A stretch of 64,000 nt of DNA, taken from the NCBI GenBank assembly GCA_964410185.1, contig CAYPFM010000001.1:80860-144859 (forward strand). Reading direction: 5' to 3'. Each line of letters starts with the position of its first letter. Position 1 is the first letter of the stretch. Of this stretch, positions 1-64,000 are shown piece by piece. Source of the DNA: an uncultured Candidatus Saccharibacteria bacterium. GTDB lineage: Bacteria; Patescibacteriota; Saccharimonadia; Saccharimonadales; JAUPVS01. The notes under the pieces were generated by a model. It had not been told where the DNA came from, did not search any database, and saw nothing but the letters and a program-made list of their open reading frames with translations. The position numbers were made by a program, and so were the translations under genes.

Positions 1-1069
1 CCGAGGCGATTGAGGCCCCCGTTTGCCACACCTGCAGACGCTTACAGACACTGTCGACTGACTCGAGGGCGTACGGCGGTCGTTGGCTCTGCCCCGCTGC
101 GTTCAACGGCACGCGGACCTGGATGCGGCGCACCACGTTACTGGCCTTACCAGTGGCATCGATGGTGGCTTGTTCGCCCGAGAGCTTGGTGTTGGTATTG
201 GTGTTACCAGTCGTAGACGCAACGATTGTGACTGCCGAAGCCTTATACAGCGAACGGATGCGCAGATAGTAGGTATTAGCTGGCGGCCCTGCTGCTAGAA
301 CACCGCTGAGTGCGCGAATCTGAACATTACAGAAACGCGGTCGTGCCGAGGTCTTAGCCCCAGTGTTGCAGTTACCATCCAGGATTAAGCCCTGGTTTGG
401 ATCGGTTAACGTGCCGCTGGTGGCAAACTGCTGGCTGGTCGTTCCATTGCCCGCTCTTGGGTACAAGAAGACCGTTTGTGTGTGGGTCGTCAGGTCGGCT
501 CGATTAATATTGCTGTAGATTGGGATAAGCGTTACGCGCAGCATGCCCGTTGCCATGGCAAGATTGTAGCCATCATTATTGACATAGGATGCTTGGGGCA
601 AGAAGTCAGTACCACCACCTGCTGGCACAAACGTCGAACCGCCATCCTTATCTTCCCAACCAATGGTGATGCTGTGTAAGTTATTGTCGTCGGCGGAGTG
701 CACTTTTACGATCTGCTCGGTGCCGGGTTCAAGATCGGGGTAAACCAACGAGGTCGGCTCGGTTTCATACAGAACGCAGGTGTACTTAATGCTGTCGTTG
801 GCTGCCCACAGGCCATTACTTGGACCAGGATCGCAGCTCGTTTTCTGCTTGGCAGCACTCCCGTTTTTAAAGCTCTGGATGGTATCGTTAACTGCTGACT
901 CCGCGGCGTAGAAAGCCTGCGTACTGAAGATACGGTTTTGGTTTTCGTACAGGTTTTGGCGGGCCAAAAAGGCAAAGCCCAACGTCATCAGTGTCACAAA
1001 AACAATAATGATGAGTGCAACAATTATGGATACAAATCCGTCCTGGTGTTGAGGTGTGATGGTTTTCAT
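1..1069 (-). CDS. PilX-like type IV pilus minor pilin (3' end runs off the window; absent from supplied ORF track)
   Basis: Own minus-strand translation from the ATG at complement 1067-1069 gives MKTITPQHQDGFVSIIVALIIIVFVTLMTLGFAFLARQNLYENQNRIFSTQAFYAAESAVND... It stays open to position 1 with no stop. The N-terminus is hydrophobic and pilin-like but lacks Glu5, and the QAFYAAESA segment resembles the PilX N-terminal domain. The start lies 1 nt after the stop of the upstream minor pilin gene. Confidence 0.6.
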   Translation of the reverse strand, partial: MKTITPQHQDGFVSIIVALIIIVFVTLMTLGFAFLARQNLYENQNRIFSTQAFYAAESAVNDTIQSFKNGSAAKQKTSCDPGPSNGLWAANDSIKYTCVLYETEPTSLVYPDLEPGTEQIVKVHSADDNNLHSITIGWEDKDGGSTFVPAGGGTDFLPQASYVNNDGYNLAMATGMLRVTLIPIYSNINRADLTTHTQTVFLYPRAGNGTTSQQFATSGTLTDPNQGLILDGNCNTGAKTSARPRFCNVQIRALSGVLAAGPPANTYYLRIRSLYKASAVTIVASTTGNTNTNTKLSGEQATIDATGKASNVVRRIQVRVPLNAAGQSQRPPYALESVDSVCKRLQVWQTGASIAS

Positions 1070-1070
1070 A

Positions 1071-1778
1071 CTATTTATCCTCTACCCGTTTAAATACTGT
1101 GGTTGAAAATTGTGAAGCCGTACACCACTGACTCCCAGCGACACTGGCACAATGGGTCGCCACCGGATTCATTGGGTCAGTGGTTGGTGTTGGCGCCATG
1201 AGGTCATTTGGACCGTACAAAACTGCCACTGCCACATTGCACATGTTATTGGCGCCACAGCTCACCGTAAAGTCCGATAGGCGCATATTCTCGCCCAGCA
1301 TCTCTTCGCCACTAGCAGTCGGTGTGGCTAGGCTGAGATTGACGGCAGTACAGCTCTGGTTCGATGGCAAAGTATCCCGCCACAAGGCATGATGCAGCTG
1401 ATTACTTTCCGCTAAGTAGGTATTGTCCGCCAGGCTGGTGCTACTATAAACACTAACATTGAGGCTGTAGGTGTACCGCGTCGTGCCAATACAGACAACG
1501 CCAAATTTCAGTGTGTTGTTTGGCGCTCCAGCGATACCCGAATAATCAGCAACTACAGCGGGTGTTACTTTACCACCACTGAACTGCAACTGTTGGCCAA
1601 TTTGGTCAACCAACCCGCGCGTAACCTCTTGAGTACGGTTGCTTACCACGCCCTTGTAATAGAGTTTGCCGATCTGGATAAGTGCCGTCGTAGCACCCAG
1701 CAGAACTGTCGAAAAGACCATCGTGGCAATCATTAATTCCAGAATCGTAAAGCCGTCTTGTCGCTGTAGCTTGCTCAT
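1071..1778 (-). CDS. Type IV minor pilin (PilW-like), prepilin-type N-terminal methylation domain
   Basis: The internal start MSKLQRQDG|FTILELMIATMVFS carries the G/FTxxE prepilin cleavage motif with Glu5. It overlaps the upstream stop as ATGA (1775-1778). The ORF-track start at 1835 is probably over-extended. Confidence 0.65.
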   Translation of the reverse strand: MSKLQRQDGFTILELMIATMVFSTVLLGATTALIQIGKLYYKGVVSNRTQEVTRGLVDQIGQQLQFSGGKVTPAVVADYSGIAGAPNNTLKFGVVCIGTTRYTYSLNVSVYSSTSLADNTYLAESNQLHHALWRDTLPSNQSCTAVNLSLATPTASGEEMLGENMRLSDFTVSCGANNMCNVAVAVLYGPNDLMAPTPTTDPMNPVATHCASVAGSQWCTASQFSTTVFKRVEDK

Positions 1779-2272
1779 GGGTAAATCCTGTAGGCAATTT
1801 CGATTTGCTGTTTGCGTCCAGCGGGTCCATCCCAACGTACCGTGGCTAAGTAGGTATTACTGCCCAGTGGTCGGATGCCGTAATGATAACAATAAGTGTC
1901 GCAGCCTGCGCCTGGGACGGGATCCTGGATACAACCAGCGGACTCGTAATTATTGTAGGTGTCTGCATCCATTGTGGTCGTGGGACTGGTGCCTAGGCCC
2001 TGCTTTGCAAGGTCTTGCTTAAGGCAAAAACCGGTGCCCCCGGTCAAAACGGCTGGATTCTTAATTGCGGCCGCCTTGAGGCGCTCTAGCTGACCCTCGG
2101 CGAGTTTAAGCGCGTAGGTGCGTTCTTGTTGCAGCTGCACAGCCTGAAGTGTCCGCACCGCGATGGCGTAGGTCGATGAGAGCACCACGCCCAGTACCAG
2201 GATGACCATGAGTACTTCAACGATAGTATCGCCTCGTTCGGATAGGACTGACTTGGTCATTCTTACGGACAT
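1775..2272 (-). CDS. Type IV minor pilin (PilV-like)
   Basis: The N-terminus ...SERG|DTIVEVLMVILVLGVVL has Glu5 and a hydrophobic helix. The product is small (165 aa) and sits in the minor-pilin block. The start could instead be the second ATG at 2260. Confidence 0.6.
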   Translation of the reverse strand: MSVRMTKSVLSERGDTIVEVLMVILVLGVVLSSTYAIAVRTLQAVQLQQERTYALKLAEGQLERLKAAAIKNPAVLTGGTGFCLKQDLAKQGLGTSPTTTMDADTYNNYESAGCIQDPVPGAGCDTYCYHYGIRPLGSNTYLATVRWDGPAGRKQQIEIAYRIYP

Positions 2273-3144
2273 TTGGTTACATCCCCCGCCACTAACGATG
2301 TCACCACCGTCTTCAAGCCGTTACCACTACCCTGGAAATCGATTACAGACCGCTGCTTGTTGTCCGCACTGTTAACGCAAACCCACAAACCACTGCCCGT
2401 ACCGAGCTGGTTAAAGGTGCCATTCTGATTAGCAACCAGGGTATCGTAAATGTTGTTGGCACTCACCGGCGAAGCTGGGAAAGCCGTACTTTTAACCACC
2501 CACGCCGAAACGTTTTGGGCACCTGAGTCGAGCTTGCCAGCACTGTAGTTGCCATTAAAGCTCTGGAATAAGCCTAGGCCGCTGCGCACTGGGAAGCCGC
2601 CTGCCTGGCGCAAGCCGGTAACATGGGTGCCGTACTGCAGATCAAAAGATTCGGTGAGGCTGACCGTCGTAGGCGGGTTGACCACCGGCCGCGGCATGGC
2701 AGAAGCCATACTGTTAACGGCGTTCTGCGAAGCATCAACGCGCTTGCCAACGACCGTATAGACTTCGATCTTTGTACAGCCTACCGATGTGACCGCTGTG
2801 CAGCTGCCAGTCGGCACGTTGAAATTGATGATTTTACCCAAGAATATACAGTCCGTGCGCGAGCCCTGATCGTCGGTGCCAGTACTAGAGATTGCCGGTG
2901 CTGAGGTGCCACTGTTGGTGCTACAGCCAAAAGTTGGTGTTGGTGGATAGGTCCCAGTGGCAACGTCATTGGCGATAGTTTTAATGCGATTGTCGAGCTC
3001 TTGAACCGACTGGTTAAATTGCGTCCGTTGAATGCGACCGTTGAATAAGGGTAGGAGTGCCAAAATCAAGGCACTCGAAATGATTAAAAAAATCATCACC
3101 TCAATAATAGTATAACCGGCTTGCCGATCGGGGGCAGGTTTCAT
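2263..3144 (-). CDS. Type IV minor pilin / pseudopilin (FimT/FimU/GspH-like)
   Basis: MKPAPDRQAG|YTIIEVMIFLIISSALIL is a prepilin motif with Glu5. I prefer the ATG at 3144 over the TTG at 3162. Confidence 0.6.
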   Translation of the reverse strand: MKPAPDRQAGYTIIEVMIFLIISSALILALLPLFNGRIQRTQFNQSVQELDNRIKTIANDVATGTYPPTPTFGCSTNSGTSAPAISSTGTDDQGSRTDCIFLGKIINFNVPTGSCTAVTSVGCTKIEVYTVVGKRVDASQNAVNSMASAMPRPVVNPPTTVSLTESFDLQYGTHVTGLRQAGGFPVRSGLGLFQSFNGNYSAGKLDSGAQNVSAWVVKSTAFPASPVSANNIYDTLVANQNGTFNQLGTGSGLWVCVNSADNKQRSVIDFQGSGNGLKTVVTSLVAGDVTKCP

Positions 3145-3175
3145 ATGTTTAGTATAGCACAAGCATTTTGCTAAC

Positions 3176-3994
3176 TTACAGAAGTAAAAGGCGGGTTTTA
3201 TACCAGTTCACGAGGCCCGCGCCAAACAAGTAAACGATGATCGTCGCGACAATCAAAAACGGCCCAAATGCCACGCGCCGTTTCAGTCCCGTTTTGTGAA
3301 AAACTACGGCTGGCAATGTCGCCAACGAGCCGAGCAATGAAGCCAAAAAGAGCACCAGAATTGCCTGAATCGGGCCGCCAACCAACAGACCAATCACAAA
3401 CCCTAAGCGGACGTCTCCCCCACCAATCCAACGGCCGTCTGAAACCTGAAATAAGGCGTAAAATAGACCGCCCAAACAGAGGACGCCAATGGCCGCACCG
3501 GCCAAGATATGCCAATCACGTTGCGCAACCGTTAAGACGATAACCTGAACTGCCGCCAAAACGCCCAGCGGGCAAATAATGCGGCTCGGCAACACCTGCC
3601 AACGCCAATCGTATAAGGCAAGCGCCACAAAGCCCGTTAAAACGATCAACCAGACCGCGAACTGCATAATACCCAAGTTTGACCATCCCAGCGGCCAGAA
3701 GGCGTAAGAAAAGACGAAGAGGGCTGGCGTGATGAGCTCGGCCAACGGCGTATCCTGAATCGGCTTGTGGCAGTAGCGGCACTTCCCGTTTAGGGTCAGC
3801 CAGCTCAGAACTGGGATGAGGTCCCAGAAGCCTAAAACGTGCTTGCAGTGCGTACACATCGAGCGACCCTTGGTAATAGACAGCTCTGGACGGGCCTTGC
3901 CCTTGACCTTGGCTTGCTCATGAATACGCCAAACCAGGGCGTTCGTAAAGCTCCCCAGACACAACCCCAACAAGACAAGCACAAGAATAATCAT
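3176..3994 (-). CDS. pilD: Prepilin peptidase / N-methyltransferase (A24 family)
   Basis: It has the Cys-box CTHCKHVLGFWDLIPVLSWLTLNGKCRYCHKPI, a polytopic membrane profile and the GGGDVRLG active-site motif. I moved the start to the ATG at 3994 because the pilA terminator (4022-4051) lies inside the ORF-track N-terminal extension. Confidence 0.85.
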   Translation of the reverse strand: MIILVLVLLGLCLGSFTNALVWRIHEQAKVKGKARPELSITKGRSMCTHCKHVLGFWDLIPVLSWLTLNGKCRYCHKPIQDTPLAELITPALFVFSYAFWPLGWSNLGIMQFAVWLIVLTGFVALALYDWRWQVLPSRIICPLGVLAAVQVIVLTVAQRDWHILAGAAIGVLCLGGLFYALFQVSDGRWIGGGDVRLGFVIGLLVGGPIQAILVLFLASLLGSLATLPAVVFHKTGLKRRVAFGPFLIVATIIVYLFGAGLVNWYKTRLLLL

Positions 3995-4021
3995 TACTGG
4001 TATAGTATCGTAATTTTGATC

Positions 4022-4051
4022 AAAAAGAAAAGTGGTCCCCTCGGGGACCAC
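4022..4051 (-). terminator. Rho-independent terminator after pilA
   Basis: On the minus strand, GTGGTCCC-cgag-GGGACCAC forms an 8-bp GC-rich stem (4032-4051). It is followed directly by TTTTCTTTTT (4031-4022) and lies 27 nt downstream of the pilA stop. Confidence 0.65.
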
Positions 4052-4078
4052 TAAATCGTGCAAACTTAGCTTGTTTGA

Positions 4079-4564
4079 CTATACGCCGCTATCGATACAC
4101 TTACCAACAACGCTACCACCGCTTGCTTCAACACCGTAGACTACAGCGATCTGACGACCCGTTCCTGCAGTTGGGGTTACGTCGGCTGTACCGCTAGCCG
4201 TTGTAGGGCATACAGCCTTGAACACAACGGTAACACCAGAGGTTGTAGTTGTGATTTTACCAACTGTTGTTGTACCAGTTGGGGTAAGGTTCTTGGTGTT
4301 GGCCAACTTTGGAATTGCCGTGTTAAACGCAGTAATCTCGGCTGCGGCTGATGGGACGTTTCCATTGTTGTTGTTCGATACCCACTCCGAGGCTGCTGCC
4401 GAGACGGCTGAAGCTTCGTTGTTGTACTGTGTGTTACGTGAGTTACGTTGCAAAGCTGGTACCGCCAAGAAGACGATCAGCAAGATAACTGCTGCAATAA
4501 CCAACACGATCATAACTTCGATAATGGTGAAGCCCTGATCTTTATTTTGTAGTTTCTTTAACAT
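4079..4564 (-). CDS. pilA: Major type IV pilin
   Basis: MLKKLQNKDQG|FTIIEVMIVLVIAAVILLIVFLAVPALQ is a classic short leader with Gly-1, Phe+1 and Glu+5. The product is 161 aa. The gene has its own terminator and a purine-rich SD-like stretch (AGGGGGA/AAAGGG) upstream. Confidence 0.8.
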   Translation of the reverse strand: MLKKLQNKDQGFTIIEVMIVLVIAAVILLIVFLAVPALQRNSRNTQYNNEASAVSAAASEWVSNNNNGNVPSAAAEITAFNTAIPKLANTKNLTPTGTTTVGKITTTTSGVTVVFKAVCPTTASGTADVTPTAGTGRQIAVVYGVEASGGSVVGKCIDSGV

Positions 4565-4675
4565 GCCCTTTGATTCCCCCTGTAGGTGTAATTTATGCTT
4601 ATGCTTACAAATATACTGCTCGCATCAGTAAAAAGCAAGCTTTTTTACTGCTGGCTGTTGATAACTGACGACTAT

Positions 4676-5896
4676 CTATTGAACGTTAATTTTGCCGACC
4701 AAGCCATAGATTGGCAGGAGGACGGCGGCCACCACGATGAGCGCGATAACACCCATTAAAATCATGAGCACGGGCTCGATAATCGTCGAGATGGCGCGAA
4801 TTTGGTTATCAACTTCTTTTTCGTAGTAATCGGCTGCCTTGCCGAGCATTTGCTCCATCGAGCCCGATTCCTCACCGATGTGCAACATATCAGGCACAAG
4901 CGGCAAGAAGTTCGGGTCGCCTTCCAGTGAGCTGGACAAGGACTTCCCGCCCTTCACCTTGTTGGCGGCCTTCATGATTGATTCGTAGACATGAACGTTA
5001 TTGATGGCTTTACCGGTAATTTCTAGCATCTGAATGAGGGGCACGCCACTGGCTACCAACGTCGAGCCAATCCGCGTAAAACGAGCCATATAAACTTTCA
5101 TGAATAGCTGACCAAATGGCGGTGTACGCATTTTGAGCTTATCGATTACCCGTTTCCCGCCAACCGTGCGTGCCCACTTAGACGTCAAGAAGACGATTGC
5201 ACCCACGATAATCAGCTCTATCCACCAAAACTTGGTCGTAAAGTGCGCGAACGAGACCAAGGCCTGGGTTATGAAAGGTAGCCTTGCGCCGGGAATACTT
5301 TCGTACACCACTTGGACGGCTGGTACCACCTTGATAATCATGAACAAGACAACACCGACCATGACCACCAAGACGATAATTGGATAGACCATCGCACCAC
5401 GTACCTTACTGATAATATCGGCGTCTTTTTCGGACTGATCAGCCAGTCGGGCCAACGACACGTCCAGCGTTCCGGACACTTCACCGGCGGCAACCAGGTT
5501 CACAAAGATCGCATTAAAGACATCCGGGTATTTAGTCAGCGCTTTCGAGAAGGCCGTGCCGGACTCTACGTCGCTAATAACCTGGTTCAAGATGACTTGG
5601 AAGTTCTTGTTCTGCGTTTGGCTCACGACGTTTCGTAAGCTCTGTACCAATGGCAAGCCGGCGCTAATCAGCGTCGACAGTTGGCGGGCAAACAAGACCT
5701 TATCTTTGGCCTTGATGCGGTGCGTATACTTGGCTAAAAAGCCGCCGTTCCCATTGCTTTTGGCAGTTAACTCGATTGGCACTAAGCCCTGCTTTTGCAG
5801 GAGCGAAGCGGCCGCCTGCTCGGTTTCAGCGTCGACAGTCGATTTTACTTTTTTACCACTGGCCGGATCGCGGGCAGTGTATTCAAAGGTTAACAT
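4676..5896 (-). CDS. pilC: Type IV pilus platform protein (GspF/PilC family)
   Basis: The 406-aa product has a duplicated T2SS-F architecture, three TM segments and GspF-like sequence (ARQLSTLISAGLPLVQSL; FTRIGSTLVASGVPLIQML). Confidence 0.9.
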   Translation of the reverse strand: MLTFEYTARDPASGKKVKSTVDAETEQAAASLLQKQGLVPIELTAKSNGNGGFLAKYTHRIKAKDKVLFARQLSTLISAGLPLVQSLRNVVSQTQNKNFQVILNQVISDVESGTAFSKALTKYPDVFNAIFVNLVAAGEVSGTLDVSLARLADQSEKDADIISKVRGAMVYPIIVLVVMVGVVLFMIIKVVPAVQVVYESIPGARLPFITQALVSFAHFTTKFWWIELIIVGAIVFLTSKWARTVGGKRVIDKLKMRTPPFGQLFMKVYMARFTRIGSTLVASGVPLIQMLEITGKAINNVHVYESIMKAANKVKGGKSLSSSLEGDPNFLPLVPDMLHIGEESGSMEQMLGKAADYYEKEVDNQIRAISTIIEPVLMILMGVIALIVVAAVLLPIYGLVGKINVQ

Positions 5897-5900
5897 CTAG

Positions 5901-6974
5901 TTAGCCCCTCATCATCCGATCAAGTTCATCGATATCGACGGCATAGTTATGGGCCTCGTCATAAGTAATGACCCCTTTTTGCACCAGGCTCACCAAGGTC
6001 TTGTCCATGGATTGCATACCAAATTCGGCACCAGTCTGGATGACGGCTTCGAGCTGGTGGCTCTTACCTTCGCGGATAATGTTCCGAACGGCCGGTGTCG
6101 CCACCAAGATTTCGGCGGCGGCCACTCGCCCACCACCAATCGATGGCACCAAGCGCTGTGAAGCAATCGCCATCAAAATGTTAGCCAACTGGGCCCGAAT
6201 CTGTGGTTGCTGGTGTGGCGGGAAAACGTCGACCATACGATCGATTGATTGGCTGGCTGAGTTGGTGTGCAAGGTAGCAAAGACCAAGTGACCGGTTTCC
6301 GCGATTGTAATAGCCGCCGCAATGGTCTCGAGGTCACGCATCTCACCGATGAGGACAACGTCTGGGTCTTCACGCAAGCTACTACGGAGAGCGGCGCTAA
6401 ACGAGTAGGTATCGTAGTGGACTTCTCGCTGCACCACGACTGATTTTTTGGACTTGTGCGTAAATTCAATTGGGTCTTCGATGGTCACAATGTGCTGAGC
6501 TCGTTCGCGGTTGATTTTGTCCACTAAGGCCGCCAGTGTGGTCGACTTACCTGACCCGGTTGGGCCGGTGACCAACACCAAACCACGCGGATACTCGGCA
6601 AATTTGTTGACGATTTCGGGTAGCTGTAGCTGCTCAATGCTGAGGAGTTCGTTCGGAATAAGACGTAAAGCCGCCGCCAGATTACCGCGTTCGTGGAAAG
6701 CGTTCACACGGAAACGACCAAGGTCGCCGTAGGCAAAACTAAAGTCAAACTCTTTGTCTTTTAATAAGATCTGCTTTTGGTCTTCATCGAGGATGGAGAA
6801 AATTAGGGCCTCAACAGCTTCGTCATTGAGCACATCACTGCCTGGCACCGGAGCAAGCTTACCATCGACACGGAGAATTGGAGCCAAACCAACCTGCAAG
6901 TGGAGGTCAGACGCCTTGCGCTTGATAACTTCATCCAGAAGTGGTTCGATTCGTACTTGTGTGCTGTCTGCCAT
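5901..6974 (-). CDS. pilT: Twitching-motility retraction ATPase
   Basis: The 357-aa product has Walker A GPTGSGKSTT, Asp-box/Walker B DPDVVLIGEMRD and His-box TGHLVFATLHTN. Its size and the AIRNIIREGK-like motif (AVRNIIREGK) are typical of PilT. Confidence 0.9.
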   Translation of the reverse strand: MADSTQVRIEPLLDEVIKRKASDLHLQVGLAPILRVDGKLAPVPGSDVLNDEAVEALIFSILDEDQKQILLKDKEFDFSFAYGDLGRFRVNAFHERGNLAAALRLIPNELLSIEQLQLPEIVNKFAEYPRGLVLVTGPTGSGKSTTLAALVDKINRERAQHIVTIEDPIEFTHKSKKSVVVQREVHYDTYSFSAALRSSLREDPDVVLIGEMRDLETIAAAITIAETGHLVFATLHTNSASQSIDRMVDVFPPHQQPQIRAQLANILMAIASQRLVPSIGGGRVAAAEILVATPAVRNIIREGKSHQLEAVIQTGAEFGMQSMDKTLVSLVQKGVITYDEAHNYAVDIDELDRMMRG

Positions 6975-6996
6975 GATTTCCCCTTAATTATTCCGC

Positions 6997-8787
6997 TTAG
7001 GCGCTATCGGCCGCTGCTACCCTATCGACTTCGGCTAATGACGTAAACCCGGCCAATGCCTTGAGATAGCCGTCTTCGCGCATGGTTACCATTCCCTGAG
7101 CAATGGCGGCCTTCTGAATTTCGTTACTGGTTGCTCGTTTAATGATCAAATCCTGGATTTTTTCATTTATATCGAAAACCTCGTAGAGACCCATCCGACC
7201 CTTAAAGCCACTGCGCGCTTCGGGGCTATCCACGCCCTTAAACAAAGTATAAGCGTTTTGGCCTCTTGTAGGCAAGCTCTTATAGCCAAGATCGTCACAA
7301 ACCGCCTTCATATCAGCATCACCGTTTGGTAACAGCGTGCCCAAAGTGGCGTGTACGGCCGCCGTTTCCGCCTCTCCCGACTGATAGCTTTGCTTATCTT
7401 CGTTAAGCCGCCGCACCAGGCGTTGCCCGATGACGGCACGGACGGTTGAGGCAATCAGGAAGGGTTCGATGCCCATATCTAACAAACGAGGCAGAATGCC
7501 GGCCGCGCTGTTGGTGTGCAGTGTCGAGAACACCAAGTGACCAGTTAAGGCCGCCTGCACCGCCAGCTGGGCGGTTTCCTTATCGCGAATTTCCCCTACC
7601 ATCACCACGTCGGGGTCTTGGCGTAGGATAGAGCGCAGGCCAGCCGCGAATGTCAGGCCGACATCGGCGTTGACTTGAATCTGGTTAACGCCGCTCATCT
7701 TATATTCAACTGGGTCTTCCAGGGTGACAATATTGATATCGTCGTTCATGATTTCCTGAATCAGCGCGTACATCGAGGTCGACTTACCTGAACCGGTTGG
7801 CCCAGAGGTCAAAACCATGCCGTTCGGGAATTTGAGGGCTTCGCGGATGGTGCGCAGAGCTCGCCCGGCGTACCCCATGTCCTCTAACCTAAGGCTGGTA
7901 CCGGTTTTATCGAGCAAACGAATAACCACTTGCTCACCCCAAACCACTGGCGAAATAGCAATACGCAAGTCAATCTCTTTGCCCGCCATTTTGAGGGTAA
8001 ATTGACCGTCCTGCGGGATACGATGTTCGTCGATCTTGAGACTGGACAGAATTTTAATGCGCGACACCAGCGGCGCCTCGGTGGCTTTGGGTAATCGCAT
8101 AATCTCGCGCAGGACGCCATCGATTCGGGCGCGGATCTTCAACTCTTTCTCGAGCGGCTCAATGTGCACATCGCTGGCGCGGCTGTTGGCAGCGTACTCC
8201 AAAATGGCCGACAAGGCCTTACTAACGGGCGAATCCTGAACAATCGCTTCGATGCCTTGGTTGGCCTTTTTAGACTTATCGGTTTCAGCCTTCTGCTCGG
8301 TCTCTACCTGCTCACCAAGCTCACCAACGATATCCTGGTTCAAATCCGACTTATACTGGCTCAGAACGCGCCGAATGCCCTCCTCTGAGGCGGCATAGAC
8401 CTTGAGCGGGTGACCAATCTTATTGGACAAGAAGTCGACCGCTTGGACGTTATCGGCATCAAGCATGGCAACCACCAGGCGATGTTGCATCTTACCCAGC
8501 GGTACAGCCATGTAGCGTTCGGCAATTTCCTTGGGTAGTAAGGTTAGGATATCTGGATCAATGATGGCGCGACTGAGGTTTACGTACGGCACATTGCTTA
8601 CCGCGCCGATGGTTTGCGTCAGCTGCTCGTTGGTCAGATGCCCTTCGGAAACTAAGTAGCTCAGAAAGGGCTGGTTTTTAGCCTTGGCGTCATCATGAAG
8701 CTTCTTTACCTGGTCAGCTTTGAGTAGCCCGCTCTTAACGAGCTGGGCTTCAACCTTGGTTTGGGTGTCTGCAGAGAGGACACTCAT
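6997..8787 (-). CDS. pilB: Type IV pilus extension ATPase (GspE/PilB family)
   Basis: The 596-aa product has an N-terminal GspE_N-like domain, Walker A GPTGSGKSTS, DPDVVMVGEIRD and TGHLVFSTLHTN. Confidence 0.9.
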   Translation of the reverse strand: MSVLSADTQTKVEAQLVKSGLLKADQVKKLHDDAKAKNQPFLSYLVSEGHLTNEQLTQTIGAVSNVPYVNLSRAIIDPDILTLLPKEIAERYMAVPLGKMQHRLVVAMLDADNVQAVDFLSNKIGHPLKVYAASEEGIRRVLSQYKSDLNQDIVGELGEQVETEQKAETDKSKKANQGIEAIVQDSPVSKALSAILEYAANSRASDVHIEPLEKELKIRARIDGVLREIMRLPKATEAPLVSRIKILSSLKIDEHRIPQDGQFTLKMAGKEIDLRIAISPVVWGEQVVIRLLDKTGTSLRLEDMGYAGRALRTIREALKFPNGMVLTSGPTGSGKSTSMYALIQEIMNDDINIVTLEDPVEYKMSGVNQIQVNADVGLTFAAGLRSILRQDPDVVMVGEIRDKETAQLAVQAALTGHLVFSTLHTNSAAGILPRLLDMGIEPFLIASTVRAVIGQRLVRRLNEDKQSYQSGEAETAAVHATLGTLLPNGDADMKAVCDDLGYKSLPTRGQNAYTLFKGVDSPEARSGFKGRMGLYEVFDINEKIQDLIIKRATSNEIQKAAIAQGMVTMREDGYLKALAGFTSLAEVDRVAAADSA

Positions 8788-8801
8788 AACCTACTCACCA
8801 C

Positions 8802-9053
8802 CTACTGTCCGTTACTATTGAAAGGCTGGCTGTTTTGACTGTCACCAATGCTAATATTCTTGGTCGGATCAAATGCAGCGGCATTGAAGTAGCGGGTATC
8901 AGGTTGCTCGAAGTTGGGCGAAATAACCTGCACCACCTCAACCTTTGTCTGACGATTTTTAGGAACACCAAACAATAGCTTGGAGATAAAGAATGAGACA
9001 GCGCCGCTCACAATGACAACCACGACAATTAGAAGAATGTCTTTTTGTTTCAT
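8802..9053 (-). CDS. Small bitopic membrane protein of the pilus operon (function unknown)
   Basis: The 83-aa product has a single N-terminal TM (ILLIVVVVIVSGAVSFFISKLLF). It overlaps the upstream gene as ATGA (9050-9053). Confidence 0.4.
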   Translation of the reverse strand: MKQKDILLIVVVVIVSGAVSFFISKLLFGVPKNRQTKVEVVQVISPNFEQPDTRYFNAAAFDPTKNISIGDSQNSQPFNSNGQ

Positions 9054-9721
9054 TTTACGTCCTTTGTCTCGATAGTTAGACTCTTGGCTGGCTGATAGTA
9101 GGTTTGCCCATCAATTGTCATCTGCAGACTGCTGTTACTGCCCGTCAGGGTGACCTGTTGTACGTTAATTGGTCGAATAGACCGCTCGAGTATTGTCAGG
9201 ATGTTCTTGGCGCCGGTGGCGTCGGTATCAAGCGAGACCTGGAACGGAATTGGCACAACCTGTGGTTTTGAACTCTCTGGCGCCTTCTGCTGGGCAATTT
9301 CATCATCGCTACCGGTGATAGACTTAACCTTAAAGCCATTGCCGGTCATAATCTTCTCCAGGCTACTGGTCAGCGCTGGGAAGTCATACTGGCTTGGTAG
9401 GGCGTCGAGCGTAACCTTGGCGTTATCGCCGTCTTTATCACCTGTGCCCTTCGGGTTGCCGCCCAAAACATTCTCGCTACTGCCGACGAACACCTTGTAT
9501 GAGTCAGCCAAGCTGTTGCTGGCCTTGATGTTGGCCTGAAGCTGTTTAACAGCTAGTTCCTTGCCCGCGATTACTCGTGATTGGTAGGCCCGTTTGCTGA
9601 GCAGCGCTCTGCCGGCCACCAGCGTGAAGGTCAAGGCAAAGGCGGCCAATGCAATAGCTGCCACCATTGTTGTGTTGGCTTTGTTGATTTGAACTCGTTT
9701 GAGTGAAATATTTGCCGCCAT
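9050..9721 (-). CDS. PilO-like pilus alignment protein (bitopic, coiled-coil)
   Basis: The 223-aa product has an N-terminal TM (MVAAIALAAFALTFTLVAG) followed by a predicted coiled-coil. It sits directly after pilM-pilN. Confidence 0.45.
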   Translation of the reverse strand: MAANISLKRVQINKANTTMVAAIALAAFALTFTLVAGRALLSKRAYQSRVIAGKELAVKQLQANIKASNSLADSYKVFVGSSENVLGGNPKGTGDKDGDNAKVTLDALPSQYDFPALTSSLEKIMTGNGFKVKSITGSDDEIAQQKAPESSKPQVVPIPFQVSLDTDATGAKNILTILERSIRPINVQQVTLTGSNSSLQMTIDGQTYYQPAKSLTIETKDVK

Positions 9722-9729
9722 CGTGTGCC

Positions 9730-10410
9730 CTATTGTTTTACCGTGTTAGTTTGCTGGAATAAATCGCCTGGCTTTTCGGTTTCGGAGCGAGTAGAGATAA
9801 TCTTGGGAACGACTAGAGTAACCTGCTTGGTGCCATCAAAGATGGTTGGATCGAAAACCGCCGAAATTTGATAAGTTACCGTCTTCTCGCCAGCCCCGAA
9901 CGATGTCAGGACAACGTTAGAAAAGGCTTTTTTGGCTTCGGGCTGATCGTTTGTCGTGTAGGTAGTGAACTTAAGTGTATCAACGTACTTGTTCACCGTG
10001 CTGAGCGCGTTGGCATTACCAGAAATTGTCAGCGTGTTGCCTCCTGGGAAATCAAGCTTGGTGCTAGAAATGGTTGCCTCGGCTGGCGTAAGCTTGGCGA
10101 GATAATCAATCAGCCGCGAGGTGTACGGCTTCTGCTCATGGAGCTGGGTCAAACTAGCCAGCTGGTTTTGAACGGTCAATATTTTGTCTAGGTTAGGAAT
10201 CGCCTTGAGCGCGGCGGTGTCTTTTTTGATGTCGTTATTCAAGTCACTAATATGCTTGGTTTGCAGGACGTTAACTACCAAGAATAAGCCAATAAAAATG
10301 GTGAGTGAAAAGGCTGTTACACCCGTTGCCACCAATAAAACCATGCGCTTACTGCGTCGAGCCTTAATAAACTCGACCTTTACGTCAGGAAGGAGGTTAA
10401 ACTGGATCAT
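9730..10410 (-). CDS. pilN: PilN-like fimbrial assembly protein
   Basis: It starts MIQFNLLPDVK... (the INLLP motif of PilN), followed by a single TM. It overlaps the pilM stop by 4 nt. Confidence 0.65.
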   Translation of the reverse strand: MIQFNLLPDVKVEFIKARRSKRMVLLVATGVTAFSLTIFIGLFLVVNVLQTKHISDLNNDIKKDTAALKAIPNLDKILTVQNQLASLTQLHEQKPYTSRLIDYLAKLTPAEATISSTKLDFPGGNTLTISGNANALSTVNKYVDTLKFTTYTTNDQPEAKKAFSNVVLTSFGAGEKTVTYQISAVFDPTIFDGTKQVTLVVPKIISTRSETEKPGDLFQQTNTVKQ

Positions 10411-11447
10411 TCCTGTCGCTCCGCCAAGCCCACGGCAACACCAAAGTTATTCGAAATTGCCATTAGCTCGTTCTGTCGTTCGGGTGGAAACGCGATGTTC
10501 CGCCAGGCGTTACCAATCTCTACGCTCACACCAAACTTGTTCGCGATGTAGGTTGGGAATTCTGGTAATGTCGAAGCGCCACCGGTGACAATAATTCGTT
10601 CTAACTTATTGGCAGGATAACGCGTCTGGAAGAACTTGATTGATTTCTCGATTTCGCCAACCAGTAGGTCGACAGTACTGATAATTGACTGGTAGACCTG
10701 CCCTTCGAGCTTGTCTTTACTCAAACCAAACTTAAAGACGAACTGTTCAGCCTGAGCTTCTTCGATACTCAGATTCTGCATGGCCGCTCGAACGATGGCT
10801 TCGGTTCCAGTTGGGATTGAACGTGTTAGGCGCGGCGCGTCGTTAAAGGTAACGACTATGTCCGCACTCTGGTGGCCAACATCGATAACCATCTGGGCCG
10901 CGGCGGTACCAGGTGCCACCATGGCGCGGGCCAAGGCCAGGTTGTCGGGCTCAAAAGCGATAACGTTCAGGCCAATTGATTCCAGCATATCCAATCGCTT
11001 CTCGACAAAGTCGTTGCTCACACTGGTCAGGAGAACTTCGACCTTGGTCTTGTCTTTGGGTGAATCCCCTATCACAGCCCAGTCAATTTTTGATTCGGCT
11101 AGTGGCGTAGGAATGATTGAATCGGCCTGGAAGCGAATTGATTTAGCCAGCTCAGCTGGTGATAATCGATCGATATCAACAACGGTAGTAAAGACCTTTT
11201 GTGATGGAATACCAACGGCAACATTGCGGGTATCGATGTGCGACTGACTAATTAGCTCCTTTAGGACCTGGACTAACTTTTGCTGATCGGCGTTGGCATC
11301 ACTGGCGGCGATCTTAGGATCAACTGGTGTGTGAGCGTATTTAATGAGCTGCCGGGACGAACCGGTACCGTGTAATTGAACCAACCTGATAGCTGTGGTG
11401 CCCAGGTCGAGTCCAAAGAAATCTGATACACCAGTAATAAGACTCAT
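10407..11447 (-). CDS. pilM: PilM, actin-like ATPase of the pilus alignment complex
   Basis: The 346-aa product has FGLDLGTTAIRLVQL (phosphate-1 motif of the actin/HSP70 fold) and IIVTGGASTLPEF. Confidence 0.85.
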   Translation of the reverse strand: MSLITGVSDFFGLDLGTTAIRLVQLHGTGSSRQLIKYAHTPVDPKIAASDANADQQKLVQVLKELISQSHIDTRNVAVGIPSQKVFTTVVDIDRLSPAELAKSIRFQADSIIPTPLAESKIDWAVIGDSPKDKTKVEVLLTSVSNDFVEKRLDMLESIGLNVIAFEPDNLALARAMVAPGTAAAQMVIDVGHQSADIVVTFNDAPRLTRSIPTGTEAIVRAAMQNLSIEEAQAEQFVFKFGLSKDKLEGQVYQSIISTVDLLVGEIEKSIKFFQTRYPANKLERIIVTGGASTLPEFPTYIANKFGVSVEIGNAWRNIAFPPERQNELMAISNNFGVAVGLAERQE

Positions 11448-11492
11448 ATTACTTCGATTATAGCATAAGCGTCATGCTTGTACGCAAGCCTT

Positions 11493-14327
11493 TTATAAGA
11501 CTGGCGGCAAGCTGGTAATTGATTGGTAGACATTCGAGCCGGTCGTGTTGCCAATGACCGAATCAAGTATTGATGGTGTCGGTGCTAAATACATTTCTTG
11601 ACTGAAGTTAAAGATCTCGGCGATGTTACCATCCAGGCCGGTTGTCGTTGCTGGCGGGCCCTCGTTAAACGGTATATACGGCTGCGCCACTGGCTTTGGC
11701 GTACACAACCAACTATTCACCATCCAACCCGTTCCACTCGTATCCGGGTCAGCCGGCTCATAGACCAACGTACAGTTCTTACTTAAGTCATTACTGCTAC
11801 TCCAGCTAAACTGCGGGTTGGTTGTCGATGCAGGCCAACAGACAGCGTTATCAAGCCAGGCCCCCGTATTGTGATGCCTTGGTGCCCAGCTAAAACAACT
11901 GTCGCCTGCGTGTCGGTAACCAGCACTGGCTGAGATACCCGGCAACCAGGCCCAATAGAAATTAGGTTGGCTCGTGCACAACCAGTTGTCGTCCCAGCTT
12001 GGGCTGCCGCTTTCTGGAGTTGCGAAGCAATTCGCACCACCGGGGTTTCCGGCTGAGCTCCAGACCGTAGTCACTGATGCGGGGGTTGGGGTTGGGTTAG
12101 GAATACTATTCTCGACGGTTCCCCTGGCCCGCTGAAATTTAACCTGGTTAGCGATAAACGAACCAGTGATGGTGAGGTTCTTTTGGCAATTGTTATAGAT
12201 GTCTTTGGCGAGGAAGAGGCTGAGCCCATTGGTACAGGTATAAATGGTGCCCTTGGTGCCATCGTCTCGCGGCTGCGCGATGTAGACGCCATCGAGCTGC
12301 GTCACGTTAGGGCCAATGTAAATGTTGCCCTTGGCGATTAAGTAGTAGCTCGGAATCGCTGATGTGTCTGACCATGAAGTGTTTTGGAAAGTGATGTTGG
12401 CATTAATGTAGGCGTCGCCATCCACGAAGCGAACAACCTGGCTACTGTCTGGGATGCTTTGCGGGAAGCCAAAGGCGATGGTGGTACCGCCCGGCAGTAT
12501 GACTGGATTCTTAGTGGCATCCTTACTGGCACTGTAGTAGTCCGGTATACAACGATACATGCCGCTGTACCCACTATTATCCTCAGTCACACCAGTTGGT
12601 GTACCGCCGTTATTGATCATATTACCAAAGCTCAAATCATTCGGGGTTGTCGGGGCCGTTAAGCCGTTTCGGGTTCCGGCCGTGTTGAACTTGTAGATCT
12701 GACCCAAGGCAAGTGCGCCAAACTGACTGGAGGCACCACCATAGTATGTGCCGCTTCCGCTCGTGACCTTCTTGTTGAAGGCCCAGATGCTAGCGGGCGG
12801 CTGCCCCGCCGTAGTCTTGGCACCGGGCGTACAGGTGCCGGTGGCCGGCGAATCCATAAACTTCCCCCCAGCCGCGACATCATTACCAAAGACTTTGAGA
12901 TACGGCTTGGCGGCGATGTTAAAGCTGCTCGAGCATGGCTTATTAAACTCGGCTTGGCTAATTGTCGCATTGGCTGTTAATGATCCCGGCCCCGCTTGGA
13001 CATATGGCCCGAATGGATGCGACGCACCAGTCCGAGACGATGGGAACGCAAACGTCTGGACGCCATTCAAGTTCATGGTGCCAAGCGGTGCGATGGCGCG
13101 ACCTTGCGAGCCCGGACTGTAGGTGTAGTTTAGCTGCGCCGTATAGGATACACCGACTTCTGGTGAGCCTGGCGTAATAGTGACGGTACAAGCCGGTGGT
13201 ACACAGCTATTTAACGAGGCCCTGCCACCATCTGGCTGGTGATAGAGCTCTAGGTTATTGCCATTCATTGATCCATCCGGATTTCGGCCGATACCATAGA
13301 CGAACACATCGTGCTGGTAGGCATCGCCAAATCTATCCAAGTCTGCCTTGGGCACCACGAACCAGTCGTGCCAATTTGGCACTCCCGTTCCATACGGCGG
13401 TTTTCCCGGCCCAATCACCGTTCCGTTAAGCGTCAACGGATACTGGCTAGCGTCATAAGCACCAACGAAGACCTGCTTATTCAGGTCGTTCGGGTCAACA
13501 TGATTGATATATACATGGACTTGGGTCCAGTCGTAATCTGGATCTTGCATCGATCCAACTAAGCCCGCTTGGACAGTATAGGTATTATTATTTCGATGCG
13601 CGTAGGTAAAGTCCCCCAGGTCACAGCCCCATGCAAAGAGGCCACCCCGGACTGGCCGATCGTTAATCGTAACATTCATCCGCAGCGTAGAACCACCTCT
13701 ACTGTTACACGCACCAAAGTCATTGCCGTCTGCTGGCTTACCGCTTGCAGGGAAACCCGGGCTGACAACACATTGGTACCCTAACGAAGCAAAGTAGTTA
13801 ATCTTTTTATCCTCAGCAAAAATCGTATAGGTACCAGGGTTCGTGAAGCCCCCGCCTGGCCCGTAGTTGAACACCATTGAGGTGATGCTCACATCACCCT
13901 GGTTCGGACCGTATGTATAGCCGAGAATTTGCCCGTCTAAGCTGGGCACGGTTGGCGATGTGCTAACCACCTTGGTGTTGGTCGAAATGAGGTTATGGTC
14001 GACTGCGCTACAAACCACACCAGCGACGTTATATTGAATCGGCACCGAGGCTTGGCCATAATTCACGCTTATGTCTGCCGTGGTTGACGGGTCACCAGGC
14101 GGCGATAGCCAGGCAGTTTGAGCGTTGCTATTGTTGGTGTAGCCACAGTTAGCGAGATAGTCAGTAACCTCGGCAGGCATAGCTGGGAAATTCCCGGTCG
14201 GAACGGCGGCGGCATGTGCCTTCCCACCTAATCCGATACTAAGCGCTACCGAAAGTACCACGCCGAGTGCTGCTGCGTAAGCCAGCTTGGTTCTGAGATT
14301 TCGTGGCAGGAACATTTGATGCATCAT
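11493..14327 (-). CDS. Large secreted protein at the head of the pilus operon (candidate adhesin; function unknown)
   Basis: The 944-aa product has a Sec signal peptide (...LGGKAHA|AAVP). It is Gly/Asn/Thr/Pro-rich and carries three C-terminal Cys/Trp repeats (aa 766-880). It overlaps the upstream gene as ATGA. Confidence 0.7.
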   Translation of the reverse strand: MMHQMFLPRNLRTKLAYAAALGVVLSVALSIGLGGKAHAAAVPTGNFPAMPAEVTDYLANCGYTNNSNAQTAWLSPPGDPSTTADISVNYGQASVPIQYNVAGVVCSAVDHNLISTNTKVVSTSPTVPSLDGQILGYTYGPNQGDVSITSMVFNYGPGGGFTNPGTYTIFAEDKKINYFASLGYQCVVSPGFPASGKPADGNDFGACNSRGGSTLRMNVTINDRPVRGGLFAWGCDLGDFTYAHRNNNTYTVQAGLVGSMQDPDYDWTQVHVYINHVDPNDLNKQVFVGAYDASQYPLTLNGTVIGPGKPPYGTGVPNWHDWFVVPKADLDRFGDAYQHDVFVYGIGRNPDGSMNGNNLELYHQPDGGRASLNSCVPPACTVTITPGSPEVGVSYTAQLNYTYSPGSQGRAIAPLGTMNLNGVQTFAFPSSRTGASHPFGPYVQAGPGSLTANATISQAEFNKPCSSSFNIAAKPYLKVFGNDVAAGGKFMDSPATGTCTPGAKTTAGQPPASIWAFNKKVTSGSGTYYGGASSQFGALALGQIYKFNTAGTRNGLTAPTTPNDLSFGNMINNGGTPTGVTEDNSGYSGMYRCIPDYYSASKDATKNPVILPGGTTIAFGFPQSIPDSSQVVRFVDGDAYINANITFQNTSWSDTSAIPSYYLIAKGNIYIGPNVTQLDGVYIAQPRDDGTKGTIYTCTNGLSLFLAKDIYNNCQKNLTITGSFIANQVKFQRARGTVENSIPNPTPTPASVTTVWSSAGNPGGANCFATPESGSPSWDDNWLCTSQPNFYWAWLPGISASAGYRHAGDSCFSWAPRHHNTGAWLDNAVCWPASTTNPQFSWSSSNDLSKNCTLVYEPADPDTSGTGWMVNSWLCTPKPVAQPYIPFNEGPPATTTGLDGNIAEIFNFSQEMYLAPTPSILDSVIGNTTGSNVYQSITSLPPVL

Positions 14328-14899
14328 ACCGGTAAACTCTTCCCGTTTTTAATAAGATCCTGCTTAAACTTCTCTAGGAATTCGATGCTGGACTTGAGTT
14401 TATACGGCCGTGGCGCACTTATGATCGCGTTGTCGTAGCCCTTGTTTGGCTTATAAACCGCATTTAGTTTTTCGTAATACTGTCGCGCATTGGTGCTATC
14501 GCCCAAGTTGACGTAGTAGACAGTAACCACTGCCAGGCAGTTAGGGTCGCGGTCGTAGTCTGGTAGGGCTTTTATCTTGTCAACGATTGGCTTGAGCTGC
14601 GCCCGTTGAGTCGGCTTCAGCAGTGGCGCGGCTTGGGCCAAGATGCCATTGGCAGACTTATCTGTGCAGGCAGTCGACACCGTCGCGGCCTTCGGCTTGC
14701 TGGGCTGCGACTTTTTAAGGCCTACCCAAACACCGACCAGAATCAGCGCAACAATAATGACTACACCGGCAATAATGTACGGAAGCTTCTTCTTTTTATG
14801 GAAATCACCACTTACAACAGTCGGTTTGACTGTCTTCTTTTCACCCGAACGAGAAGTCTTCTTCCGGAAAGCTTTCATCTTATAGACAGCATACACCAT
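14324..14899 (-). CDS. Membrane-anchored protein, first gene of the pilus operon (unknown function)
   Basis: It has a Lys-rich N-terminus, one TM (LPYIIAGVVIIVALILVGVWVGL) and an extracytoplasmic helical, possibly TPR-like, domain. The start is ambiguous (14899 or 14878). Confidence 0.5.
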   Translation of the reverse strand: MVYAVYKMKAFRKKTSRSGEKKTVKPTVVSGDFHKKKKLPYIIAGVVIIVALILVGVWVGLKKSQPSKPKAATVSTACTDKSANGILAQAAPLLKPTQRAQLKPIVDKIKALPDYDRDPNCLAVVTVYYVNLGDSTNARQYYEKLNAVYKPNKGYDNAIISAPRPYKLKSSIEFLEKFKQDLIKNGKSLPV

Positions 14900-15101
14900 T
14901 TACGCTTATGTTTGAACTAGCCAAACAGATACCGGCTTAACCGCTTTGGCTAAACAATTTGATCTGCCCACAACGCCGGCACTTTATTTCAATCCGTCCG
15001 CGAAAGAATGGGCTCTTAAATAGGAGTTTGCCGCAACTGCAACGGTATTCGTGAAAAATGGGCTGTGGGTTTGTCATGCTTCTAGTTGTAACGAGGCATT
15101 A

Positions 15102-15164
15102 TTAAAAACTTCTTAAATTCGGAAGATTTTCGGGTTTGTGCATAAAAAGTTAAGAATCTTTTAA
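15102..15164. promoter_or_regulatory. Inverted pair of 15-nt TTAA-N7-TTAA motifs in the divergent pilus/regulator intergenic region
   Basis: TTAAAAACTTCTTAA (15102-15116) matches the reverse complement of TTAAGAATCTTTTAA (15150-15164) at 13 of 15 positions. The two copies are 33 nt apart and lie 26-88 nt upstream of the response-regulator ATG. Confidence 0.3.
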
Positions 15165-15189
15165 TATTTGTAGTATTTAATAGATTGAG

Positions 15190-15864
15190 ATGAGCAAGGT
15201 ATTAGTCGTCGAAGACAATCAGCCCCTAGCCAAAAGCCTCCAGAATTGGCTGAGCAAACACTACGAGGTCACCTTAGTGACGACTGGTCATAAAGCCATC
15301 AAAGCCTTAACAACCCGCGATTACGACGTCGTACTCCTCGACCTGGGGCTACCCGATATGAGCGGCCAAGAGGTTTGCAACGAAGTCCGTCACAAAGGTA
15401 TCAAAACGCCTATCCTGGTACTGACTGCCACCGACGAGGTCAGCATGAAAGTTAATATGCTCGATATTGGCGCCGACGACTACCTACTCAAGCCGTTCTA
15501 TGTTGGTGAACTAAAAGCGCGCTTGCGTGCCCTGCTCCGGCGCGGCAACTCGACAACCGCCAACATTCTCAAGGTCGGCGACTTGGTGCTCGACCCAGAC
15601 CGCCGCCAGGTGAGGCGCGGTGAAACATTCATCGAGCTGCGCCGCAAAGAGTTCGACATCCTGGAATACCTCATGCAAAATCGCGGAACCGTTGTTACCA
15701 GAGCCATGATCATTAATAACAGCTGGGATCCGGGCGCAGACCGCTGGAACAATACCGTTGATGTGCACATCAAATACCTGCGCGACAAAATCGATCGCCC
15801 CTTCCCTCACAAACTCATCAAAACTGCTTACGGGGTGGGCTACATGATCGATGACGCAACCTAG
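15190..15864 (+). CDS. OmpR-family response regulator (receiver + winged-helix)
   Basis: The receiver has VLVVEDN, the phospho-acceptor context VVLLDLGLPD, and LVLTA and KPF. The C-terminus is a Trans_reg_C-type winged helix (LRRKEFDILEYLMQN...VDVHIKYLRDKI...GVGY). Confidence 0.9.
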   Translation: MSKVLVVEDNQPLAKSLQNWLSKHYEVTLVTTGHKAIKALTTRDYDVVLLDLGLPDMSGQEVCNEVRHKGIKTPILVLTATDEVSMKVNMLDIGADDYLLKPFYVGELKARLRALLRRGNSTTANILKVGDLVLDPDRRQVRRGETFIELRRKEFDILEYLMQNRGTVVTRAMIINNSWDPGADRWNNTVDVHIKYLRDKIDRPFPHKLIKTAYGVGYMIDDAT

Positions 15865-15892
15865 TCGACATGCAGCTAGTTTCAATTAATAT
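15865..15892 (+). promoter_or_regulatory. Candidate sigma70-type promoter for the small peptide gene
   Basis: TCGACA (15865-15870), a 16-nt spacer and TAATAT (15887-15892). This would give a short leader that still contains the SD. Confidence 0.3.
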
Positions 15893-15910
15893 GGAAGAAA
15901 GGAGTTCGCC

Positions 15911-16018
15911 ATGACAGACGCCATCACCAGCATCCTCACCGATGCCACAGCCCGCGACACTGCCACCGTCGAAGCCACCCTACTCACGCAGGCCGTGGCT
16001 ACACCTTGGGTCAACTAA
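15911..16018 (+). CDS. Unannotated 35-aa peptide MTDAITSILTDATARDTATVEATLLTQAVATPWVN (candidate signalling/RiPP precursor)
   Basis: Near-ideal SD AAAGGAG (15898-15904) sits 6 nt before the ATG. The ORF lies between the response regulator and the histidine kinase on the same strand and is followed by a 9-bp hairpin. It falls below the apparent length cutoff of the ORF track. Confidence 0.5.
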   Translation: MTDAITSILTDATARDTATVEATLLTQAVATPWVN

Positions 16019-16023
16019 AACAC

Positions 16024-16049
16024 TGTAGCCGGTTGGTTGGCCGGCTACA
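16024..16049 (+). terminator. Stem-loop after the peptide ORF (attenuator or partial terminator)
   Basis: TGTAGCCGG-ttggttgg-CCGGCTACA forms a 9-bp stem starting 6 nt after the stop. The downstream U-tract is weak (ctaacTTTCTaaaa), so it is probably leaky. Confidence 0.4.
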
Positions 16050-16065
16050 CTAACTTTCTAAAATC

Positions 16066-17430
16066 ATGAAAAATCTTTACCGCATTCTCATTGAACCCCG
16101 CTCGTCAGAACTAGATATTCGTAACCGTGAACGTGTCCTGAACTATGTCCTTGTTGGCTTGCTGACATTGGTGGCTGCAGAATTCATGAACTCTGTTTTA
16201 GGCTTTGCTGTTAGCGGGCAGCACCTGAGCTTTTATCGGATGCTTTCGTTCTTCGTCGTACTAGCCATTTTCACAACCTTGTACTGGCTGGCGCATTGGC
16301 GTGGCTACATCAAAATTGCGGGCTTATCAGTAGTGATACTTCTGCTCATTATCACTGCAGCAGTTATCTTGGGCTGGGGCATTCTAACACCCACAGGGGT
16401 TCTTCTGTTCGGTCTCATCATCGTTATGGCGGGCATCCTGCTTGGGGCGCGGTACGCGTTGTACACTGCCCTGCTCAGCATTGGTTTACTGTCGCTGTTT
16501 GAATACCTTAAGGTTCGCCATGTGGTGACGCCAAACTTGGCCTGGATGCAGCGACCATCGAGTTTCAGTGACATCATGGGTTTCGCTGTTATCTACGTCA
16601 TTATTGCGCTGGTGTCGTGGCTATACAACCAGCAGATGGAGCGGTCCTTAAAACGGGTGCAGCAATCCGAGGCAGCGCTAGAACGACAGAACGAGCGGCT
16701 GGAGGCAACCGTCAAAGAACGAACCGCGGAGCTGGAAAGCGCGCAGCTAGAACGGCTGCAGCAAGTCTACCGGTTTGCGGAATTGGGTCGGATTAGTAGC
16801 GCCCTCTTCCATGATTTAGCCAACCATCTAACGGCTGTTTCTTTGGACATTGAGGGGTTGGGTAATAGTCAAAAATCGGAGCTGATGCTTCGGGTGCAAG
16901 CTGACATCGGCTACATCGATGATGTCGTGCAGCGGGTCCGTCTGCAGCTGCGCGGCCAGGGTTCAGTGGAGCGGTTCAACGTGGCCTCCGAAATTAATAA
17001 AGTGCTTAAGATTTTGAATTACAAAATGGTTCAATCAAAAATCACCTTTCATTTTCAAAAGCCTAAAAAGACCATCTACCTGGAAACTGATGTCATCCCT
17101 TTTCGGCAAATCATTAGTAATCTCATCAGCAACGCCATAGACGCCAGCAATCATAAAAACGCGCCGACCCGTAAGATTGCGGTCCAACTTAGTGAAGTTG
17201 ATGGTGCCATCATCATAGCGGTCACCGATTGGGGTATCGGCATTAAGGCCGCTCAACAAAGCAAGATATTCGAGCCCTTTTACAGTAGCAAAACCGATGG
17301 TACGGGCATTGGATTATTCATCGTTAAACAAATTGTCGAGAATGATCTGCATGGCCGCATCACTGTTTCTTCAAGCCCCAAAACTGGCACCATATTCACC
17401 GTAAGTCTGCCCAGCCATGGAGTCCGCTAG
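16066..17430 (+). CDS. Sensor histidine kinase with a 6-TM membrane-embedded sensor and no periplasmic domain
   Basis: Six hydrophobic helices span aa 24-187 with very short loops, followed by a coiled-coil linker. Catalytic motifs are H-box SALFH(249)DLANHL, N-box LISNAIDAS, G1 DWGIGI, F-box FEPFYSSK and G2 GTGIGLFIVKQIV. Confidence 0.9.
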   Translation: MKNLYRILIEPRSSELDIRNRERVLNYVLVGLLTLVAAEFMNSVLGFAVSGQHLSFYRMLSFFVVLAIFTTLYWLAHWRGYIKIAGLSVVILLLIITAAVILGWGILTPTGVLLFGLIIVMAGILLGARYALYTALLSIGLLSLFEYLKVRHVVTPNLAWMQRPSSFSDIMGFAVIYVIIALVSWLYNQQMERSLKRVQQSEAALERQNERLEATVKERTAELESAQLERLQQVYRFAELGRISSALFHDLANHLTAVSLDIEGLGNSQKSELMLRVQADIGYIDDVVQRVRLQLRGQGSVERFNVASEINKVLKILNYKMVQSKITFHFQKPKKTIYLETDVIPFRQIISNLISNAIDASNHKNAPTRKIAVQLSEVDGAIIIAVTDWGIGIKAAQQSKIFEPFYSSKTDGTGIGLFIVKQIVENDLHGRITVSSSPKTGTIFTVSLPSHGVR

Positions 17431-19231
17431 CCTCGCCTACTTGGCGGCGGCCGGCCGTCTGGTTGGCACTTCTAGCCCCAGCCCAACTGACTGGCAGGCC
17501 CACTTTCGCTACCCCACCAGTTTTGTGCCGGCTTTGATGCTACAATCGCTGACCGAAATCGAAGGTGCCGCCCCGCTACGCGAAGATATTTGCCGACTGC
17601 TCCTGAAAGCGCGGTCTCCAAACTGGTCGTTTAACTACTGGTTACGCGACAGCCCGGAGAGTCAGCAATTTCCATATCCCGACGATTTAGACGATACTTT
17701 TTGTGCCCTGATTGGCCTCTACAAGCACAACCCTAACCTGATTGACGAAGCCGCTCTGGCGCGGATTGTTCACCTGTTGCTGGCCAGCGAAACCACGGTT
17801 GGTGGACCGTATCGCACCTGGCTGGTTAAACCAGATAGTCCACCTGAATGGCTGGGGGTTGATGTCGCCGTAAACGCCAACATCGCCTACTTTTTGCAGC
17901 TTATCGGCAGTCCATCCCCGCCTTTGCTACAGTATCTGGCAGCCAAAATTATGCAGGGCGACTACGCCTCTGACTACTACCCGAACCCCGTTCCAATCTG
18001 GTATTACTTGGCCCGTGTCTGTCCGGCTGGCTGCCGTAAGAAACTCCGCCAAGACATTGAGGCCACCAGACCCACCAATGCTCTGCAGTTAGCACTTTCG
18101 ATCAGCGCGCTCCGGCAACTTGGCGCACCGGTACAAAGACGACAGAAAACCCTGCGCAACCTGCAATCAAACGACGGCAGTTGGCCAGCGGCCGCTTTCT
18201 GTCTAGACCCAGCCCGCGACGGTCAGACGTACTACCACGGCAGTGCCGCCCTCACCACTGCCTTTGCGCTTGAGGCTCTGGTTGAGTCACCAAAAGTCAC
18301 CACCAAGCCAGCCAGCCCTATCCCCAAACTACAAGGCGGCATTGTCGAGCAGGCTCGTTCTGACATTGAAGAGCTCGGCCCTGACCTTCGAAAACAGGCC
18401 CTGCTGGCCTTGGAGCGCACGCTCAAGAGCGACCCTAAACATCAGATTACTTTACTGCCTTATTGGGTCGGCCAATCATTGCGCAAGCCGCCTCCCGCCG
18501 ATGAACAATTTTATGGCACCCTCGGGCTGGCCAACTTGTTCGGTTGGATGGCCTACACCATCTACGATGATTTCTTAGATGATGCCGGCCAACCACCACA
18601 ACTGCCCGTTGCCAATTTTGCCCTTCGCTCATCCGTTGGGTATTTTCGGGCTGCCCTCCCCAACCACGCCGCGTTTCAACACCACGTCAACCAAACGTTT
18701 AATATAATCGACAATGCCAATGCCTGGGAGCAAGCTCACTGTCGCTCCGTCGATAAACCACCGCGTTATGGCGCTCGATCCAAGTTGGCCGAGCGCTCCA
18801 TGGGGCATGTTCTGACGCCCGTAGCCGTCCTACTGCAAGCCGGGCAAACGCTAACCAGCTCTGACGTAGTCTGTTTCCAAAAAGCCTTTCATCACTATCT
18901 TATTGCCCGCCAACTGGATGATGATATGCACGACTGGCAGACCGACTTTACCAATGGACACGTCAGTTATGTTGTCGCCGAGATTCTGCGAGCCAACGCG
19001 AGCCACAACATGCAGCAGCAATTTTGGCACCATACCCTGCCGCGTGTTTGCGACGTTATGAACGGACATATTGTGTCTGCTCGGGGCGCACTCAAACAAG
19101 TGAAGATCTTAAAGCCCGATAACGTATTGGCCCAGCTGCTGGACAATCTCGAAACCTCAGTTCAGACCACCCTGACTAAACAAACACAGGCCACCAAATT
19201 CTTGGCGAGCTACCGTCAAATTTCTAAATAA
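17417..19231 (+). CDS. Fusion protein: class II terpene-cyclase-like (SHC/prenyltransferase alpha-alpha barrel) N-domain + class I isoprenoid-synthase/ComQ-like C-domain
   Basis: The N-domain has NWSFNYW...FPYPDDLDDTFCALIGL (DxDD(T) at 17681-17698; compare PDVDDTA in squalene-hopene cyclase) and a QW-type repeat LQSNDGSW (18164-18184). The C-domain has YDDFLDD (18566-18583) and LDDDMHDWQTD (18917-18946) about 117 aa apart. The gene overlaps the kinase stop by 14 nt. Confidence 0.6.
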   Translation: MESASLAYLAAAGRLVGTSSPSPTDWQAHFRYPTSFVPALMLQSLTEIEGAAPLREDICRLLLKARSPNWSFNYWLRDSPESQQFPYPDDLDDTFCALIGLYKHNPNLIDEAALARIVHLLLASETTVGGPYRTWLVKPDSPPEWLGVDVAVNANIAYFLQLIGSPSPPLLQYLAAKIMQGDYASDYYPNPVPIWYYLARVCPAGCRKKLRQDIEATRPTNALQLALSISALRQLGAPVQRRQKTLRNLQSNDGSWPAAAFCLDPARDGQTYYHGSAALTTAFALEALVESPKVTTKPASPIPKLQGGIVEQARSDIEELGPDLRKQALLALERTLKSDPKHQITLLPYWVGQSLRKPPPADEQFYGTLGLANLFGWMAYTIYDDFLDDAGQPPQLPVANFALRSSVGYFRAALPNHAAFQHHVNQTFNIIDNANAWEQAHCRSVDKPPRYGARSKLAERSMGHVLTPVAVLLQAGQTLTSSDVVCFQKAFHHYLIARQLDDDMHDWQTDFTNGHVSYVVAEILRANASHNMQQQFWHHTLPRVCDVMNGHIVSARGALKQVKILKPDNVLAQLLDNLETSVQTTLTKQTQATKFLASYRQISK

Positions 19232-19283
19232 TGGTTGAATTATTAACTTCTGATTAACTAATTTCTGGATTCACGAACTGTTT

Positions 19284-20081
19284 TTGTATACTCCAATTAT
19301 GCCTGTTAGTAACGCCATTTCACCCACCTACAGCCTCGTTGATCACGACTTTGTCATGTTCGACGAAGGCGCCGAGAATCAGTATGTTTTACGCGTCAAA
19401 GATCTGCCCAGTGACGAGAAGCCCCGCGAGAAACTGCTGCAACTTGGGGCCAAGCATCTGACCCTAGCCGAGATTATTGCCATCCTGTGGGGAGTCGGCA
19501 CAAAAAAGGAAGAGTTGCTCACCATGGCCCAGCGCCTCACCAAGGAATACGGCGAAAAAGCCCTGCTGGCCGAAACCAGTCCGCAAAAACTAGCCGATGC
19601 CTTAAATATCCCGCTGACCAAAGCCTGCCAGGTAGTAGTTAGCTTTGAGCTTGGTCGGCGCTTCTTTGCTAACCAGGCTGGCAAGCCGCTGTATATTCGC
19701 AACGCCCGCCAGGCTCAACTGCATTTACGCGGAATGGGCCACAGCAAAAAGGAACAGCTCCGTGGCCTTTACCTCAATAGCCGCTACCAAGTTATTCATG
19801 ATGAAGTCATTTCGGTTGGTACGCTGACTTCCAATCTTGTACACCCGCGCGAAGTCTTCCAGCCGGCCATTGAATATGGTGCTATCGCCGTCATCATTGG
19901 CCATAACCACCCATCGGGCGCCGTCGAGCCCACCAACGCCGACATTATCGTTACCGAGCAATTAATGCAGGCTGGTAAGCTGCTCGGCATTGAGTTGCTC
20001 GATCACTTAGTGCTAGCCGAAAACAAATACATCAGCATCAAGGACTGCATGCGCCATGACCTACAAACTGAAGAGTCTTGA
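19284..20081 (+). CDS. radC: RadC-like JAB/MPN domain protein
   Basis: It has the HhH-like region LTLAEIIAILWGVGTKKE and the JAMM motif IIGHNHPSGAVEPTNADIIVT. The start is either TTG 19284 or ATG 19299. Confidence 0.85.
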   Translation: MYTPIMPVSNAISPTYSLVDHDFVMFDEGAENQYVLRVKDLPSDEKPREKLLQLGAKHLTLAEIIAILWGVGTKKEELLTMAQRLTKEYGEKALLAETSPQKLADALNIPLTKACQVVVSFELGRRFFANQAGKPLYIRNARQAQLHLRGMGHSKKEQLRGLYLNSRYQVIHDEVISVGTLTSNLVHPREVFQPAIEYGAIAVIIGHNHPSGAVEPTNADIIVTEQLMQAGKLLGIELLDHLVLAENKYISIKDCMRHDLQTEES

Positions 20082-20325
20082 TGTCAGCAACCATCATTGG
20101 CCCGACACAGTAATGTTGGTACGCGATGGCAGCATGAGAACAGCCGATAAAAGTGAGCTCGAAGCCCAAGCCCAATCCGGTGATTACTTATCGCTTTTGG
20201 CCACACGGCTCGACCAAATCAGCCAGTCACTGAAGCGTCACCACCACACTGACTATATTATTCTCGAGGGCACTATTCAGGACCTGGTCTACCTGCAGAA
20301 TCGTTTCAAGCTCGTCAAGAAATAG
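20056..20325 (+). CDS. Hypothetical 89-aa protein
   Basis: The ORF overlaps the radC 3' end by 26 nt. I recognised no motif, so coding status is uncertain. Confidence 0.3.
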   Translation: MTYKLKSLDVSNHHWPDTVMLVRDGSMRTADKSELEAQAQSGDYLSLLATRLDQISQSLKRHHHTDYIILEGTIQDLVYLQNRFKLVKK

Positions 20326-21300
20326 CTAGGCGACTTCGCGAACTTCAGCGGGTTGGTTGAACAAGGTTATAAGCTTATTAACGACGTAGGCATTGACCCA
20401 GACCTTACCCTCTAGCGCGCTTGAACCTCGTTGGCCTTTCGCAAAGGCTCGAATTTGTCTCTTGGTGCTATATCTTGCCTGAACGCGACTGTGATTTTCG
20501 CTGGCGGCAATCATAAATAGCACTTCCTTTTCAGAATCATCAGAGAATCTATCAGGTAATTCACCGCGATCAAGCGCTTGTTCGATAACCGTACGTAATT
20601 CTTCTGGACCCATTCCTTCTGGTTTCTGTGCCTGGTCATACATAGGAATGCGGCAACGAAGAATTGCAACCTTCGGCTCTTCATCTTCCTGGTCAGGCAC
20701 TTCAATACCAACCAGGTTTACAATCGGCGGACGGAGGAAGCTCTTATTGGCAACCTTGTGCTCGGGATCAACAAAGTACATGCGAGTTTTTCCAGGATGA
20801 GTCTTATCCATAAAGTAGTAGTGTGGATGAAAGGTGTGTTTTTCCTTATCACCAACGTGAGTAATGCGCCGATAGACGTGACCATCCTCGTAGGCCTGTC
20901 CAAGTCGCCGCACCGCACTAGCAGCACCGTATGGCAGCAATCGTTCTAGGAGCATGTCGGCCTCATACCCATCGTACTCAGCAGTACAAGGCGGTATGAC
21001 CCAGGCGTGGTTATCACGAATGTCATCGAACATCATGCCGATTCTGTCTGGCTTAGATTGATGTTGTTCTGGTATGACGGGCTTGTTGAAGGTTTCGGTA
21101 ATGGGTTCAGGCCCGCGAGTAATAACCGCCGGTTCAGGCCCAAAGGCGTGTTCGACTGGCAAAAAGTCAGTAGTTTCCGCAAGTGCCCTTTCGGCTTCGT
21201 TGGCTGGCCGACTCAATAAATAGGCATCAAAGTCTGCTTGGGCAGCTCTGCTCGTTGGGTCAAACGCTGCGTCTACATCAAAATTTATTCGTTCATTCAT
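20326..21300 (-). CDS. Hypothetical 324-aa protein (no recognisable domain)
   Basis: It is a long clean ORF with a candidate promoter upstream. It is acidic and I recognised no motifs. Confidence 0.6.
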   Translation of the reverse strand: MNERINFDVDAAFDPTSRAAQADFDAYLLSRPANEAERALAETTDFLPVEHAFGPEPAVITRGPEPITETFNKPVIPEQHQSKPDRIGMMFDDIRDNHAWVIPPCTAEYDGYEADMLLERLLPYGAASAVRRLGQAYEDGHVYRRITHVGDKEKHTFHPHYYFMDKTHPGKTRMYFVDPEHKVANKSFLRPPIVNLVGIEVPDQEDEEPKVAILRCRIPMYDQAQKPEGMGPEELRTVIEQALDRGELPDRFSDDSEKEVLFMIAASENHSRVQARYSTKRQIRAFAKGQRGSSALEGKVWVNAYVVNKLITLFNQPAEVREVA

Positions 21301-21361
21301 GGTTGTTGTTTCTTATTCTGTGCTGGTGCCAACGAACAAGAATGATGATTTTTATCGTATA

Positions 21362-21390
21362 ATGTTATCATAATATTCATTTATTGTCAA
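21362..21390 (-). promoter_or_regulatory. Candidate sigma70-type promoter for the 324-aa gene
   Basis: On the minus strand: TTGACA (21390-21385), a 17-nt spacer, then TAACAT (21367-21362). Confidence 0.3.
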
Positions 21391-21436
21391 TTATATGGTT
21401 GTTGCTGTTTTGCGTTCCGCACGCCTGCCGAGTCGT

Positions 21437-21465
21437 TTGGACTTAACAGAGATAGAGTTTATAAT
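21437..21465 (+). promoter_or_regulatory. Candidate sigma70-type promoter for ychF
   Basis: TTGGAC (21437-21442), a 17-nt spacer, then TATAAT (21460-21465). Confidence 0.35.
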
Positions 21466-21553
21466 TAGACAAATTGATAACGAGACTATTCCGCCAGAAA
21501 GGAAGCAACGATATGGGGTCATATACCCGTTTGAGTGAAAGCAGAGGTTGGCT

Positions 21554-22630
21554 TTGAGTTTATCTATCGCCATTGTCGGTTTGCCGAACGTTGGCAAATC
21601 TACTCTTTTTAATGCCCTGACCGACAACAACATCTTGGCGGCCAACTATCCCTTTGCGACGATTGAGCCCAACACGGGCATCGTGCCTATCCCCGACCCC
21701 CGCCTCGACAAGCTGGCCGAACTTTACCAGACCAAGAAGGTTGTTCCGGCCACAGTCACCTTTGTTGATATTGCCGGGCTCGTCGCAGGTGCTTCGGAGG
21801 GCGAAGGTCTGGGCAACCAGTTCCTGGCTCACATTCGCACCACAAACGCTATTTGCCAGGTCGTCCGGGCCTTTTCTGACGATAACGTCGTACACGTCGA
21901 TAACAAGGTTGATCCCAAGCATGACATCGACATCATTAATACCGAGCTAATCTTGGCTGACTTGCAAACGCTCAGTAAGCGGCTGCCAAAAGTCGAAAAG
22001 GAAGCCAAGGCCAATCCCAAGCTAAAACCCGTGCTCGATACGCTACAGAAGGTTGATGCCCTACTCCAGGCTGGCACGCCCTTGTCACAAGCCAGTGATC
22101 TCGATCCCGAGCACATCGCCGACCTGCAATTACTGAGTGCCAAGCCCGTGATTTACCTGTTCAACTTGGACGAAGCCGGTCTCAGTGATCTGGCCAAGCA
22201 AAAAGAATTAGCGGCGCTGGTGGCCCCATCCCAGGCACTGTTTGTATGTGCCCAGCTCGAGGCTGAGCTGAACGGGCTCGATGCCGCTGACCGTACCGAG
22301 ATGCTGGAAAGCTACGGTCAGACCGAATCTGGTCTTAACAAACTTATCCATGCCGCCTACGACACGCTTGGTTTACAGAGCTATCTAACCGCCGGTGAGC
22401 AAGAAGTCCGAGCCTGGACCATTCATAAGGGCTTCACCGCCCCACAGGCCGCAGGCGTGATTCACGGTGATTTCGAGCGTGGTTTTATCGCCGCCGAAGT
22501 CGTCGACTATGATGATCTGATCGCAACCGGATCAATGACCGCCGCCAAGGCGGCTGGCAAGGTCCGCACCGAAGGCAAGACCTACATCATGCAGCCAAAC
22601 GACATCGTCGAGTTTCGTTTTAACGTTTAA
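21554..22630 (+). CDS. ychF: Ribosome-binding ATPase YchF (Obg-like GTPase family)
   Basis: IAIVGLPNVGKSTLFNAL is the G1 motif, with DIAGLV and a C-terminal TGS-like end (...KTYIMQPNDIVEFRFNV). I prefer TTG 21554 (GAGG 6 nt upstream) over TTG 21548. Confidence 0.9.
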   Translation: MSLSIAIVGLPNVGKSTLFNALTDNNILAANYPFATIEPNTGIVPIPDPRLDKLAELYQTKKVVPATVTFVDIAGLVAGASEGEGLGNQFLAHIRTTNAICQVVRAFSDDNVVHVDNKVDPKHDIDIINTELILADLQTLSKRLPKVEKEAKANPKLKPVLDTLQKVDALLQAGTPLSQASDLDPEHIADLQLLSAKPVIYLFNLDEAGLSDLAKQKELAALVAPSQALFVCAQLEAELNGLDAADRTEMLESYGQTESGLNKLIHAAYDTLGLQSYLTAGEQEVRAWTIHKGFTAPQAAGVIHGDFERGFIAAEVVDYDDLIATGSMTAAKAAGKVRTEGKTYIMQPNDIVEFRFNV

Positions 22631-23328
22631 TAGGTTGGCGCTTGCGGCGTACCGATTGGACCAAACCGGCCAATCCGCCGGCGCGAGATAACGGGAGCAT
22701 TCATATACGGGTTGCGCCGCTGCGGTATAGGCAAACGTTGGGCTTCTTGTTCAGCTCCATTGACGGCTTGGCTACCTAGCATTGAGGCATACATACCGTC
22801 GAGTATCTGCACGGGTGCGGGCTGAGTTTCGGCAGCTGCCACCACGACTGGCGCTGCCGCTGGTGCTGGACTGACCGGTTGCACTCTAGCCATGGCTGGC
22901 TCGGGGGTCATTTCAATCTGGTTTTGTGGCTCATACTGATGACGTACCTGCATAACTCGTTGCTGAATATACGTCGCCACTTGGCGCAGTTGTTTTGGCT
23001 TAAAGGCAGTGAAAGCCAGGTTCTTGGTTGGTGTACAAACGTTCATCGTGCCACTAAAGAGCTGGGCACCAAAGTCGACTTCGGCAATCATGTCGTAGCG
23101 CATGTCTTCGACCGTCAGATAGAACAGTTTTTTGTCGACCAATAAAAGGCGCTGGTCGGTGGCGACAAAGGTGGCGAAACCACCCTCATAACGGCCGTTT
23201 AGGCAGGCCTGAATTTGCTCACCAGGCACCAAGATATGTTGCAGTTCAACGATTTCGGCACGGCCCCAGAATCTACTGTTGGCTCCGATGGCCTCAAGCT
23301 GTTTTTCAACCTCTTCCAGTGATATCAT
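22627..23328 (-). CDS. Bacterial PH-domain-like protein with a Pro/Ala-rich C-terminal tail
   Basis: GEQIQACLNGRYEGGFATFVATDQRLLLVDKK... resembles YokE-type bacterial PH domains. The assignment is tentative. Confidence 0.4.
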   Translation of the reverse strand: MISLEEVEKQLEAIGANSRFWGRAEIVELQHILVPGEQIQACLNGRYEGGFATFVATDQRLLLVDKKLFYLTVEDMRYDMIAEVDFGAQLFSGTMNVCTPTKNLAFTAFKPKQLRQVATYIQQRVMQVRHQYEPQNQIEMTPEPAMARVQPVSPAPAAAPVVVAAAETQPAPVQILDGMYASMLGSQAVNGAEQEAQRLPIPQRRNPYMNAPVISRRRIGRFGPIGTPQAPTY

Positions 23329-23458
23329 GTCGCACCTCCTCGGTTACATTCCTATAATATGCCTTCCCCTACCCGTTCACAGGTACATTTCTCACAACAT
23401 GGCTGTGATAAAAATCACACGATTTGGCCAATTCGGCTTGATAGTTCATACTAGATAC

Positions 23459-24112
23459 ATGTTGGCTACCAAAGCAGAAGAGCAAAACTTATTCAGGATA
23501 TTCCGCGGTGGCACCAAGCTGACATACAAAAAGGGTGAGTACATCATTCGTCCAGGAGAAGCGCCAAGTGGCGTTTTTTTTATTGAATCGGGCCTGGTTA
23601 AAGCCTACGATATCTCGAAGTACGGCGAAGAAAACCTACTGATTATTCGTAAGTCGCAGGAGATCTTTCCGCTTATCTGGGCCATTACCGGGCAGGAACG
23701 CGACATCATCTACGAGGCACTAGGACCAGTTACCGTCAGGCGCTTGGGCCGTGACGACTTTCTTGAACACATTCATAATACCCCAAAGAGTGTTATGACT
23801 ATGCTCGACATGACAATCGAGATGTACCGACTGCACTCCGAACACATCTTAAACCTGGAATACCGCACCGTCCGCGAACGCCTGATTTGCTTCCTTCTCA
23901 ACACGGCCGACCGCTTTGGGGCCCCGCCCACTCGTTCCGGACGAGTCGTAATTGACGTACCTCTCAAGCAACAGGATATCGCCAGCTCTATTAACGCTAC
24001 TCGCGAGACAACCAGCCGCGAATTGGTCCGGCTGGAGCGGCTCGGCCTCGTTTCGACCACTCACAGCAAAATTAGCCTGCTTAACCCCGACAAGCTTCGG
24101 GCCGCCTTGTAG
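23459..24112 (+). CDS. Crp/Fnr-family transcriptional regulator
   Basis: It has a cNMP-binding beta-roll (YKKGEYIIRPGEAPSGVFFIESGLVKAY) and a C-terminal HTH (QQDIASSINATRETTSRELVRLERLGLV). I trimmed the start to MLATKAEEQ. Confidence 0.8.
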   Translation: MLATKAEEQNLFRIFRGGTKLTYKKGEYIIRPGEAPSGVFFIESGLVKAYDISKYGEENLLIIRKSQEIFPLIWAITGQERDIIYEALGPVTVRRLGRDDFLEHIHNTPKSVMTMLDMTIEMYRLHSEHILNLEYRTVRERLICFLLNTADRFGAPPTRSGRVVIDVPLKQQDIASSINATRETTSRELVRLERLGLVSTTHSKISLLNPDKLRAAL

Positions 24113-24125
24113 CCCACTCCCCCGC

Positions 24126-24782
24126 TTAGTGCCAGCTGAGAATAATGTCTTTGATGCTACTCACGATGACTTCGTGCTTGGGCAGCGTATTGTCCTCGTA
24201 GTAGTGGTTAATGTCCATGAAGTTTTCGAGCACATCTAAACAGAAAATTTCGTCGGCCACCAGGTGCATACGGTCTACCGCCGCGACGCTGGCTAACGGC
24301 GTGGCGATAATCAGACGATCAAGCTTGTAGGGTTTGAGGTAGGCCGCAGCCGCATCCAGTGACAAGCCAGTATTCAGGCCGTCCGAAACTAAGATAACAT
24401 TGTGATACCGGAGTAGCTCCGGCTCGATAATACCACCACTGCCAAGTAGCCCGTTCATTTCGTGCAGCTTTTCTAGCTTCTGCTGCTCGATGTAATTGCG
24501 ATATTCTGCCTGAAAATCTTCCAGCTGACCAGTTGAAAACATACCATTATAGGTAAAGAGCCCACTCTGATCGATGGTACCCACCGGCGTTTTTTCGCCC
24601 GGCAACGTAATTGGCTCGGTCAGGAGCATCATTAACACACAGTGCAATTGAGCGGCAATATTGCTGGCGATGACGACCCCACCGTCACTTAACGCCACGA
24701 CCGCACAGTTTTCATAACGATACTTGGGTACAATCAGCTTGGCGAGCTGCTGCCCAGCATCGGTGCGGCTTTTAAAATACAT
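24126..24782 (-). CDS. Phosphoribosyltransferase-family protein
   Basis: It starts MYFKSRTDAGQQLAKLI...AVVALSDGGVVIA and contains VILVSDGLNTGLS, a PRPP-binding-like loop. Confidence 0.5.
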   Translation of the reverse strand: MYFKSRTDAGQQLAKLIVPKYRYENCAVVALSDGGVVIASNIAAQLHCVLMMLLTEPITLPGEKTPVGTIDQSGLFTYNGMFSTGQLEDFQAEYRNYIEQQKLEKLHEMNGLLGSGGIIEPELLRYHNVILVSDGLNTGLSLDAAAAYLKPYKLDRLIIATPLASVAAVDRMHLVADEIFCLDVLENFMDINHYYEDNTLPKHEVIVSSIKDIILSWH

Positions 24783-24791
24783 GTGCTTACT

Positions 24792-25517
24792 CTACCTTTC
24801 TTTTGCCAAACGCGTCAACAGATAGAATCGTTCGCGATTACCCTTGCCGCCGGCCACAGCACTATCCGCTTTGTTCTGAATCATGAAGAACTTTTGTACC
24901 CACACTTCAAAGTCCTTCAAAATCGCCCGTCGGATTGAGTCATTTTTGATGACACCCTTGTGCTTATAGGTCTCCCCTGCCTCAAACTGGGGCTTCACCA
25001 TAATGGCAAACTGCGCGTCTTTACTGGCCAGCCGCAGCGCATGTGGCAAGATTTCCCGGAGACTAACAAAAGAAACGTCGGCCACCACCATGTTTGGCGT
25101 AATGCCCGGAACTGGCTGCATATTCTGAATAGCGGTTTGCTCAAACAGATGAATCCGCTCGTCACCGCGCAAGCTGGGGTGTAGTTGATTTGTACCCAAT
25201 TCGACAGCAATCACTTCGCGGGCACCGTGAGCGAGTACATATTGTGTAAATCCGCCAGTTGAGGAGCCGATGTCGAGGACGGTTTTGCCCCGGAAGTCGA
25301 GCTCCAGCACCTCGGCAACAGAGGCCAGCTTCAAGGCTGCCCGGGAAACGTATTGTTCCTGAACATTGACTTGCAGTTGATCACTATCGCCTACCTGCTC
25401 ACCAGCTTTGGTGATAACTTTATTATTCACCGTCACTTTGCCAAGCTTAATATAGCTCTCGGCCTGACTGCGCGAGCTAACCAAACCCTGGGTTACAAGT
25501 GCTTGGTCAAGCCGCAC
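24792..25517 (-). CDS. tlyA: TlyA-family rRNA 2'-O-methyltransferase (S4 + FtsJ domains)
   Basis: RLDQALVTQGLVSSRSQAESYIKLGKV is the S4 domain and VLDIGSSTGGFTQ is the SAM motif. Confidence 0.85.
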   Translation of the reverse strand: MRLDQALVTQGLVSSRSQAESYIKLGKVTVNNKVITKAGEQVGDSDQLQVNVQEQYVSRAALKLASVAEVLELDFRGKTVLDIGSSTGGFTQYVLAHGAREVIAVELGTNQLHPSLRGDERIHLFEQTAIQNMQPVPGITPNMVVADVSFVSLREILPHALRLASKDAQFAIMVKPQFEAGETYKHKGVIKNDSIRRAILKDFEVWVQKFFMIQNKADSAVAGGKGNRERFYLLTRLAKER

Positions 25518-25519
25518 AA

Positions 25520-26086
25520 TTATTCCTTCACGCGTTCGCGGTACGCACCAGTGGTGGTGTCGACACTGATGACGTCACCCGTCTTTACGAAAGCCGGTAC
25601 TTTAACAGTGGCGCCAGTTTCAACGGTGGCGTCCTTCATGACGTTACTGGTGGTGTCACCCTTTACGACGTCTTCGGCGTAGGTAACCTTTAAGGGCACG
25701 TTTTTAGGTAGTTCAACATTGATAACTCGGCCATCAAACAGCTGAGCCTGCACAGCGTCGCCCTCTTTCATATAGCCGGCAAGGTGCGCCATGTCTTCGG
25801 CTGGCAGCTCGAACTGCTCATAGGTATCATCATCCATGAAGAAGAAGTTCGTACCGTCGTTATAGAGGTACTGAACATTCTTGTTCGTGACATCGGCTGG
25901 TTCGACGGCTTCGTTGCCCTTAAACGTCTTGGCCAAAACCTTGCCGTCAATCAGACTCTTAATTTTAACGTTGACGATCGAGCCACCACGGCCCATCACC
26001 TTTTGTGAGTAATCGGTCACCCGATACGGTACGCCTTCGTACTGAAAAACGGTGCCTTTTTTAAGGTCAGTTATTCCAAATGCCAT
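25520..26086 (-). CDS. efp: Elongation factor P
   Basis: The 188-aa product starts DLKKGTVFQYEGVPYRVTDYSQKVMGRGGSIVNVKIKSL and contains VETGATVKVPAFV. Confidence 0.95.
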   Translation of the reverse strand: MAFGITDLKKGTVFQYEGVPYRVTDYSQKVMGRGGSIVNVKIKSLIDGKVLAKTFKGNEAVEPADVTNKNVQYLYNDGTNFFFMDDDTYEQFELPAEDMAHLAGYMKEGDAVQAQLFDGRVINVELPKNVPLKVTYAEDVVKGDTTSNVMKDATVETGATVKVPAFVKTGDVISVDTTTGAYRERVKE

Positions 26087-26095
26087 TCGAGCCTC

Positions 26096-26299
26096 CTAGT
26101 TACTTGCGATAAATGGAAGTAGTGCCAAGTGGCGGGCGCGCTTGATAGCGGTCGACAAGTGACGCTGCTGGCTTTCGGTTAGGCCGGTCTTCTTGCGGCT
26201 TTCAATCTGGCCGTAAATGTTCACGTAACGCTGCAAGGTCTTGAAGTCCTTGTAGTCGAAGTACGCAACGTCAGTGCGGTGTTTAAAAATCTTTGCCAT
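26096..26299 (-). CDS. rpsR: 30S ribosomal protein S18
   Basis: It has DYKDFKTLQRYV...GQIESRKKTGLTESQQRHLSTAIKRARHLALLP. Confidence 0.9.
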   Translation of the reverse strand: MAKIFKHRTDVAYFDYKDFKTLQRYVNIYGQIESRKKTGLTESQQRHLSTAIKRARHLALLPFIASN

Positions 26300-26309
26300 T
26301 TATATCTCC

Positions 26310-26786
26310 TTAGAAAGGTATGTCATCTAAATTAATTGGTTCGTCGCCGATATCTTCGATAACGACATCATCTTTTTTCTTGGCTGTTGGTTTGCTGGCA
26401 GGAGCGCTGCTGGATGAGCTTGAACCGGCTGCTGGGGCGTCACCGCCGCCTTCACCACGTCCGCCGAGGAAAGTTACGTCTTGGGCGTTAACTTCTACCT
26501 TGGTACGCTTCTTGCCATCCTGCTCCCAGGAGCTGCTTTGCAGACGACCGTTAACCAATACGGGGCGACCTTTGGTAACATATTGTGCCACGCGCTCGCC
26601 GAGGGGACCCCAGGCGATTACATCAACGTAGTCGGTAACTTCTTGCCATTCGCCATCGCCGCCCTTGTAGCTGCGGTTGAGAGCCAGGCTAAAGTTACAA
26701 ACACTCTGTCCGTTTGGTGTTTGTCGCACCTCGGGATCGCGAGTTAAGTTCCCCATCAAAATTACTTGGTTAAAGCTTCGTGCCAT
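26310..26786 (-). CDS. ssb: Single-stranded DNA-binding protein
   Basis: The OB fold starts NQVILMGNLTRDPEVRQTPNGQSVCNFSLA, followed by a Gly/Ser-rich linker and the acidic tip DDIPF. Confidence 0.95.
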   Translation of the reverse strand: MARSFNQVILMGNLTRDPEVRQTPNGQSVCNFSLALNRSYKGGDGEWQEVTDYVDVIAWGPLGERVAQYVTKGRPVLVNGRLQSSSWEQDGKKRTKVEVNAQDVTFLGGRGEGGGDAPAAGSSSSSSAPASKPTAKKKDDVVIEDIGDEPINLDDIPF

Positions 26787-26909
26787 AATTGCATACTCCT
26801 CTTTCTTTATAAGACCTATGTCTTGGTTAACTGTTAGTACCTATACCCTAACCCCCGCGCTTGCGGATGGTCAAGCATAATGAACTTTTAATTAACTGTT
26901 AATGCTGGG

Positions 26910-27299
26910 CTATTTTTCGTCGTCTGAATCAGACTTGTCGTCATCTGAGCGATCACCGCGTGCGGCAGCTTTTTCGGCTTTTTCAGCCTTCAAAGCTTCG
27001 GCTTTGGCGATGGCAGCCAAATCGGGTTTAACGATTTGGTAGCGAATCACTTCGTCAGTGATGTTGAGAGCTGTTTCGATCTTGCCAACAGCGTCACCGG
27101 GCATCTCAGTCGTGTAGAACACGTACAAAGCGTGCTCGTTGTGCTTAATTGGGTATGCTAGCTTGCGCTTGCCCCAATTATCGGTGGCAGTTACCTTGGC
27201 CTTAGCGTCGGTAAAAATCTTGGTCACCTTTTCTTCGGCCTTGGACAAGTCCACTTCCAAATCGGGGTGATACAGCACTGCAATTTCGTATTGCGCCAT
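26910..27299 (-). CDS. rpsF: 30S ribosomal protein S6 with an acidic C-terminal tail
   Basis: MAQYEIAVLYHPDLE... is preceded by the SD AAGGAAGGA. I trimmed the start from the ORF-track position 27335. Confidence 0.9.
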   Translation of the reverse strand: MAQYEIAVLYHPDLEVDLSKAEEKVTKIFTDAKAKVTATDNWGKRKLAYPIKHNEHALYVFYTTEMPGDAVGKIETALNITDEVIRYQIVKPDLAAIAKAEALKAEKAEKAAARGDRSDDDKSDSDDEK

Positions 27300-27400
27300 G
27301 ATTGAATCCTTCCTTTGGTTAAAGCCCATCTCCACTAGAGGGGATAAGCTGAAGTTAATAGTAGGTCTATTGTAACTTATTCACCCCTGTTTGTAAAGAG

Positions 27401-29617
27401 TTACTCGTCGTCTGATTCGTCTTCGAGATCAGCCGGCTCTTCGGCCATCGGGATAGAGGTCGGGGCTGGGTCAGCTCCTGCTGGCGGGAAAACCTCATCA
27501 ATTGAGCTGACCAGTACTTCACGGGGGCGGGCGCCATCAGCTGGGCCAACGATGCCCTGTTCTTCCATCGATTCGATAATGCGGGCGGCGCGGGCGTATC
27601 CGACGCGTAGGCGGCGTTGTAAGAGGCTGGTAGAGGCTTTTTTGCCGTCAATGACAACTTGGACAGCGTCGCGCCACATATCGTCGTCAGCCTCGTTAGC
27701 GCCGTAATCAGCCACCATGCCGCCCTTGCCGTTCAACTGAACTGGCTGACTGACAACCTCGTCGTCATACTGCGGTGGACGTTGCATGCGCAGGAAGTCG
27801 GTCACTTTCATAGTTTCGCCGTCTTCAATAAAGGCGGCCTGAACACGTTTTGGCTTTGGCATATCAGAAGTAAGTAGGAGCATGTCACCACGTCCCAGCA
27901 GCTTTTCGGAACCAACCTGGTCGATAATGGTACGAGAGTCAACCTGGCTGGCGGTCGTAAAGGCAATCCTTGCGGGAACGTTTGCTTTAATCAAACCCGT
28001 GATGACGTCCACTGAAGGCCTCTGAGTCGCCAAGACCAAGTGAATACCGGCGGCGCGAGCCTTCTGAGCCAGGCGGACAATCAGAGCTTCAACGTCGCGA
28101 GCCGCCACCATCATCAGGTCGGCCAATTCATCAATAACAATGACGATGTACGGCATACCCTCTTCTTTTTTGAGGTTGTTGTACTCTTCGATGTTACGGC
28201 GGTTCACTTCGGCCATCGTTTTCAGGCGTCGCTCCATTTCGGCCACGGCCCACTTCAGCGCACTCAAGCACTTCTCGGGCTCGTTAATAACCGGTGTTAA
28301 CAGATGTGGGATGTCATTATACGGCGTTAGTTCAACTTGCTTTGGGTCAACCAAAATCAGCTTTAGATCGGATGGGCTGTTGCGGTACAGCAAGCTGGTT
28401 AAGATGTCATTAATCATCACCGACTTACCGGAGCCAGTCTGACCAGCTACCAGCAAGTGCGGCATCTTGGCTAAGTCGCCAACAATGGGCGCGCCGGCGA
28501 TGTCTTTACCAATCACAAAGCCCAGTGGACCCTTCACGTCTTGCCATTCAGTTGTCGTCAGCAGACTACTCATGCGAACAGTGGCTGGTTTCACGTTTGG
28601 CACTTCAATACCAACAGCGCGTTTGCCGGGGATCGGCGCTTCGATACGAATTGAGTGGGCGGCCAAGTCGAGCGCCAGGTTATTTTCCAACGCCACAATC
28701 TTGGTCAGCTTAACGCCACTTGGTGGCTTCAAGGTATACTGCGTGACACGCGGGCCGATGTTAGCCCCTTCCATTTCAACTTCAATACTAAAGTTGGCGA
28801 ACGACTGCTCAATCGCCTTGGCGTTACCCTCAACGTCACCAGCATCAGCCTTATCTTGTTTTTGATTCAGCAAGTTAATAGGTGGGAATTTCCAGTCGGG
28901 GTCGCTGGTGGTGGTCAGGGCTTCGTGGTTTTCTATCGGTGCTAGTTTAGCTGCCGAGTTTCGGAAAGTACTCATTCGAGCTGGGTTGTGATGTTCAACC
29001 GGTACACCTTCGTTCATCTTAAAAGCGCTTGGTTCGGCCTTCTGCTTTAGTTCAGCTAACTCTTCATCGGCTTCAGGACGCTTGAAGAGATTGCCGAGCT
29101 TAAGAATGGCCTTGGGCGAAATACCAAAGGCAAAGAAGAAGGCCAAAACAGCGAAGATGACAAACAGGATGCTGGCTGGAATGCCGTCGAGCATAGTAAG
29201 CACGGCGTTACCGATTCCCTGCCCAACCATGCCGCCGTGACCACCAGCAAAGGTTTCGGCCTGCTTAGTGACAAAGGCAACGTGCAGCCACGCGGCCGAC
29301 AGTGTCACAAAAGCCAGCATGCTGACAAATTTCGCCAATGGAATTTGATTGTCGTCGCTGACAAACTTATGAACACCAAAATAAACCAAGGCAATTGGCG
29401 CTAACCAAGCAGCCCAGCCAAGTGTCCAGTAAACGGCGTGAAACAGGGTCATCGGCAGAGCGCCACCAGTGCCAAAGCCACCGATAATCAGAAATAGCGC
29501 GGCTACAATCATCAACACTGCGCCAGAAAGCGCCCAGAAGGGTGACTTCTCGACTTCTTCTACCTTTTTCTTGCGAACTGGTGCCTTGCGGGCTTTGGAT
29601 TTTTTTCTTTTTGCCAT
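27401..29617 (-). CDS. ftsK: DNA translocase FtsK/SpoIIIE
   Basis: It has N-terminal TM helices, Walker A AGQTGSGKSV, the VIVIDELADLMM Walker B region and a gamma-domain-like winged helix (ASTSLLQRRLRVGYARAARIIE). Confidence 0.9.
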   Translation of the reverse strand: MAKRKKSKARKAPVRKKKVEEVEKSPFWALSGAVLMIVAALFLIIGGFGTGGALPMTLFHAVYWTLGWAAWLAPIALVYFGVHKFVSDDNQIPLAKFVSMLAFVTLSAAWLHVAFVTKQAETFAGGHGGMVGQGIGNAVLTMLDGIPASILFVIFAVLAFFFAFGISPKAILKLGNLFKRPEADEELAELKQKAEPSAFKMNEGVPVEHHNPARMSTFRNSAAKLAPIENHEALTTTSDPDWKFPPINLLNQKQDKADAGDVEGNAKAIEQSFANFSIEVEMEGANIGPRVTQYTLKPPSGVKLTKIVALENNLALDLAAHSIRIEAPIPGKRAVGIEVPNVKPATVRMSSLLTTTEWQDVKGPLGFVIGKDIAGAPIVGDLAKMPHLLVAGQTGSGKSVMINDILTSLLYRNSPSDLKLILVDPKQVELTPYNDIPHLLTPVINEPEKCLSALKWAVAEMERRLKTMAEVNRRNIEEYNNLKKEEGMPYIVIVIDELADLMMVAARDVEALIVRLAQKARAAGIHLVLATQRPSVDVITGLIKANVPARIAFTTASQVDSRTIIDQVGSEKLLGRGDMLLLTSDMPKPKRVQAAFIEDGETMKVTDFLRMQRPPQYDDEVVSQPVQLNGKGGMVADYGANEADDDMWRDAVQVVIDGKKASTSLLQRRLRVGYARAARIIESMEEQGIVGPADGARPREVLVSSIDEVFPPAGADPAPTSIPMAEEPADLEDESDDE

Positions 29618-29632
29618 AACTGTTTCATTATA

Positions 29633-29887
29633 TCAGGTTTTAGGTGGTCGCGCCGACCCGAGCTCTGGCGGAGGCACTGTAAAGAAAATCGAGTCATCAC
29701 CTGCTAAAATCGCCAGTTCGGCTGGCGACATGCAGCTGAGAATAATTGCCTCCCCGCGGCGGCGCTCTTCATCTAGGACTTTTGTTTTTGGGGAGAGTTC
29801 ATCCGCCAGCTTATCAATATGTGCTGGAGACGGCGCGTAGCCATCGTCGAAAGCTGATTGGGGTGGTGGTGACTTTCGTTCGGTCAT
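29633..29887 (-). CDS. Hypothetical 84-aa protein
   Basis: The ORF fills the gap between rnj and ftsK on the same strand. I recognised no motif. Confidence 0.35.
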   Translation of the reverse strand: MTERKSPPPQSAFDDGYAPSPAHIDKLADELSPKTKVLDEERRRGEAIILSCMSPAELAILAGDDSIFFTVPPPELGSARPPKT

Positions 29888-29934
29888 GCCAATACTATAG
29901 CAAAAAATACAACGTTTGTCAATCGGGCTTGTGG

Positions 29935-32073
29935 TTAGTTGGGCTGGTCGCTACCGAGGAGACGGGCACGCATTTCTTGGAAGCGCTTTTGCTGGTCATC
30001 GGCGATAGCTTCGGGTGTTTTTTCGGGAGCCGGAGCAGCTTCACCGTTTTGGCGTGGGGGACGATTGTTGCCCGACTTCCCTTCTGGTTTGCCACCAATC
30101 ACATTCACAACTGGGATAACGATTGGTGAACGTCCGGTCTTCTCATACAAGAAGTGCGTCACGTGCTCTTTGATTTCCTGCTTGAAGCGATCCAGGTCGA
30201 TGCGTTTGAAGCGTTGGCCAACGGCGCGGCGCAGCTCGGTTCGGAACTCGTTCATCAGGTCTTCGGAATCACGCATATAGATGAAGCCGCGACTGATGAT
30301 GTCTGGGCTGGTGAGCAAGTTGCCTGACTTACGGTCAACTGTTAAGACAACCGCCACCAGACCTTCTTCGGCCAGCATAATACGGTCTTTGACCACGACG
30401 CCACTGACGATGGCGCCGGTCTGGTCGACCAGTAAACTACCGTGTGGGACTTCGGGACCAAGTTCGGCCGTCTCGGCGGTTAGCAAGACGCTGTCACCGT
30501 TGTTTGGCAAAAAGGTCGCGTTGCGCTTCCAGCCTTCTTCGATAGCAATCTCGGCGTGGTAACGACGGCGCAAGGCACCACCATGTACCGGGATGATGAA
30601 CTTCGGGCGAATCAAGTTAATCATTTCGCGTAGTTCGTCGCGGCGGGCGTGTCCAGAAACGTGCAGTGGACCACAACCATCAAGTTCGTGAGTTGGGTGA
30701 CGGAATAAGTGCACACCCTTTTGTGACAAGCTGTTACTAATTTGGTCGTAGCGGATTTCGTTACCAGGAATTGGCGACGAGCTAATGGCAACCGTATCAC
30801 CGGGGTGAAGCTTAATGTACTTGTGACTGCCTTCGGCCATGCGTTGCAGCGCGGCGTTTGGCTCACCTTGCCCACCGGTACACATCACCAGTAGTTGGTC
30901 GTCAGGCACATTGGCGGCATCGCGCAAAGCCATGATTGTTCCTTTTGGTACTTTCAGGATGCCTTGGCGGACAGCAATTTCGGCGTAACCCATCATACTG
31001 CGACCGTCCAAGGCGACCTTACGGCCCGCAGCCACGGCGGCGTTAATAACCATCTGAATCCGGTTCATATTACTGGAGAAGATGGCGACAAAGATGCGAC
31101 CCTGGGCTTGGGCGATGACATCATGGAAACTCTGCTGGAGGGTATGTTCGGTTGGCGTACGGCCTTCGGAATCGGAGTAGCTGCTCTCTGTTAAGAGCAG
31201 GAGGACACCCTGATCGCCAAGCTCTTTCAAACGCGCGATATCGCTGGGCTTTTCGTCCAATGGTTCGGGGTCGAGGCGGAAGTCACCGGTGGCGACAATG
31301 CGGCCGACTGGCGTGTCGATAACGACGGTTGAAGCTTCGGGAATCGAGTGTGTCACCCGCACCATTTCAACCATGAACGGTCCAATTTTAAGGCGTTCGT
31401 GATTGTCCATATTCATGATGACGAGGTCAGGTGTGTAGTCGCTGCCAGTTTCGGCGTTAATGTCTTCAAAGCTCTTTTCGACGATACCAATCGTAAAGCG
31501 CGAGCCGTAGATTGGTGCCGGGAACTTCGGTACGGTGTGCTTGAGGCCACCGATGTGGTCCAAGTGACCGTGCGTAATCACGTAGGCTTTGAGCTTATGA
31601 CGAATGCTTTCCAGGTAGGTTGTGTCTGAGATAGCGTAGTTAACACCTGGCAAATCGATACCAAGGTTGATACCACAGTCGAGGACGACGGCGTCATTCT
31701 GCCACTCAATCACGGCCATGTTCTTTTCACCAACATCTTCTAGGCCACCTAGGAAGGTAACCTTGAGCTTATCGAAGCCATCGCCAACCGAAGCTGGCTG
31801 CCGGCGTGGTTTGTCTTCGCTGGTAGCGGCACTGGCGTACAGACTGATGGCCTTTTGGGCGTCATCCTGGGTACGGCGTTGGGCGCGAATAGCGGCACCG
31901 CGGCTAATGCCACCAGCCGACTTGGTGCTGGCTGGCTTATTACCAGCTGGTTTTTTGCCGGCCGGACGTGGTCCGCGATTGTTGGGTTTATTCGCAGAAC
32001 CTTCCCTGCGCGGGGGACGATCAGAACTTTCGGGCTGGGTCGGTCGCGGTGGTCTTGGGGTATTATTTATCAT
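29935..32073 (-). CDS. rnj: Ribonuclease J (metallo-beta-lactamase/beta-CASP) with Arg/Pro/Lys-rich N- and C-terminal extensions
   Basis: It has the HGHLDHIGG motif and a beta-CASP region. A disordered N-terminal extension of about 100 aa (PRPPRPTQPESSDRPPRREG...) precedes the conserved LKVTFLGGLEDVGEKNM start. Confidence 0.9.
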   Translation of the reverse strand: MINNTPRPPRPTQPESSDRPPRREGSANKPNNRGPRPAGKKPAGNKPASTKSAGGISRGAAIRAQRRTQDDAQKAISLYASAATSEDKPRRQPASVGDGFDKLKVTFLGGLEDVGEKNMAVIEWQNDAVVLDCGINLGIDLPGVNYAISDTTYLESIRHKLKAYVITHGHLDHIGGLKHTVPKFPAPIYGSRFTIGIVEKSFEDINAETGSDYTPDLVIMNMDNHERLKIGPFMVEMVRVTHSIPEASTVVIDTPVGRIVATGDFRLDPEPLDEKPSDIARLKELGDQGVLLLLTESSYSDSEGRTPTEHTLQQSFHDVIAQAQGRIFVAIFSSNMNRIQMVINAAVAAGRKVALDGRSMMGYAEIAVRQGILKVPKGTIMALRDAANVPDDQLLVMCTGGQGEPNAALQRMAEGSHKYIKLHPGDTVAISSSPIPGNEIRYDQISNSLSQKGVHLFRHPTHELDGCGPLHVSGHARRDELREMINLIRPKFIIPVHGGALRRRYHAEIAIEEGWKRNATFLPNNGDSVLLTAETAELGPEVPHGSLLVDQTGAIVSGVVVKDRIMLAEEGLVAVVLTVDRKSGNLLTSPDIISRGFIYMRDSEDLMNEFRTELRRAVGQRFKRIDLDRFKQEIKEHVTHFLYEKTGRSPIVIPVVNVIGGKPEGKSGNNRPPRQNGEAAPAPEKTPEAIADDQQKRFQEMRARLLGSDQPN

Positions 32074-32099
32074 TATTGTTCTCCTTTTATTTAGAGATA

Positions 32100-32678
32100 T
32101 TATTTAGTTTCTTGAGTAAGTTCGAGCAGGGCGGGTATGGTCATGAAGTCGTCAATTACAGTCTGACGCATGCCGCCGTTATACAGTGCTGCCGCCGGGT
32201 GAAACAGGGGCAAATACACCTGTCCATCTTTCCGTTTTGGCTGGCCGTGACACTGGCTAATTTTCAGCCCAGGCAGAAAGCATTCCATGCTATGCCTACC
32301 CAGGGTGACAATTATCTTTGGCTTGATTATAGCAAGCTGTTGCTGAAGAAACGGTAAGAATTCGGCCTTTTCTTCGGGCAACGGATCGCGGTTATTTGGT
32401 GGCCGATACTTCACGATATTGGTGATGTAAATGTCTCCTCTCTTGAGGTCAATCATGCCCAACATTTCGTCCAAGAACTTACCGGCGGCACCGACGAACG
32501 GGATACCTTTAAGATCCTCGTTCTTGCCAGGCGCCTCGCCGATAAAGACCAGGTCGGCATCGGGGTTGCCATCGCCAAACACCAGTTGCGTGGCTTGGGC
32601 AGCCAGCTCCGGTGTTGGTTTGGCTTGAAGAATTTTGTCTTTAAGCTCGTTTAGCTTTGCTTGTTTTGTGCTTGGCAC
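32100..32678 (-). CDS. Uracil-DNA glycosylase, family 4-like
   Basis: It has [28 protein letters not shown] (GEAPG motif) and the HPAAALYN motif. The GTG start overlaps the upstream small ORF by 38 nt, so the start is uncertain. Confidence 0.8.
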
Positions 32679-32883
32679 TGATAAATCTTCCGATTAATTT
32701 TACAAGGTTCTGGATGCCACCGATGGTCAGCAAGACTGCGGCGCCGTACTGCCACCAGCTTCCGGTGTCGAGCGCTCGTGAGGCGACAATATAGGCCAGG
32801 AGGAGTTCGAGTACACCAAAAATTGCCAACCCTGGCTTGGTTTTATGCCAAGCATCAAACTGTTTGATTGCACTCTTGCTCAT
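32641..32883 (-). CDS. Small two-TM membrane protein
   Basis: The 80-aa product has two hydrophobic helices. It sits tightly after pnp with a 1-nt gap. Confidence 0.4.
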   Translation of the reverse strand: MSKSAIKQFDAWHKTKPGLAIFGVLELLLAYIVASRALDTGSWWQYGAAVLLTIGGIQNLVKLIGRFISAKHKTSKAKRA

Positions 32884-32884
32884 G

Positions 32885-35026
32885 TTACTTCCCCTTTTTT
32901 GACTCGTGGGCGGCAGCTTTCATCGAAAGCTGCAAACGACCCTTGTCGTCAATTGCCAATAGTTTTACGTCGACGAGATCACCCTCTTTAACGACATCAC
33001 TGACGCGCTCCACGCGCTCATCCTTCATTTCACTAACATGCACCAGGCCATCTTTGCCCGGCATGATTTCGACGAAGGCGCCAAAGTCCATAACGGTCTT
33101 AACGGGTGCGCCCTTATAGATCTTGCCAACTTCTGGCTCGGCGGTGATTTGGTCAATCATGTCCTTGGCAGCATCGATTGAGGTCTTGTCTGGGCTAGAA
33201 ATAAATACCAAGCCGTCATCCTTAATGTCAATCTCGGCACCGGTTTCAGCAATAATGCGGTTAATGGTTTCGCCGCCCTTACCGATGATTTCCCGAATCT
33301 TGTCAGGATTAATCTTGATTGACTCAACGCGTGGTGCGTAGGGGCTCATTTCCTTGCGTGGTTCCGGCATCGTCTCCAACATGTGCTTGAGGATGTGGTG
33401 ACGACCCGTCTTACCCTCTTCTAGAGCCTTTTTAAGGACCTCTACGGGCAATCCATGCACCTTCATGTCCATTTGGAGTGCGGTGATGCCTTTGGCGGTT
33501 CCAGCGACCTTAAAGTCCATGTCACCAGCAAAGTCTTCGGCATCGGCAATATCACTGAGGATGACTGGCTTGTCGCCGTCCATCATCAAGCCCATGGCAA
33601 TACCACTAACTGGGGCCTTGAGTGGCACGCCAGCGTCCATCAGGGCCAAACAGCTCGAACAAGTGGCGGCCATGCTAGTGCTGCCGTTTTGGCTCATGAT
33701 TTCCGTAACCGAACGAACGGTGTACGGGAACTCACCTTCGCTTGGCATAACGGCCATCAGGGCGCGCTCGGCCAAGTAGCCGTGACCGATTTCGCGGCGA
33801 CCTGGGCTACCGAGGCGCTTGACTTCACCAACGGTGTAACCAGGCGCGTTGTAGTGGTGGAAGTAGCGACGTTCACCTTCGCGCTCCATGGTATCAACCA
33901 GCTGCACAAAGCTCAGTGGTGCCAGTGTCACAATGTTCAGGGCTTGGGTTAAACCGCGAGTAAAGATGCTTGAACCGTGAGTTCGCGGCAAGACACCAAC
34001 TTCACTACTCAATTCGCGAACTTCATTGAGCTTGCGGCCATCAGGACGGACCTGCTCTTCGACAATCCCCTTGCGAACATCCTTGTGGATGGCCAGCTGG
34101 AAGGAGTCGTTATATTCATTCTTGTTTTCGGCAAAGCCTTCTTCGCCAATTTCTTCGACAAAGTGCGCTTCCATCTGTTCACGCAATTGGCGAACCAGGT
34201 CGTTGCGCTCTGGATATGGACGTCGTAAGCCAACGCCAAGCTTGCCACTTAACCAGGTCTCAACGCGGTCTTGGATATCAGTGTCTGGCAGGCTCAGTTC
34301 GTATTCTTGCTTGGTAACGCCAACCTTCTTGACCAGTTCCTTCTGGAGGGCGATAGCTGGTTGCATAATCTTTTGGGCATATTCAAGGGCACCAGCGACT
34401 TCGTCTTCGGTTACTTCGTTAGCACCGGCTTCCACCATCATGATGCCATCTTCAGTTCCGGCCACAACGAGGTCCAGTTTACCTTCGGTTAGCTCTTCGA
34501 GTGAGGCGAAGGCTTTGTACTCACCATCCACCATACCAACGCGAACACCGGCGACTGGGCCGTCAAACGGTGCACCGGTCAGCATAAAGGCCGCGCTCAG
34601 CGCGATCATAGCTACCATGTCGGGTCGGAAATCTGGGTCCATACTCAAAACACTGGCCACACCCTGGACTTCGTGCCGGTAACCTTTGGGCCACAACGGG
34701 CGGATTGGGCGATCGATGATGCGACCGATCAAGATAGATTCGTCACTGGGGCGACCTTCGCGCTTAATAAAGCGTGAGCCACTGATCTTACCAGCGGCGT
34801 ACATCTTTTCTTCGTAATCAATGCTTAATGGAAAGTAGTCAAAGCCCTGGAGTGGCTTAGCGCCGACCATAGTGCTGGCCAGGATGACTGTGTCGCCATA
34901 ACGAGCGACCACGGAGGCAGTGGTGCGAAAGCCCAGGCGGCCAACTTCGAGGCTGAGGGTGCGTCCACAGAATTCTGTTTCGACTTTGATGATTGGTTTA
35001 CCGGCGGGGTTAATTGTTTGTCCCAT
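32885..35026 (-). CDS. pnp: Polynucleotide phosphorylase
   Basis: It has two RNase PH domains, a KH domain (IGKGGETINRI) and an S1 domain (GKIYKGAPVKTVMDFGAFVEIMPGKDGLVHVSE). I trimmed the start to MGQTINPAG (ATG 35026). Confidence 0.95.
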   Translation of the reverse strand: MGQTINPAGKPIIKVETEFCGRTLSLEVGRLGFRTTASVVARYGDTVILASTMVGAKPLQGFDYFPLSIDYEEKMYAAGKISGSRFIKREGRPSDESILIGRIIDRPIRPLWPKGYRHEVQGVASVLSMDPDFRPDMVAMIALSAAFMLTGAPFDGPVAGVRVGMVDGEYKAFASLEELTEGKLDLVVAGTEDGIMMVEAGANEVTEDEVAGALEYAQKIMQPAIALQKELVKKVGVTKQEYELSLPDTDIQDRVETWLSGKLGVGLRRPYPERNDLVRQLREQMEAHFVEEIGEEGFAENKNEYNDSFQLAIHKDVRKGIVEEQVRPDGRKLNEVRELSSEVGVLPRTHGSSIFTRGLTQALNIVTLAPLSFVQLVDTMEREGERRYFHHYNAPGYTVGEVKRLGSPGRREIGHGYLAERALMAVMPSEGEFPYTVRSVTEIMSQNGSTSMAATCSSCLALMDAGVPLKAPVSGIAMGLMMDGDKPVILSDIADAEDFAGDMDFKVAGTAKGITALQMDMKVHGLPVEVLKKALEEGKTGRHHILKHMLETMPEPRKEMSPYAPRVESIKINPDKIREIIGKGGETINRIIAETGAEIDIKDDGLVFISSPDKTSIDAAKDMIDQITAEPEVGKIYKGAPVKTVMDFGAFVEIMPGKDGLVHVSEMKDERVERVSDVVKEGDLVDVKLLAIDDKGRLQLSMKAAAHESKKGK

Positions 35027-35169
35027 TCGTAAGGTTCCCTTTCTGAGGTAGTTTTCGTTGCACGGGGCAAATATATGAATGGCTCTTGTGCAGTCGATTG
35101 ATGCCAAGCAATATATCTGTATCTGTACAACGAAACTCTTTAATTTTATCTGTTAATGTGCACAAGCTT

Positions 35170-35191
35170 GTGTGACCGGCTGGGGTCACAC
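35170..35191 (-). other. Perfect 8-bp stem-loop between rpsO and pnp
   Basis: GTGTGACC-ggctgg-GGTCACAC lies 14 nt downstream of the rpsO stop. No U-tract follows, so it is a candidate processing or attenuation hairpin rather than a terminator. Confidence 0.4.
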
Positions 35192-35204
35192 TAGTCTACG
35201 CAAA

Positions 35205-35471
35205 TTAGCGGCGAATCTTGAGTTTTTCGGTGATTTCGAGGTACTTGTTGCTGTCTTTTTTAGCCAAGTAACGAAGTAAGCGCTTGCGCTGACCAACCAT
35301 CTGCAGCAAACCACGGCGAGCCATGTGATCTTTTTTGTTGGTCTGTAGGTGTTCGGTGAGCTCGCTAATTCGTGCGGTCAAGATACCAATCTGCACTTCT
35401 GGCGAACCAACGTCAGTCTTGCTGGTCTGCAAATCCTTGATAATTACGGCTTTCTTCTCTGTTGAAATCAT
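35205..35471 (-). CDS. rpsO: 30S ribosomal protein S15
   Basis: It has [48 protein letters not shown]. Confidence 0.95.
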
Positions 35472-35519
35472 CTATGTCCTTATTCTTTAGTTAGAGATTG
35501 GTGATGGCGTTGATGCCAA

Positions 35520-35548
35520 TTATAGCAGAGGTGGGCCGATTCTTCAAC
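35520..35548 (-). promoter_or_regulatory. Candidate sigma70-type promoter for rpsO
   Basis: On the minus strand: TTGAAG (35548-35543), a 17-nt spacer, then TATAAT (35525-35520). The SD AAGGA lies downstream. Confidence 0.45.
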
Positions 35549-35567
35549 CCCTGTTCCACTTTTGTAC

Positions 35568-36272
35568 TCAGTCTGCTGTCTGCAAGCTTTCGTAGATAGA
35601 TTCTGGACTCAATTTGTCTACAGTAAGCGCGTCGGCAACGTCATAGTTGGCGACTTTTGTACGTCGGAGCTCCGCGGTATACGCCCCTGTTGAGAGCGCC
35701 TTCCCCAGATCTTCAACCAGTGAGCGAATATAGGTACCACTCGAAACGGCAACACTGAAGTCAACTTCAGGATATTGGTACTCAATATGGCTAATGTCAT
35801 AGATTTTGACCATGCGTGGCTTCATTTCCGGGGCCTTCCCCTCTCGGGCCAGTTTATAGGCCCGTTTGCCATCAATCTTAACAGCCGAGAAAACTGGTGG
35901 CAGTTGTTCAATCTCCCCTAAAAACTGCCGCAGAGCAGCCTCGACCGCCGCCAGCGTTGGTTTTTGAGTAGATACAGTGGTCTTCTCCCCCTCCTCGTCA
36001 CCTGTCGTGCTGGTTTGCCCTAAGCGCGCAGTCACGGTGTAGGTTTTGTCGAGCTTGGTGAACTCCTGGGCCTTTTTGGTGTAATCGCCCAGCATAACGA
36101 TCATTAAACCAGTCGCTAAGGGGTCGAGCGTGCCGGCGTGACCCACTGGAAAGCGCTTTTTGTTCGTGGTGTTGAGGCCGGAATTTTGAATCATGTGTCG
36201 TATCCGGTTGACCACATCAAAACTGGTCCAGCCAAGTGGTTTGTCGATGAGTAAGTAACCGTTCATGCTCAC
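35568..36272 (-). CDS. truB: tRNA pseudouridine-55 synthase
   Basis: It starts NGYLLIDKPLGWTSFDVV and has the catalytic Asp motif VGHAGTLDPLATGL. Confidence 0.9.
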   Translation of the reverse strand: MSMNGYLLIDKPLGWTSFDVVNRIRHMIQNSGLNTTNKKRFPVGHAGTLDPLATGLMIVMLGDYTKKAQEFTKLDKTYTVTARLGQTSTTGDEEGEKTTVSTQKPTLAAVEAALRQFLGEIEQLPPVFSAVKIDGKRAYKLAREGKAPEMKPRMVKIYDISHIEYQYPEVDFSVAVSSGTYIRSLVEDLGKALSTGAYTAELRRTKVANYDVADALTVDKLSPESIYESLQTAD

Positions 36273-36279
36273 TTGTGTA

Positions 36280-38169
36280 CTAGATAGCGTCTGATGGTGG
36301 CATCAAAGGTGGGGGCACCGGTGGTGGTGCGCTAGGGTTTGCGCTGCCAGCCGTGCTGTCAATTGGTTGGCTTGGTGGCAAAAGACTGGTTGGGACGTTT
36401 GGATTAACGCCGTTCATCTCTGGTGGTGCGCCAAAGGGTTGTGGCCCTGGCAGTGGTGGCGGAGCTGGTGCTGGCGCCGGGGCGGCGGCTGGGAATGGTT
36501 CGGACATTGGCGTTGCTGGTGGGGCTGGAGCCAGAGATGGTTCAGGTGGTGCCAGAGGTTGCAGCGGCGGCATTGATGGCGATGATGAAATCGGTGCAGG
36601 GGCTGGCTCAGGATTAACCGGTGGTAGCGATGGTAAGGTTGGAAGTGCTGCGTCATTGGGGACACCACCGAAAACTGGGTTCGGCTGTGGCATTGGTTCT
36701 GAGGCTGGCTCAGCAGGCGCAGTACCACGAAGATCAAGGTTTACTGGCTGTGCACCGAGCGCGGCGATTGGGTCAAGTGGACGAGTCGAGGGCTCGGCAG
36801 CAATTGCCTCATCAACGGCTTCACGGGCATCTTCAAGTTGCTCACCCCTGTCGGTAGCCTCGTTTGCAGGCTCTTGAGGAGGTTCCTGGGTCGGGGTCTG
36901 CCCGACTGGCAGGATTGGCATTCCATTGAGGTCGGCTGGACGATTTAAGATTTGCGGGCTGGTGGCAGTACGATCGACTGCTGGCAGGCTCAGTGGGTCC
37001 GGCGAGGCATCGACTTGCATACTCTCAGGCACACTGTTAGCAGTTAGCTGGCCACCCATGGTTGGTGGCTCAAGCGCCATACTGGCTCGGTTAGGCATGC
37101 CGGCTGGCATATCATCGGCAAGTTGTTTGTCCTTTTCACTGGCATCCGTTGAAATGATCTCGTTAACTGGAGCTGGTGGTGAAACGGGTGGGAGTGGTGG
37201 CAGTGGAGGGGGCGGCGGTGTTGATAGACCTCCGAGCGCATCCCCTGCCTCTTCCTTGTTGTCTGTTGGTTGGTCAACCGGGGTGTCGACTGGTTTTGGC
37301 AGATCAGCTGGCTCTGGCGCTGCTTCGACATGAGAAATTTGCAGCGAACCATCGGCAGCTTCTTGGTTTGGTTCGTTTGTTTGCGTACCGTCATCGATCT
37401 TCGTCGCCGTCGTTGGGATATCTTTGCTGGCTTCAAGCTTGCTGGCGATCAGTTGCTGGTTGGCGCCGGCACTCATGAGTTCGGCGGCCAGAGACATGGT
37501 TCGTGGACTCGTCTTGGTGTTACTAAACCGTTCGGTCTCGGCCACAATACCGGTCATAAAGGCGGTAGCCATCTGACCATCAAGCGGATCATTGGTTAAA
37601 CCATGAACCAGCTCGACAAGCATTTCCGATAAACTACTCGCATTAAGGTCTACCCAATTAATGGCGCCGAGGTTCCCCTGGTCTTTGTTGTTAACAGAAA
37701 TAACAGTGGCGTCATGCAAAATACGACCGTGGTCCATAATTGCTTTGTCTAGATCTGTTCGTTCATGCACGCCAAGCGCCAAGACAGCATCGACATTAAA
37801 GTCACCCTGGCTAAAATCGAGGTCTTTGTCACTAATGCTGGTGCGATACGGCGTAATAAAGATCTTAACGACCGTGTCTTCTACCTTATAACGCAGCTTG
37901 TCGGCTTTGGATTTATCGAGAGCGATAATAAAGTCCCGCAACGAATCGGTATTCTTCTCGAGCGTGTCATCTGGTTTCAGAAATTCGATGGTCGAAGGTA
38001 CTGCCCCACTAAAAACGGCCGTTCCGTGCTTTCCCAAGTGGTTGAGCAACAGCGTAAAACCAATACAGGCCGCCAACTGGTCAACAGAAGGGTTGGTACT
38101 GACAGTTACCAGTACATTGTTAGCCTCTTTGAGGCGGTCGATAATCTGTTGTAACGCGTTTTGATCCAT
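36280..38169 (-). CDS. DHH/DHHA1-like phosphoesterase homologue (NrnA-like position) with a Pro-rich C-terminal tail of about 380 aa
   Basis: The N-terminal ~250 aa resemble the NrnA/DHH fold, but the motifs deviate (VSTNPSVDQLAA where HxxPDGDAxGS is expected; MDHG where DHH is expected). The remainder is Pro/Ala/Ser low complexity (PPPPPLPPLPPVSPPAP...). Confidence 0.55.
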   Translation of the reverse strand: MDQNALQQIIDRLKEANNVLVTVSTNPSVDQLAACIGFTLLLNHLGKHGTAVFSGAVPSTIEFLKPDDTLEKNTDSLRDFIIALDKSKADKLRYKVEDTVVKIFITPYRTSISDKDLDFSQGDFNVDAVLALGVHERTDLDKAIMDHGRILHDATVISVNNKDQGNLGAINWVDLNASSLSEMLVELVHGLTNDPLDGQMATAFMTGIVAETERFSNTKTSPRTMSLAAELMSAGANQQLIASKLEASKDIPTTATKIDDGTQTNEPNQEAADGSLQISHVEAAPEPADLPKPVDTPVDQPTDNKEEAGDALGGLSTPPPPPLPPLPPVSPPAPVNEIISTDASEKDKQLADDMPAGMPNRASMALEPPTMGGQLTANSVPESMQVDASPDPLSLPAVDRTATSPQILNRPADLNGMPILPVGQTPTQEPPQEPANEATDRGEQLEDAREAVDEAIAAEPSTRPLDPIAALGAQPVNLDLRGTAPAEPASEPMPQPNPVFGGVPNDAALPTLPSLPPVNPEPAPAPISSSPSMPPLQPLAPPEPSLAPAPPATPMSEPFPAAAPAPAPAPPPLPGPQPFGAPPEMNGVNPNVPTSLLPPSQPIDSTAGSANPSAPPPVPPPLMPPSDAI

Positions 38170-38253
38170 AGTTGTGGGTTTTTATTTTAGTGAGCCTTAG
38201 GCAAAGCGTATCATCTGCGCTTATGTTTGTCTACTCTTTTCTTGCTGGCTGGC

Positions 38254-38282
38254 TTTACAATTTGGCCTCTGTAAGGTATAGT
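38254..38282 (+). promoter_or_regulatory. Candidate sigma70-type promoter for rpsT
   Basis: TTTACA (38254-38259), a 17-nt spacer, then TATAGT (38277-38282). Confidence 0.4.
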
Positions 38283-38332
38283 TGTCACGATAGTTTAGAA
38301 ATCTAATAAGTATCGAAGGATTGTAATACTAC

Positions 38333-38719
38333 ATGCCAATTATCAAGTCAGCTAAAAAGCGTGTTCGTGTCGCCTCTAAGGCAACCGCTCGCAACACTAA
38401 AACTAAGCGCACTTTCCGTAGCGCTGTTAAGGCCTTCCAGGCTTCATTAACGGCTGGTGGCAAAGACGCCGCTAAAACTCACAGCGCTGCTCAGAGCAGC
38501 CTCGATAAAGCTGCTAAAAAGGGCGTTATTCATAAGAACAAAGCTGCTCGCAAGAAGAGCCAACTGGCTAAGGCTGCTAAGGCTGCCGGTGTTAAGACTG
38601 CTGGTACCGCCAAAAAAGCTGCACCAAAAGCAGCCGCAAAGCCAGCTGCCAAACCAGCTGCTAAGAAGCCCGTAGCCAAGAAACCGGCTGCCAAAAAGCC
38701 TGTCGCTAAGAAAAAATAA
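38333..38719 (+). CDS. rpsT: 30S ribosomal protein S20 with a Lys/Ala/Pro-rich C-terminal extension
   Basis: The S20 core starts MPIIKSAKKRVRVASKATARNTKTKRTFRSAVK. It is followed by a tail of about 40 aa (AAKPAAKPAAKKPVAKKPAAKKPVAKKK). Confidence 0.85.
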   Translation: MPIIKSAKKRVRVASKATARNTKTKRTFRSAVKAFQASLTAGGKDAAKTHSAAQSSLDKAAKKGVIHKNKAARKKSQLAKAAKAAGVKTAGTAKKAAPKAAAKPAAKPAAKKPVAKKPAAKKPVAKKK

Positions 38720-38720
38720 T

Positions 38721-39638
38721 CTAGCTAAGACTTAGTAAAAAGTTGATCATGGCCTCATCGGCGTCGATGGGCTGTCGCTTGAGACGTACGTCCAGTAGGG
38801 CCGCTTGATGAATCCATTCCCTGACATCTGTTAGACCACAGTTTCTTGCCACTGCCTGCGTTTTGCTAACAACATAGGGGCTCACCTTTGCTTCACTGGC
38901 GATGGCGCCCGGGCTGCGTTCGCCGGCCGTTTTGACCAGCGCGAGAATGTGCAACTGCCAGGCGAGCATCCCCATAATCGCCATTGGCTCGACCTTTTGC
39001 TGTCGTTGTTCATGATAGAGCGCGACAGTTTTCTTATGATTGCCTGCTAAGGCAGCGTCCACCAGGTCAAAAACACTGCTTTGCGGAGTCGGCTCGGTTA
39101 GTTCATCAATAGTCTGCCGTGTTATCTGCGGTTGGTAACTGAGCAATTTTTGTACTTCATTAGAAAGCAGCAATTGGTTGGCGCCGACGCGTTGAACAAG
39201 ATATGTAGCATCACTGCTACTCAGTTTGCCGCCTTGTGCTTTGACCTGTTCTGTCAGCCACTGCGCCAGGCTCCTTTCATCAAGCGAATTGAACTCCCTG
39301 AAGTCTGTCACTTTTTTGAGGGCCTTGTAATAACTCGTCCGCTTATCGAGCTTGGGTTCAATAATTATCAGGTCGGTGGCGTCACTGACTGTACCCAAAA
39401 GTTGCTCAAGAGCATCCTGAATACTTTTTTGGGCGCTTGGTTGGCGAAATAATATCATCCTTCTGGCCACCAAAAATGGGAGCGCCTGCAAAATTGATGG
39501 CAGTTGCTTGGCATCGACATCCTGGCCGTCGTAGTTTTCAAGCCCCATATCGGTGTACTCTTTAACAAAGTCATCCCGGAGCTTCCGGAGCGCTTCACGC
39601 AACATAAAATCGTTAGTGCCAGTCAGTGTAATAATCAT
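38721..39638 (-). CDS. holA: DNA polymerase III delta subunit
   Basis: MIITLTGTNDFMLREALRKL... has a size and helical C-terminal domain consistent with HolA. It overlaps the mutM stop as ATGA. Confidence 0.7.
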   Translation of the reverse strand: MIITLTGTNDFMLREALRKLRDDFVKEYTDMGLENYDGQDVDAKQLPSILQALPFLVARRMILFRQPSAQKSIQDALEQLLGTVSDATDLIIIEPKLDKRTSYYKALKKVTDFREFNSLDERSLAQWLTEQVKAQGGKLSSSDATYLVQRVGANQLLLSNEVQKLLSYQPQITRQTIDELTEPTPQSSVFDLVDAALAGNHKKTVALYHEQRQQKVEPMAIMGMLAWQLHILALVKTAGERSPGAIASEAKVSPYVVSKTQAVARNCGLTDVREWIHQAALLDVRLKRQPIDADEAMINFLLSLS

Positions 39639-40510
39639 TTGGGCTCCTTTTGGCAATGTGGGCAGGTATGTGTTCCCCGCCCAGCTACACGCGTCTTGAT
39701 AATTTCGTGGCCGCAGCGTGGACATGTCTGACCCTCACGACGAAAGACGTTAGCAAAAGTCAGGTAGCTACCGCGTTTGCCCTTGGCGTCAACATAGTTG
39801 CGATCACTCGAGCCGCCCTTGGCAATACTCAAGGCCAGCACCTCCCGCAACGCGCCATACAAAGCGTTCAGCTTGGCAGTCGAGACATCCTTAACGCGCG
39901 TTGCTGGATGGATTTTAGCCCCCCACAAACTTTCGTCAGAATAGATGTTACCGATACCAGCAATCACCGTTTGGTCCAATAAGGCGGCTTTAATAGTAGT
40001 GTTGGGGCGTTTTGCGAGGCGTGCCCGGAAGTCTTTAGGAGTGAAGTCGGCGGCCAACGGTTCAGGGCCGACCTTTTTGAAGAAATCAATGTTAGGAACC
40101 TCACTGGTTGGCAGCAGACGCACCCAACCAAACCGACGCTGATCATTAAAGAACAGATGGGCGCCATCTAGCTGTAGGCTGACGCGTGTTGACTTGTCTG
40201 GCAGCTCGCCAATCAGACTATGGTTAGGGTGACCGGCGCCAAATCGAACACCGTCGTCAGCTCGATAGACCAGTTGACCAGTCATCTTCAAGTGAACCAA
40301 CAGCGTGTAGTTGGAGCTGAGTTCTATCATTAACACCTTGGCTCGTCGTTTGACCGCCTTTACTCGCGCGCCAATCAAGAACGCCTCAACGTCAGCAACA
40401 GCGTTTGGAAACGATTTGTCATAGCTCGAAGTCACCCCCACGATAACGTGCTTGGGCAACAATTCCGACAAGCCCTGACGGACCGTTTCTACCTCTGGTA
40501 ACTCTGGCAT
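39635..40510 (-). CDS. mutM: Formamidopyrimidine-DNA glycosylase
   Basis: It has the catalytic N-terminus MPELPEVETVRQGL, an H2TH region and a C-terminal zinc finger CPRCGHEIIKTRVAGRGTHTCPHCQ. I trimmed the start from 40606. Confidence 0.9.
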   Translation of the reverse strand: MPELPEVETVRQGLSELLPKHVIVGVTSSYDKSFPNAVADVEAFLIGARVKAVKRRAKVLMIELSSNYTLLVHLKMTGQLVYRADDGVRFGAGHPNHSLIGELPDKSTRVSLQLDGAHLFFNDQRRFGWVRLLPTSEVPNIDFFKKVGPEPLAADFTPKDFRARLAKRPNTTIKAALLDQTVIAGIGNIYSDESLWGAKIHPATRVKDVSTAKLNALYGALREVLALSIAKGGSSDRNYVDAKGKRGSYLTFANVFRREGQTCPRCGHEIIKTRVAGRGTHTCPHCQKEPK

Positions 40511-40532
40511 AGTTATAGTATATACTAGCCTC

Positions 40533-40778
40533 ATGGCAACACACGCGCTATCCGATATTTTAGCTGACCGATTCGAGCCCGAACCGCCCGAAATCGTCAC
40601 AATCAAAAACTATGTCCAAGAAAACTTTGGCAAAACAGTCGCGGTTGCGATACGCGATAAACAACTTATTATCACCACGCAGTCCTCTGCCCTGGCTGGC
40701 GCCCTGCGCCCACATCTGTATAAACTCAAGATGCTCTGTGGCACCGACAAGCAATTATTAATTAGAATTGGGCACTAA
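40533..40778 (+). CDS. DUF721/DciA-like small protein
   Basis: In this 81-aa product, VAVAIRDKQLIITTQSSALAGALRPHLYKLKMLCG resembles the DUF721 core (gentle pattern match only). Confidence 0.4.
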   Translation: MATHALSDILADRFEPEPPEIVTIKNYVQENFGKTVAVAIRDKQLIITTQSSALAGALRPHLYKLKMLCGTDKQLLIRIGH

Positions 40779-40781
40779 CGT

Positions 40782-41354
40782 CTAGTTTTGGACGGCAGTT
40801 GCTGGCACGTTAACCACACTGGAGTAGCTAGGAATTTGAGCCTGGAAAAGTGTGCTCGTCAGGCTGACATTACCGCCGTACGAACCGGCAGTACACGTGG
40901 CTGACCACAAGTCCATGACATCTTTACCGTTTTCTACAATCAAGTAATGGCTGCGGCTACCGGTTGGGCAAACCGACTCGGAATTGACGCCGTTAGCTAG
41001 CTTGCGATCACGCGTAAAACCGGCTCGGTTAAGGGCTGCTAAAAAGGCGCTGTATGAATTCTTATCGTTCACATAACTCTGGTTGACGAGTGCCTGTCCT
41101 TGGTAGCCACCGTACACACTGACATTACGACTGCTCGGACCAATAGTAACCACTGTTGTGCGGTGGTTTTCGATAGCGTTAATGGGGCCCTCTGTACTGA
41201 ATTGCACAGTAGCATTCTGGTTGTTCACATAATCCATCAAGACCACTGGTTTGCGGCCAGGGCTGGTGACGGTTTTGGTACCACCACGGTTGAAGATAAC
41301 AATACCGAAGATGATGAGTAACAAAACGCCAAAGGAAATGAGAAAGTATTTCAT
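40782..41354 (-). CDS. Membrane-anchored extracytoplasmic protein (unknown)
   Basis: It has an N-terminal TM (YFLISFGVLLLIIFGIVIF). I recognised no domain. Confidence 0.5.
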   Translation of the reverse strand: MKYFLISFGVLLLIIFGIVIFNRGGTKTVTSPGRKPVVLMDYVNNQNATVQFSTEGPINAIENHRTTVVTIGPSSRNVSVYGGYQGQALVNQSYVNDKNSYSAFLAALNRAGFTRDRKLANGVNSESVCPTGSRSHYLIVENGKDVMDLWSATCTAGSYGGNVSLTSTLFQAQIPSYSSVVNVPATAVQN

Positions 41355-41428
41355 ATGTTTATGGGTCTCACACTACCGAAATAGTACACTAATCATAACA
41401 TAAATACTTTTGTGGTGCAAGCTTATGG

Positions 41429-41848
41429 TTAGGCGGCTTTTTTGTCTACTCGTTGGTAGTCAGACTGGAATAAAAGATGGCGCAGTTTTTTAAAGCGGCG
41501 CTGGGTGGCCTCATCTGGTGGTGGCACCAAAGGAATGCCCTTAATTTGTTCAACCAGACCATCCCGAATAAGGCGAGCCTCCTTGCCGACCACTTCGACC
41601 ACAATCTCTCGTTTTACTGCCGCTTCCGGCTGTGTTTCGACGTACAGCTCGTCAGCCGCGGCGGCTTCAGCAGCCTCTCTGGCCGCTTTGGCAGCCGCCT
41701 CAGCTTCTGCCAATTCGGTAGCTAGTTCACTGAACTGCGCCGTCACCGGCGAGTCTTCCCCAAGTGTAGCCGCTGAGACGCCGGCCCAATCGACGGCCTC
41801 TCCGGGGCTATTCAGGGGTACCAACAACATATCTTGGATTTCACCCAT
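41429..41848 (-). CDS. Hypothetical 139-aa protein (Ala/Glu-rich centre)
   Basis: It is a clean ORF upstream of the 40782 gene. I recognised no motif. Confidence 0.45.
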   Translation of the reverse strand: MGEIQDMLLVPLNSPGEAVDWAGVSAATLGEDSPVTAQFSELATELAEAEAAAKAAREAAEAAAADELYVETQPEAAVKREIVVEVVGKEARLIRDGLVEQIKGIPLVPPPDEATQRRFKKLRHLLFQSDYQRVDKKAA

Positions 41849-41937
41849 AGCTTTTTCCTCGCTCTGTTAATGTTTGTTAGGTCGTAACCGGAACTCTACC
41901 TATATTATAAACCCATAATGCAAGTGCTTAAACCCGC

Positions 41938-44613
41938 CTATAGTTCACCCCAGTTTTTGCCCGTCGTGATGTCCACTTTCAGCTTTACGGGAAGTTTATA
42001 AATGTGTTCCATTTTGTCCTTGAGCACTTTAGCTACTCGGTCGGCCTGTTCGGCCGGACATTCAATCAAGATTGAGTCATGAATTTGTAACAACTGCTTG
42101 GCGTCAAGCGCTTCCAGCTCCTTGTCGACCTCAACCATGGCTAGCTTCATAAGGTCTGCGGCAGTCCCCTGCACTGGCATATTAATAGCCGCACGATAGG
42201 CGCCTTCACGGACGACAAAGTTCGACGAGTGCACGTCTGGCGTTGGGCGGCGGCGTCCCAGGAGAGTTTCGACATAACCGTCGTCTTTGGCCTTCTCGCG
42301 CAGCGAATCAATGTACTTTTTTAGCTGCGGACGAATTTCAAAATACTTAGCAATAAAGTCGCGCGCCTCACCAAAAGGCATGCCGGTACCGGCACTTAAG
42401 CCATGCGGACCCTGACCATACATAATGCCAAAATTAACGGCCTTGGCAGCATAGCGTTGTGGCTTGGTAACTTCGCTGGAGTCAATGCCATAAATGGCGG
42501 CCGCAGTTTCGACATGAATGTCGTTATCACCGTTGAAGGCATCAATCATACCCTTGTCCCCGCTCAAGGCCGCAGCTACCCGCAGCTCAAACTGACTGTA
42601 GTCGGCACTGACCAGCACTTTGCCCTTACCTGCCACAAAGGCCGTTCGGATTCGTTTACCGAGTTCCGTTCGGATTGGGATATTTTGCAGGTTTGGATCG
42701 TTACTAGAGAGTCGGCCAGTTTGGGCAATAATCATGTTAAAGGTTGTGTGCACTCGTGAGTTCTCGTCGACTTGTTTCGGCAACGTATCCACATAGGTGT
42801 TTTTCAGCTTGCTGACCTCACGGAACTGCGTAATTAAATCAATGATCGGGTGTTGGCCACGCAACTTATCAAGCTCGCTGGCGGCGGTTGAGTAACTGGT
42901 TTTTCCTTTTTTAATACCTTTGGTGGGTAGAGCCAGGTCAGTGAATAAAATATCGGAAAGCTGGGAGGGCGAAGCGATGTTGAACTCGCGGCCAGCATGG
43001 CCGTAAATCTGTTGCTCAAGGTCGCTCACGCTGTCTGCCAGCTCAACGGCAAACTTGTTCAAGTAGTCAGTGTTGAGCTCAATTCCCTCGTATTCCATCT
43101 CGGCCAGAACCGGTATAACCGGCCAGTCGACCGTTTCAGCTACTGTAGCAACCGTTGGTAAATCCTTAAACTCACGCTCCTGGTGATGGTACAGGCCTTC
43201 AATAATTGAGATGATTTCTGGTGCATCATTAATGAACTCTTCATCTGTTAATTCATCAAAGCCCTTGCCTTGGTAATCAAGTTTTAGTTGTGCCAGTTCG
43301 CCGAGTGTTTGCACTCGCTCCAAACTATTGACCAAAAAAGCCCCAATCATGACGTCGTGTTTGACTGGCGGCAGTGGTACACCCAGCTCAATAAACATTT
43401 TGTGCGTACTTTTAAGGTCGTAGCCAATTAGTGGCACGTTTTTGACGGCAGTGAGTACATCTTTTACCAGTGCCGGATCAAGCTTACTCAACTCCAGTGT
43501 GTAGACGGTTTTGTTATCAGCACTCATGGTGAGCAAGCGAGGCTGGCGGCCGTGCTTACCGGCACATCGGGAATGGACAAACAACTGCTTGGCACCAGAG
43601 AAATCAACTTTTTTGAGTGCCGTGTTTGTTGCCACAGACACCCCCTGCCCGACCGTCAGCTGGGCAGGCAAATGTGCGGGCGCTTGGTTATCTTCGGCCG
43701 CGACCTGCATAACATCTGGCAGCTGGCGAACCAGGCTGCGGAACTCCAGCTTTTGCAGCAAGGCCTGAACCTTCTCGGGTTCACAGTTGGCAACATCTAA
43801 AGCCTTAAGGTCGAGCTTAATTGGGGCGTCCGTCCAGATGGCCGCCAGTTGTTTGCTCAAGTAAGCCAGGTCTTTGCCGGCTTCTAGCTTTTTGCGTGTC
43901 GTTTCACGAATTAAGTCCAGGTTTTCGTAGACCCCGTCAAGCGTTTTATACTCTTTTAACAGATCAATCGCGCCTTTTTCGCCAATACCGGGCACACCGG
44001 GGATGTTATCCGATGAGTCGCCCTTTAGGGACTTGAGGTCTAAAAATTGTTCCACTTCGATGTTGTACTTGGCCTCAAAGCTCTCGGGTGAATACAATTC
44101 TATGTTGCTCAAGCCTTTCTTGAGTGCAAAAACGTGTACATGCGGGTTAACCAACTGGAGCATGTCCAAATCAGAGGTGATCAACATGGTTTCAATGTCT
44201 TTTTCGGTAGCCTGAATAGCTAAACTACCCATGATGTCGTCTGCTTCATAATCATCAAGTTCATAGAGCGGCCAACCAAAGTCACCAAGTAACTCATGGA
44301 GGATAGGAATTTGTTCATAGAAGTCTGGGGGTGGTGGTTTACGACCAGCTTTATACTGCGGATAGAGTTCTAAGCGACGACGAATGTTGGTCTTGGGTTT
44401 GTCCCACGCCACGCACACATAATCTGGCTTCAGGCGCTTTAGCACCTCTAGGGCCATAGTGGCAAAGCCAAAAACACCACCAGTGGGCGTGCCGTCTTTA
44501 GTCGAAAGGTTGGGCATGGCGTAGTAGCCCCGGTAGAACACGCTTTTCCCATCAATAATCGCCAGCTTTTTGCGCTTACTGGTGGCAACTGCCTGTTCTT
44601 CCGCCTCAGTCAT
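41938..44613 (-). CDS. polA: DNA polymerase I
   Basis: It has a 5'-nuclease domain (DNIPGVPGIGEKGA) and polymerase motifs A (LVSADYSQFELRV), B (RYAAKAVNFGIMYG) and C (LLQIHDSILIE). Confidence 0.95.
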   Translation of the reverse strand: MTEAEEQAVATSKRKKLAIIDGKSVFYRGYYAMPNLSTKDGTPTGGVFGFATMALEVLKRLKPDYVCVAWDKPKTNIRRRLELYPQYKAGRKPPPPDFYEQIPILHELLGDFGWPLYELDDYEADDIMGSLAIQATEKDIETMLITSDLDMLQLVNPHVHVFALKKGLSNIELYSPESFEAKYNIEVEQFLDLKSLKGDSSDNIPGVPGIGEKGAIDLLKEYKTLDGVYENLDLIRETTRKKLEAGKDLAYLSKQLAAIWTDAPIKLDLKALDVANCEPEKVQALLQKLEFRSLVRQLPDVMQVAAEDNQAPAHLPAQLTVGQGVSVATNTALKKVDFSGAKQLFVHSRCAGKHGRQPRLLTMSADNKTVYTLELSKLDPALVKDVLTAVKNVPLIGYDLKSTHKMFIELGVPLPPVKHDVMIGAFLVNSLERVQTLGELAQLKLDYQGKGFDELTDEEFINDAPEIISIIEGLYHHQEREFKDLPTVATVAETVDWPVIPVLAEMEYEGIELNTDYLNKFAVELADSVSDLEQQIYGHAGREFNIASPSQLSDILFTDLALPTKGIKKGKTSYSTAASELDKLRGQHPIIDLITQFREVSKLKNTYVDTLPKQVDENSRVHTTFNMIIAQTGRLSSNDPNLQNIPIRTELGKRIRTAFVAGKGKVLVSADYSQFELRVAAALSGDKGMIDAFNGDNDIHVETAAAIYGIDSSEVTKPQRYAAKAVNFGIMYGQGPHGLSAGTGMPFGEARDFIAKYFEIRPQLKKYIDSLREKAKDDGYVETLLGRRRPTPDVHSSNFVVREGAYRAAINMPVQGTAADLMKLAMVEVDKELEALDAKQLLQIHDSILIECPAEQADRVAKVLKDKMEHIYKLPVKLKVDITTGKNWGEL

Positions 44614-44634
44614 GATATCAGTATACCCTATCTG

Positions 44635-45708
44635 TTAGCTGGAGCGTATGAGCAAATAATCGGCCATACCTTGCAAGAACTCGGTGCCCTGGGCAGACCA
44701 GTGGCGACTATTTTTGTGCAAGGCTTGGACGGCTTGAGTACAATAGTTTTTTGCTTGGGTTTGGGCGTATTCCAGTGCACCCGTCCGACGAACAATTTCT
44801 TGGCACTTCTTAAATTTTGTTGGCGTCAGTTTTTGATCGCCCAGGCAAGCCAGCAAGAATTTGCGGTCATCCGGGTTGGCGTGAGCCAGGGCGTGAACCA
44901 TCAAGAGGGTTTGTTTGCCCTCTCGGATGTCGTCCAGTGTGCCCTTGCCGGTTTTGGCTTCATCTCCAAACATACCGATGATATCGTCGGTGATTTGGAA
45001 GGCCTGGCCGGCGGCCATGGCGAACGGCGTCACACCATCTGTCACTTCACAGCCAGCCCCCGCCAGTACCATACCGACATGCAAAGGATTCAGCATCGTG
45101 TATGTGGCGGTTTTCCATTCCTGCATCTTTAAAACATCAGCTTCGGTGGCTTTTTTACGATACTGAATCATGGGGTCGGCAATCTGACCATGGACGGTCA
45201 CGACCAAGGTTCGGTTCAGGATGCTGAGCACGTTACTTCGCAGCTCGGGCGGAGCATCAAGATTGGCCAAGATCATCATGGCCGCGTGGTTGCCAAGCAG
45301 TGCGGCATTAGTGGCCAGCGTTTCGCCGAGGTGCTCATCGCCAACCGCGTTGGCAAGTTGTACGTGTGCGGTTGGCCCGCCCCGCCGAGTCAAGGAGCGG
45401 TCTTGAATATCGTCGGTGATTAACAGATAGGCATGGACCATCTCGATGGCCCGGGCCGCTTGCATAATCATGGGCATGTTAGTGCCACCGGACATGGTAT
45501 AGCCCTCGATAACCAGGGCGCCCCGCAGCCGCTTCCCGCCCCGAGCGAGTATCTCGCAGTATGCCTGGAGCGCGAGTTTAGAGTAATCTCCGTACTGCGC
45601 CGCCGACGTCTCGGTAAGATGGGTCACATAAGCAGCAATATCGGCATCGATGGCCTGTTTATGCTGTTTCAAGCGCGACTTAAATGTATCGGTACTCGCC
45701 TCTGTCAT
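44635..45708 (-). CDS. trans-Polyprenyl diphosphate synthase (GGPP/FPP synthase family)
   Basis: The first Asp-rich motif is LLITDDIQDRSLTRRG, the second is FQITDDIIGMFGD, and a GKRLR motif is present. Confidence 0.85.
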   Translation of the reverse strand: MTEASTDTFKSRLKQHKQAIDADIAAYVTHLTETSAAQYGDYSKLALQAYCEILARGGKRLRGALVIEGYTMSGGTNMPMIMQAARAIEMVHAYLLITDDIQDRSLTRRGGPTAHVQLANAVGDEHLGETLATNAALLGNHAAMMILANLDAPPELRSNVLSILNRTLVVTVHGQIADPMIQYRKKATEADVLKMQEWKTATYTMLNPLHVGMVLAGAGCEVTDGVTPFAMAAGQAFQITDDIIGMFGDEAKTGKGTLDDIREGKQTLLMVHALAHANPDDRKFLLACLGDQKLTPTKFKKCQEIVRRTGALEYAQTQAKNYCTQAVQALHKNSRHWSAQGTEFLQGMADYLLIRSS

Positions 45709-45733
45709 CCCCCCAAGTATACGGGATAAATAT

Positions 45734-46696
45734 TTACTTTTGGTTAAGTTCGGATTGGAGGTTCTTCAGTTTTTCGTAGAGCGCGTACAATTCGCCAGGA
45801 ATTTGGTTAATCGCAGTTGGCTCGGCGATTGGTTGGTTCTTGGCATCGGCTAGAGTCTGACGTCCATACATACCTACATCAAAGTAACGGCCAGACTTAA
45901 GCCCAGCCCGCATGGTATCAACCACTCGCGATGCATAGGTGGTACTGGTGTCCATACCGACAGCAGTCGTCTCGTCACCGCAAGCCGAAAGTACATTCCC
46001 AATAAAAATCATCAGTGCAGCACTGTCCGGCTGAAAACGAGGCTTCTGTGCGCCTTCGTCATCTGTAAAGTACTCGCGGTCGACGCGCAATAGCATAACG
46101 GGCTGGCCATTTTTCTCACCAATTTTCACCAGCTGACCGGTCGGTTCAGTCACCAGTTCGTGTTCAGCCGATAGCGCATAGCCAAAAGGTAGGATTTCGT
46201 CCTGTTCGTTGGCAACAAAACCTGGCTGTTGTTCAGCCACAAAGCGAACCATGTCATACTCGGTCTTGTCAGTCATGTCGACACCATACTTAACACTAAT
46301 GTGCGAAACTTCGACTTCGTTAATCACCCGGTATGGTGATCCAGCAAAAATGTTAGTATCTTGTTCTCCGCCAATCGCGGCTTCGGCTTCAACCTTCCAG
46401 ACCAGTCCGCCTTCCTTAAGACGAATCTGAGCTGTGCCTGGGACGTCCTGCTCGGTACCCACGCCAAACCGTTCAGCTATAGGGCGTAGCTCTGCTTCTT
46501 GGGCTTCTGTTAATGGCAATCCTTCCGTTGCGTTCCGTGGTTCGGTCGGTGCCGGAAAGACTTCCAGCGGATCTGCCTCACGGTCGCCCGTAATCAGCTC
46601 GACGGCATCGGCCATCCACTGCGTACGCTGGTCTATGTAGGCTTGGACTTCAGCTCGTTGCTGCTCACCATTATTTGATTGTTCTTGATTGGTCAT
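45734..46696 (-). CDS. Hypothetical 320-aa protein
   Basis: It is a clean ORF with no recognised motif. Confidence 0.55.
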   Translation of the reverse strand: MTNQEQSNNGEQQRAEVQAYIDQRTQWMADAVELITGDREADPLEVFPAPTEPRNATEGLPLTEAQEAELRPIAERFGVGTEQDVPGTAQIRLKEGGLVWKVEAEAAIGGEQDTNIFAGSPYRVINEVEVSHISVKYGVDMTDKTEYDMVRFVAEQQPGFVANEQDEILPFGYALSAEHELVTEPTGQLVKIGEKNGQPVMLLRVDREYFTDDEGAQKPRFQPDSAALMIFIGNVLSACGDETTAVGMDTSTTYASRVVDTMRAGLKSGRYFDVGMYGRQTLADAKNQPIAEPTAINQIPGELYALYEKLKNLQSELNQK

Positions 46697-46812
46697 ACAT
46701 GTTCCTCAATTTTAGAATGCTCGCATAGTAGCAAAAAATATGCTTTCTGTCAACTATAGTTTCACATATTTTCGAGTATTCTGTAATCTCTGTATCTGTT
46801 AGTTTGAGCTCT

Positions 46813-46831
46813 TGTGAAATTACTATTCACA
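46813..46831. promoter_or_regulatory. Perfect palindrome TGTGAA-N7-TTCACA upstream of the TrmB-like regulator
   Basis: It lies 31 nt upstream of the ATG at 46862. A third TTTCACA half-site sits at 46760-46766, and CTGTATCTG is repeated at 46790 and 46851. Confidence 0.3.
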
Positions 46832-46861
46832 TTTTAAGAAAACTGTGTTACTGTATCTGGT

Positions 46862-47647
46862 ATGGATATTAGCAAGCTCACGGCCACGGGCCTCACCCCT
46901 CTTCAGGCACAAGCGTACGCACTTCTTTTTGAGAAGGGCACGGTCTCCCCTCCCCAGCTGGCGCAGCATCTTAAGCTCTCCCGCACTAATGCCTACAAGC
47001 TGCTCGACAAGCTAGTGAGCCTGCAGCTTGCCATTAAACAAGAGAGCGGCAAGAAGCTTGTCTACTCACCCAGTAATCCCCTCGCGCTTGCCAATGTGAC
47101 AGCTCAGTTCCGGGCCGAAGCGACCGCTCGGGAAGAGGCCGCCAGCAGTATCATGCAGGACTTGCTCACCCAATATTACGAACACTCCGAAAAACCAAGT
47201 GTTTCTTCTGCTTCTGGCCAAAAGGCAGTCGCAGATTTATATCGGAAGCAGCTGAAGTTACGCGAAGATGTCCACTTTATTCACACCCCAGTCGATGTGT
47301 CGCGAATGGGTTTCGATACTATGCACGACATTCGAATCACCCCAGGACGGCATGGCAATCAACGTCACGGTATATTGTCTGAACCCGAGAAAGGACCTAT
47401 TAACTACGCCGCGCATAAGCGCAGTAACCTGGAGATAAGCTGGATCAAAAAAGATGCATACACTGCCCCTGTTGAGTGGAGTGTCACACAATCATCTCTG
47501 TTAATTGTGTCCTTTGTGAATGAACCACACGCCGTTCTGATCGTGGATCCAGTTATTGCTGGGGCCTTCTTACAACTCTGGAAATTACTGAGTTCGTTTG
47601 TTCGGCAAGAGAAGACTCACCAAGAATTAGCGCAGGGCAACAAGTAG
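46862..47647 (+). CDS. TrmB-like HTH transcriptional regulator
   Basis: The N-terminal winged helix LTPLQAQAYALLFEKGTVSPPQLAQHLKLSRTNAYKLLDKLVSLQLA is typical of the TrmB family. Confidence 0.6.
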   Translation: MDISKLTATGLTPLQAQAYALLFEKGTVSPPQLAQHLKLSRTNAYKLLDKLVSLQLAIKQESGKKLVYSPSNPLALANVTAQFRAEATAREEAASSIMQDLLTQYYEHSEKPSVSSASGQKAVADLYRKQLKLREDVHFIHTPVDVSRMGFDTMHDIRITPGRHGNQRHGILSEPEKGPINYAAHKRSNLEISWIKKDAYTAPVEWSVTQSSLLIVSFVNEPHAVLIVDPVIAGAFLQLWKLLSSFVRQEKTHQELAQGNK

Positions 47648-48379
47648 ACCGTTACCGCCAATTGGTTCGCCAGTACGCGCTTCGCGGAAGTGCGAGAAAT
47701 AGTTAGGTTCAGTAATAGTATCAACCGGGCTAACATTGATATTTGTAGCTGGGATGCCGAATTCAATTAGGTCATCGATAGTCCGTTGATGAAAATCAAT
47801 GTGCCATAACCCTTCTTCATCCTGGTAGATATAGTCCCTCCACAGTGCATCTGCCGCCACATCATCATTCAACTTTTGAAACGCATACGACTCCGCTCGA
47901 GCTGAGGGCGCAAGACGTGCCGTCATTGATGCAGGATCAAGCCCATAGGCCGCAGCCATGTATTCAATACCCCGAATATGACCGCCTTCGCCCACAATAC
48001 TGCGGCTCGCATGAAAGAGTCCTAGAACTTCTTGACCAACTTCCATACCAAAACCATGCAGAGCAACTTCCCCGCAATCGGCAGGATTAGCATGCAGGAT
48101 AAGGTTAGGGTTCGTGGTAACAAACCCGTCGGTGAGATGGATTGGTTCGACTTCTGTACGATCAAGGTCGACAAAACCAGACATATTAAGCGGCTTCATG
48201 CGAACCACCTGTGAAGCACTGGTGTGTTCAGACAAAATATCTACAGCCTGCTGGCGATTTTGCAGCCAATCATCACTTAAGCCCTCGACCATATTGCCGA
48301 AGCTGCGATTGGCTTGTAGCCACACCATTTGTGGGTCAAGCTCAATCTGAACTGGCTCAACATCAGCCTGAATACTCAT
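47627..48379 (-). CDS. YfiH/PgeF-like (DUF152, laccase-domain) protein
   Basis: TDGFVTT...ANPADCGEVAL...GLFHASRSIV...IDFHQRTIDDLIEFGI...YFSHFRE parallels the ADCxP / HAGWRG / FSYRR pattern of the family, but with substitutions. Confidence 0.5.
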   Translation of the reverse strand: MSIQADVEPVQIELDPQMVWLQANRSFGNMVEGLSDDWLQNRQQAVDILSEHTSASQVVRMKPLNMSGFVDLDRTEVEPIHLTDGFVTTNPNLILHANPADCGEVALHGFGMEVGQEVLGLFHASRSIVGEGGHIRGIEYMAAAYGLDPASMTARLAPSARAESYAFQKLNDDVAADALWRDYIYQDEEGLWHIDFHQRTIDDLIEFGIPATNINVSPVDTITEPNYFSHFREARTGEPIGGNGLLVALR

Positions 48380-48434
48380 AACACCTATATTATAGCATAA
48401 GTACTATAATATATCAATAGCCTGACCTCTGTTG

Positions 48435-49016
48435 CTAGTTGGCTAGGCCAAGAGCTTTTTCGACATCGGCCTCGAAGCTATCAATGTCATTGCCGTTGTT
48501 GATGATTGTTAGGTCTGCCCCGGCTTTTACGGCCGCCATATTAAGCGTTGCACTGTCACCAATGGGGTGCATTTCACGTTCTTGCTCGGCTAAAAATTCT
48601 TCGAACGTCTTGTTGTCCTCGTCGGCTCGGCCACGGCTGGCCGCATTTCGTTGAACACGTTCGTATCGAACACGTGGGTCGGCGTCTACCCATATCAAAG
48701 TCCCGCCAAGCTCGTGGAGTCGGTCGGTTTCACCAGGGTTGCGCAGACTTGCCACAACCAAGCCGTTATACTGTTTTGCCTGGGCTTCATAGTGAGCAAG
48801 CGATTTATCAATTAAAACACCGAGGTCACTTTCGCGTCGCCACTCGGCGCTAATCGTGCTGAGAACTTCCCTGCTAACTGGCAGCCCTCGCCGTTTTGCC
48901 TCATCGCGCAGCATGTCGGTCATTGAGACAAACAAATAGCCGTGCTTGCTAGCTAGAAACTCGCCAACATGATCTTTGCCAGCGCCATTCGTACCTGATA
49001 AACCGTACAGTTTCAT
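48435..49016 (-). CDS. P-loop nucleotide/nucleoside kinase-like protein
   Basis: It has the Walker A motif LYGLSGTNGAGKD at the N-terminus and is 193 aa long. Confidence 0.5.
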   Translation of the reverse strand: MKLYGLSGTNGAGKDHVGEFLASKHGYLFVSMTDMLRDEAKRRGLPVSREVLSTISAEWRRESDLGVLIDKSLAHYEAQAKQYNGLVVASLRNPGETDRLHELGGTLIWVDADPRVRYERVQRNAASRGRADEDNKTFEEFLAEQEREMHPIGDSATLNMAAVKAGADLTIINNGNDIDSFEADVEKALGLAN

Positions 49017-49025
49017 GCGTTTTCT

Positions 49026-50243
49026 CTATTTAATGTAATCGTGCAGCTTGCGGGCGTCTTTATGTTTGCGCAACTTAGCCAGAGCCTTGGCTTCGATCTG
49101 ACGAATGCGCTCACGGGTGACACTGAATTCTTGACCGACTTCTTCCAAGGTGTGCGACTTGCCGTCTTCCAGGCCAAAACGCAGCTTCAGGATCTTCTGC
49201 TCACGTTCGGTCAGGGCGCCCAGCATGTCTTTAACGTGTTCTTTTAGGAGCTGGCCAGTGGCTGCTTCTTCGGGAGAAACCGAGTCTTCATCTTCGATAA
49301 AGTCACCCAAAACGGAGTCTTCTTCATCATCACGGACCGAGGCATCAAGCGAGGAAATGTCCTGCTTAATCTTCATGATGTGCTCAACCTTGTCGACGTC
49401 GATTTCCATTTCTTTGGCAATTTCTTCGTTGGTTGGTTCGCGGTTCAATTCTTGCGTTAAACGGCGCTGAGTACGCAGTAACTTATTGATGGTTTCAACC
49501 ATGTGCACGGGGATACGGATGGTGCGAGCCTGGTCGGCAATGGCGCGGGTAATGGCTTGGCGAATCCACCAGGTTGCGTAGGTACTGAACTTAAAGCCCT
49601 TGTCTGGGTCAAACTTTTCAACGGCGCGCAGCAAGCCAGTATTACCTTCTTGAATGAGATCCAGCAAATCCAGACCACGGCCAACGTAACGCTTGGCAAT
49701 CGAGACCACCAAACGCATGTTAGCCTCGGCCATTTTGTCTTTGGCACCCTTGTCGCCAGCCACAACTTTGTTTGCCAGTGTCAGCTCTTCCTCGGCGTTT
49801 AACAGTGGGATTTTGCCAATTTCGCGTAGGTACAAACGAACTGAGTCGTCAGCGATATCATCGAGGTAGGTCTGGTCGTCGAGAACAATTTCTTCCTCAT
49901 CGTCTTCGGCCCACTCATCAGTGAAGTCAGCCGCATTTGGTTCGGTGGCACTAACTATCAGCAAGTTTTGCTCAGCCAGCTGGCCGTAGAGCTTATCGAG
50001 GGCTTCGACGTTTTCGGTGGTGTCAGCAATCAAGGCGTAGATATCACGTTGGTCAATTTTGCCGTCCTTTTTTGCCTTGGCGAGCAAGGTTTTGGTAGCT
50101 TCTTCGAAGCCTGGATCGGCTAGTGCAGCCTCTTTGGCAGCCTTCCCTTTGAGAGGTTTAGCGGGTTTTTTGGCCTTTGGCGCCTTGGCGCTTTTAGCTG
50201 CTTTGGTGACGGGCTTGTCTTCGGGAGTAGATTTCTTTGGCAC
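49026..50243 (-). CDS. rpoD: Primary RNA polymerase sigma factor (sigma-70)
   Basis: Region 2 has [36 protein letters not shown]. Region 4 has [24 protein letters not shown]. The N-terminus is Lys/Ala-rich. Confidence 0.95.
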
Positions 50244-52006
50244 TATACAGTGTCTCCTTGTTTGCTTAGTTTAAGTAGGGCATCGAGCGCTTTTACTTTT
50301 TGGAGAATTTCTTCGGCTTGCTTTTCGTTTGCATCAGTCAGAGCCGCGGTAAGAGGCTGTTTTTTGGTTTTGACATAGTGTTCTATCAGGCGAACCTGCA
50401 TTCGAGCGGCTTCGTAACGAAGCTCCGTGGGCTCGAGGTCTTGATAGAGTTCCTCAAAGATTACTCCCAATATTTTAACATAGTCCGCCAGTTCCGACAA
50501 CTCCGGTGGAGGTGCCTTCTTAGCGTCATCCGCGCCGGCAAAATCTTGATGCGTTTGTAAGAACTTGAGGAGTTTTTTGGCCTCGTCTTCGGGCAGCATT
50601 TCATCGCTGATTGGCTGTAGGTAGGCTCGTAGGTTCGGCACTGTTAAAACGAGCGCCATAAGATGGTTTTGGGCCTTAATAATTTCGGCGGCGTGGGGGG
50701 CGGCAACTGGAGTGGCGGTCCGCTTCTTGAGCCGAACCGTATCACTTTTTGTATGCAACTTAGAAACCAGTGCGTCCTTACTGACGCCAATGGTTTTACC
50801 CAACTTCTCGAGATAATGTTCCTGTTCGACCGGGTCCTGCAAGCCCTTAATCACTGCCAACATAACATCACTGTAGAGTCGTTTTTCGGGGGCTTTAGTA
50901 AGATCGAGCCGCTCTTGATAAACGCGCATCAGCCAGTCCAGGGCATACTCTGGCTTATCAATCACCTGTTGCCAGGCCTTGGGGTTCTTTTGAATCAGTT
51001 CGTCAGGGTCTTTGGCACCCTTGACAGTGACGATATTCAAATTAACACCGACTTTGCTGGCCAAGGGAATGGCGCGTTCGGTGGCGGCAATCCCAGCCGT
51101 ATCTTGGTCAAAAGCCAGCCGCACATCCTGCACAAAACGACCCAACGTCTTGAGGTGCATCTCGGTAATGGCCGTCCCCGCCGTCGCCACGACGTTGTTC
51201 ACGCCAATCTGATGACTGGCCACGACATCGAGGTTCCCTTCCACAATCACAGCATACTTGGACTTACGAATCGCTTCTTTGGCTAAGTGCAGGCCAAAGA
51301 CATGCCGAGACTTATCGTAAAGCGGGCTTTGAGGCGTATTTAAATACTTTGGAGCGTTGGGAATGTCTTCTAGCAAACGGCCGGTAAACCCAATCACCTG
51401 CCCTTGAGCATCCATCAGCGGAACCATAATGCGACTGCGGAACATATCATTGGCGCGCGAACCTCGTTGCGTACTGAGGCCGGCTTTCTGAAGTTCGGCT
51501 AGTTTGAAACCTCTTTTGATCAAGAAGTCTGTCAGAGCTGAACCATTATTAGGGGCATAACCTAACCGAAAAGCCAGAGCGGTCGTTTTATCAATTTTGC
51601 GTTTCTTAAACACGTAGTCGATTGCGTCCTGGTTCTTGCTTAAGTGCGCCTGGTAGAACTTTGTGGCCAGTTCGTTGGCCTCTGTTAGGCGCGCCTTAAG
51701 GCCACCGTCGCCTGGACCACGTTGGTACTGACTTAACTCGATGCCGGCTTTGCGAGCCAGTAGCTCCAGGGCACCCTTAAAATCCACCCCCTCCATCTCC
51801 ATGACAAAGCTAAACATGTTGCCGCCCTTACCCGATGAAAAGTCGTGCCAAATCTGTTTTTCGGGACTAACCATAAAGCTGGCTGTCTTCTCGTTGCCAA
51901 ACGGGCTGAGACCCTTGAAGTTTCGGCCAGCACGTTTTAGCTCGACGTATTGGCCAATAACGTCTTCAATTGCTAAGCGCTGCTTGATTTCCTCTACTGC
52001 ATCCAT
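50243..52006 (-). CDS. dnaG: DNA primase
   Basis: It has the conserved N-terminal zinc-binding-domain region ([33 protein letters not shown]) and a TOPRIM region ([10 protein letters not shown] ... AFDQDTAG). Confidence 0.9.
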
Positions 52007-52066
52007 ATCTGTTGATATTGTACGCTATCTGGTATTACCTATGCTGCATATGCTTAAATAGAGGTT

Positions 52067-52696
52067 ATGCAGCTCAATCAACCGATTCCGCCGTCCTACC
52101 CTGGCGGCAACAATGCCTATGACTTTATTTTGAATGGCAACCAAAAGCCCAAAAAGACACTTTTGCCGAATGCCAAAACCAAAAAGGGTCGCTTGCTACT
52201 CGTCGTCGGTGGCGCTGTTGGTATCATCTTTTTATTAGCAATTATTTTAAGTCTGGTGCTGGGCGGTGGTGGTGGCACCCAAGATCTTTTGGCTATAGCC
52301 AAGACCCAAACCGAGATTGCCCGCGTTAGTAACGCCAGCACCCTCAAGGCGCGCGATATCACCACCCGCAATTTCGTTGCCACTGTAGGGATCACCATTT
52401 CGAGCCAACAACAGCAAACCGTCAGCTACCTGGCTTCTCACAAAGAAAAAATCAGTCCTAAAACTCTGGCCCTCAGCGTAAACCCCAAAACTGACGCCGC
52501 GCTCAAAACTGCTGAATCTGCCGGCCGCTACGACCAAGAGCTGCTAACTGTGCTCGAAAAGTCACTAGCAGACTACCAAGTCCAGCTGAGTCAGACTTAC
52601 AAGGCAACTTCAAGCAAGTCACAAAAGACCCTACTACAGAAGTTCTTTGAACAAGTTAGTGCCTTAATTAAAAATCAGCCAGCAATTAGTTCGTAA
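52067..52696 (+). CDS. Membrane-anchored hypothetical protein
   Basis: It has one TM (LLLVVGGAVGIIFLLAIILSLVL). I recognised no domain. Confidence 0.5.
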   Translation: MQLNQPIPPSYPGGNNAYDFILNGNQKPKKTLLPNAKTKKGRLLLVVGGAVGIIFLLAIILSLVLGGGGGTQDLLAIAKTQTEIARVSNASTLKARDITTRNFVATVGITISSQQQQTVSYLASHKEKISPKTLALSVNPKTDAALKTAESAGRYDQELLTVLEKSLADYQVQLSQTYKATSSKSQKTLLQKFFEQVSALIKNQPAISS

Positions 52697-52992
52697 GAGT
52701 GACGAATCAAACCCTGAACTTCTTCCCAGGGTAATTGGCCGGTTAAGATGATCGTGTTCCAATGCTTTTTATTGAGGTGGTAGCCCGGTAAAACCGTTTC
52801 GTACTTCTGGCGTAATGTTTCGGCCAACTGGGGGTCGCACTTAAGACTCAGCCGTAACGGATTAGTCTTCTCGCTAATAAGGGCAAACATTTTCTCGCCA
52901 GACTTATAGACCGCCACGTCTTCGCCAAAAGGATAGTCGAGACGGGCGTTGGGCATGCTCAAAATGTAGTCTTCTACGGTTTTGTGATCCAT
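52675..52992 (-). CDS. MmcQ/YjbR-family protein
   Basis: It has YILSMPNARLDYPFGEDVAVYKSGEKMFALI...LNKKHWNTI. I trimmed the start to MDHKTV. Confidence 0.7.
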   Translation of the reverse strand: MDHKTVEDYILSMPNARLDYPFGEDVAVYKSGEKMFALISEKTNPLRLSLKCDPQLAETLRQKYETVLPGYHLNKKHWNTIILTGQLPWEEVQGLIRHSYELIAG

Positions 52993-52993
52993 C

Positions 52994-53629
52994 TCAGATA
53001 GTATCGAGTAGTTTAGGTAATTCTTCAAGTGCGTCGATGATGTAGTCTGCCTTAGCTGCTTCTAGCATTTCTTTAGTACCAAAGCCATGAGTGATTCCAA
53101 TCGTGATAGGAACGCCGGCCTCCTTGGCGGCTATAATATCTGCCGCCAAGTCACCCACCATCACCGCATCGACCGCCGCACAACCAAGCCTTTCTAAGGC
53201 CAACAAAACTGGTTCGGGATGAGGTTTGCGTTCTTGCGTATCAGCACTGCCGACATAGACATCGAACAGATGGTCCAGGCCAGCGTCCTGAAGTGCCTTT
53301 TCGCCGGTTGTAGCCGAGGTTACGACACCCAGTTTATAACCCAGGCCGTGCAATGTCTTAAGCACCTTTGGAGCAGCCTCATACATCTTGATTTGCGGCC
53401 GGAATTGCTCGAGCTTATCGCGAAAAGTAGTTTGAAAATCCTCTTCTGCAACATGGCTAGCCAGCTCTCGGCGGACGGACTCATGGTAGTGCACATGCGG
53501 CATAATTTCCTCTCGCGTGGCTGTTACGCCATGCTCATGTAGGGCATGTTCTGTAGCTGGCCAAATGGCTTCTCGACTATCGCGCAGGGTGCCGTCCATA
53601 TCGAAAAGGACAACTTTAGGTCTAGTCAC
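52994..53629 (-). CDS. HAD-superfamily hydrolase (phosphoglycolate-phosphatase-like)
   Basis: Motif I is VVLFDMDGTLRDS, motif II is VVTSA and motif IV is VGDLAADI. Confidence 0.8.
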   Translation of the reverse strand: MTRPKVVLFDMDGTLRDSREAIWPATEHALHEHGVTATREEIMPHVHYHESVRRELASHVAEEDFQTTFRDKLEQFRPQIKMYEAAPKVLKTLHGLGYKLGVVTSATTGEKALQDAGLDHLFDVYVGSADTQERKPHPEPVLLALERLGCAAVDAVMVGDLAADIIAAKEAGVPITIGITHGFGTKEMLEAAKADYIIDALEELPKLLDTI

Positions 53630-54176
53630 TCTTTTTGAACCAATCTAGATAGTGTTGAAGCTCGGCAATGCTGGCTTGGATATCTTCGAAAGCACGGTGA
53701 ACTTCTGGCTTTTCAAAATCAACGCCATAGCGCGCCTGCATAACCATCTTAAAGCTGGTAACGTCGAGCATGCGGTAGTGCAGTTTTAGATCCAGTGATG
53801 GCATCCACTCTTTAATGAAGGCTCGATCACTATGGATCGAGTTGCCGGCCAAGACGGCAGGTTCGTTGCCAAAGTGTTGCTGCAAGAGTGCCACCATTTC
53901 TTCTTCGATCTGTTCAAGTGGCTTACCGTCGCCGGCTTTGCGAACAAATTCATCACGGTTCTCTGGGTAATCGTTGTACCAAACATTGGCCTGCAACAAA
54001 CGAGCGACGAGGTCTCGAGGGTGTTTTACACGAGCTTCATAACTTGCGATTGTCTTAAATTCAAAGTCGGTAATTTCGGCTGCGATTTCGAGGATAACAT
54101 CCTTGTGAGCATCAAGACCAGTCATCTCCAGGTCAACCCACAGAATCTTGGTTGGAATCTTGTTCTTGTCTATCAT
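53622..54176 (-). CDS. orn: Oligoribonuclease
   Basis: It has ILWVDLEMTGLD (ExoI), LAGNSIHSDRAFI (ExoII) and HRAFEDIQASIAEL (ExoIII). Confidence 0.85.
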   Translation of the reverse strand: MIDKNKIPTKILWVDLEMTGLDAHKDVILEIAAEITDFEFKTIASYEARVKHPRDLVARLLQANVWYNDYPENRDEFVRKAGDGKPLEQIEEEMVALLQQHFGNEPAVLAGNSIHSDRAFIKEWMPSLDLKLHYRMLDVTSFKMVMQARYGVDFEKPEVHRAFEDIQASIAELQHYLDWFKKSD

Positions 54177-54270
54177 TACTGTTTATTATACAGTTTTCTG
54201 CTCGGCTGTCCCCTTTTTACTCTTGTCATAAGCAATTTTGCTGCGCACCTATATCTGCTATGGTACCTGC

Positions 54271-54747
54271 ATGTCCGCATTTGAGCACCTCCGTCAACTA
54301 TCCGGTCGCACCGAACAAAAGCAACAGCTGCTCGACCGTGTTGTATTATTCAGCGGCTTCATCCTGCAATCCGACTCGCCGCACCAAGCATTTTGGTTAC
54401 CCGAACTACATCGCAAAACAAAGGCGGTGGCCCGCATGACCTTTGGCCCATCGGCCATCATTCAGTCCGTACACCGCCTCCAGGACGCCGATCGAATTGC
54501 CCGAATGCCCCAGCCCGAGCCAGCCCCAGATTGTTGGCATAGCGCCGAAGCCGGTGGACCTCGCCATCTAACCATTCCAGGTATTCAGGACATTGTGACC
54601 GCGTATTGCGCCAACGCTGTTGGCGAGCTAGACCCTGTAATGACAGCCATGCCTGACACGATTGCCCAAAGATTCGAAGCTCATATCGACACGGCGAGCG
54701 CCCTCATGGCTAAGCTCTCCCCGAGTCGACATGATATAAACCAGTAG
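54271..54747 (+). CDS. Hypothetical protein
   Basis: The ORF has an ATG at 54271 (MSAFEHLRQL...). I recognised no motif and the start is uncertain. Confidence 0.4.
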   Translation: MSAFEHLRQLSGRTEQKQQLLDRVVLFSGFILQSDSPHQAFWLPELHRKTKAVARMTFGPSAIIQSVHRLQDADRIARMPQPEPAPDCWHSAEAGGPRHLTIPGIQDIVTAYCANAVGELDPVMTAMPDTIAQRFEAHIDTASALMAKLSPSRHDINQ

Positions 54748-54754
54748 GCTTTAT

Positions 54755-55135
54755 CTAGTTTTTGGGCTCAAAGCCCAGGGCTACCGAGTTTATGCAAAAC
54801 CGCTGCCCGGTCGGTGTTTGCGGGGCATCATCAAAAACATGCCCCAGGTGGCTGCCACAATTAGCACAGACAACTTCCGTGCGTTGCATACCCAATGACC
54901 CGTCGTTCACCAATTTGACAGCCTTGTTGTCCTTGGCCTCGTAAAAACTTGGCCATCCACTTCCCGAGTCAAACTTGGCGGTACTACTAAAAATTTCCTG
55001 GCCACAGGCACCGCAGGTGTACATTCCAGTTGCCTCGTTATGCAGAAGCTTGCCCGTAAACGGTGCTTCCGTCCCCTTTTCGCGCAGAACTTTGTACTGC
55101 TCAGGGGTTAACTTGGCTTGCCAGTCGTCAGCCAC
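54755..55135 (-). CDS. msrB: Peptide methionine (R)-S-oxide reductase
   Basis: It has [13 protein letters not shown]...GWPSF...[21 protein letters not shown]. Confidence 0.95.
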
Positions 55136-55137
55136 AA

Positions 55138-55566
55138 CTATTTCTTCGCGTCTTTATCTTTTTTCTTGTCCAGACGATCGAGCTTGAGTCCCTTCACGAC
55201 GTAGTACACAATTGCCGCCACGATTATAAAGCTAATAAATTGCATCAGGAACGCGCCCCAGGTAAACACGGCTGTTTTGGCCCCAACAGTAACCCGCAGG
55301 GTCTTAGTCGCAAGATCGCCATTACCGGGCAGCAAAAGCCCTAGGATTGGATTCACAAAACTAATGACAAAAGAGTCTACCAACGTTTTTATCTGAGCAC
55401 CGAGCACAATACCAATGGCCAAGCCAACCACACCCTGTTCACGAATAAAGTCGACGAAGCCCTGGAAAGGCGCCATCACTTTTGGCACTTTGATTGCCGG
55501 AAAAGTTATGTAGTCAGCATCTTCGCTTCTTGCCTTGCTCGCCCGCGTACTTTTGGATTCTGCCAT
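55138..55566 (-). CDS. mscL: Large-conductance mechanosensitive channel
   Basis: It has [34 protein letters not shown] and a second [17 protein letters not shown]. The true start may be the internal MAPFQGF. Confidence 0.9.
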
Positions 55567-55627
55567 AAATTTCTTCCTTTACTAGGTACTTATTGTACCT
55601 GTCTTGCAAGCCAACACCAAGCGCTGG

Positions 55628-57295
55628 CTATATCTGCTCAGGGGCAGGTATGTTAAGAAGACCCAAGCCATTTTTTAGTGTGCCGGCGTAGGCCTGGACT
55701 AAGCCCAGTCGTTCGGCTTCCCGCTTATCACCAATCACTCGGTTGTTCTCATAAAAACGGTTAAAAACCTGGGCTAGTTCGTATAGGTAGGTGCAGATGT
55801 GATGCGGGCTGAGTTCCTTGGTTGCCTGTTCGACCACCTCTGGGTATTCACTCAGTTTGCGAACCAAACTACGTTCACCTTGGTTGAAGTCCGCTGCCGT
55901 GACAGTACCGACTGCAGCCGTCTTTGCGAGAATAGATCGCGCGCGAGCATGGGCGTACTGAAGGTATGGCCCGCTATTCCCTTGCAAGCTTACTGACTCA
56001 TTAATATCAAAAGCGATATCTCCACCCAGACGGTGTTTTAGAAAAGCGTACTTGAGGGCGCCAAAAATAATCTCCTGTCGCAATTGATCACTGGACGCGT
56101 CAACCACCTTCTCGACAGCCGCAATAGCGTCGGCCGCCCGCATAACATTACCTAAGCGAGAGCTCATCTTCTTGCCATCGCCAAAAAGCACGGTTCCGTT
56201 CGCCAGGTGCTTTTGCTTGGACGCCAAGTCGGTATCGATCTGGCCAAGTGCCGCAAAAACCACTTTCATGTACTCAGACTGGTCATTACCCGTCATAACC
56301 ACCCTTGTGTCGTAGGTAAAATCCTTCACTTCAGAGAAGATAACGCCCAGATCTTTGGCTTCATAGGTAGGCAGGCCAGCCGAGGTCACAAAGACGCGAG
56401 TGTGCGTTCCATACTCTTCGCCCTTAAAAACAATCGCCCCTTCACTTTCGACAAAAATTGTTCCAGTGTTTTCTTTTACCACCTGTAAACCAGGCTGAAT
56501 CGTCGAACTCTCGGGATAAAACTTATCAAAAGGTGCTACTTTAAGCTGCTCGTAGAAGCTTTTGAAATAGTCATAGCTCCATTCCCTGCACTGCCAATAT
56601 ATTTGCGCCAAGGCGCCATCGTGGTTATCTTCGGCATGGAGCCCGTAAATCACACTATTGAGCTCACCAATTTCACGCTTTGCTTTTGGATCATCTTCGT
56701 ATGCCGCCGCGCCCTTGACGTAAGCTTTACTGAGCCAGCCAGCTCGTTCCGGCGTTTTTATTTGGCCCAGCTTTGCGGGATGCTCACCGCCCAGTTCGTC
56801 TAATATGCCCCAGAGGCACTTGGCCACATGCAAACCAACATCTCCGCCAAAGTTAGCTCGATAGACCGTGGCACCACTGGCTGCCATCAAACGGCCCAAA
56901 ACGTCACCCACAATTGTCTGATACAAGTGACCCGTGTGTAGTTCCTTAAAGGCATTGGGATTCGAGTACTCAAGCAGAACTTTTTTACCCGACAGAAGCG
57001 CTTGCGGCTGACTGGTTGCTGCTTCCCACAAAACCCCATCGGCCACAAAAATATTCAAAAAGCCCGGACCAGCTACTTCGATTTTACTAATGGAGCCGTC
57101 GTTATGAGCCTCTAGGTAGGCCTTAATTTGCTCACCAACTTGGCGCGGTTGCTGCTTAAGTTCCTTGGCGAGCTGCAGAGCGACATTACACGCAAAATCA
57201 CCGAATTGTTCATCCGGGCGAGTTAGTTGTGGCTGCACGGTGATGCCAAAAAGCTCGTCACAAGCCGTCGTTATGAGCTCCTCAAGATACGTCAT
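55628..57295 (-). CDS. argS: Arginine--tRNA ligase
   Basis: The 555-aa product has the class I HIGH-type motif (PNAFKELHTGHL) and a KMSSR-like motif (GKKMSSRLGN). Confidence 0.95.
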   Translation of the reverse strand: MTYLEELITTACDELFGITVQPQLTRPDEQFGDFACNVALQLAKELKQQPRQVGEQIKAYLEAHNDGSISKIEVAGPGFLNIFVADGVLWEAATSQPQALLSGKKVLLEYSNPNAFKELHTGHLYQTIVGDVLGRLMAASGATVYRANFGGDVGLHVAKCLWGILDELGGEHPAKLGQIKTPERAGWLSKAYVKGAAAYEDDPKAKREIGELNSVIYGLHAEDNHDGALAQIYWQCREWSYDYFKSFYEQLKVAPFDKFYPESSTIQPGLQVVKENTGTIFVESEGAIVFKGEEYGTHTRVFVTSAGLPTYEAKDLGVIFSEVKDFTYDTRVVMTGNDQSEYMKVVFAALGQIDTDLASKQKHLANGTVLFGDGKKMSSRLGNVMRAADAIAAVEKVVDASSDQLRQEIIFGALKYAFLKHRLGGDIAFDINESVSLQGNSGPYLQYAHARARSILAKTAAVGTVTAADFNQGERSLVRKLSEYPEVVEQATKELSPHHICTYLYELAQVFNRFYENNRVIGDKREAERLGLVQAYAGTLKNGLGLLNIPAPEQI

Positions 57296-57325
57296 GCTAA
57301 CTAGTATAACAGATTAGCCTGGTGC

Positions 57326-58003
57326 TTAATGACGATTTTGGTTGGCGAGTTTGACCAGCTGATAGCTGACCGCGTAGACGCTCATCAGCAACACGAACAC
57401 CATGGCGGTGGTTGTAAAAACCTGAGGATGCCCCGATGGGTTCAGAAACGGCTCCGAAACATCAAAGATGAGGCCAGCTGGGTTAACCAAAATGTCCCAG
57501 CTGTTCCAGCGTAAGTAGCGACCGAGATAAATCGCAAAACTACAGAGGAGCAGCACGCCTGCCACCAAGCCGTAACTAGCCCGCGGGCTCAAACGCTTTT
57601 TAAGTTCCTGATGGATACCAAATAAACCAAGATACCCCAGTACAAAACCATTAAATGTGAACGACAGGAACATCACGACGTCATATAACAGGCTAACAGC
57701 CCCCGTCTCGGTCAGGTGAATGATGTCACTGGCAATATAAAAGGCGTTGGGCAAAAAACCAATCCACAGCGCAGTTAGTACCAAATTGCCGAAACTCAGC
57801 CAAGGCTTCGTGCGCAACCGAGCAATCAGCCACCAAGCCAAGCCAAGTGGTACCCAAGCTAAAACTAGATTCCAGGCTAGAAACCAGTAAGTCGGTTGTT
57901 GACTGGCAATCATGCGGGCGGCTAACAGGCCGACGCTAACGGCGCTGGATAGCCCCAGTGTTACGAGCAGTTGCTGGCGAATTCGCCGCTGGTTTACTCC
58001 CAT
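57326..58003 (-). CDS. DUF1361-like polytopic membrane protein
   Basis: YWFLAWNLVLAWVPLGLAWW is characteristic of the family, and the protein has multiple TM helices. Confidence 0.55.
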   Translation of the reverse strand: MGVNQRRIRQQLLVTLGLSSAVSVGLLAARMIASQQPTYWFLAWNLVLAWVPLGLAWWLIARLRTKPWLSFGNLVLTALWIGFLPNAFYIASDIIHLTETGAVSLLYDVVMFLSFTFNGFVLGYLGLFGIHQELKKRLSPRASYGLVAGVLLLCSFAIYLGRYLRWNSWDILVNPAGLIFDVSEPFLNPSGHPQVFTTTAMVFVLLMSVYAVSYQLVKLANQNRH

Positions 58004-58057
58004 GGTTTTTCTATTATATCAACTAACAGAGGTAACAAGTAGGTTATAATAAACTCA

Positions 58058-58702
58058 ATGCAGTTAATCAATTCATTCCTCGAGGCTTTGAGAAATATCG
58101 TCCGTGGCGTTATCCGTCCGATCGCGCACCTACTCAACAAAGCAACCGGAGGACGCTTGAACCCCAACGTCATCACCCTCTTTGGTTTTGCCATGCATAT
58201 CCCCATCGCTCTGCTAATTGCAAAGGGGTACTTCATCTACGCGGCTATTGCCCTTGCCTTCTTCGGTCTATTTGACGCTTTAGACGGCGCGCTGGCCCGC
58301 GAGCAAAATCGCTCTAGCAAATTCGGTATGCTCCTAGACTCAGTGACCGACAAAATGAAAGAAGCCATCCTCTATATTGGAGTCGGCTACTTCTTTGTAT
58401 GGTCGGGGCGACCCTATATGGCCGTATGGGCAATTGTCGCCTGTGGCGCCGGGCTTTTGGTTAGTTACGTCAACGCCTGGGGTGAAGTTGTAACCAAAGA
58501 TATGAAGAGCTCAGCCGAAACCAATAAAGCCTTTCGGGGCGGCCTCATGAGCTTTGATATCCGTATGTTTTCACTTGTTGTTGGCCTAGCCATCAATCAA
58601 TTGCCAGCCGCCATTATTATCATCGCGGTTTTGTCTTGGGTCACCGCAATTGAACGCCTGATTCGGATTAGCCACCTTATTCATCGCCATGCTCAAAGCT
58701 GA
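58058..58702 (+). CDS. CDP-alcohol phosphatidyltransferase
   Basis: It matches the signature D-x2-D-G-x2-A-R-x8-G-x3-D-x3-D perfectly: DALDGALAREQNRSSKFGMLLDSVTD. Confidence 0.85.
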   Translation: MQLINSFLEALRNIVRGVIRPIAHLLNKATGGRLNPNVITLFGFAMHIPIALLIAKGYFIYAAIALAFFGLFDALDGALAREQNRSSKFGMLLDSVTDKMKEAILYIGVGYFFVWSGRPYMAVWAIVACGAGLLVSYVNAWGEVVTKDMKSSAETNKAFRGGLMSFDIRMFSLVVGLAINQLPAAIIIIAVLSWVTAIERLIRISHLIHRHAQS

Positions 58703-59339
58703 TTTTCACACCCACTCCGTCGCCTCCCCCGATGGCGGGATTAGTGCCGAAGATTACCGCCAACTCCTCGACCGCGGCCAGCTTGATTACATCGCCATTA
58801 CCGATCACAACCGGATCGACTTCGCTCAGCAGATGCATCAAGAGTTGGGTGACAAAATCATCATTGGCGAAGAAGTAATGACTAGCGAGGGTGAACTCAT
58901 CGGCTTGTTCTTAACCAAATTAGTTGAGCCGGGTCAAACTGCCCGGAAGACGGCCGAAGCAATTCGGGATCAGGGCGGTATCGTCTACCTGCCCCACCCT
59001 TTTGAAACCATCCGTCACGGTGTCCAGGCCGAGACGTTAGACAAAATGCCCAAGCTCATCGATGTAGTGGAGGCACACAACGGACGGGCCGTTCTCCAGA
59101 ATCGCAGCCCGCAGGCCCTCACTTGGGCAACCCTCCACAAAAAACCAACTGCCGCCAGCAGTGACGCACATGGCGCCAAAGGCGTCGGTCACACCTATAC
59201 GGTCGTCGGGCAACCGCTCACCAAAGACACCCTGCAGTCCCTAATCACCCAAGCAGAGCTTGTGCACGCTCGACCGCCTCTCATTAGCTTGACCTACCCT
59301 AAAATTAATCGACTCAAAAATAAACTGAGGGCCCGCTGA
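58689..59339 (+). CDS. PHP-domain metal-dependent phosphoesterase
   Basis: It has ADFHTHS, ITDHN, YLPHPF and SSDAHG motifs. It overlaps the upstream gene by 14 nt. Confidence 0.75.
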   Translation: MLKADFHTHSVASPDGGISAEDYRQLLDRGQLDYIAITDHNRIDFAQQMHQELGDKIIIGEEVMTSEGELIGLFLTKLVEPGQTARKTAEAIRDQGGIVYLPHPFETIRHGVQAETLDKMPKLIDVVEAHNGRAVLQNRSPQALTWATLHKKPTAASSDAHGAKGVGHTYTVVGQPLTKDTLQSLITQAELVHARPPLISLTYPKINRLKNKLRAR

Positions 59340-59860
59340 TGCACGACTGGCTAATGGCGATTTTGTTCTTCCTGCCGGCTGGTGTCGCCAACGCCACGCC
59401 TGTTGTTGCTAATCGTATTCCGTTGATTAATAAGTGGGTTACCCCGATGGATTTTGGCTTGAGCTGGCGCGGCAAACGCCTACTTGGCAGTAATAAAACC
59501 TGGCGCGGCGTTGTTACGGGCACGTGCCTAGCTGGGCTAACTGGGCTACTGCTCTATCCGCTTACTAACACGACAGAAACTCGCTGGGAGATAGTTGGCC
59601 TTAGTTTGCTGATGGGATTTGGCGCCCTGCTTGGCGACGCCTTTGAGAGTTTTCTGAAGCGCCAACGGGGCGTTCCTGCCGGCCATAGCTGGTTCCCGTT
59701 TGACCAGATTGACTACATTATTGGTGGCCTCCTGGTAATCCTACCCTTCTCGGAAATTTCTCTACGAACAGCCGGCGTGATTTTTGTAACTTACTTTGCA
59801 CTGCACTTAATTATTGCCTATAGCGCTTACAAGCTAGGGCTCAAGGACAAGCCAATCTAG
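59339..59860 (+). CDS. CDP-archaeol synthase (CarS/DUF46)-like CTP-dependent lipid cytidylyltransferase
   Basis: LPAGVANATPVVANRI...PMDFGLSWRGKRLLGSNKTWRGVVTG...GALLGDAFESFLKRQRG...FDQIDY closely follows my recollection of the archaeal CarS pattern. It overlaps the PHP gene stop as TGATG. Confidence 0.7.
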   Translation: MHDWLMAILFFLPAGVANATPVVANRIPLINKWVTPMDFGLSWRGKRLLGSNKTWRGVVTGTCLAGLTGLLLYPLTNTTETRWEIVGLSLLMGFGALLGDAFESFLKRQRGVPAGHSWFPFDQIDYIIGGLLVILPFSEISLRTAGVIFVTYFALHLIIAYSAYKLGLKDKPI

Positions 59861-60300
59861 GCTTCGCCGCGTTCTTTCTTGCGTTGGTCTGGCGTTTCGT
59901 CTGGGCGAGCATAATCATCTTCGAGCCGCCAGGTCGTACCAAGCTCGGGCGTCGAAACTTCGACGATATCACAATCAGTAACCCCCATCAGCCGGTGTTT
60001 TTGACCGACTTGGGTGCTGTAGCCCTGCCCCATTTGAAGCTCCGTCTCGATCAACTCACCCTTGTTATTTTCCCAGATAACCTTGGCTTGGCCACTGCTC
60101 AAGAACCAGCTCTCCTGTTTTTGATCATGGGCCTGAAGACTGAGGCGCGCTCCGGCATTAATATGCAGCAACTTCCCCATGTACGGCGCGTCCTCGGGCA
60201 CCCAGTGAATCTCATAGCCCCAGGGCTTATCGACGCGCTTGGCATAGGCCTGGTTCACAAAGTTGGTTGGGTCAAATTTTGGTGCATTGGTGTCTCCCAT
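59857..60300 (-). CDS. Cupin-domain protein (type II mannose-6-phosphate-isomerase-like)
   Basis: It has KPWGYEIHW...GKLLHINAGARLSLQAHDQKQESWFLSSGQAKV...GQKHRL. Confidence 0.6.
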   Translation of the reverse strand: MGDTNAPKFDPTNFVNQAYAKRVDKPWGYEIHWVPEDAPYMGKLLHINAGARLSLQAHDQKQESWFLSSGQAKVIWENNKGELIETELQMGQGYSTQVGQKHRLMGVTDCDIVEVSTPELGTTWRLEDDYARPDETPDQRKKERGEA

Positions 60301-60301
60301 C

Positions 60302-61339
60302 TTATGAGCCCAAAACCTGCTTGAACTTTTCGACTAAATCAACCGGTGCTGGGTTGAAACCATTCAGTAATGCTAAATAGATAGTTACGAAGTCGCCGAG
60401 TGCCGAAGTCCATAGTAACTGCTCGAGCAATGACTCACCCTCTACCGTCACCACGATTGGTTCTGGGCGCAGGCCCGACAGCAATTGGGCCGATACCTCG
60501 AACCGTCGCTGCACGCGTGGGTGCTCGAGATTGCTCCGAAGATCAATGACAGCATATGGCTTATCGACTGGTTGCTTGCTCCAACCAATAAACTCGTTGT
60601 GGTTGAACTCCGGGAGTTGGTTGGCCCAGGCGATTTGCTTGGCATTCTCATTGACGCTAATCTTCCACTTGTAAGCGGCTGGGAACAGTTTTGGACCACT
60701 GTAAACTACCACCGACTTACCCATCAACTCTTGGGCGATTTGCTTGGCTGGATTATCTTTTGTGGGCACATCGGCTCGCCACTTGGCCGTTGCTTGCTGT
60801 AAAAATTGGCCGGCCTGCTTGAGCGCTTCTTGGGTGCTATCGGCATTTAATAAGCCGGCTTTTTCGAGCAGAATCAATAAGGCTTTGAAGTTATACAACA
60901 CGGTGTAGCGAGGTTGAACCGCCTTGGGCAAAATAAGTAGCGGGTAATTCTTGGCCCGCGCCGCGGCTTCGAGTTTACCACCACCAGTAATAACGGCGAT
61001 TTGGAGCCCTTTGGCCTCGGCCTGCTGAAGCGTCTCTAGCGTTTCCTCAGTATTGCCCGAAACACTCACGCAAATCAATAATGTTTCCGGTGTCACATAG
61101 GCAGGCAAATCGTAACCCCGCACGACCTCAAATGGTTTGTTTACATTAGGCCAAGATTGGGCAACCAGCGCGGCAAGGGCTGACCCGCCCATACCGGTGT
61201 AAACAATATTATTAATCGTGTTGAATGTTGGCTCTGATGTAAACGTAAAGTCATGATCAAGTTGTTGCCATTGCTTCTCGACAATCCCCAGTGAATCCTG
61301 AGCGTCCTTTTCATGAATGTAGGCAAGATCGTCTAGCAT
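60302..61339 (-). CDS. Bifunctional phosphoglucose/phosphomannose isomerase-type SIS protein
   Basis: SIS motifs are YTGMGGSALAA and ICVSVSGNTEETL. The size of 345 aa is typical of the archaeal/bacterial PGI-PMI family. Confidence 0.7.
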   Translation of the reverse strand: MLDDLAYIHEKDAQDSLGIVEKQWQQLDHDFTFTSEPTFNTINNIVYTGMGGSALAALVAQSWPNVNKPFEVVRGYDLPAYVTPETLLICVSVSGNTEETLETLQQAEAKGLQIAVITGGGKLEAAARAKNYPLLILPKAVQPRYTVLYNFKALLILLEKAGLLNADSTQEALKQAGQFLQQATAKWRADVPTKDNPAKQIAQELMGKSVVVYSGPKLFPAAYKWKISVNENAKQIAWANQLPEFNHNEFIGWSKQPVDKPYAVIDLRSNLEHPRVQRRFEVSAQLLSGLRPEPIVVTVEGESLLEQLLWTSALGDFVTIYLALLNGFNPAPVDLVEKFKQVLGS

Positions 61340-61421
61340 AAAACCTCCACTTATTGTGTCTTTAGTATACGTTAAAGCTATGCTATAGTGCTTATAGTAA
61401 TCAAAAACAAGTTTTTAGGGG

Positions 61422-61970
61422 GTGGGCATGTTCGGTCAAGACGATCAAAACGACGATATTTCAACAGTAAATCCAACACTTAACGGGTCAGACACTTCAA
61501 CACCCGCAGTACCTGATACTCCTGCTGTTGAACCTGCAGCCGCGCCAACCAGTGATGTTGCCCCTACCGCTCAGGCTGTTCTCGCTGATAGTGCAGCCAC
61601 TGAACCTACACCAGCAGTGGCACCTGCCGAAGCCGCCCCAGCCGCAGCTCCTGCTGTCGAGACTACCCCTACTCCAGCAATCGCGGACCCCACTCCTGCT
61701 GTTACTCCTGCAACCGGCACCGATGAAACCGCCCTCCTAGCCCTTAAAAAACAAGCTCTCGAGGAACTATCTCCCCTCCTTGGTGAACTTGACCAAACAC
61801 CAGAAGAAAAGTTCAAGACGACCATGATGATGATTCAGGCTACGGACAGCTCCGCCCTTGTGACTTCTGCTCACGAAGCGGCTCTACAAATTACCGACGA
61901 AAAAGTTCGGGCGCAGGCTCTCCTTGATATCGTCAACGAGATTAATTACTTCACTCAACCAAAAGAATAG
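61422..61970 (+). CDS. Hypothetical protein with a Pro/Ala/Thr-rich N-terminal half
   Basis: It is a clean ORF preceded by the SD-like GGGGG. I recognised no motif. Confidence 0.45.
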   Translation: MGMFGQDDQNDDISTVNPTLNGSDTSTPAVPDTPAVEPAAAPTSDVAPTAQAVLADSAATEPTPAVAPAEAAPAAAPAVETTPTPAIADPTPAVTPATGTDETALLALKKQALEELSPLLGELDQTPEEKFKTTMMMIQATDSSALVTSAHEAALQITDEKVRAQALLDIVNEINYFTQPKE

Positions 61971-61972
61971 TT

Positions 61973-62371
61973 CTACTCGTCGCTGTCTGGACCAGTGTTA
62001 ACCAGGTTTGGTGGCGTGGTCGGTGCAGTGTTATTGGTTGCCGGAGGCGTCGTTGGCGTTGGCTTTGACTGAGACGAACTGCTGGGGGGCGTAGTTGTTG
62101 ATCCGCTGCCGTTGTTGCCGGTAGTACCCGAATTGCCAGCGCTAGAGCCGCCACCTGTCTGACTGCGCGTATTACTAATCGTCGGTGTTGTGGGCGTCGA
62201 CTTCTTTGTGAAGCGATGAACCACCCAACGGCCAGCCCAAAACAGACCCAGAACAATAGCGACCGTCAAAAAGAACGTCACAATAGATAGCAACCACACC
62301 AGCCAACCACTCTGTTGGTGTGGCTCGACTACCTTTTGATCAACTTCCTGTTTCTTTCGAGATAAGCGCAT
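61973..62371 (-). CDS. Single-TM protein with a Ser/Thr/Pro/Gly-rich tail
   Basis: I chose the start MRLSRKKQ (ATG 62371) because AAGGAGG lies 5 nt upstream. The TM is WLVWLLSIVTFFLTVAIVLGLFW. Confidence 0.5.
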   Translation of the reverse strand: MRLSRKKQEVDQKVVEPHQQSGWLVWLLSIVTFFLTVAIVLGLFWAGRWVVHRFTKKSTPTTPTISNTRSQTGGGSSAGNSGTTGNNGSGSTTTPPSSSSQSKPTPTTPPATNNTAPTTPPNLVNTGPDSDE

Positions 62372-62451
62372 ACCTGCCTCCTTCTGTTCAACATACAGTA
62401 GTACAGGCACAGGGGCTATGCAAGCATAAGTGGCATTGGGTTCGGCAAGGG

Positions 62452-64000
62452 CTACATGCCCATCATGCCACCGCCCATACCAGCGGTAGGATCATTCGGG
62501 TCACTGCCCTTCGTTGGGATATCAACCACCAGCGCGCCCATCGTCATACCAGTTCCAGCAATCGATACTGCGTTCTGCACGGCCTCCTTGGTAACACGCG
62601 CAGGATCAATAACCCCAGCTGTCTTGAGGTCGACGAGCTTATCTGGCTTATTCACATTAACACCCTGCCCAACCTTCTTGGCATCACGAATCTTTGGCAA
62701 CCACTCGTCTGGATTGAGGCCAGAGTTACGCAGTAGTTCAAAGAAGGGTTGCAAAAGCGCTGTCTTAAGCAGTTGGCGCCCGGCAGCTTCGCTATCCGAA
62801 CCTTCTAGCTTGATGTTGTCACTCAAATTTAACAGCGTGACACCGCCGCCAGGGACAATACCTTCGTCCATGGCTGCTTTTACGGCTGCGACTGCGTCAT
62901 CAACCCGGAATTTCTTCTCTTCAATTTCAGTCTCGGTCGCACCACCAACCTTAATAACGGCAACTTTACCGCTGAGAGCCGCCCGCCGTTGTTCAAGATT
63001 TTCCTTGTCGTACTCACTATTGGCGACGGCGATTTGGGCATTAATCTGATCAACACGAGCCTTTAGGTCATGCTTAGTGCCATTACCCTCGATGATAGTA
63101 GTTTCGTCTTTATTAACGATAACTTTACGGGCGGTACCGACAACGTCGAGTTCAACGTTCTCGAAGTCCATCCCCTGCTCTTCGCTAATAACGATCGCGC
63201 CGGTTAGGATGGCCAGGTCTTGCAGGACGTCTTTGCGACGATCACCAAATGATGGAGCCTTAACGGCGATAGTATTAAAGACACCTTTGAGCTTATTCAG
63301 CACCAGGGTACCAAGCGCTTCGCCTTCGACATCATCGGCAATCAAAACGAGGTCTTTTTTGCCAGCGGTCGCAAGCTTTTCTAGCAATGGCAAAAACTCT
63401 TGAATGCTGGTAATTTTACGGTCAGTAATAACAATGGCTGGTTTTTCGGCAACGGCTTCCATGCGGGTCGGGTCGGTGACCATGTAGGCACTGACAAAAC
63501 CACGATCCATGGTGAAACCTTCAACGACTTCACTCTCTAGGTCGAGGCCCTGGCCTTCTTCGACGGTGACAACGCCGTCTTTACCGACTTTATCAATCAC
63601 ATCGGCAATCAACTGACCAATCGTGGCATCGCCAGCAGAAATGGTCGCAACTTCGGCGACGCGTGATTTCTTGCCCTTAATGTCTTCGGCCATGCCGCCA
63701 AGCTTAGTGATAACTTCGTGAGCGGCAGCTTCGAGCCCTTTGCGCAGTTGCATAGGATTATGGCCAGCTGCAATCAGCTTATTGGCTTCGTTCAAGATGT
63801 GGTAGGTCAAGACAGTAACGGTCGTGGTGCCATCACCGGCCACATCATTCATTTTGCTAGCAGCCTGCTTGATGAGCTCGGCGCCAACCTTGTAGCCCAG
63901 TGTATCGTCATCTTCTTCGGGCAAATCAACGCCCTTGGCAACGGTTACACCATCGTGCGTTACCGTTGGCGCGCCATACGTCTTGCTGATGACCACGTTG
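62452..64000 (-). CDS. groL: Chaperonin GroEL (N-terminus outside the window)
   Basis: It has GDGTTTVTVL, VEEGQG, AVKAPSFGDRRK, VGGATETE and the C-terminal GGMGGGMMGM. Confidence 0.95.
   Translation of the reverse strand, partial: NVVISKTYGAPTVTHDGVTVAKGVDLPEEDDDTLGYKVGAELIKQAASKMNDVAGDGTTTVTVLTYHILNEANKLIAAGHNPMQLRKGLEAAAHEVITKLGGMAEDIKGKKSRVAEVATISAGDATIGQLIADVIDKVGKDGVVTVEEGQGLDLESEVVEGFTMDRGFVSAYMVTDPTRMEAVAEKPAIVITDRKITSIQEFLPLLEKLATAGKKDLVLIADDVEGEALGTLVLNKLKGVFNTIAVKAPSFGDRRKDVLQDLAILTGAIVISEEQGMDFENVELDVVGTARKVIVNKDETTIIEGNGTKHDLKARVDQINAQIAVANSEYDKENLEQRRAALSGKVAVIKVGGATETEIEEKKFRVDDAVAAVKAAMDEGIVPGGGVTLLNLSDNIKLEGSDSEAAGRQLLKTALLQPFFELLRNSGLNPDEWLPKIRDAKKVGQGVNVNKPDKLVDLKTAGVIDPARVTKEAVQNAVSIAGTGMTMGALVVDIPTKGSDPNDPTAGMGGGMMGM

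Follow-up and report, generated by a model that had tools for sequence, protein, structure and literature searches.

Three genes at 58058-59860 form an operon with which a parasitic bacterium that lacks lipid synthesis probably gives scavenged lipids a new head group of the inositol type. They lie in a window of 64,000 nucleotides (the whole stretch of DNA that was analyzed) from a genome of the Saccharibacteria/Saccharimonadales type (CPR). The trio is read, with a little more confidence than doubt, as a self-contained phospholipid head-group operon, in which salvaged phosphatidic acid (PA) would be converted to CDP-diacylglycerol (CDP-DAG), then to phosphatidylinositol phosphate (PIP) and finally to phosphatidylinositol (PI). 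This operon of environmental Saccharibacteria would act on lipid backbones that the cell cannot make. Judging from family, fold and context, the CarS-family membrane enzyme would be the cell's CDP-DAG synthase, forming CDP-DAG and PPi from CTP and PA; the PA may be host-derived or result from the phosphorylation of salvaged diacylglycerol by a kinase of the DgkB type, which in some lineages is encoded next to the module. A second step is suggested by profile similarity and by the conserved residues of the acceptor site: a PIP/AIP-synthase-like transferase would join CDP-DAG to a phosphorylated polyol, most likely myo-inositol-1-phosphate, with PIP and CMP as products. The third step, suggested purely by gene context, would be the removal of the head-group phosphate by a soluble PHP metallo-phosphoesterase to give PI. 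The first-pass annotation had proposed a module that activates, transfers and dephosphorylates, and this agrees with the transferase-CarS fusions, the displacement by a PgsA-PgpP protein and the DAG-kinase neighbors found in related loci. Of the functions it had suggested, the remodelling of scavenged host lipids fits best. Head-group remodelling from PA via CDP-DAG to PI/PGP was predicted earlier for a Saccharibacterium (Starr et al. 2018, PMC6031116). The features of the window referred to below are:

44635-45708, minus strand, polyprenyl synthase (PF00348, 186 bits)
57326..58003, minus strand, DUF1361 membrane protein (PF07099, 124 bits), divergently transcribed
58023..58050, plus strand, weak promoter-like site CTAACA-16-TATAAT (10/12 matches)
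58058-58702, plus strand, CDP-alcohol phosphatidyltransferase gene (214 aa)
58689-59339, plus strand, PHP phosphoesterase gene (216 aa)
59326..59330, plus strand, Shine-Dalgarno-like GAGGG within the PHP gene, 9 nt before the CarS-like start codon
59339-59860, plus strand, CarS-family cytidylyltransferase gene (173 aa)

The three overlapping plus-strand reading frames lie just as described in the first-pass annotation, and the overlaps are 14 nt (transferase/PHP) and 1 nt (PHP/CarS), the latter junction reading TGATG with overlapping stop and start codons. The trio would be transcribed jointly and coupled translationally. The coupling had been claimed before and is borne out by the overlapping junctions in the window and by those in related loci, where the genes nearly always overlap or lie ≤4 nt apart. 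No Shine-Dalgarno sequence is present upstream of the transferase start (ATG 58058). Since the -10 element of the promoter-like site ends 7 nt before this first start codon, the operon transcript may be leaderless. In a promoter and terminator scan of the region the counts did not exceed those of shuffled controls, so the site is weak evidence. Of the 76 Saccharibacteria loci that could be assessed, 67 keep the co-directional trio (CarS identity 40-66%), and the arrangement is therefore not due to chance; the co-conservation of the operon genes, on which the earlier proposal had partly hinged, is thus confirmed. Eleven loci keep the trio although every flanking gene differs, and in 21 diverged loci the trio genes are the only recurring families. 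When 81 loci were compared, one of them a duplicate of the window, the DUF1361 gene lay upstream of the trio in 50. It is absent from the 11 diverged trio-keeping loci and is thus a frequent neighbor outside the conserved core.

Profile searches with PF01864, PF01066 and PHP recovered all three families. The first gene had been said to fit the CDP-alcohol phosphatidyltransferase signature perfectly, and its product does carry DALDGALAREQNRSSKFGMLLDSVTD, a full match to D-x2-D-G-x2-A-R-x8-G-x3-D-x3-D, together with a PF01066 match of 64 bits (E=2e-17). The signature residues are D73, D76, G77, A80, R81, G90, D94 and D98; in 52 sequences R81 is conserved to at least 90% and the others are invariant. 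D73/D76/D94/D98 make up the catalytic Asp quartet. The NCBIfam models for AIP synthase (AIPS, 101 bits) and PIP synthase (PIPS, 99 bits) score about four-fold higher than those for PgsA (26 bits), PssA and ClsA (26-28 bits for the three), and AIPS/PIPS outscore PgsA in all operon transferases tested from other loci. The best PDB matches are the mycobacterial PIP synthases 6H53 and 6WM5. Residues K99, S136, R169 and R200 align with R94, S132, R155 and R195 of MtPgsA1, which bind the phosphate of inositol phosphate (Ino-P), R94 being described as specific to Ino-P users (PMC6506517). The acceptor-site positions K/R99, S136, R169 and R200 are conserved across 52 family members; at position 99 the window transferase has K, and at least 90% of the family have R. 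At a secondary site, the family has K at both positions that correspond to K135 and R137 of MtPgsA1, and the window transferase has N139 and W141 there. By sequence, the transferase belongs to the Ino-P-using PIP/AIP-synthase group. Exact substrate equivalence is not assured on these profile scores, because the transferase lies below the equivalog cutoffs (AIPS 101 vs 180, PIPS 99 vs 170), as does the CarS-like protein (131 vs 148).

The same three-step chemistry might instead use glycerol-3-phosphate or another phospho-alcohol as acceptor, in which case the product would be PG or a related lipid and the PHP enzyme a phosphatase of the PGP type. This is rather unlikely. The AIPS/PIPS scores of ~100 bits against ~26 for PgsA, repeated in the other tested operon transferases, and the conserved residues for the phosphate of Ino-P, including the equivalent of R94 (PMC6506517), argue for inositol, while the sub-cutoff AIPS and PIPS scores and the deviations at N139 and W141 leave room for another acceptor. 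The latter would also agree with the absence of myo-inositol-phosphate synthase (MIPS), or of any other inositol-phosphate source, from the 58 window proteins scanned. In one locus (L074) the gene directly upstream of the CarS-like gene encodes a fusion of a PgsA-type transferase with a HAD domain of the YqeG/PgpP type, which shows that the PG branch, too, can be served by the module; for PgpP, activity as a PGP phosphatase has been proven (PMC11804483). By its domains, L074 appears to follow the same three-step logic with another head group and another phosphatase fold.

The middle gene was correctly assigned to the PHP phosphatase family. Its product exceeds the cutoffs of Pfam PHP (PF02811, 29.3 bits, cutoff 26.4) and PHP_C (PF13263, 30.3 bits, cutoff 21.3), and the AF2 model (pLDDT 94) has the PHP fold, with 3E38, 2ANU and 7UG9 as best Foldseek matches (probability 1.0, TM ~0.7). 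All of 53 homologues have the residues H7, H9, D15, H40, E62, H103, D159 and H161; we take them to be the metal ligands (motifs HxH, D, H, E, H, DxH). A search for TM segments was negative. The C-terminal helix was considered as a membrane anchor; its net charge is +6, but its modest amphipathicity makes this unconvincing. None of the three proteins matches the PgpA family (BT_1525) in Pfam or NCBIfam. The protein is thus described as a soluble metal-dependent phosphoesterase of the PHP family and is proposed to be the PIP (head-group) phosphatase, a role suggested by its position in the operon and by its displacement by a PgpP-type HAD domain in L074. If so, it would be a non-orthologous replacement of PgpA/BT_1525. 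The chances that it founds a new class of PIP phosphatases are put at about even.

The PHP protein could also be a nucleotide or RNA phosphoesterase (RNase AM-like or pAp phosphatase-like) or a hydrolase of by-products (PPi, CMP), with supply or regulation as the reason for its co-transcription; the transferase product would then be dephosphorylated by another enzyme or never. This is doubtful, and less probable than a change of acceptor. The closest structures are uncharacterized phosphoesterases and RNase AM (7UG9, 9ETK), none of them lipid phosphatases, and they include the AMP-bound amidohydrolase 2YB1; JGI labels the protein 'TrpH', and we know of no lipid phosphatase in the PHP superfamily. 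In 67 of 76 loci, however, its gene has a membrane-enzyme gene on either side, stop and start codons overlapping, and it stays beside CarS even in L062, L073 and L088, where the transferase gene is found on the opposite strand. A pair of AIPS-like transferase and CarS without adjacent PHP occurs in four loci, namely L005, L061, L067 and the bacterial-type contig L083. It was predicted that PHP-less loci would carry a phosphatase-independent type of transferase; L005, L061 and L067, still AIPS-like, refute this. The replacement of PHP in L074 by a bona fide HAD domain of the PGP-phosphatase type again favors a lipid substrate, and the known pathway requires exactly such a phosphatase (PMC6506517, PMC9246714).

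The third gene was assigned to CarS/DUF46 before, and this assignment holds. Its product matches Pfam PF01864 with 95.2 bits (E=6e-27, cutoff 22), and the NCBIfam CarS model NF003114 gives 131.2 bits, close to its equivalog cutoff of 148. Compared with ApCarS (PDB 5GUF), the sequence gives E=3.6e-15 and the family profile E=4e-22. The AF2 model (pLDDT 92) has five helices, and 5GUF is its only significant Foldseek match (E<1e-3; TM 0.75/0.81, rmsd 1.9 Å, 33% identity). The motifs PAG-AN-P, P-D-G, G-NKT-RG, GD--S--KR and FPFDQID are common to both proteins; the residues of the motifs GD…S..KR, DQxD, G.R.LG..KT..G and N-terminal PA..ANA.P, whose individual catalytic roles are presumed, do not vary among 50-81 homologues and are the same in aligned ApCarS. 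As modeled, the 173-aa protein is a true integral-membrane protein of the CarS fold with five helices. The first-pass annotation had called CdsA 'unrelated' to CarS, which is incorrect: CdsA is homologous to CarS, the window protein matching the CdsA Pfam family PF01148 partially (41 bits, residues 52-112 only) and having TmCdsA as its second-best structural match. The NCBIfam CdsA model NF008635 gives 18 bits (cutoff 385), and the CdsA signature HGGxxDR is absent from a six-frame scan of 928 kb covering the window and the flanks of 80 loci only.

As the best curated models of both membrane enzymes are archaeal (CarS and archaetidylinositol-phosphate synthase), the module might act on isoprenoid ether lipids. 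The product of CarS would be CDP-archaeol or its polyprenyl counterpart, and that of the AIPS-like transferase archaetidylinositol phosphate, so that a bacterium would make archaeal-type lipids. This is very unlikely. It may draw on the CarS of Altiarchaeales, which is as distant from the window CarS (38%) as from ApCarS, and on an archaeal contig (L087) with an overlapping transferase-CarS pair; on two other archaeal contigs CarS has no such partner. A CarS phylogeny, advised earlier, was run as a rough NJ tree with very few labelled archaea; the Saccharibacteria form their own clade apart from these, and the tree does not decide between horizontal transfer and an ancient origin. A short-chain polyprenyl synthase is encoded in the window, 13 kb from the operon and among housekeeping genes. 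The first-pass annotation had called it GGPP-synthase-like; it is a genuine polyprenyl synthase, and its identity as a GGPP synthase is not established, since all NCBIfam chain-length models are far below cutoff (GGPP synthase 167 vs 500). Such an enzyme is needed anyway for the cell-wall carrier lipid. GGGP synthase, DGGGP synthase (UbiA) and G1P dehydrogenase are absent among the 58 window proteins scanned and the neighbors examined in ~90 loci. The suggestion of isoprenoid-based lipids is accordingly unsupported. The membranes of CPR organisms, which lack lipid synthesis, are reported as rich in fatty acids (PMC10939385). The partners of the module are likewise enzymes of bacterial diacyl lipids. 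DgkB/YegS-type lipid kinases adjoin it in differing orientations in four of 80 loci (L050, L061, L074, L075) and not in the window, a supportive but minor point; PgsA-PgpP adjoins it in L074, and a PLD/Cls-like gene lies beside CarS in L058. In its wider form, with the CarS/AIPS-like pair as an archaeal-type head-group system on isoprenoid or ether backbones either scavenged or supplied through the nearby polyprenyl synthase, the idea is highly improbable; if true, some CPR bacteria would have archaetidylinositol-like lipids and straddle the 'lipid divide'. Least probable of all is that the CarS-like protein is a CTP-dependent lipid kinase: the CTP_transf_1 clan includes dolichol, polyprenol and phytol kinases and the CarS score is below its equivalog cutoff, but the protein has 33% identity to ApCarS, superposes at 1.9 Å with all motif residues in common, and is repeatedly coupled or fused (P0367 and P0376 are single proteins joining an AIPS-like transferase to CarS) to CDP-alcohol transferases, which require a CDP-activated donor.

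The phosphatidylinositol reading has points counting against it: no inositol-phosphate source among the 58 window proteins, PHP-less loci, N139/W141, the sub-cutoff equivalog scores, closest PHP structures that are not lipid phosphatases, and a module apparently missing in Southlakia. In these oral Saccharibacteria a CarS-like gene is apparently lacking and the single CDP-alcohol transferase is non-essential, so the module is neither universal nor essential in the phylum.

Mycobacteria make PI. Their pathway (CdsA, PgsA1/PIP synthase, PIP phosphatase) has the same three-step chemistry with PIP as intermediate, and their PIP synthase (6H53, 6WM5) is the closest solved relative of the window transferase, with the Asp quartet and the Ino-P phosphate residues in common (PMC6506517). 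It differs in using a CdsA of ~280 aa in place of a 173-aa CarS-type activator, whereas the window genes form one overlapping operon with a transferase under the PIPS equivalog cutoff (99 vs 170) and encode a PHP phosphoesterase for a step to which no phosphatase has been assigned in Actinobacteria (PMC6506517). In Bacteroides thetaiotaomicron, PI is likewise made via PIP by a cluster with a PIP synthase and a dedicated PIP phosphatase (BT_1526 MIPS, BT_1523 PIPS, BT_1525 PIP phosphatase; Heaver et al. 2022, PMC9246714). That phosphatase is PgpA-like and the window candidate PHP-type and non-orthologous; the Bacteroides cluster contains MIPS and depends on a housekeeping CdsA, whereas the window cluster contains the cytidylyltransferase and MIPS was not seen. 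With the archaeal pathway from CarS to AIP synthase the window shares membrane enzymes that score best on archaeal models, and a CarS resembling ApCarS (5GUF) in fold, length, five helices and motifs; it differs in its bacterial host, in showing no sign of ether-lipid backbone genes, in its context of diacyl-lipid enzymes and in scores below both equivalog cutoffs. The Firmicute PG pathway (CdsA, PgsA, PgpP; PMC11804483) has the same logic of activation, transfer and dephosphorylation, and its PgsA and PgpP recur as the fusion beside the CarS-like gene in L074, whereas the window has an AIPS/PIPS-type transferase, PHP instead of a HAD phosphatase and CarS replacing CdsA. Bacterial CdsA (TmCdsA, PDB 4Q2G) belongs to the same clan as the window CarS, and the reaction proposed here is that of CdsA; the PF01148 match covers the catalytic C-terminal region, with the motif GDAFESFLKR…DQID, but the N-terminal half and the HGGxxDR signature are missing.

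The novelty implied by the first-pass annotation was overstated, as NCBI and JGI already label such proteins 'CDP-archaeol synthase' and remodelling was predicted by Starr et al. 2018 (PMC6031116). Among the literature on CarS in Saccharibacteria, CPR and Patescibacteria no paper describing the operon was found, and CarS is not mentioned by Coleman 2019. What is new is the use of a CarS-type activator, together with a candidate PIP phosphatase of the PHP type. To our knowledge, no PIP phosphatase has been assigned in Archaea. If the PHP class is real, it would fill this step in Actinobacteria, where it is likewise unassigned (PMC6506517). The operon also provides a natural case of a bacterium with a minimal CarS-type enzyme for a step at which others employ CdsA, which is relevant to how the CdsA/CarS split evolved. 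The CPR/Patescibacteria are said to be without membrane-lipid synthesis, and the operon is a concrete, clonable three-enzyme handle on how they may tailor their membranes. The module is seemingly absent from the reduced oral lineage, and its absence may mark a step in the adaptation to mammalian hosts. Cultivated Saccharibacteria grow on Actinobacteria (PMC10633639). It is proposed that many environmental Saccharibacteria import the backbones of host lipids and choose their own head group, which is likely to be inositol, the signature lipid of those Actinobacteria.

An ORF check recovered the three plus-strand genes that the first-pass annotation had described as an operon, with overlaps of 14 nt and 1 nt:

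58058-58702, plus strand: CDP-OH_P_transf (CDP-alcohol) transferase, 214 aa; Pfam 64 bits
58689-59339, plus strand: PHP protein, 216 aa; Pfam PHP 29 bits and PHP_C 30 bits, both slightly over cutoff
59339-59860, plus strand: CarS-like protein, 173 aa; Pfam CarS-like 95 bits

The second junction, between the PHP and CarS-like genes, reads TGATG, with GAGGG 9 nt upstream. A promoter-like element (CTAACA-16-TATAAT, window 58023-58058) ends 7 nt ahead of the first ATG and is not followed by a Shine-Dalgarno sequence; these two features suggest a leaderless first cistron. In the promoter scan overall, counts were no higher than in shuffled controls. The operon is divergent from the gene of a DUF1361 membrane protein (57326-58003, minus strand, 54 nt apart), for which a lipid-related role is possible, and beyond which lies ArgRS. 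Downstream, the CarS-like gene converges with a cupin/mannose-6-phosphate-isomerase-like gene (59857-60300, minus strand), and their stop codons share 4 nt (59857-59860), which leaves zero intergenic room for a terminator. A cupin gene occupies this position in only 4 of 80 related loci, and in L001, a duplicate of the window.

These 80 related genome loci were compared with flanks of ±5-6 kb each. They and the closest homologues are nearly all labelled Candidatus Saccharibacteria or Saccharimonadales. The operon genes are co-conserved, the co-directional trio being present in 67 of the 76 loci with enough upstream sequence (CarS identity 40-66%), and the gene junctions almost always overlap or are ≤4 nt apart. 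Complete Saccharimonadia chromosomes with the trio include OZ246406.1 and OY970327.1. The neighbourhood ArgRS–DUF1361, trio and PGI/PMI is kept in about 50 of 81 loci compared and is gone from diverged loci still holding the trio; 11 loci retain the trio with none of the window's flanking genes, and among 21 diverged loci the trio genes are the only recurring families. The transferase is on the opposite strand in L062, L073 and L088, where PHP and CarS are still coupled, and PHP is missing from the transferase–CarS pairs of L005, L061, L067 and L083. In the close relative L002 (1686-3582, 66% CarS identity) PHP and CarS directly follow DUF1361, no transferase gene was detected between, and the transferase has apparently been lost. 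In L058, CarS is flanked by a transferase and a PLD/Cls-like gene. In L074, the gene immediately upstream of CarS encodes a fusion of a PgsA-type transferase with a YqeG/PgpP-type HAD phosphatase; PgpP is a proven PGP phosphatase of Firmicutes (PMC11804483). The metagenomic proteins P0367 (336 aa) and P0376 (353 aa) are one-chain fusions of an N-terminal transferase resembling archaetidylinositol-phosphate synthase (AIPS) and a C-terminal CarS-like domain, each from one short contig and possibly an assembly or frameshift artefact. Four loci have a DgkB/YegS-type lipid kinase next to the module, in differing orientations. In two diverged loci (L062:6500-7390 and L088:3020-3775) an Exo_endo_phos (EEP) phosphoesterase lies beside the module. 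Since the EEP family takes in both inositol-polyphosphate phosphatases and phosphodiesterases of the sphingomyelinase type, this protein may be a further lipid head-group enzyme. Of three archaeal contexts, two have CarS alone and one an overlapping CDP-OH transferase–CarS pair (L087:4424-6112, on an archaeal contig with diphthamide synthase and an archaeal helicase domain). This pair is followed by a 196-aa CTP_transf_1-like membrane protein that could act as a polyprenol kinase or as another cytidylyltransferase.

The earlier assignment of the third gene to the CarS family stands. Its score with the NCBIfam CarS equivalog model is 131 bits (cutoff 148), that with the CdsA model a mere 18 bits, and the protein matches the characterised archaeal ApCarS (PDB 5GUF) at E=3.6e-15 as a single sequence and E=4e-22 as a family profile. 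AlphaFold predicts five long helices (pLDDT 92), and 5GUF is the sole significant PDB match of this model (TM 0.75/0.81, rmsd 1.9 Å, 33% identity). The second, weak structural match is the bacterial TmCdsA; this and a partial PF01148 match (41 bits) show that CdsA is homologous to CarS, not unrelated as had been stated. Residues invariant across the Saccharibacteria family are motifs shared with ApCarS. The family comprises 1,726 clusters at 50% identity (E≤1e-3) and takes in other CPR phyla (Dojkabacteria/Nomurabacteria) as well as true archaeal CarS. An Altiarchaeales CarS sequence is 38% identical to the window protein and likewise 38% to ApCarS. In a rough NJ tree with few labelled archaeal sequences, the sequences from Saccharibacteria group by themselves, separate from these.

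The first gene carries the complete CDP-alcohol signature, as proposed, the quoted string of 26 residues matching in full. Its best NCBIfam scores are to AIPS (101 bits) and phosphatidylinositol-phosphate (PIP) synthase (99 bits), both under the equivalog cutoffs, against 26-28 bits for PgsA/PssA/ClsA. The same ranking was repeated in every operon transferase tested from other loci, and the nearest solved structures are mycobacterial PIP synthases. In one of these, MtPgsA1, D68, D71, D89 and D93 are catalytic and R94, S132, R155 and R195 form the inositol-phosphate site (Grāve et al., PMC6506517). The former align with D73, D76, D94 and D98 of the window transferase and the latter with K99, S136, R169 and R200; all are conserved (position 99 is R in ≥90% of the family). 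On these scores and residues, the transferase most likely uses inositol-1-phosphate. Its N139 and W141 depart from the family, in which both positions are K; there the family consensus (SYVKAKGE), like MtPgsA1 (SYIKARAE), carries basic secondary-sulfate-site residues. A different phospho-alcohol as acceptor is unlikely, though it is the strongest of the alternatives.

Membership of the second gene in the PHP phosphatase family is upheld by the two Pfam matches. The protein is soluble and its structural model has pLDDT 94; the fold resembles the PHP phosphoesterases 3E38 and 2ANU (uncharacterised) and RNase AM. The HxH…D…H…E…H…DxH set is invariant, and no feature of the sequence points to a substrate. 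The operon position, and the HAD phosphatase domain in its place in the PG-type variant, indicate that this candidate phosphatase most likely takes off the head-group phosphate. The step is weakened by the four loci without PHP and the RNase-AM-like structural neighbours, which favour a non-lipid role; we regard such a role as somewhat less probable again than another acceptor.

The recurring CarS–transferase coupling, in operons, divergent pairs and fusions, argues that the CarS-type cytidylyltransferase supplies the CDP-lipid donor to CDP-alcohol transferases. CPR, including Saccharibacteria, are reported to be without membrane-lipid synthesis, yet to have membranes rich in fatty acids (PMC10939385, PMC9530719). 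Such membranes, and the diacyl-lipid partners of the module (DAG kinase, PgsA–PgpP, Cls-like), argue for CDP-diacylglycerol from salvaged PA or DAG rather than CDP-archaeol, and make an archaeol donor very improbable. That the CarS-like protein, with its ApCarS-type fold, is a kinase instead of a cytidylyltransferase is scarcely credible.

The 58 window proteins scanned include no MIP synthase, CdsA, acyltransferase, UbiA-type prenyltransferase, PcrB/GGGPS or G1P dehydrogenase. The polyprenyl synthase gene noted earlier as GGPP-synthase-like (44635-45708) is real (186 bits) and lies on the minus strand among housekeeping genes; against the NCBIfam chain-length models it stays far under every cutoff (GGPP synthase 167 against 500). 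The window also holds other housekeeping genes and a type IV pilus cluster (1071-14327, minus strand) with pilins bearing N-methylation motifs, prepilin peptidase, PilC, two T2SSE ATPases, PilN, PilM and a 944-aa protein without Pfam match. Such a cluster is typical of Saccharibacteria. Long ORFs without Pfam match are:

11493-14327: 944 aa
17417-19231: 604 aa
20326-21300: 324 aa
36280-38169: 629 aa
45734-46696: 320 aa, directly adjoining the polyprenyl synthase

A 182-aa protein without family match (61422-61970, plus strand) has an Ala/Pro/Thr-rich, low-complexity N-terminal half; its C-terminal part is conserved in 49 of 81 loci compared. The Tn-seq tables of the oral Saccharibacterium Southlakia epibionticum list one CDP-alcohol transferase, which is non-essential and encoded at a different locus, and not a single protein with a CarS domain; the module thus seems to have been lost in this reduced lineage.

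NCBI and JGI labels were already in place ('CDP-archaeol synthase', 'PHP domain-containing protein', 'TrpH'). In the literature searched, no description was found of the operon, of a CarS-type activator in CPR, or of a PHP-type PIP phosphatase. For a soil Saccharibacterium, Starr et al. 2018 (PMC6031116) predicted that scavenged lipid feeds PA → CDP-DAG → PI/PGP/CL and PIM synthesis. Chemically, the proposed reactions are those of the PI pathways of mycobacteria and Bacteroides, and of the archaeal route from CarS to AIPS. However, the activator in this bacterium is CarS-type, not CdsA-type as in known bacterial pathways. The candidate PIP phosphatase is PHP-type, whereas that of Bacteroides (BT_1525) is PgpA-type (PMC9246714) and that of mycobacteria still awaits assignment (PMC6506517). 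Unlike known PI pathways, the module has its three proposed steps in one overlapping operon, without MIP synthase. In the full three-step PI reading, to which we give slightly better than even chances, the CarS-type enzyme would convert salvaged PA or DAG to the CDP-diacylglycerol donor, the transferase would place the phosphatidyl group onto inositol-1-phosphate, and the PHP enzyme would remove the head-group phosphate.
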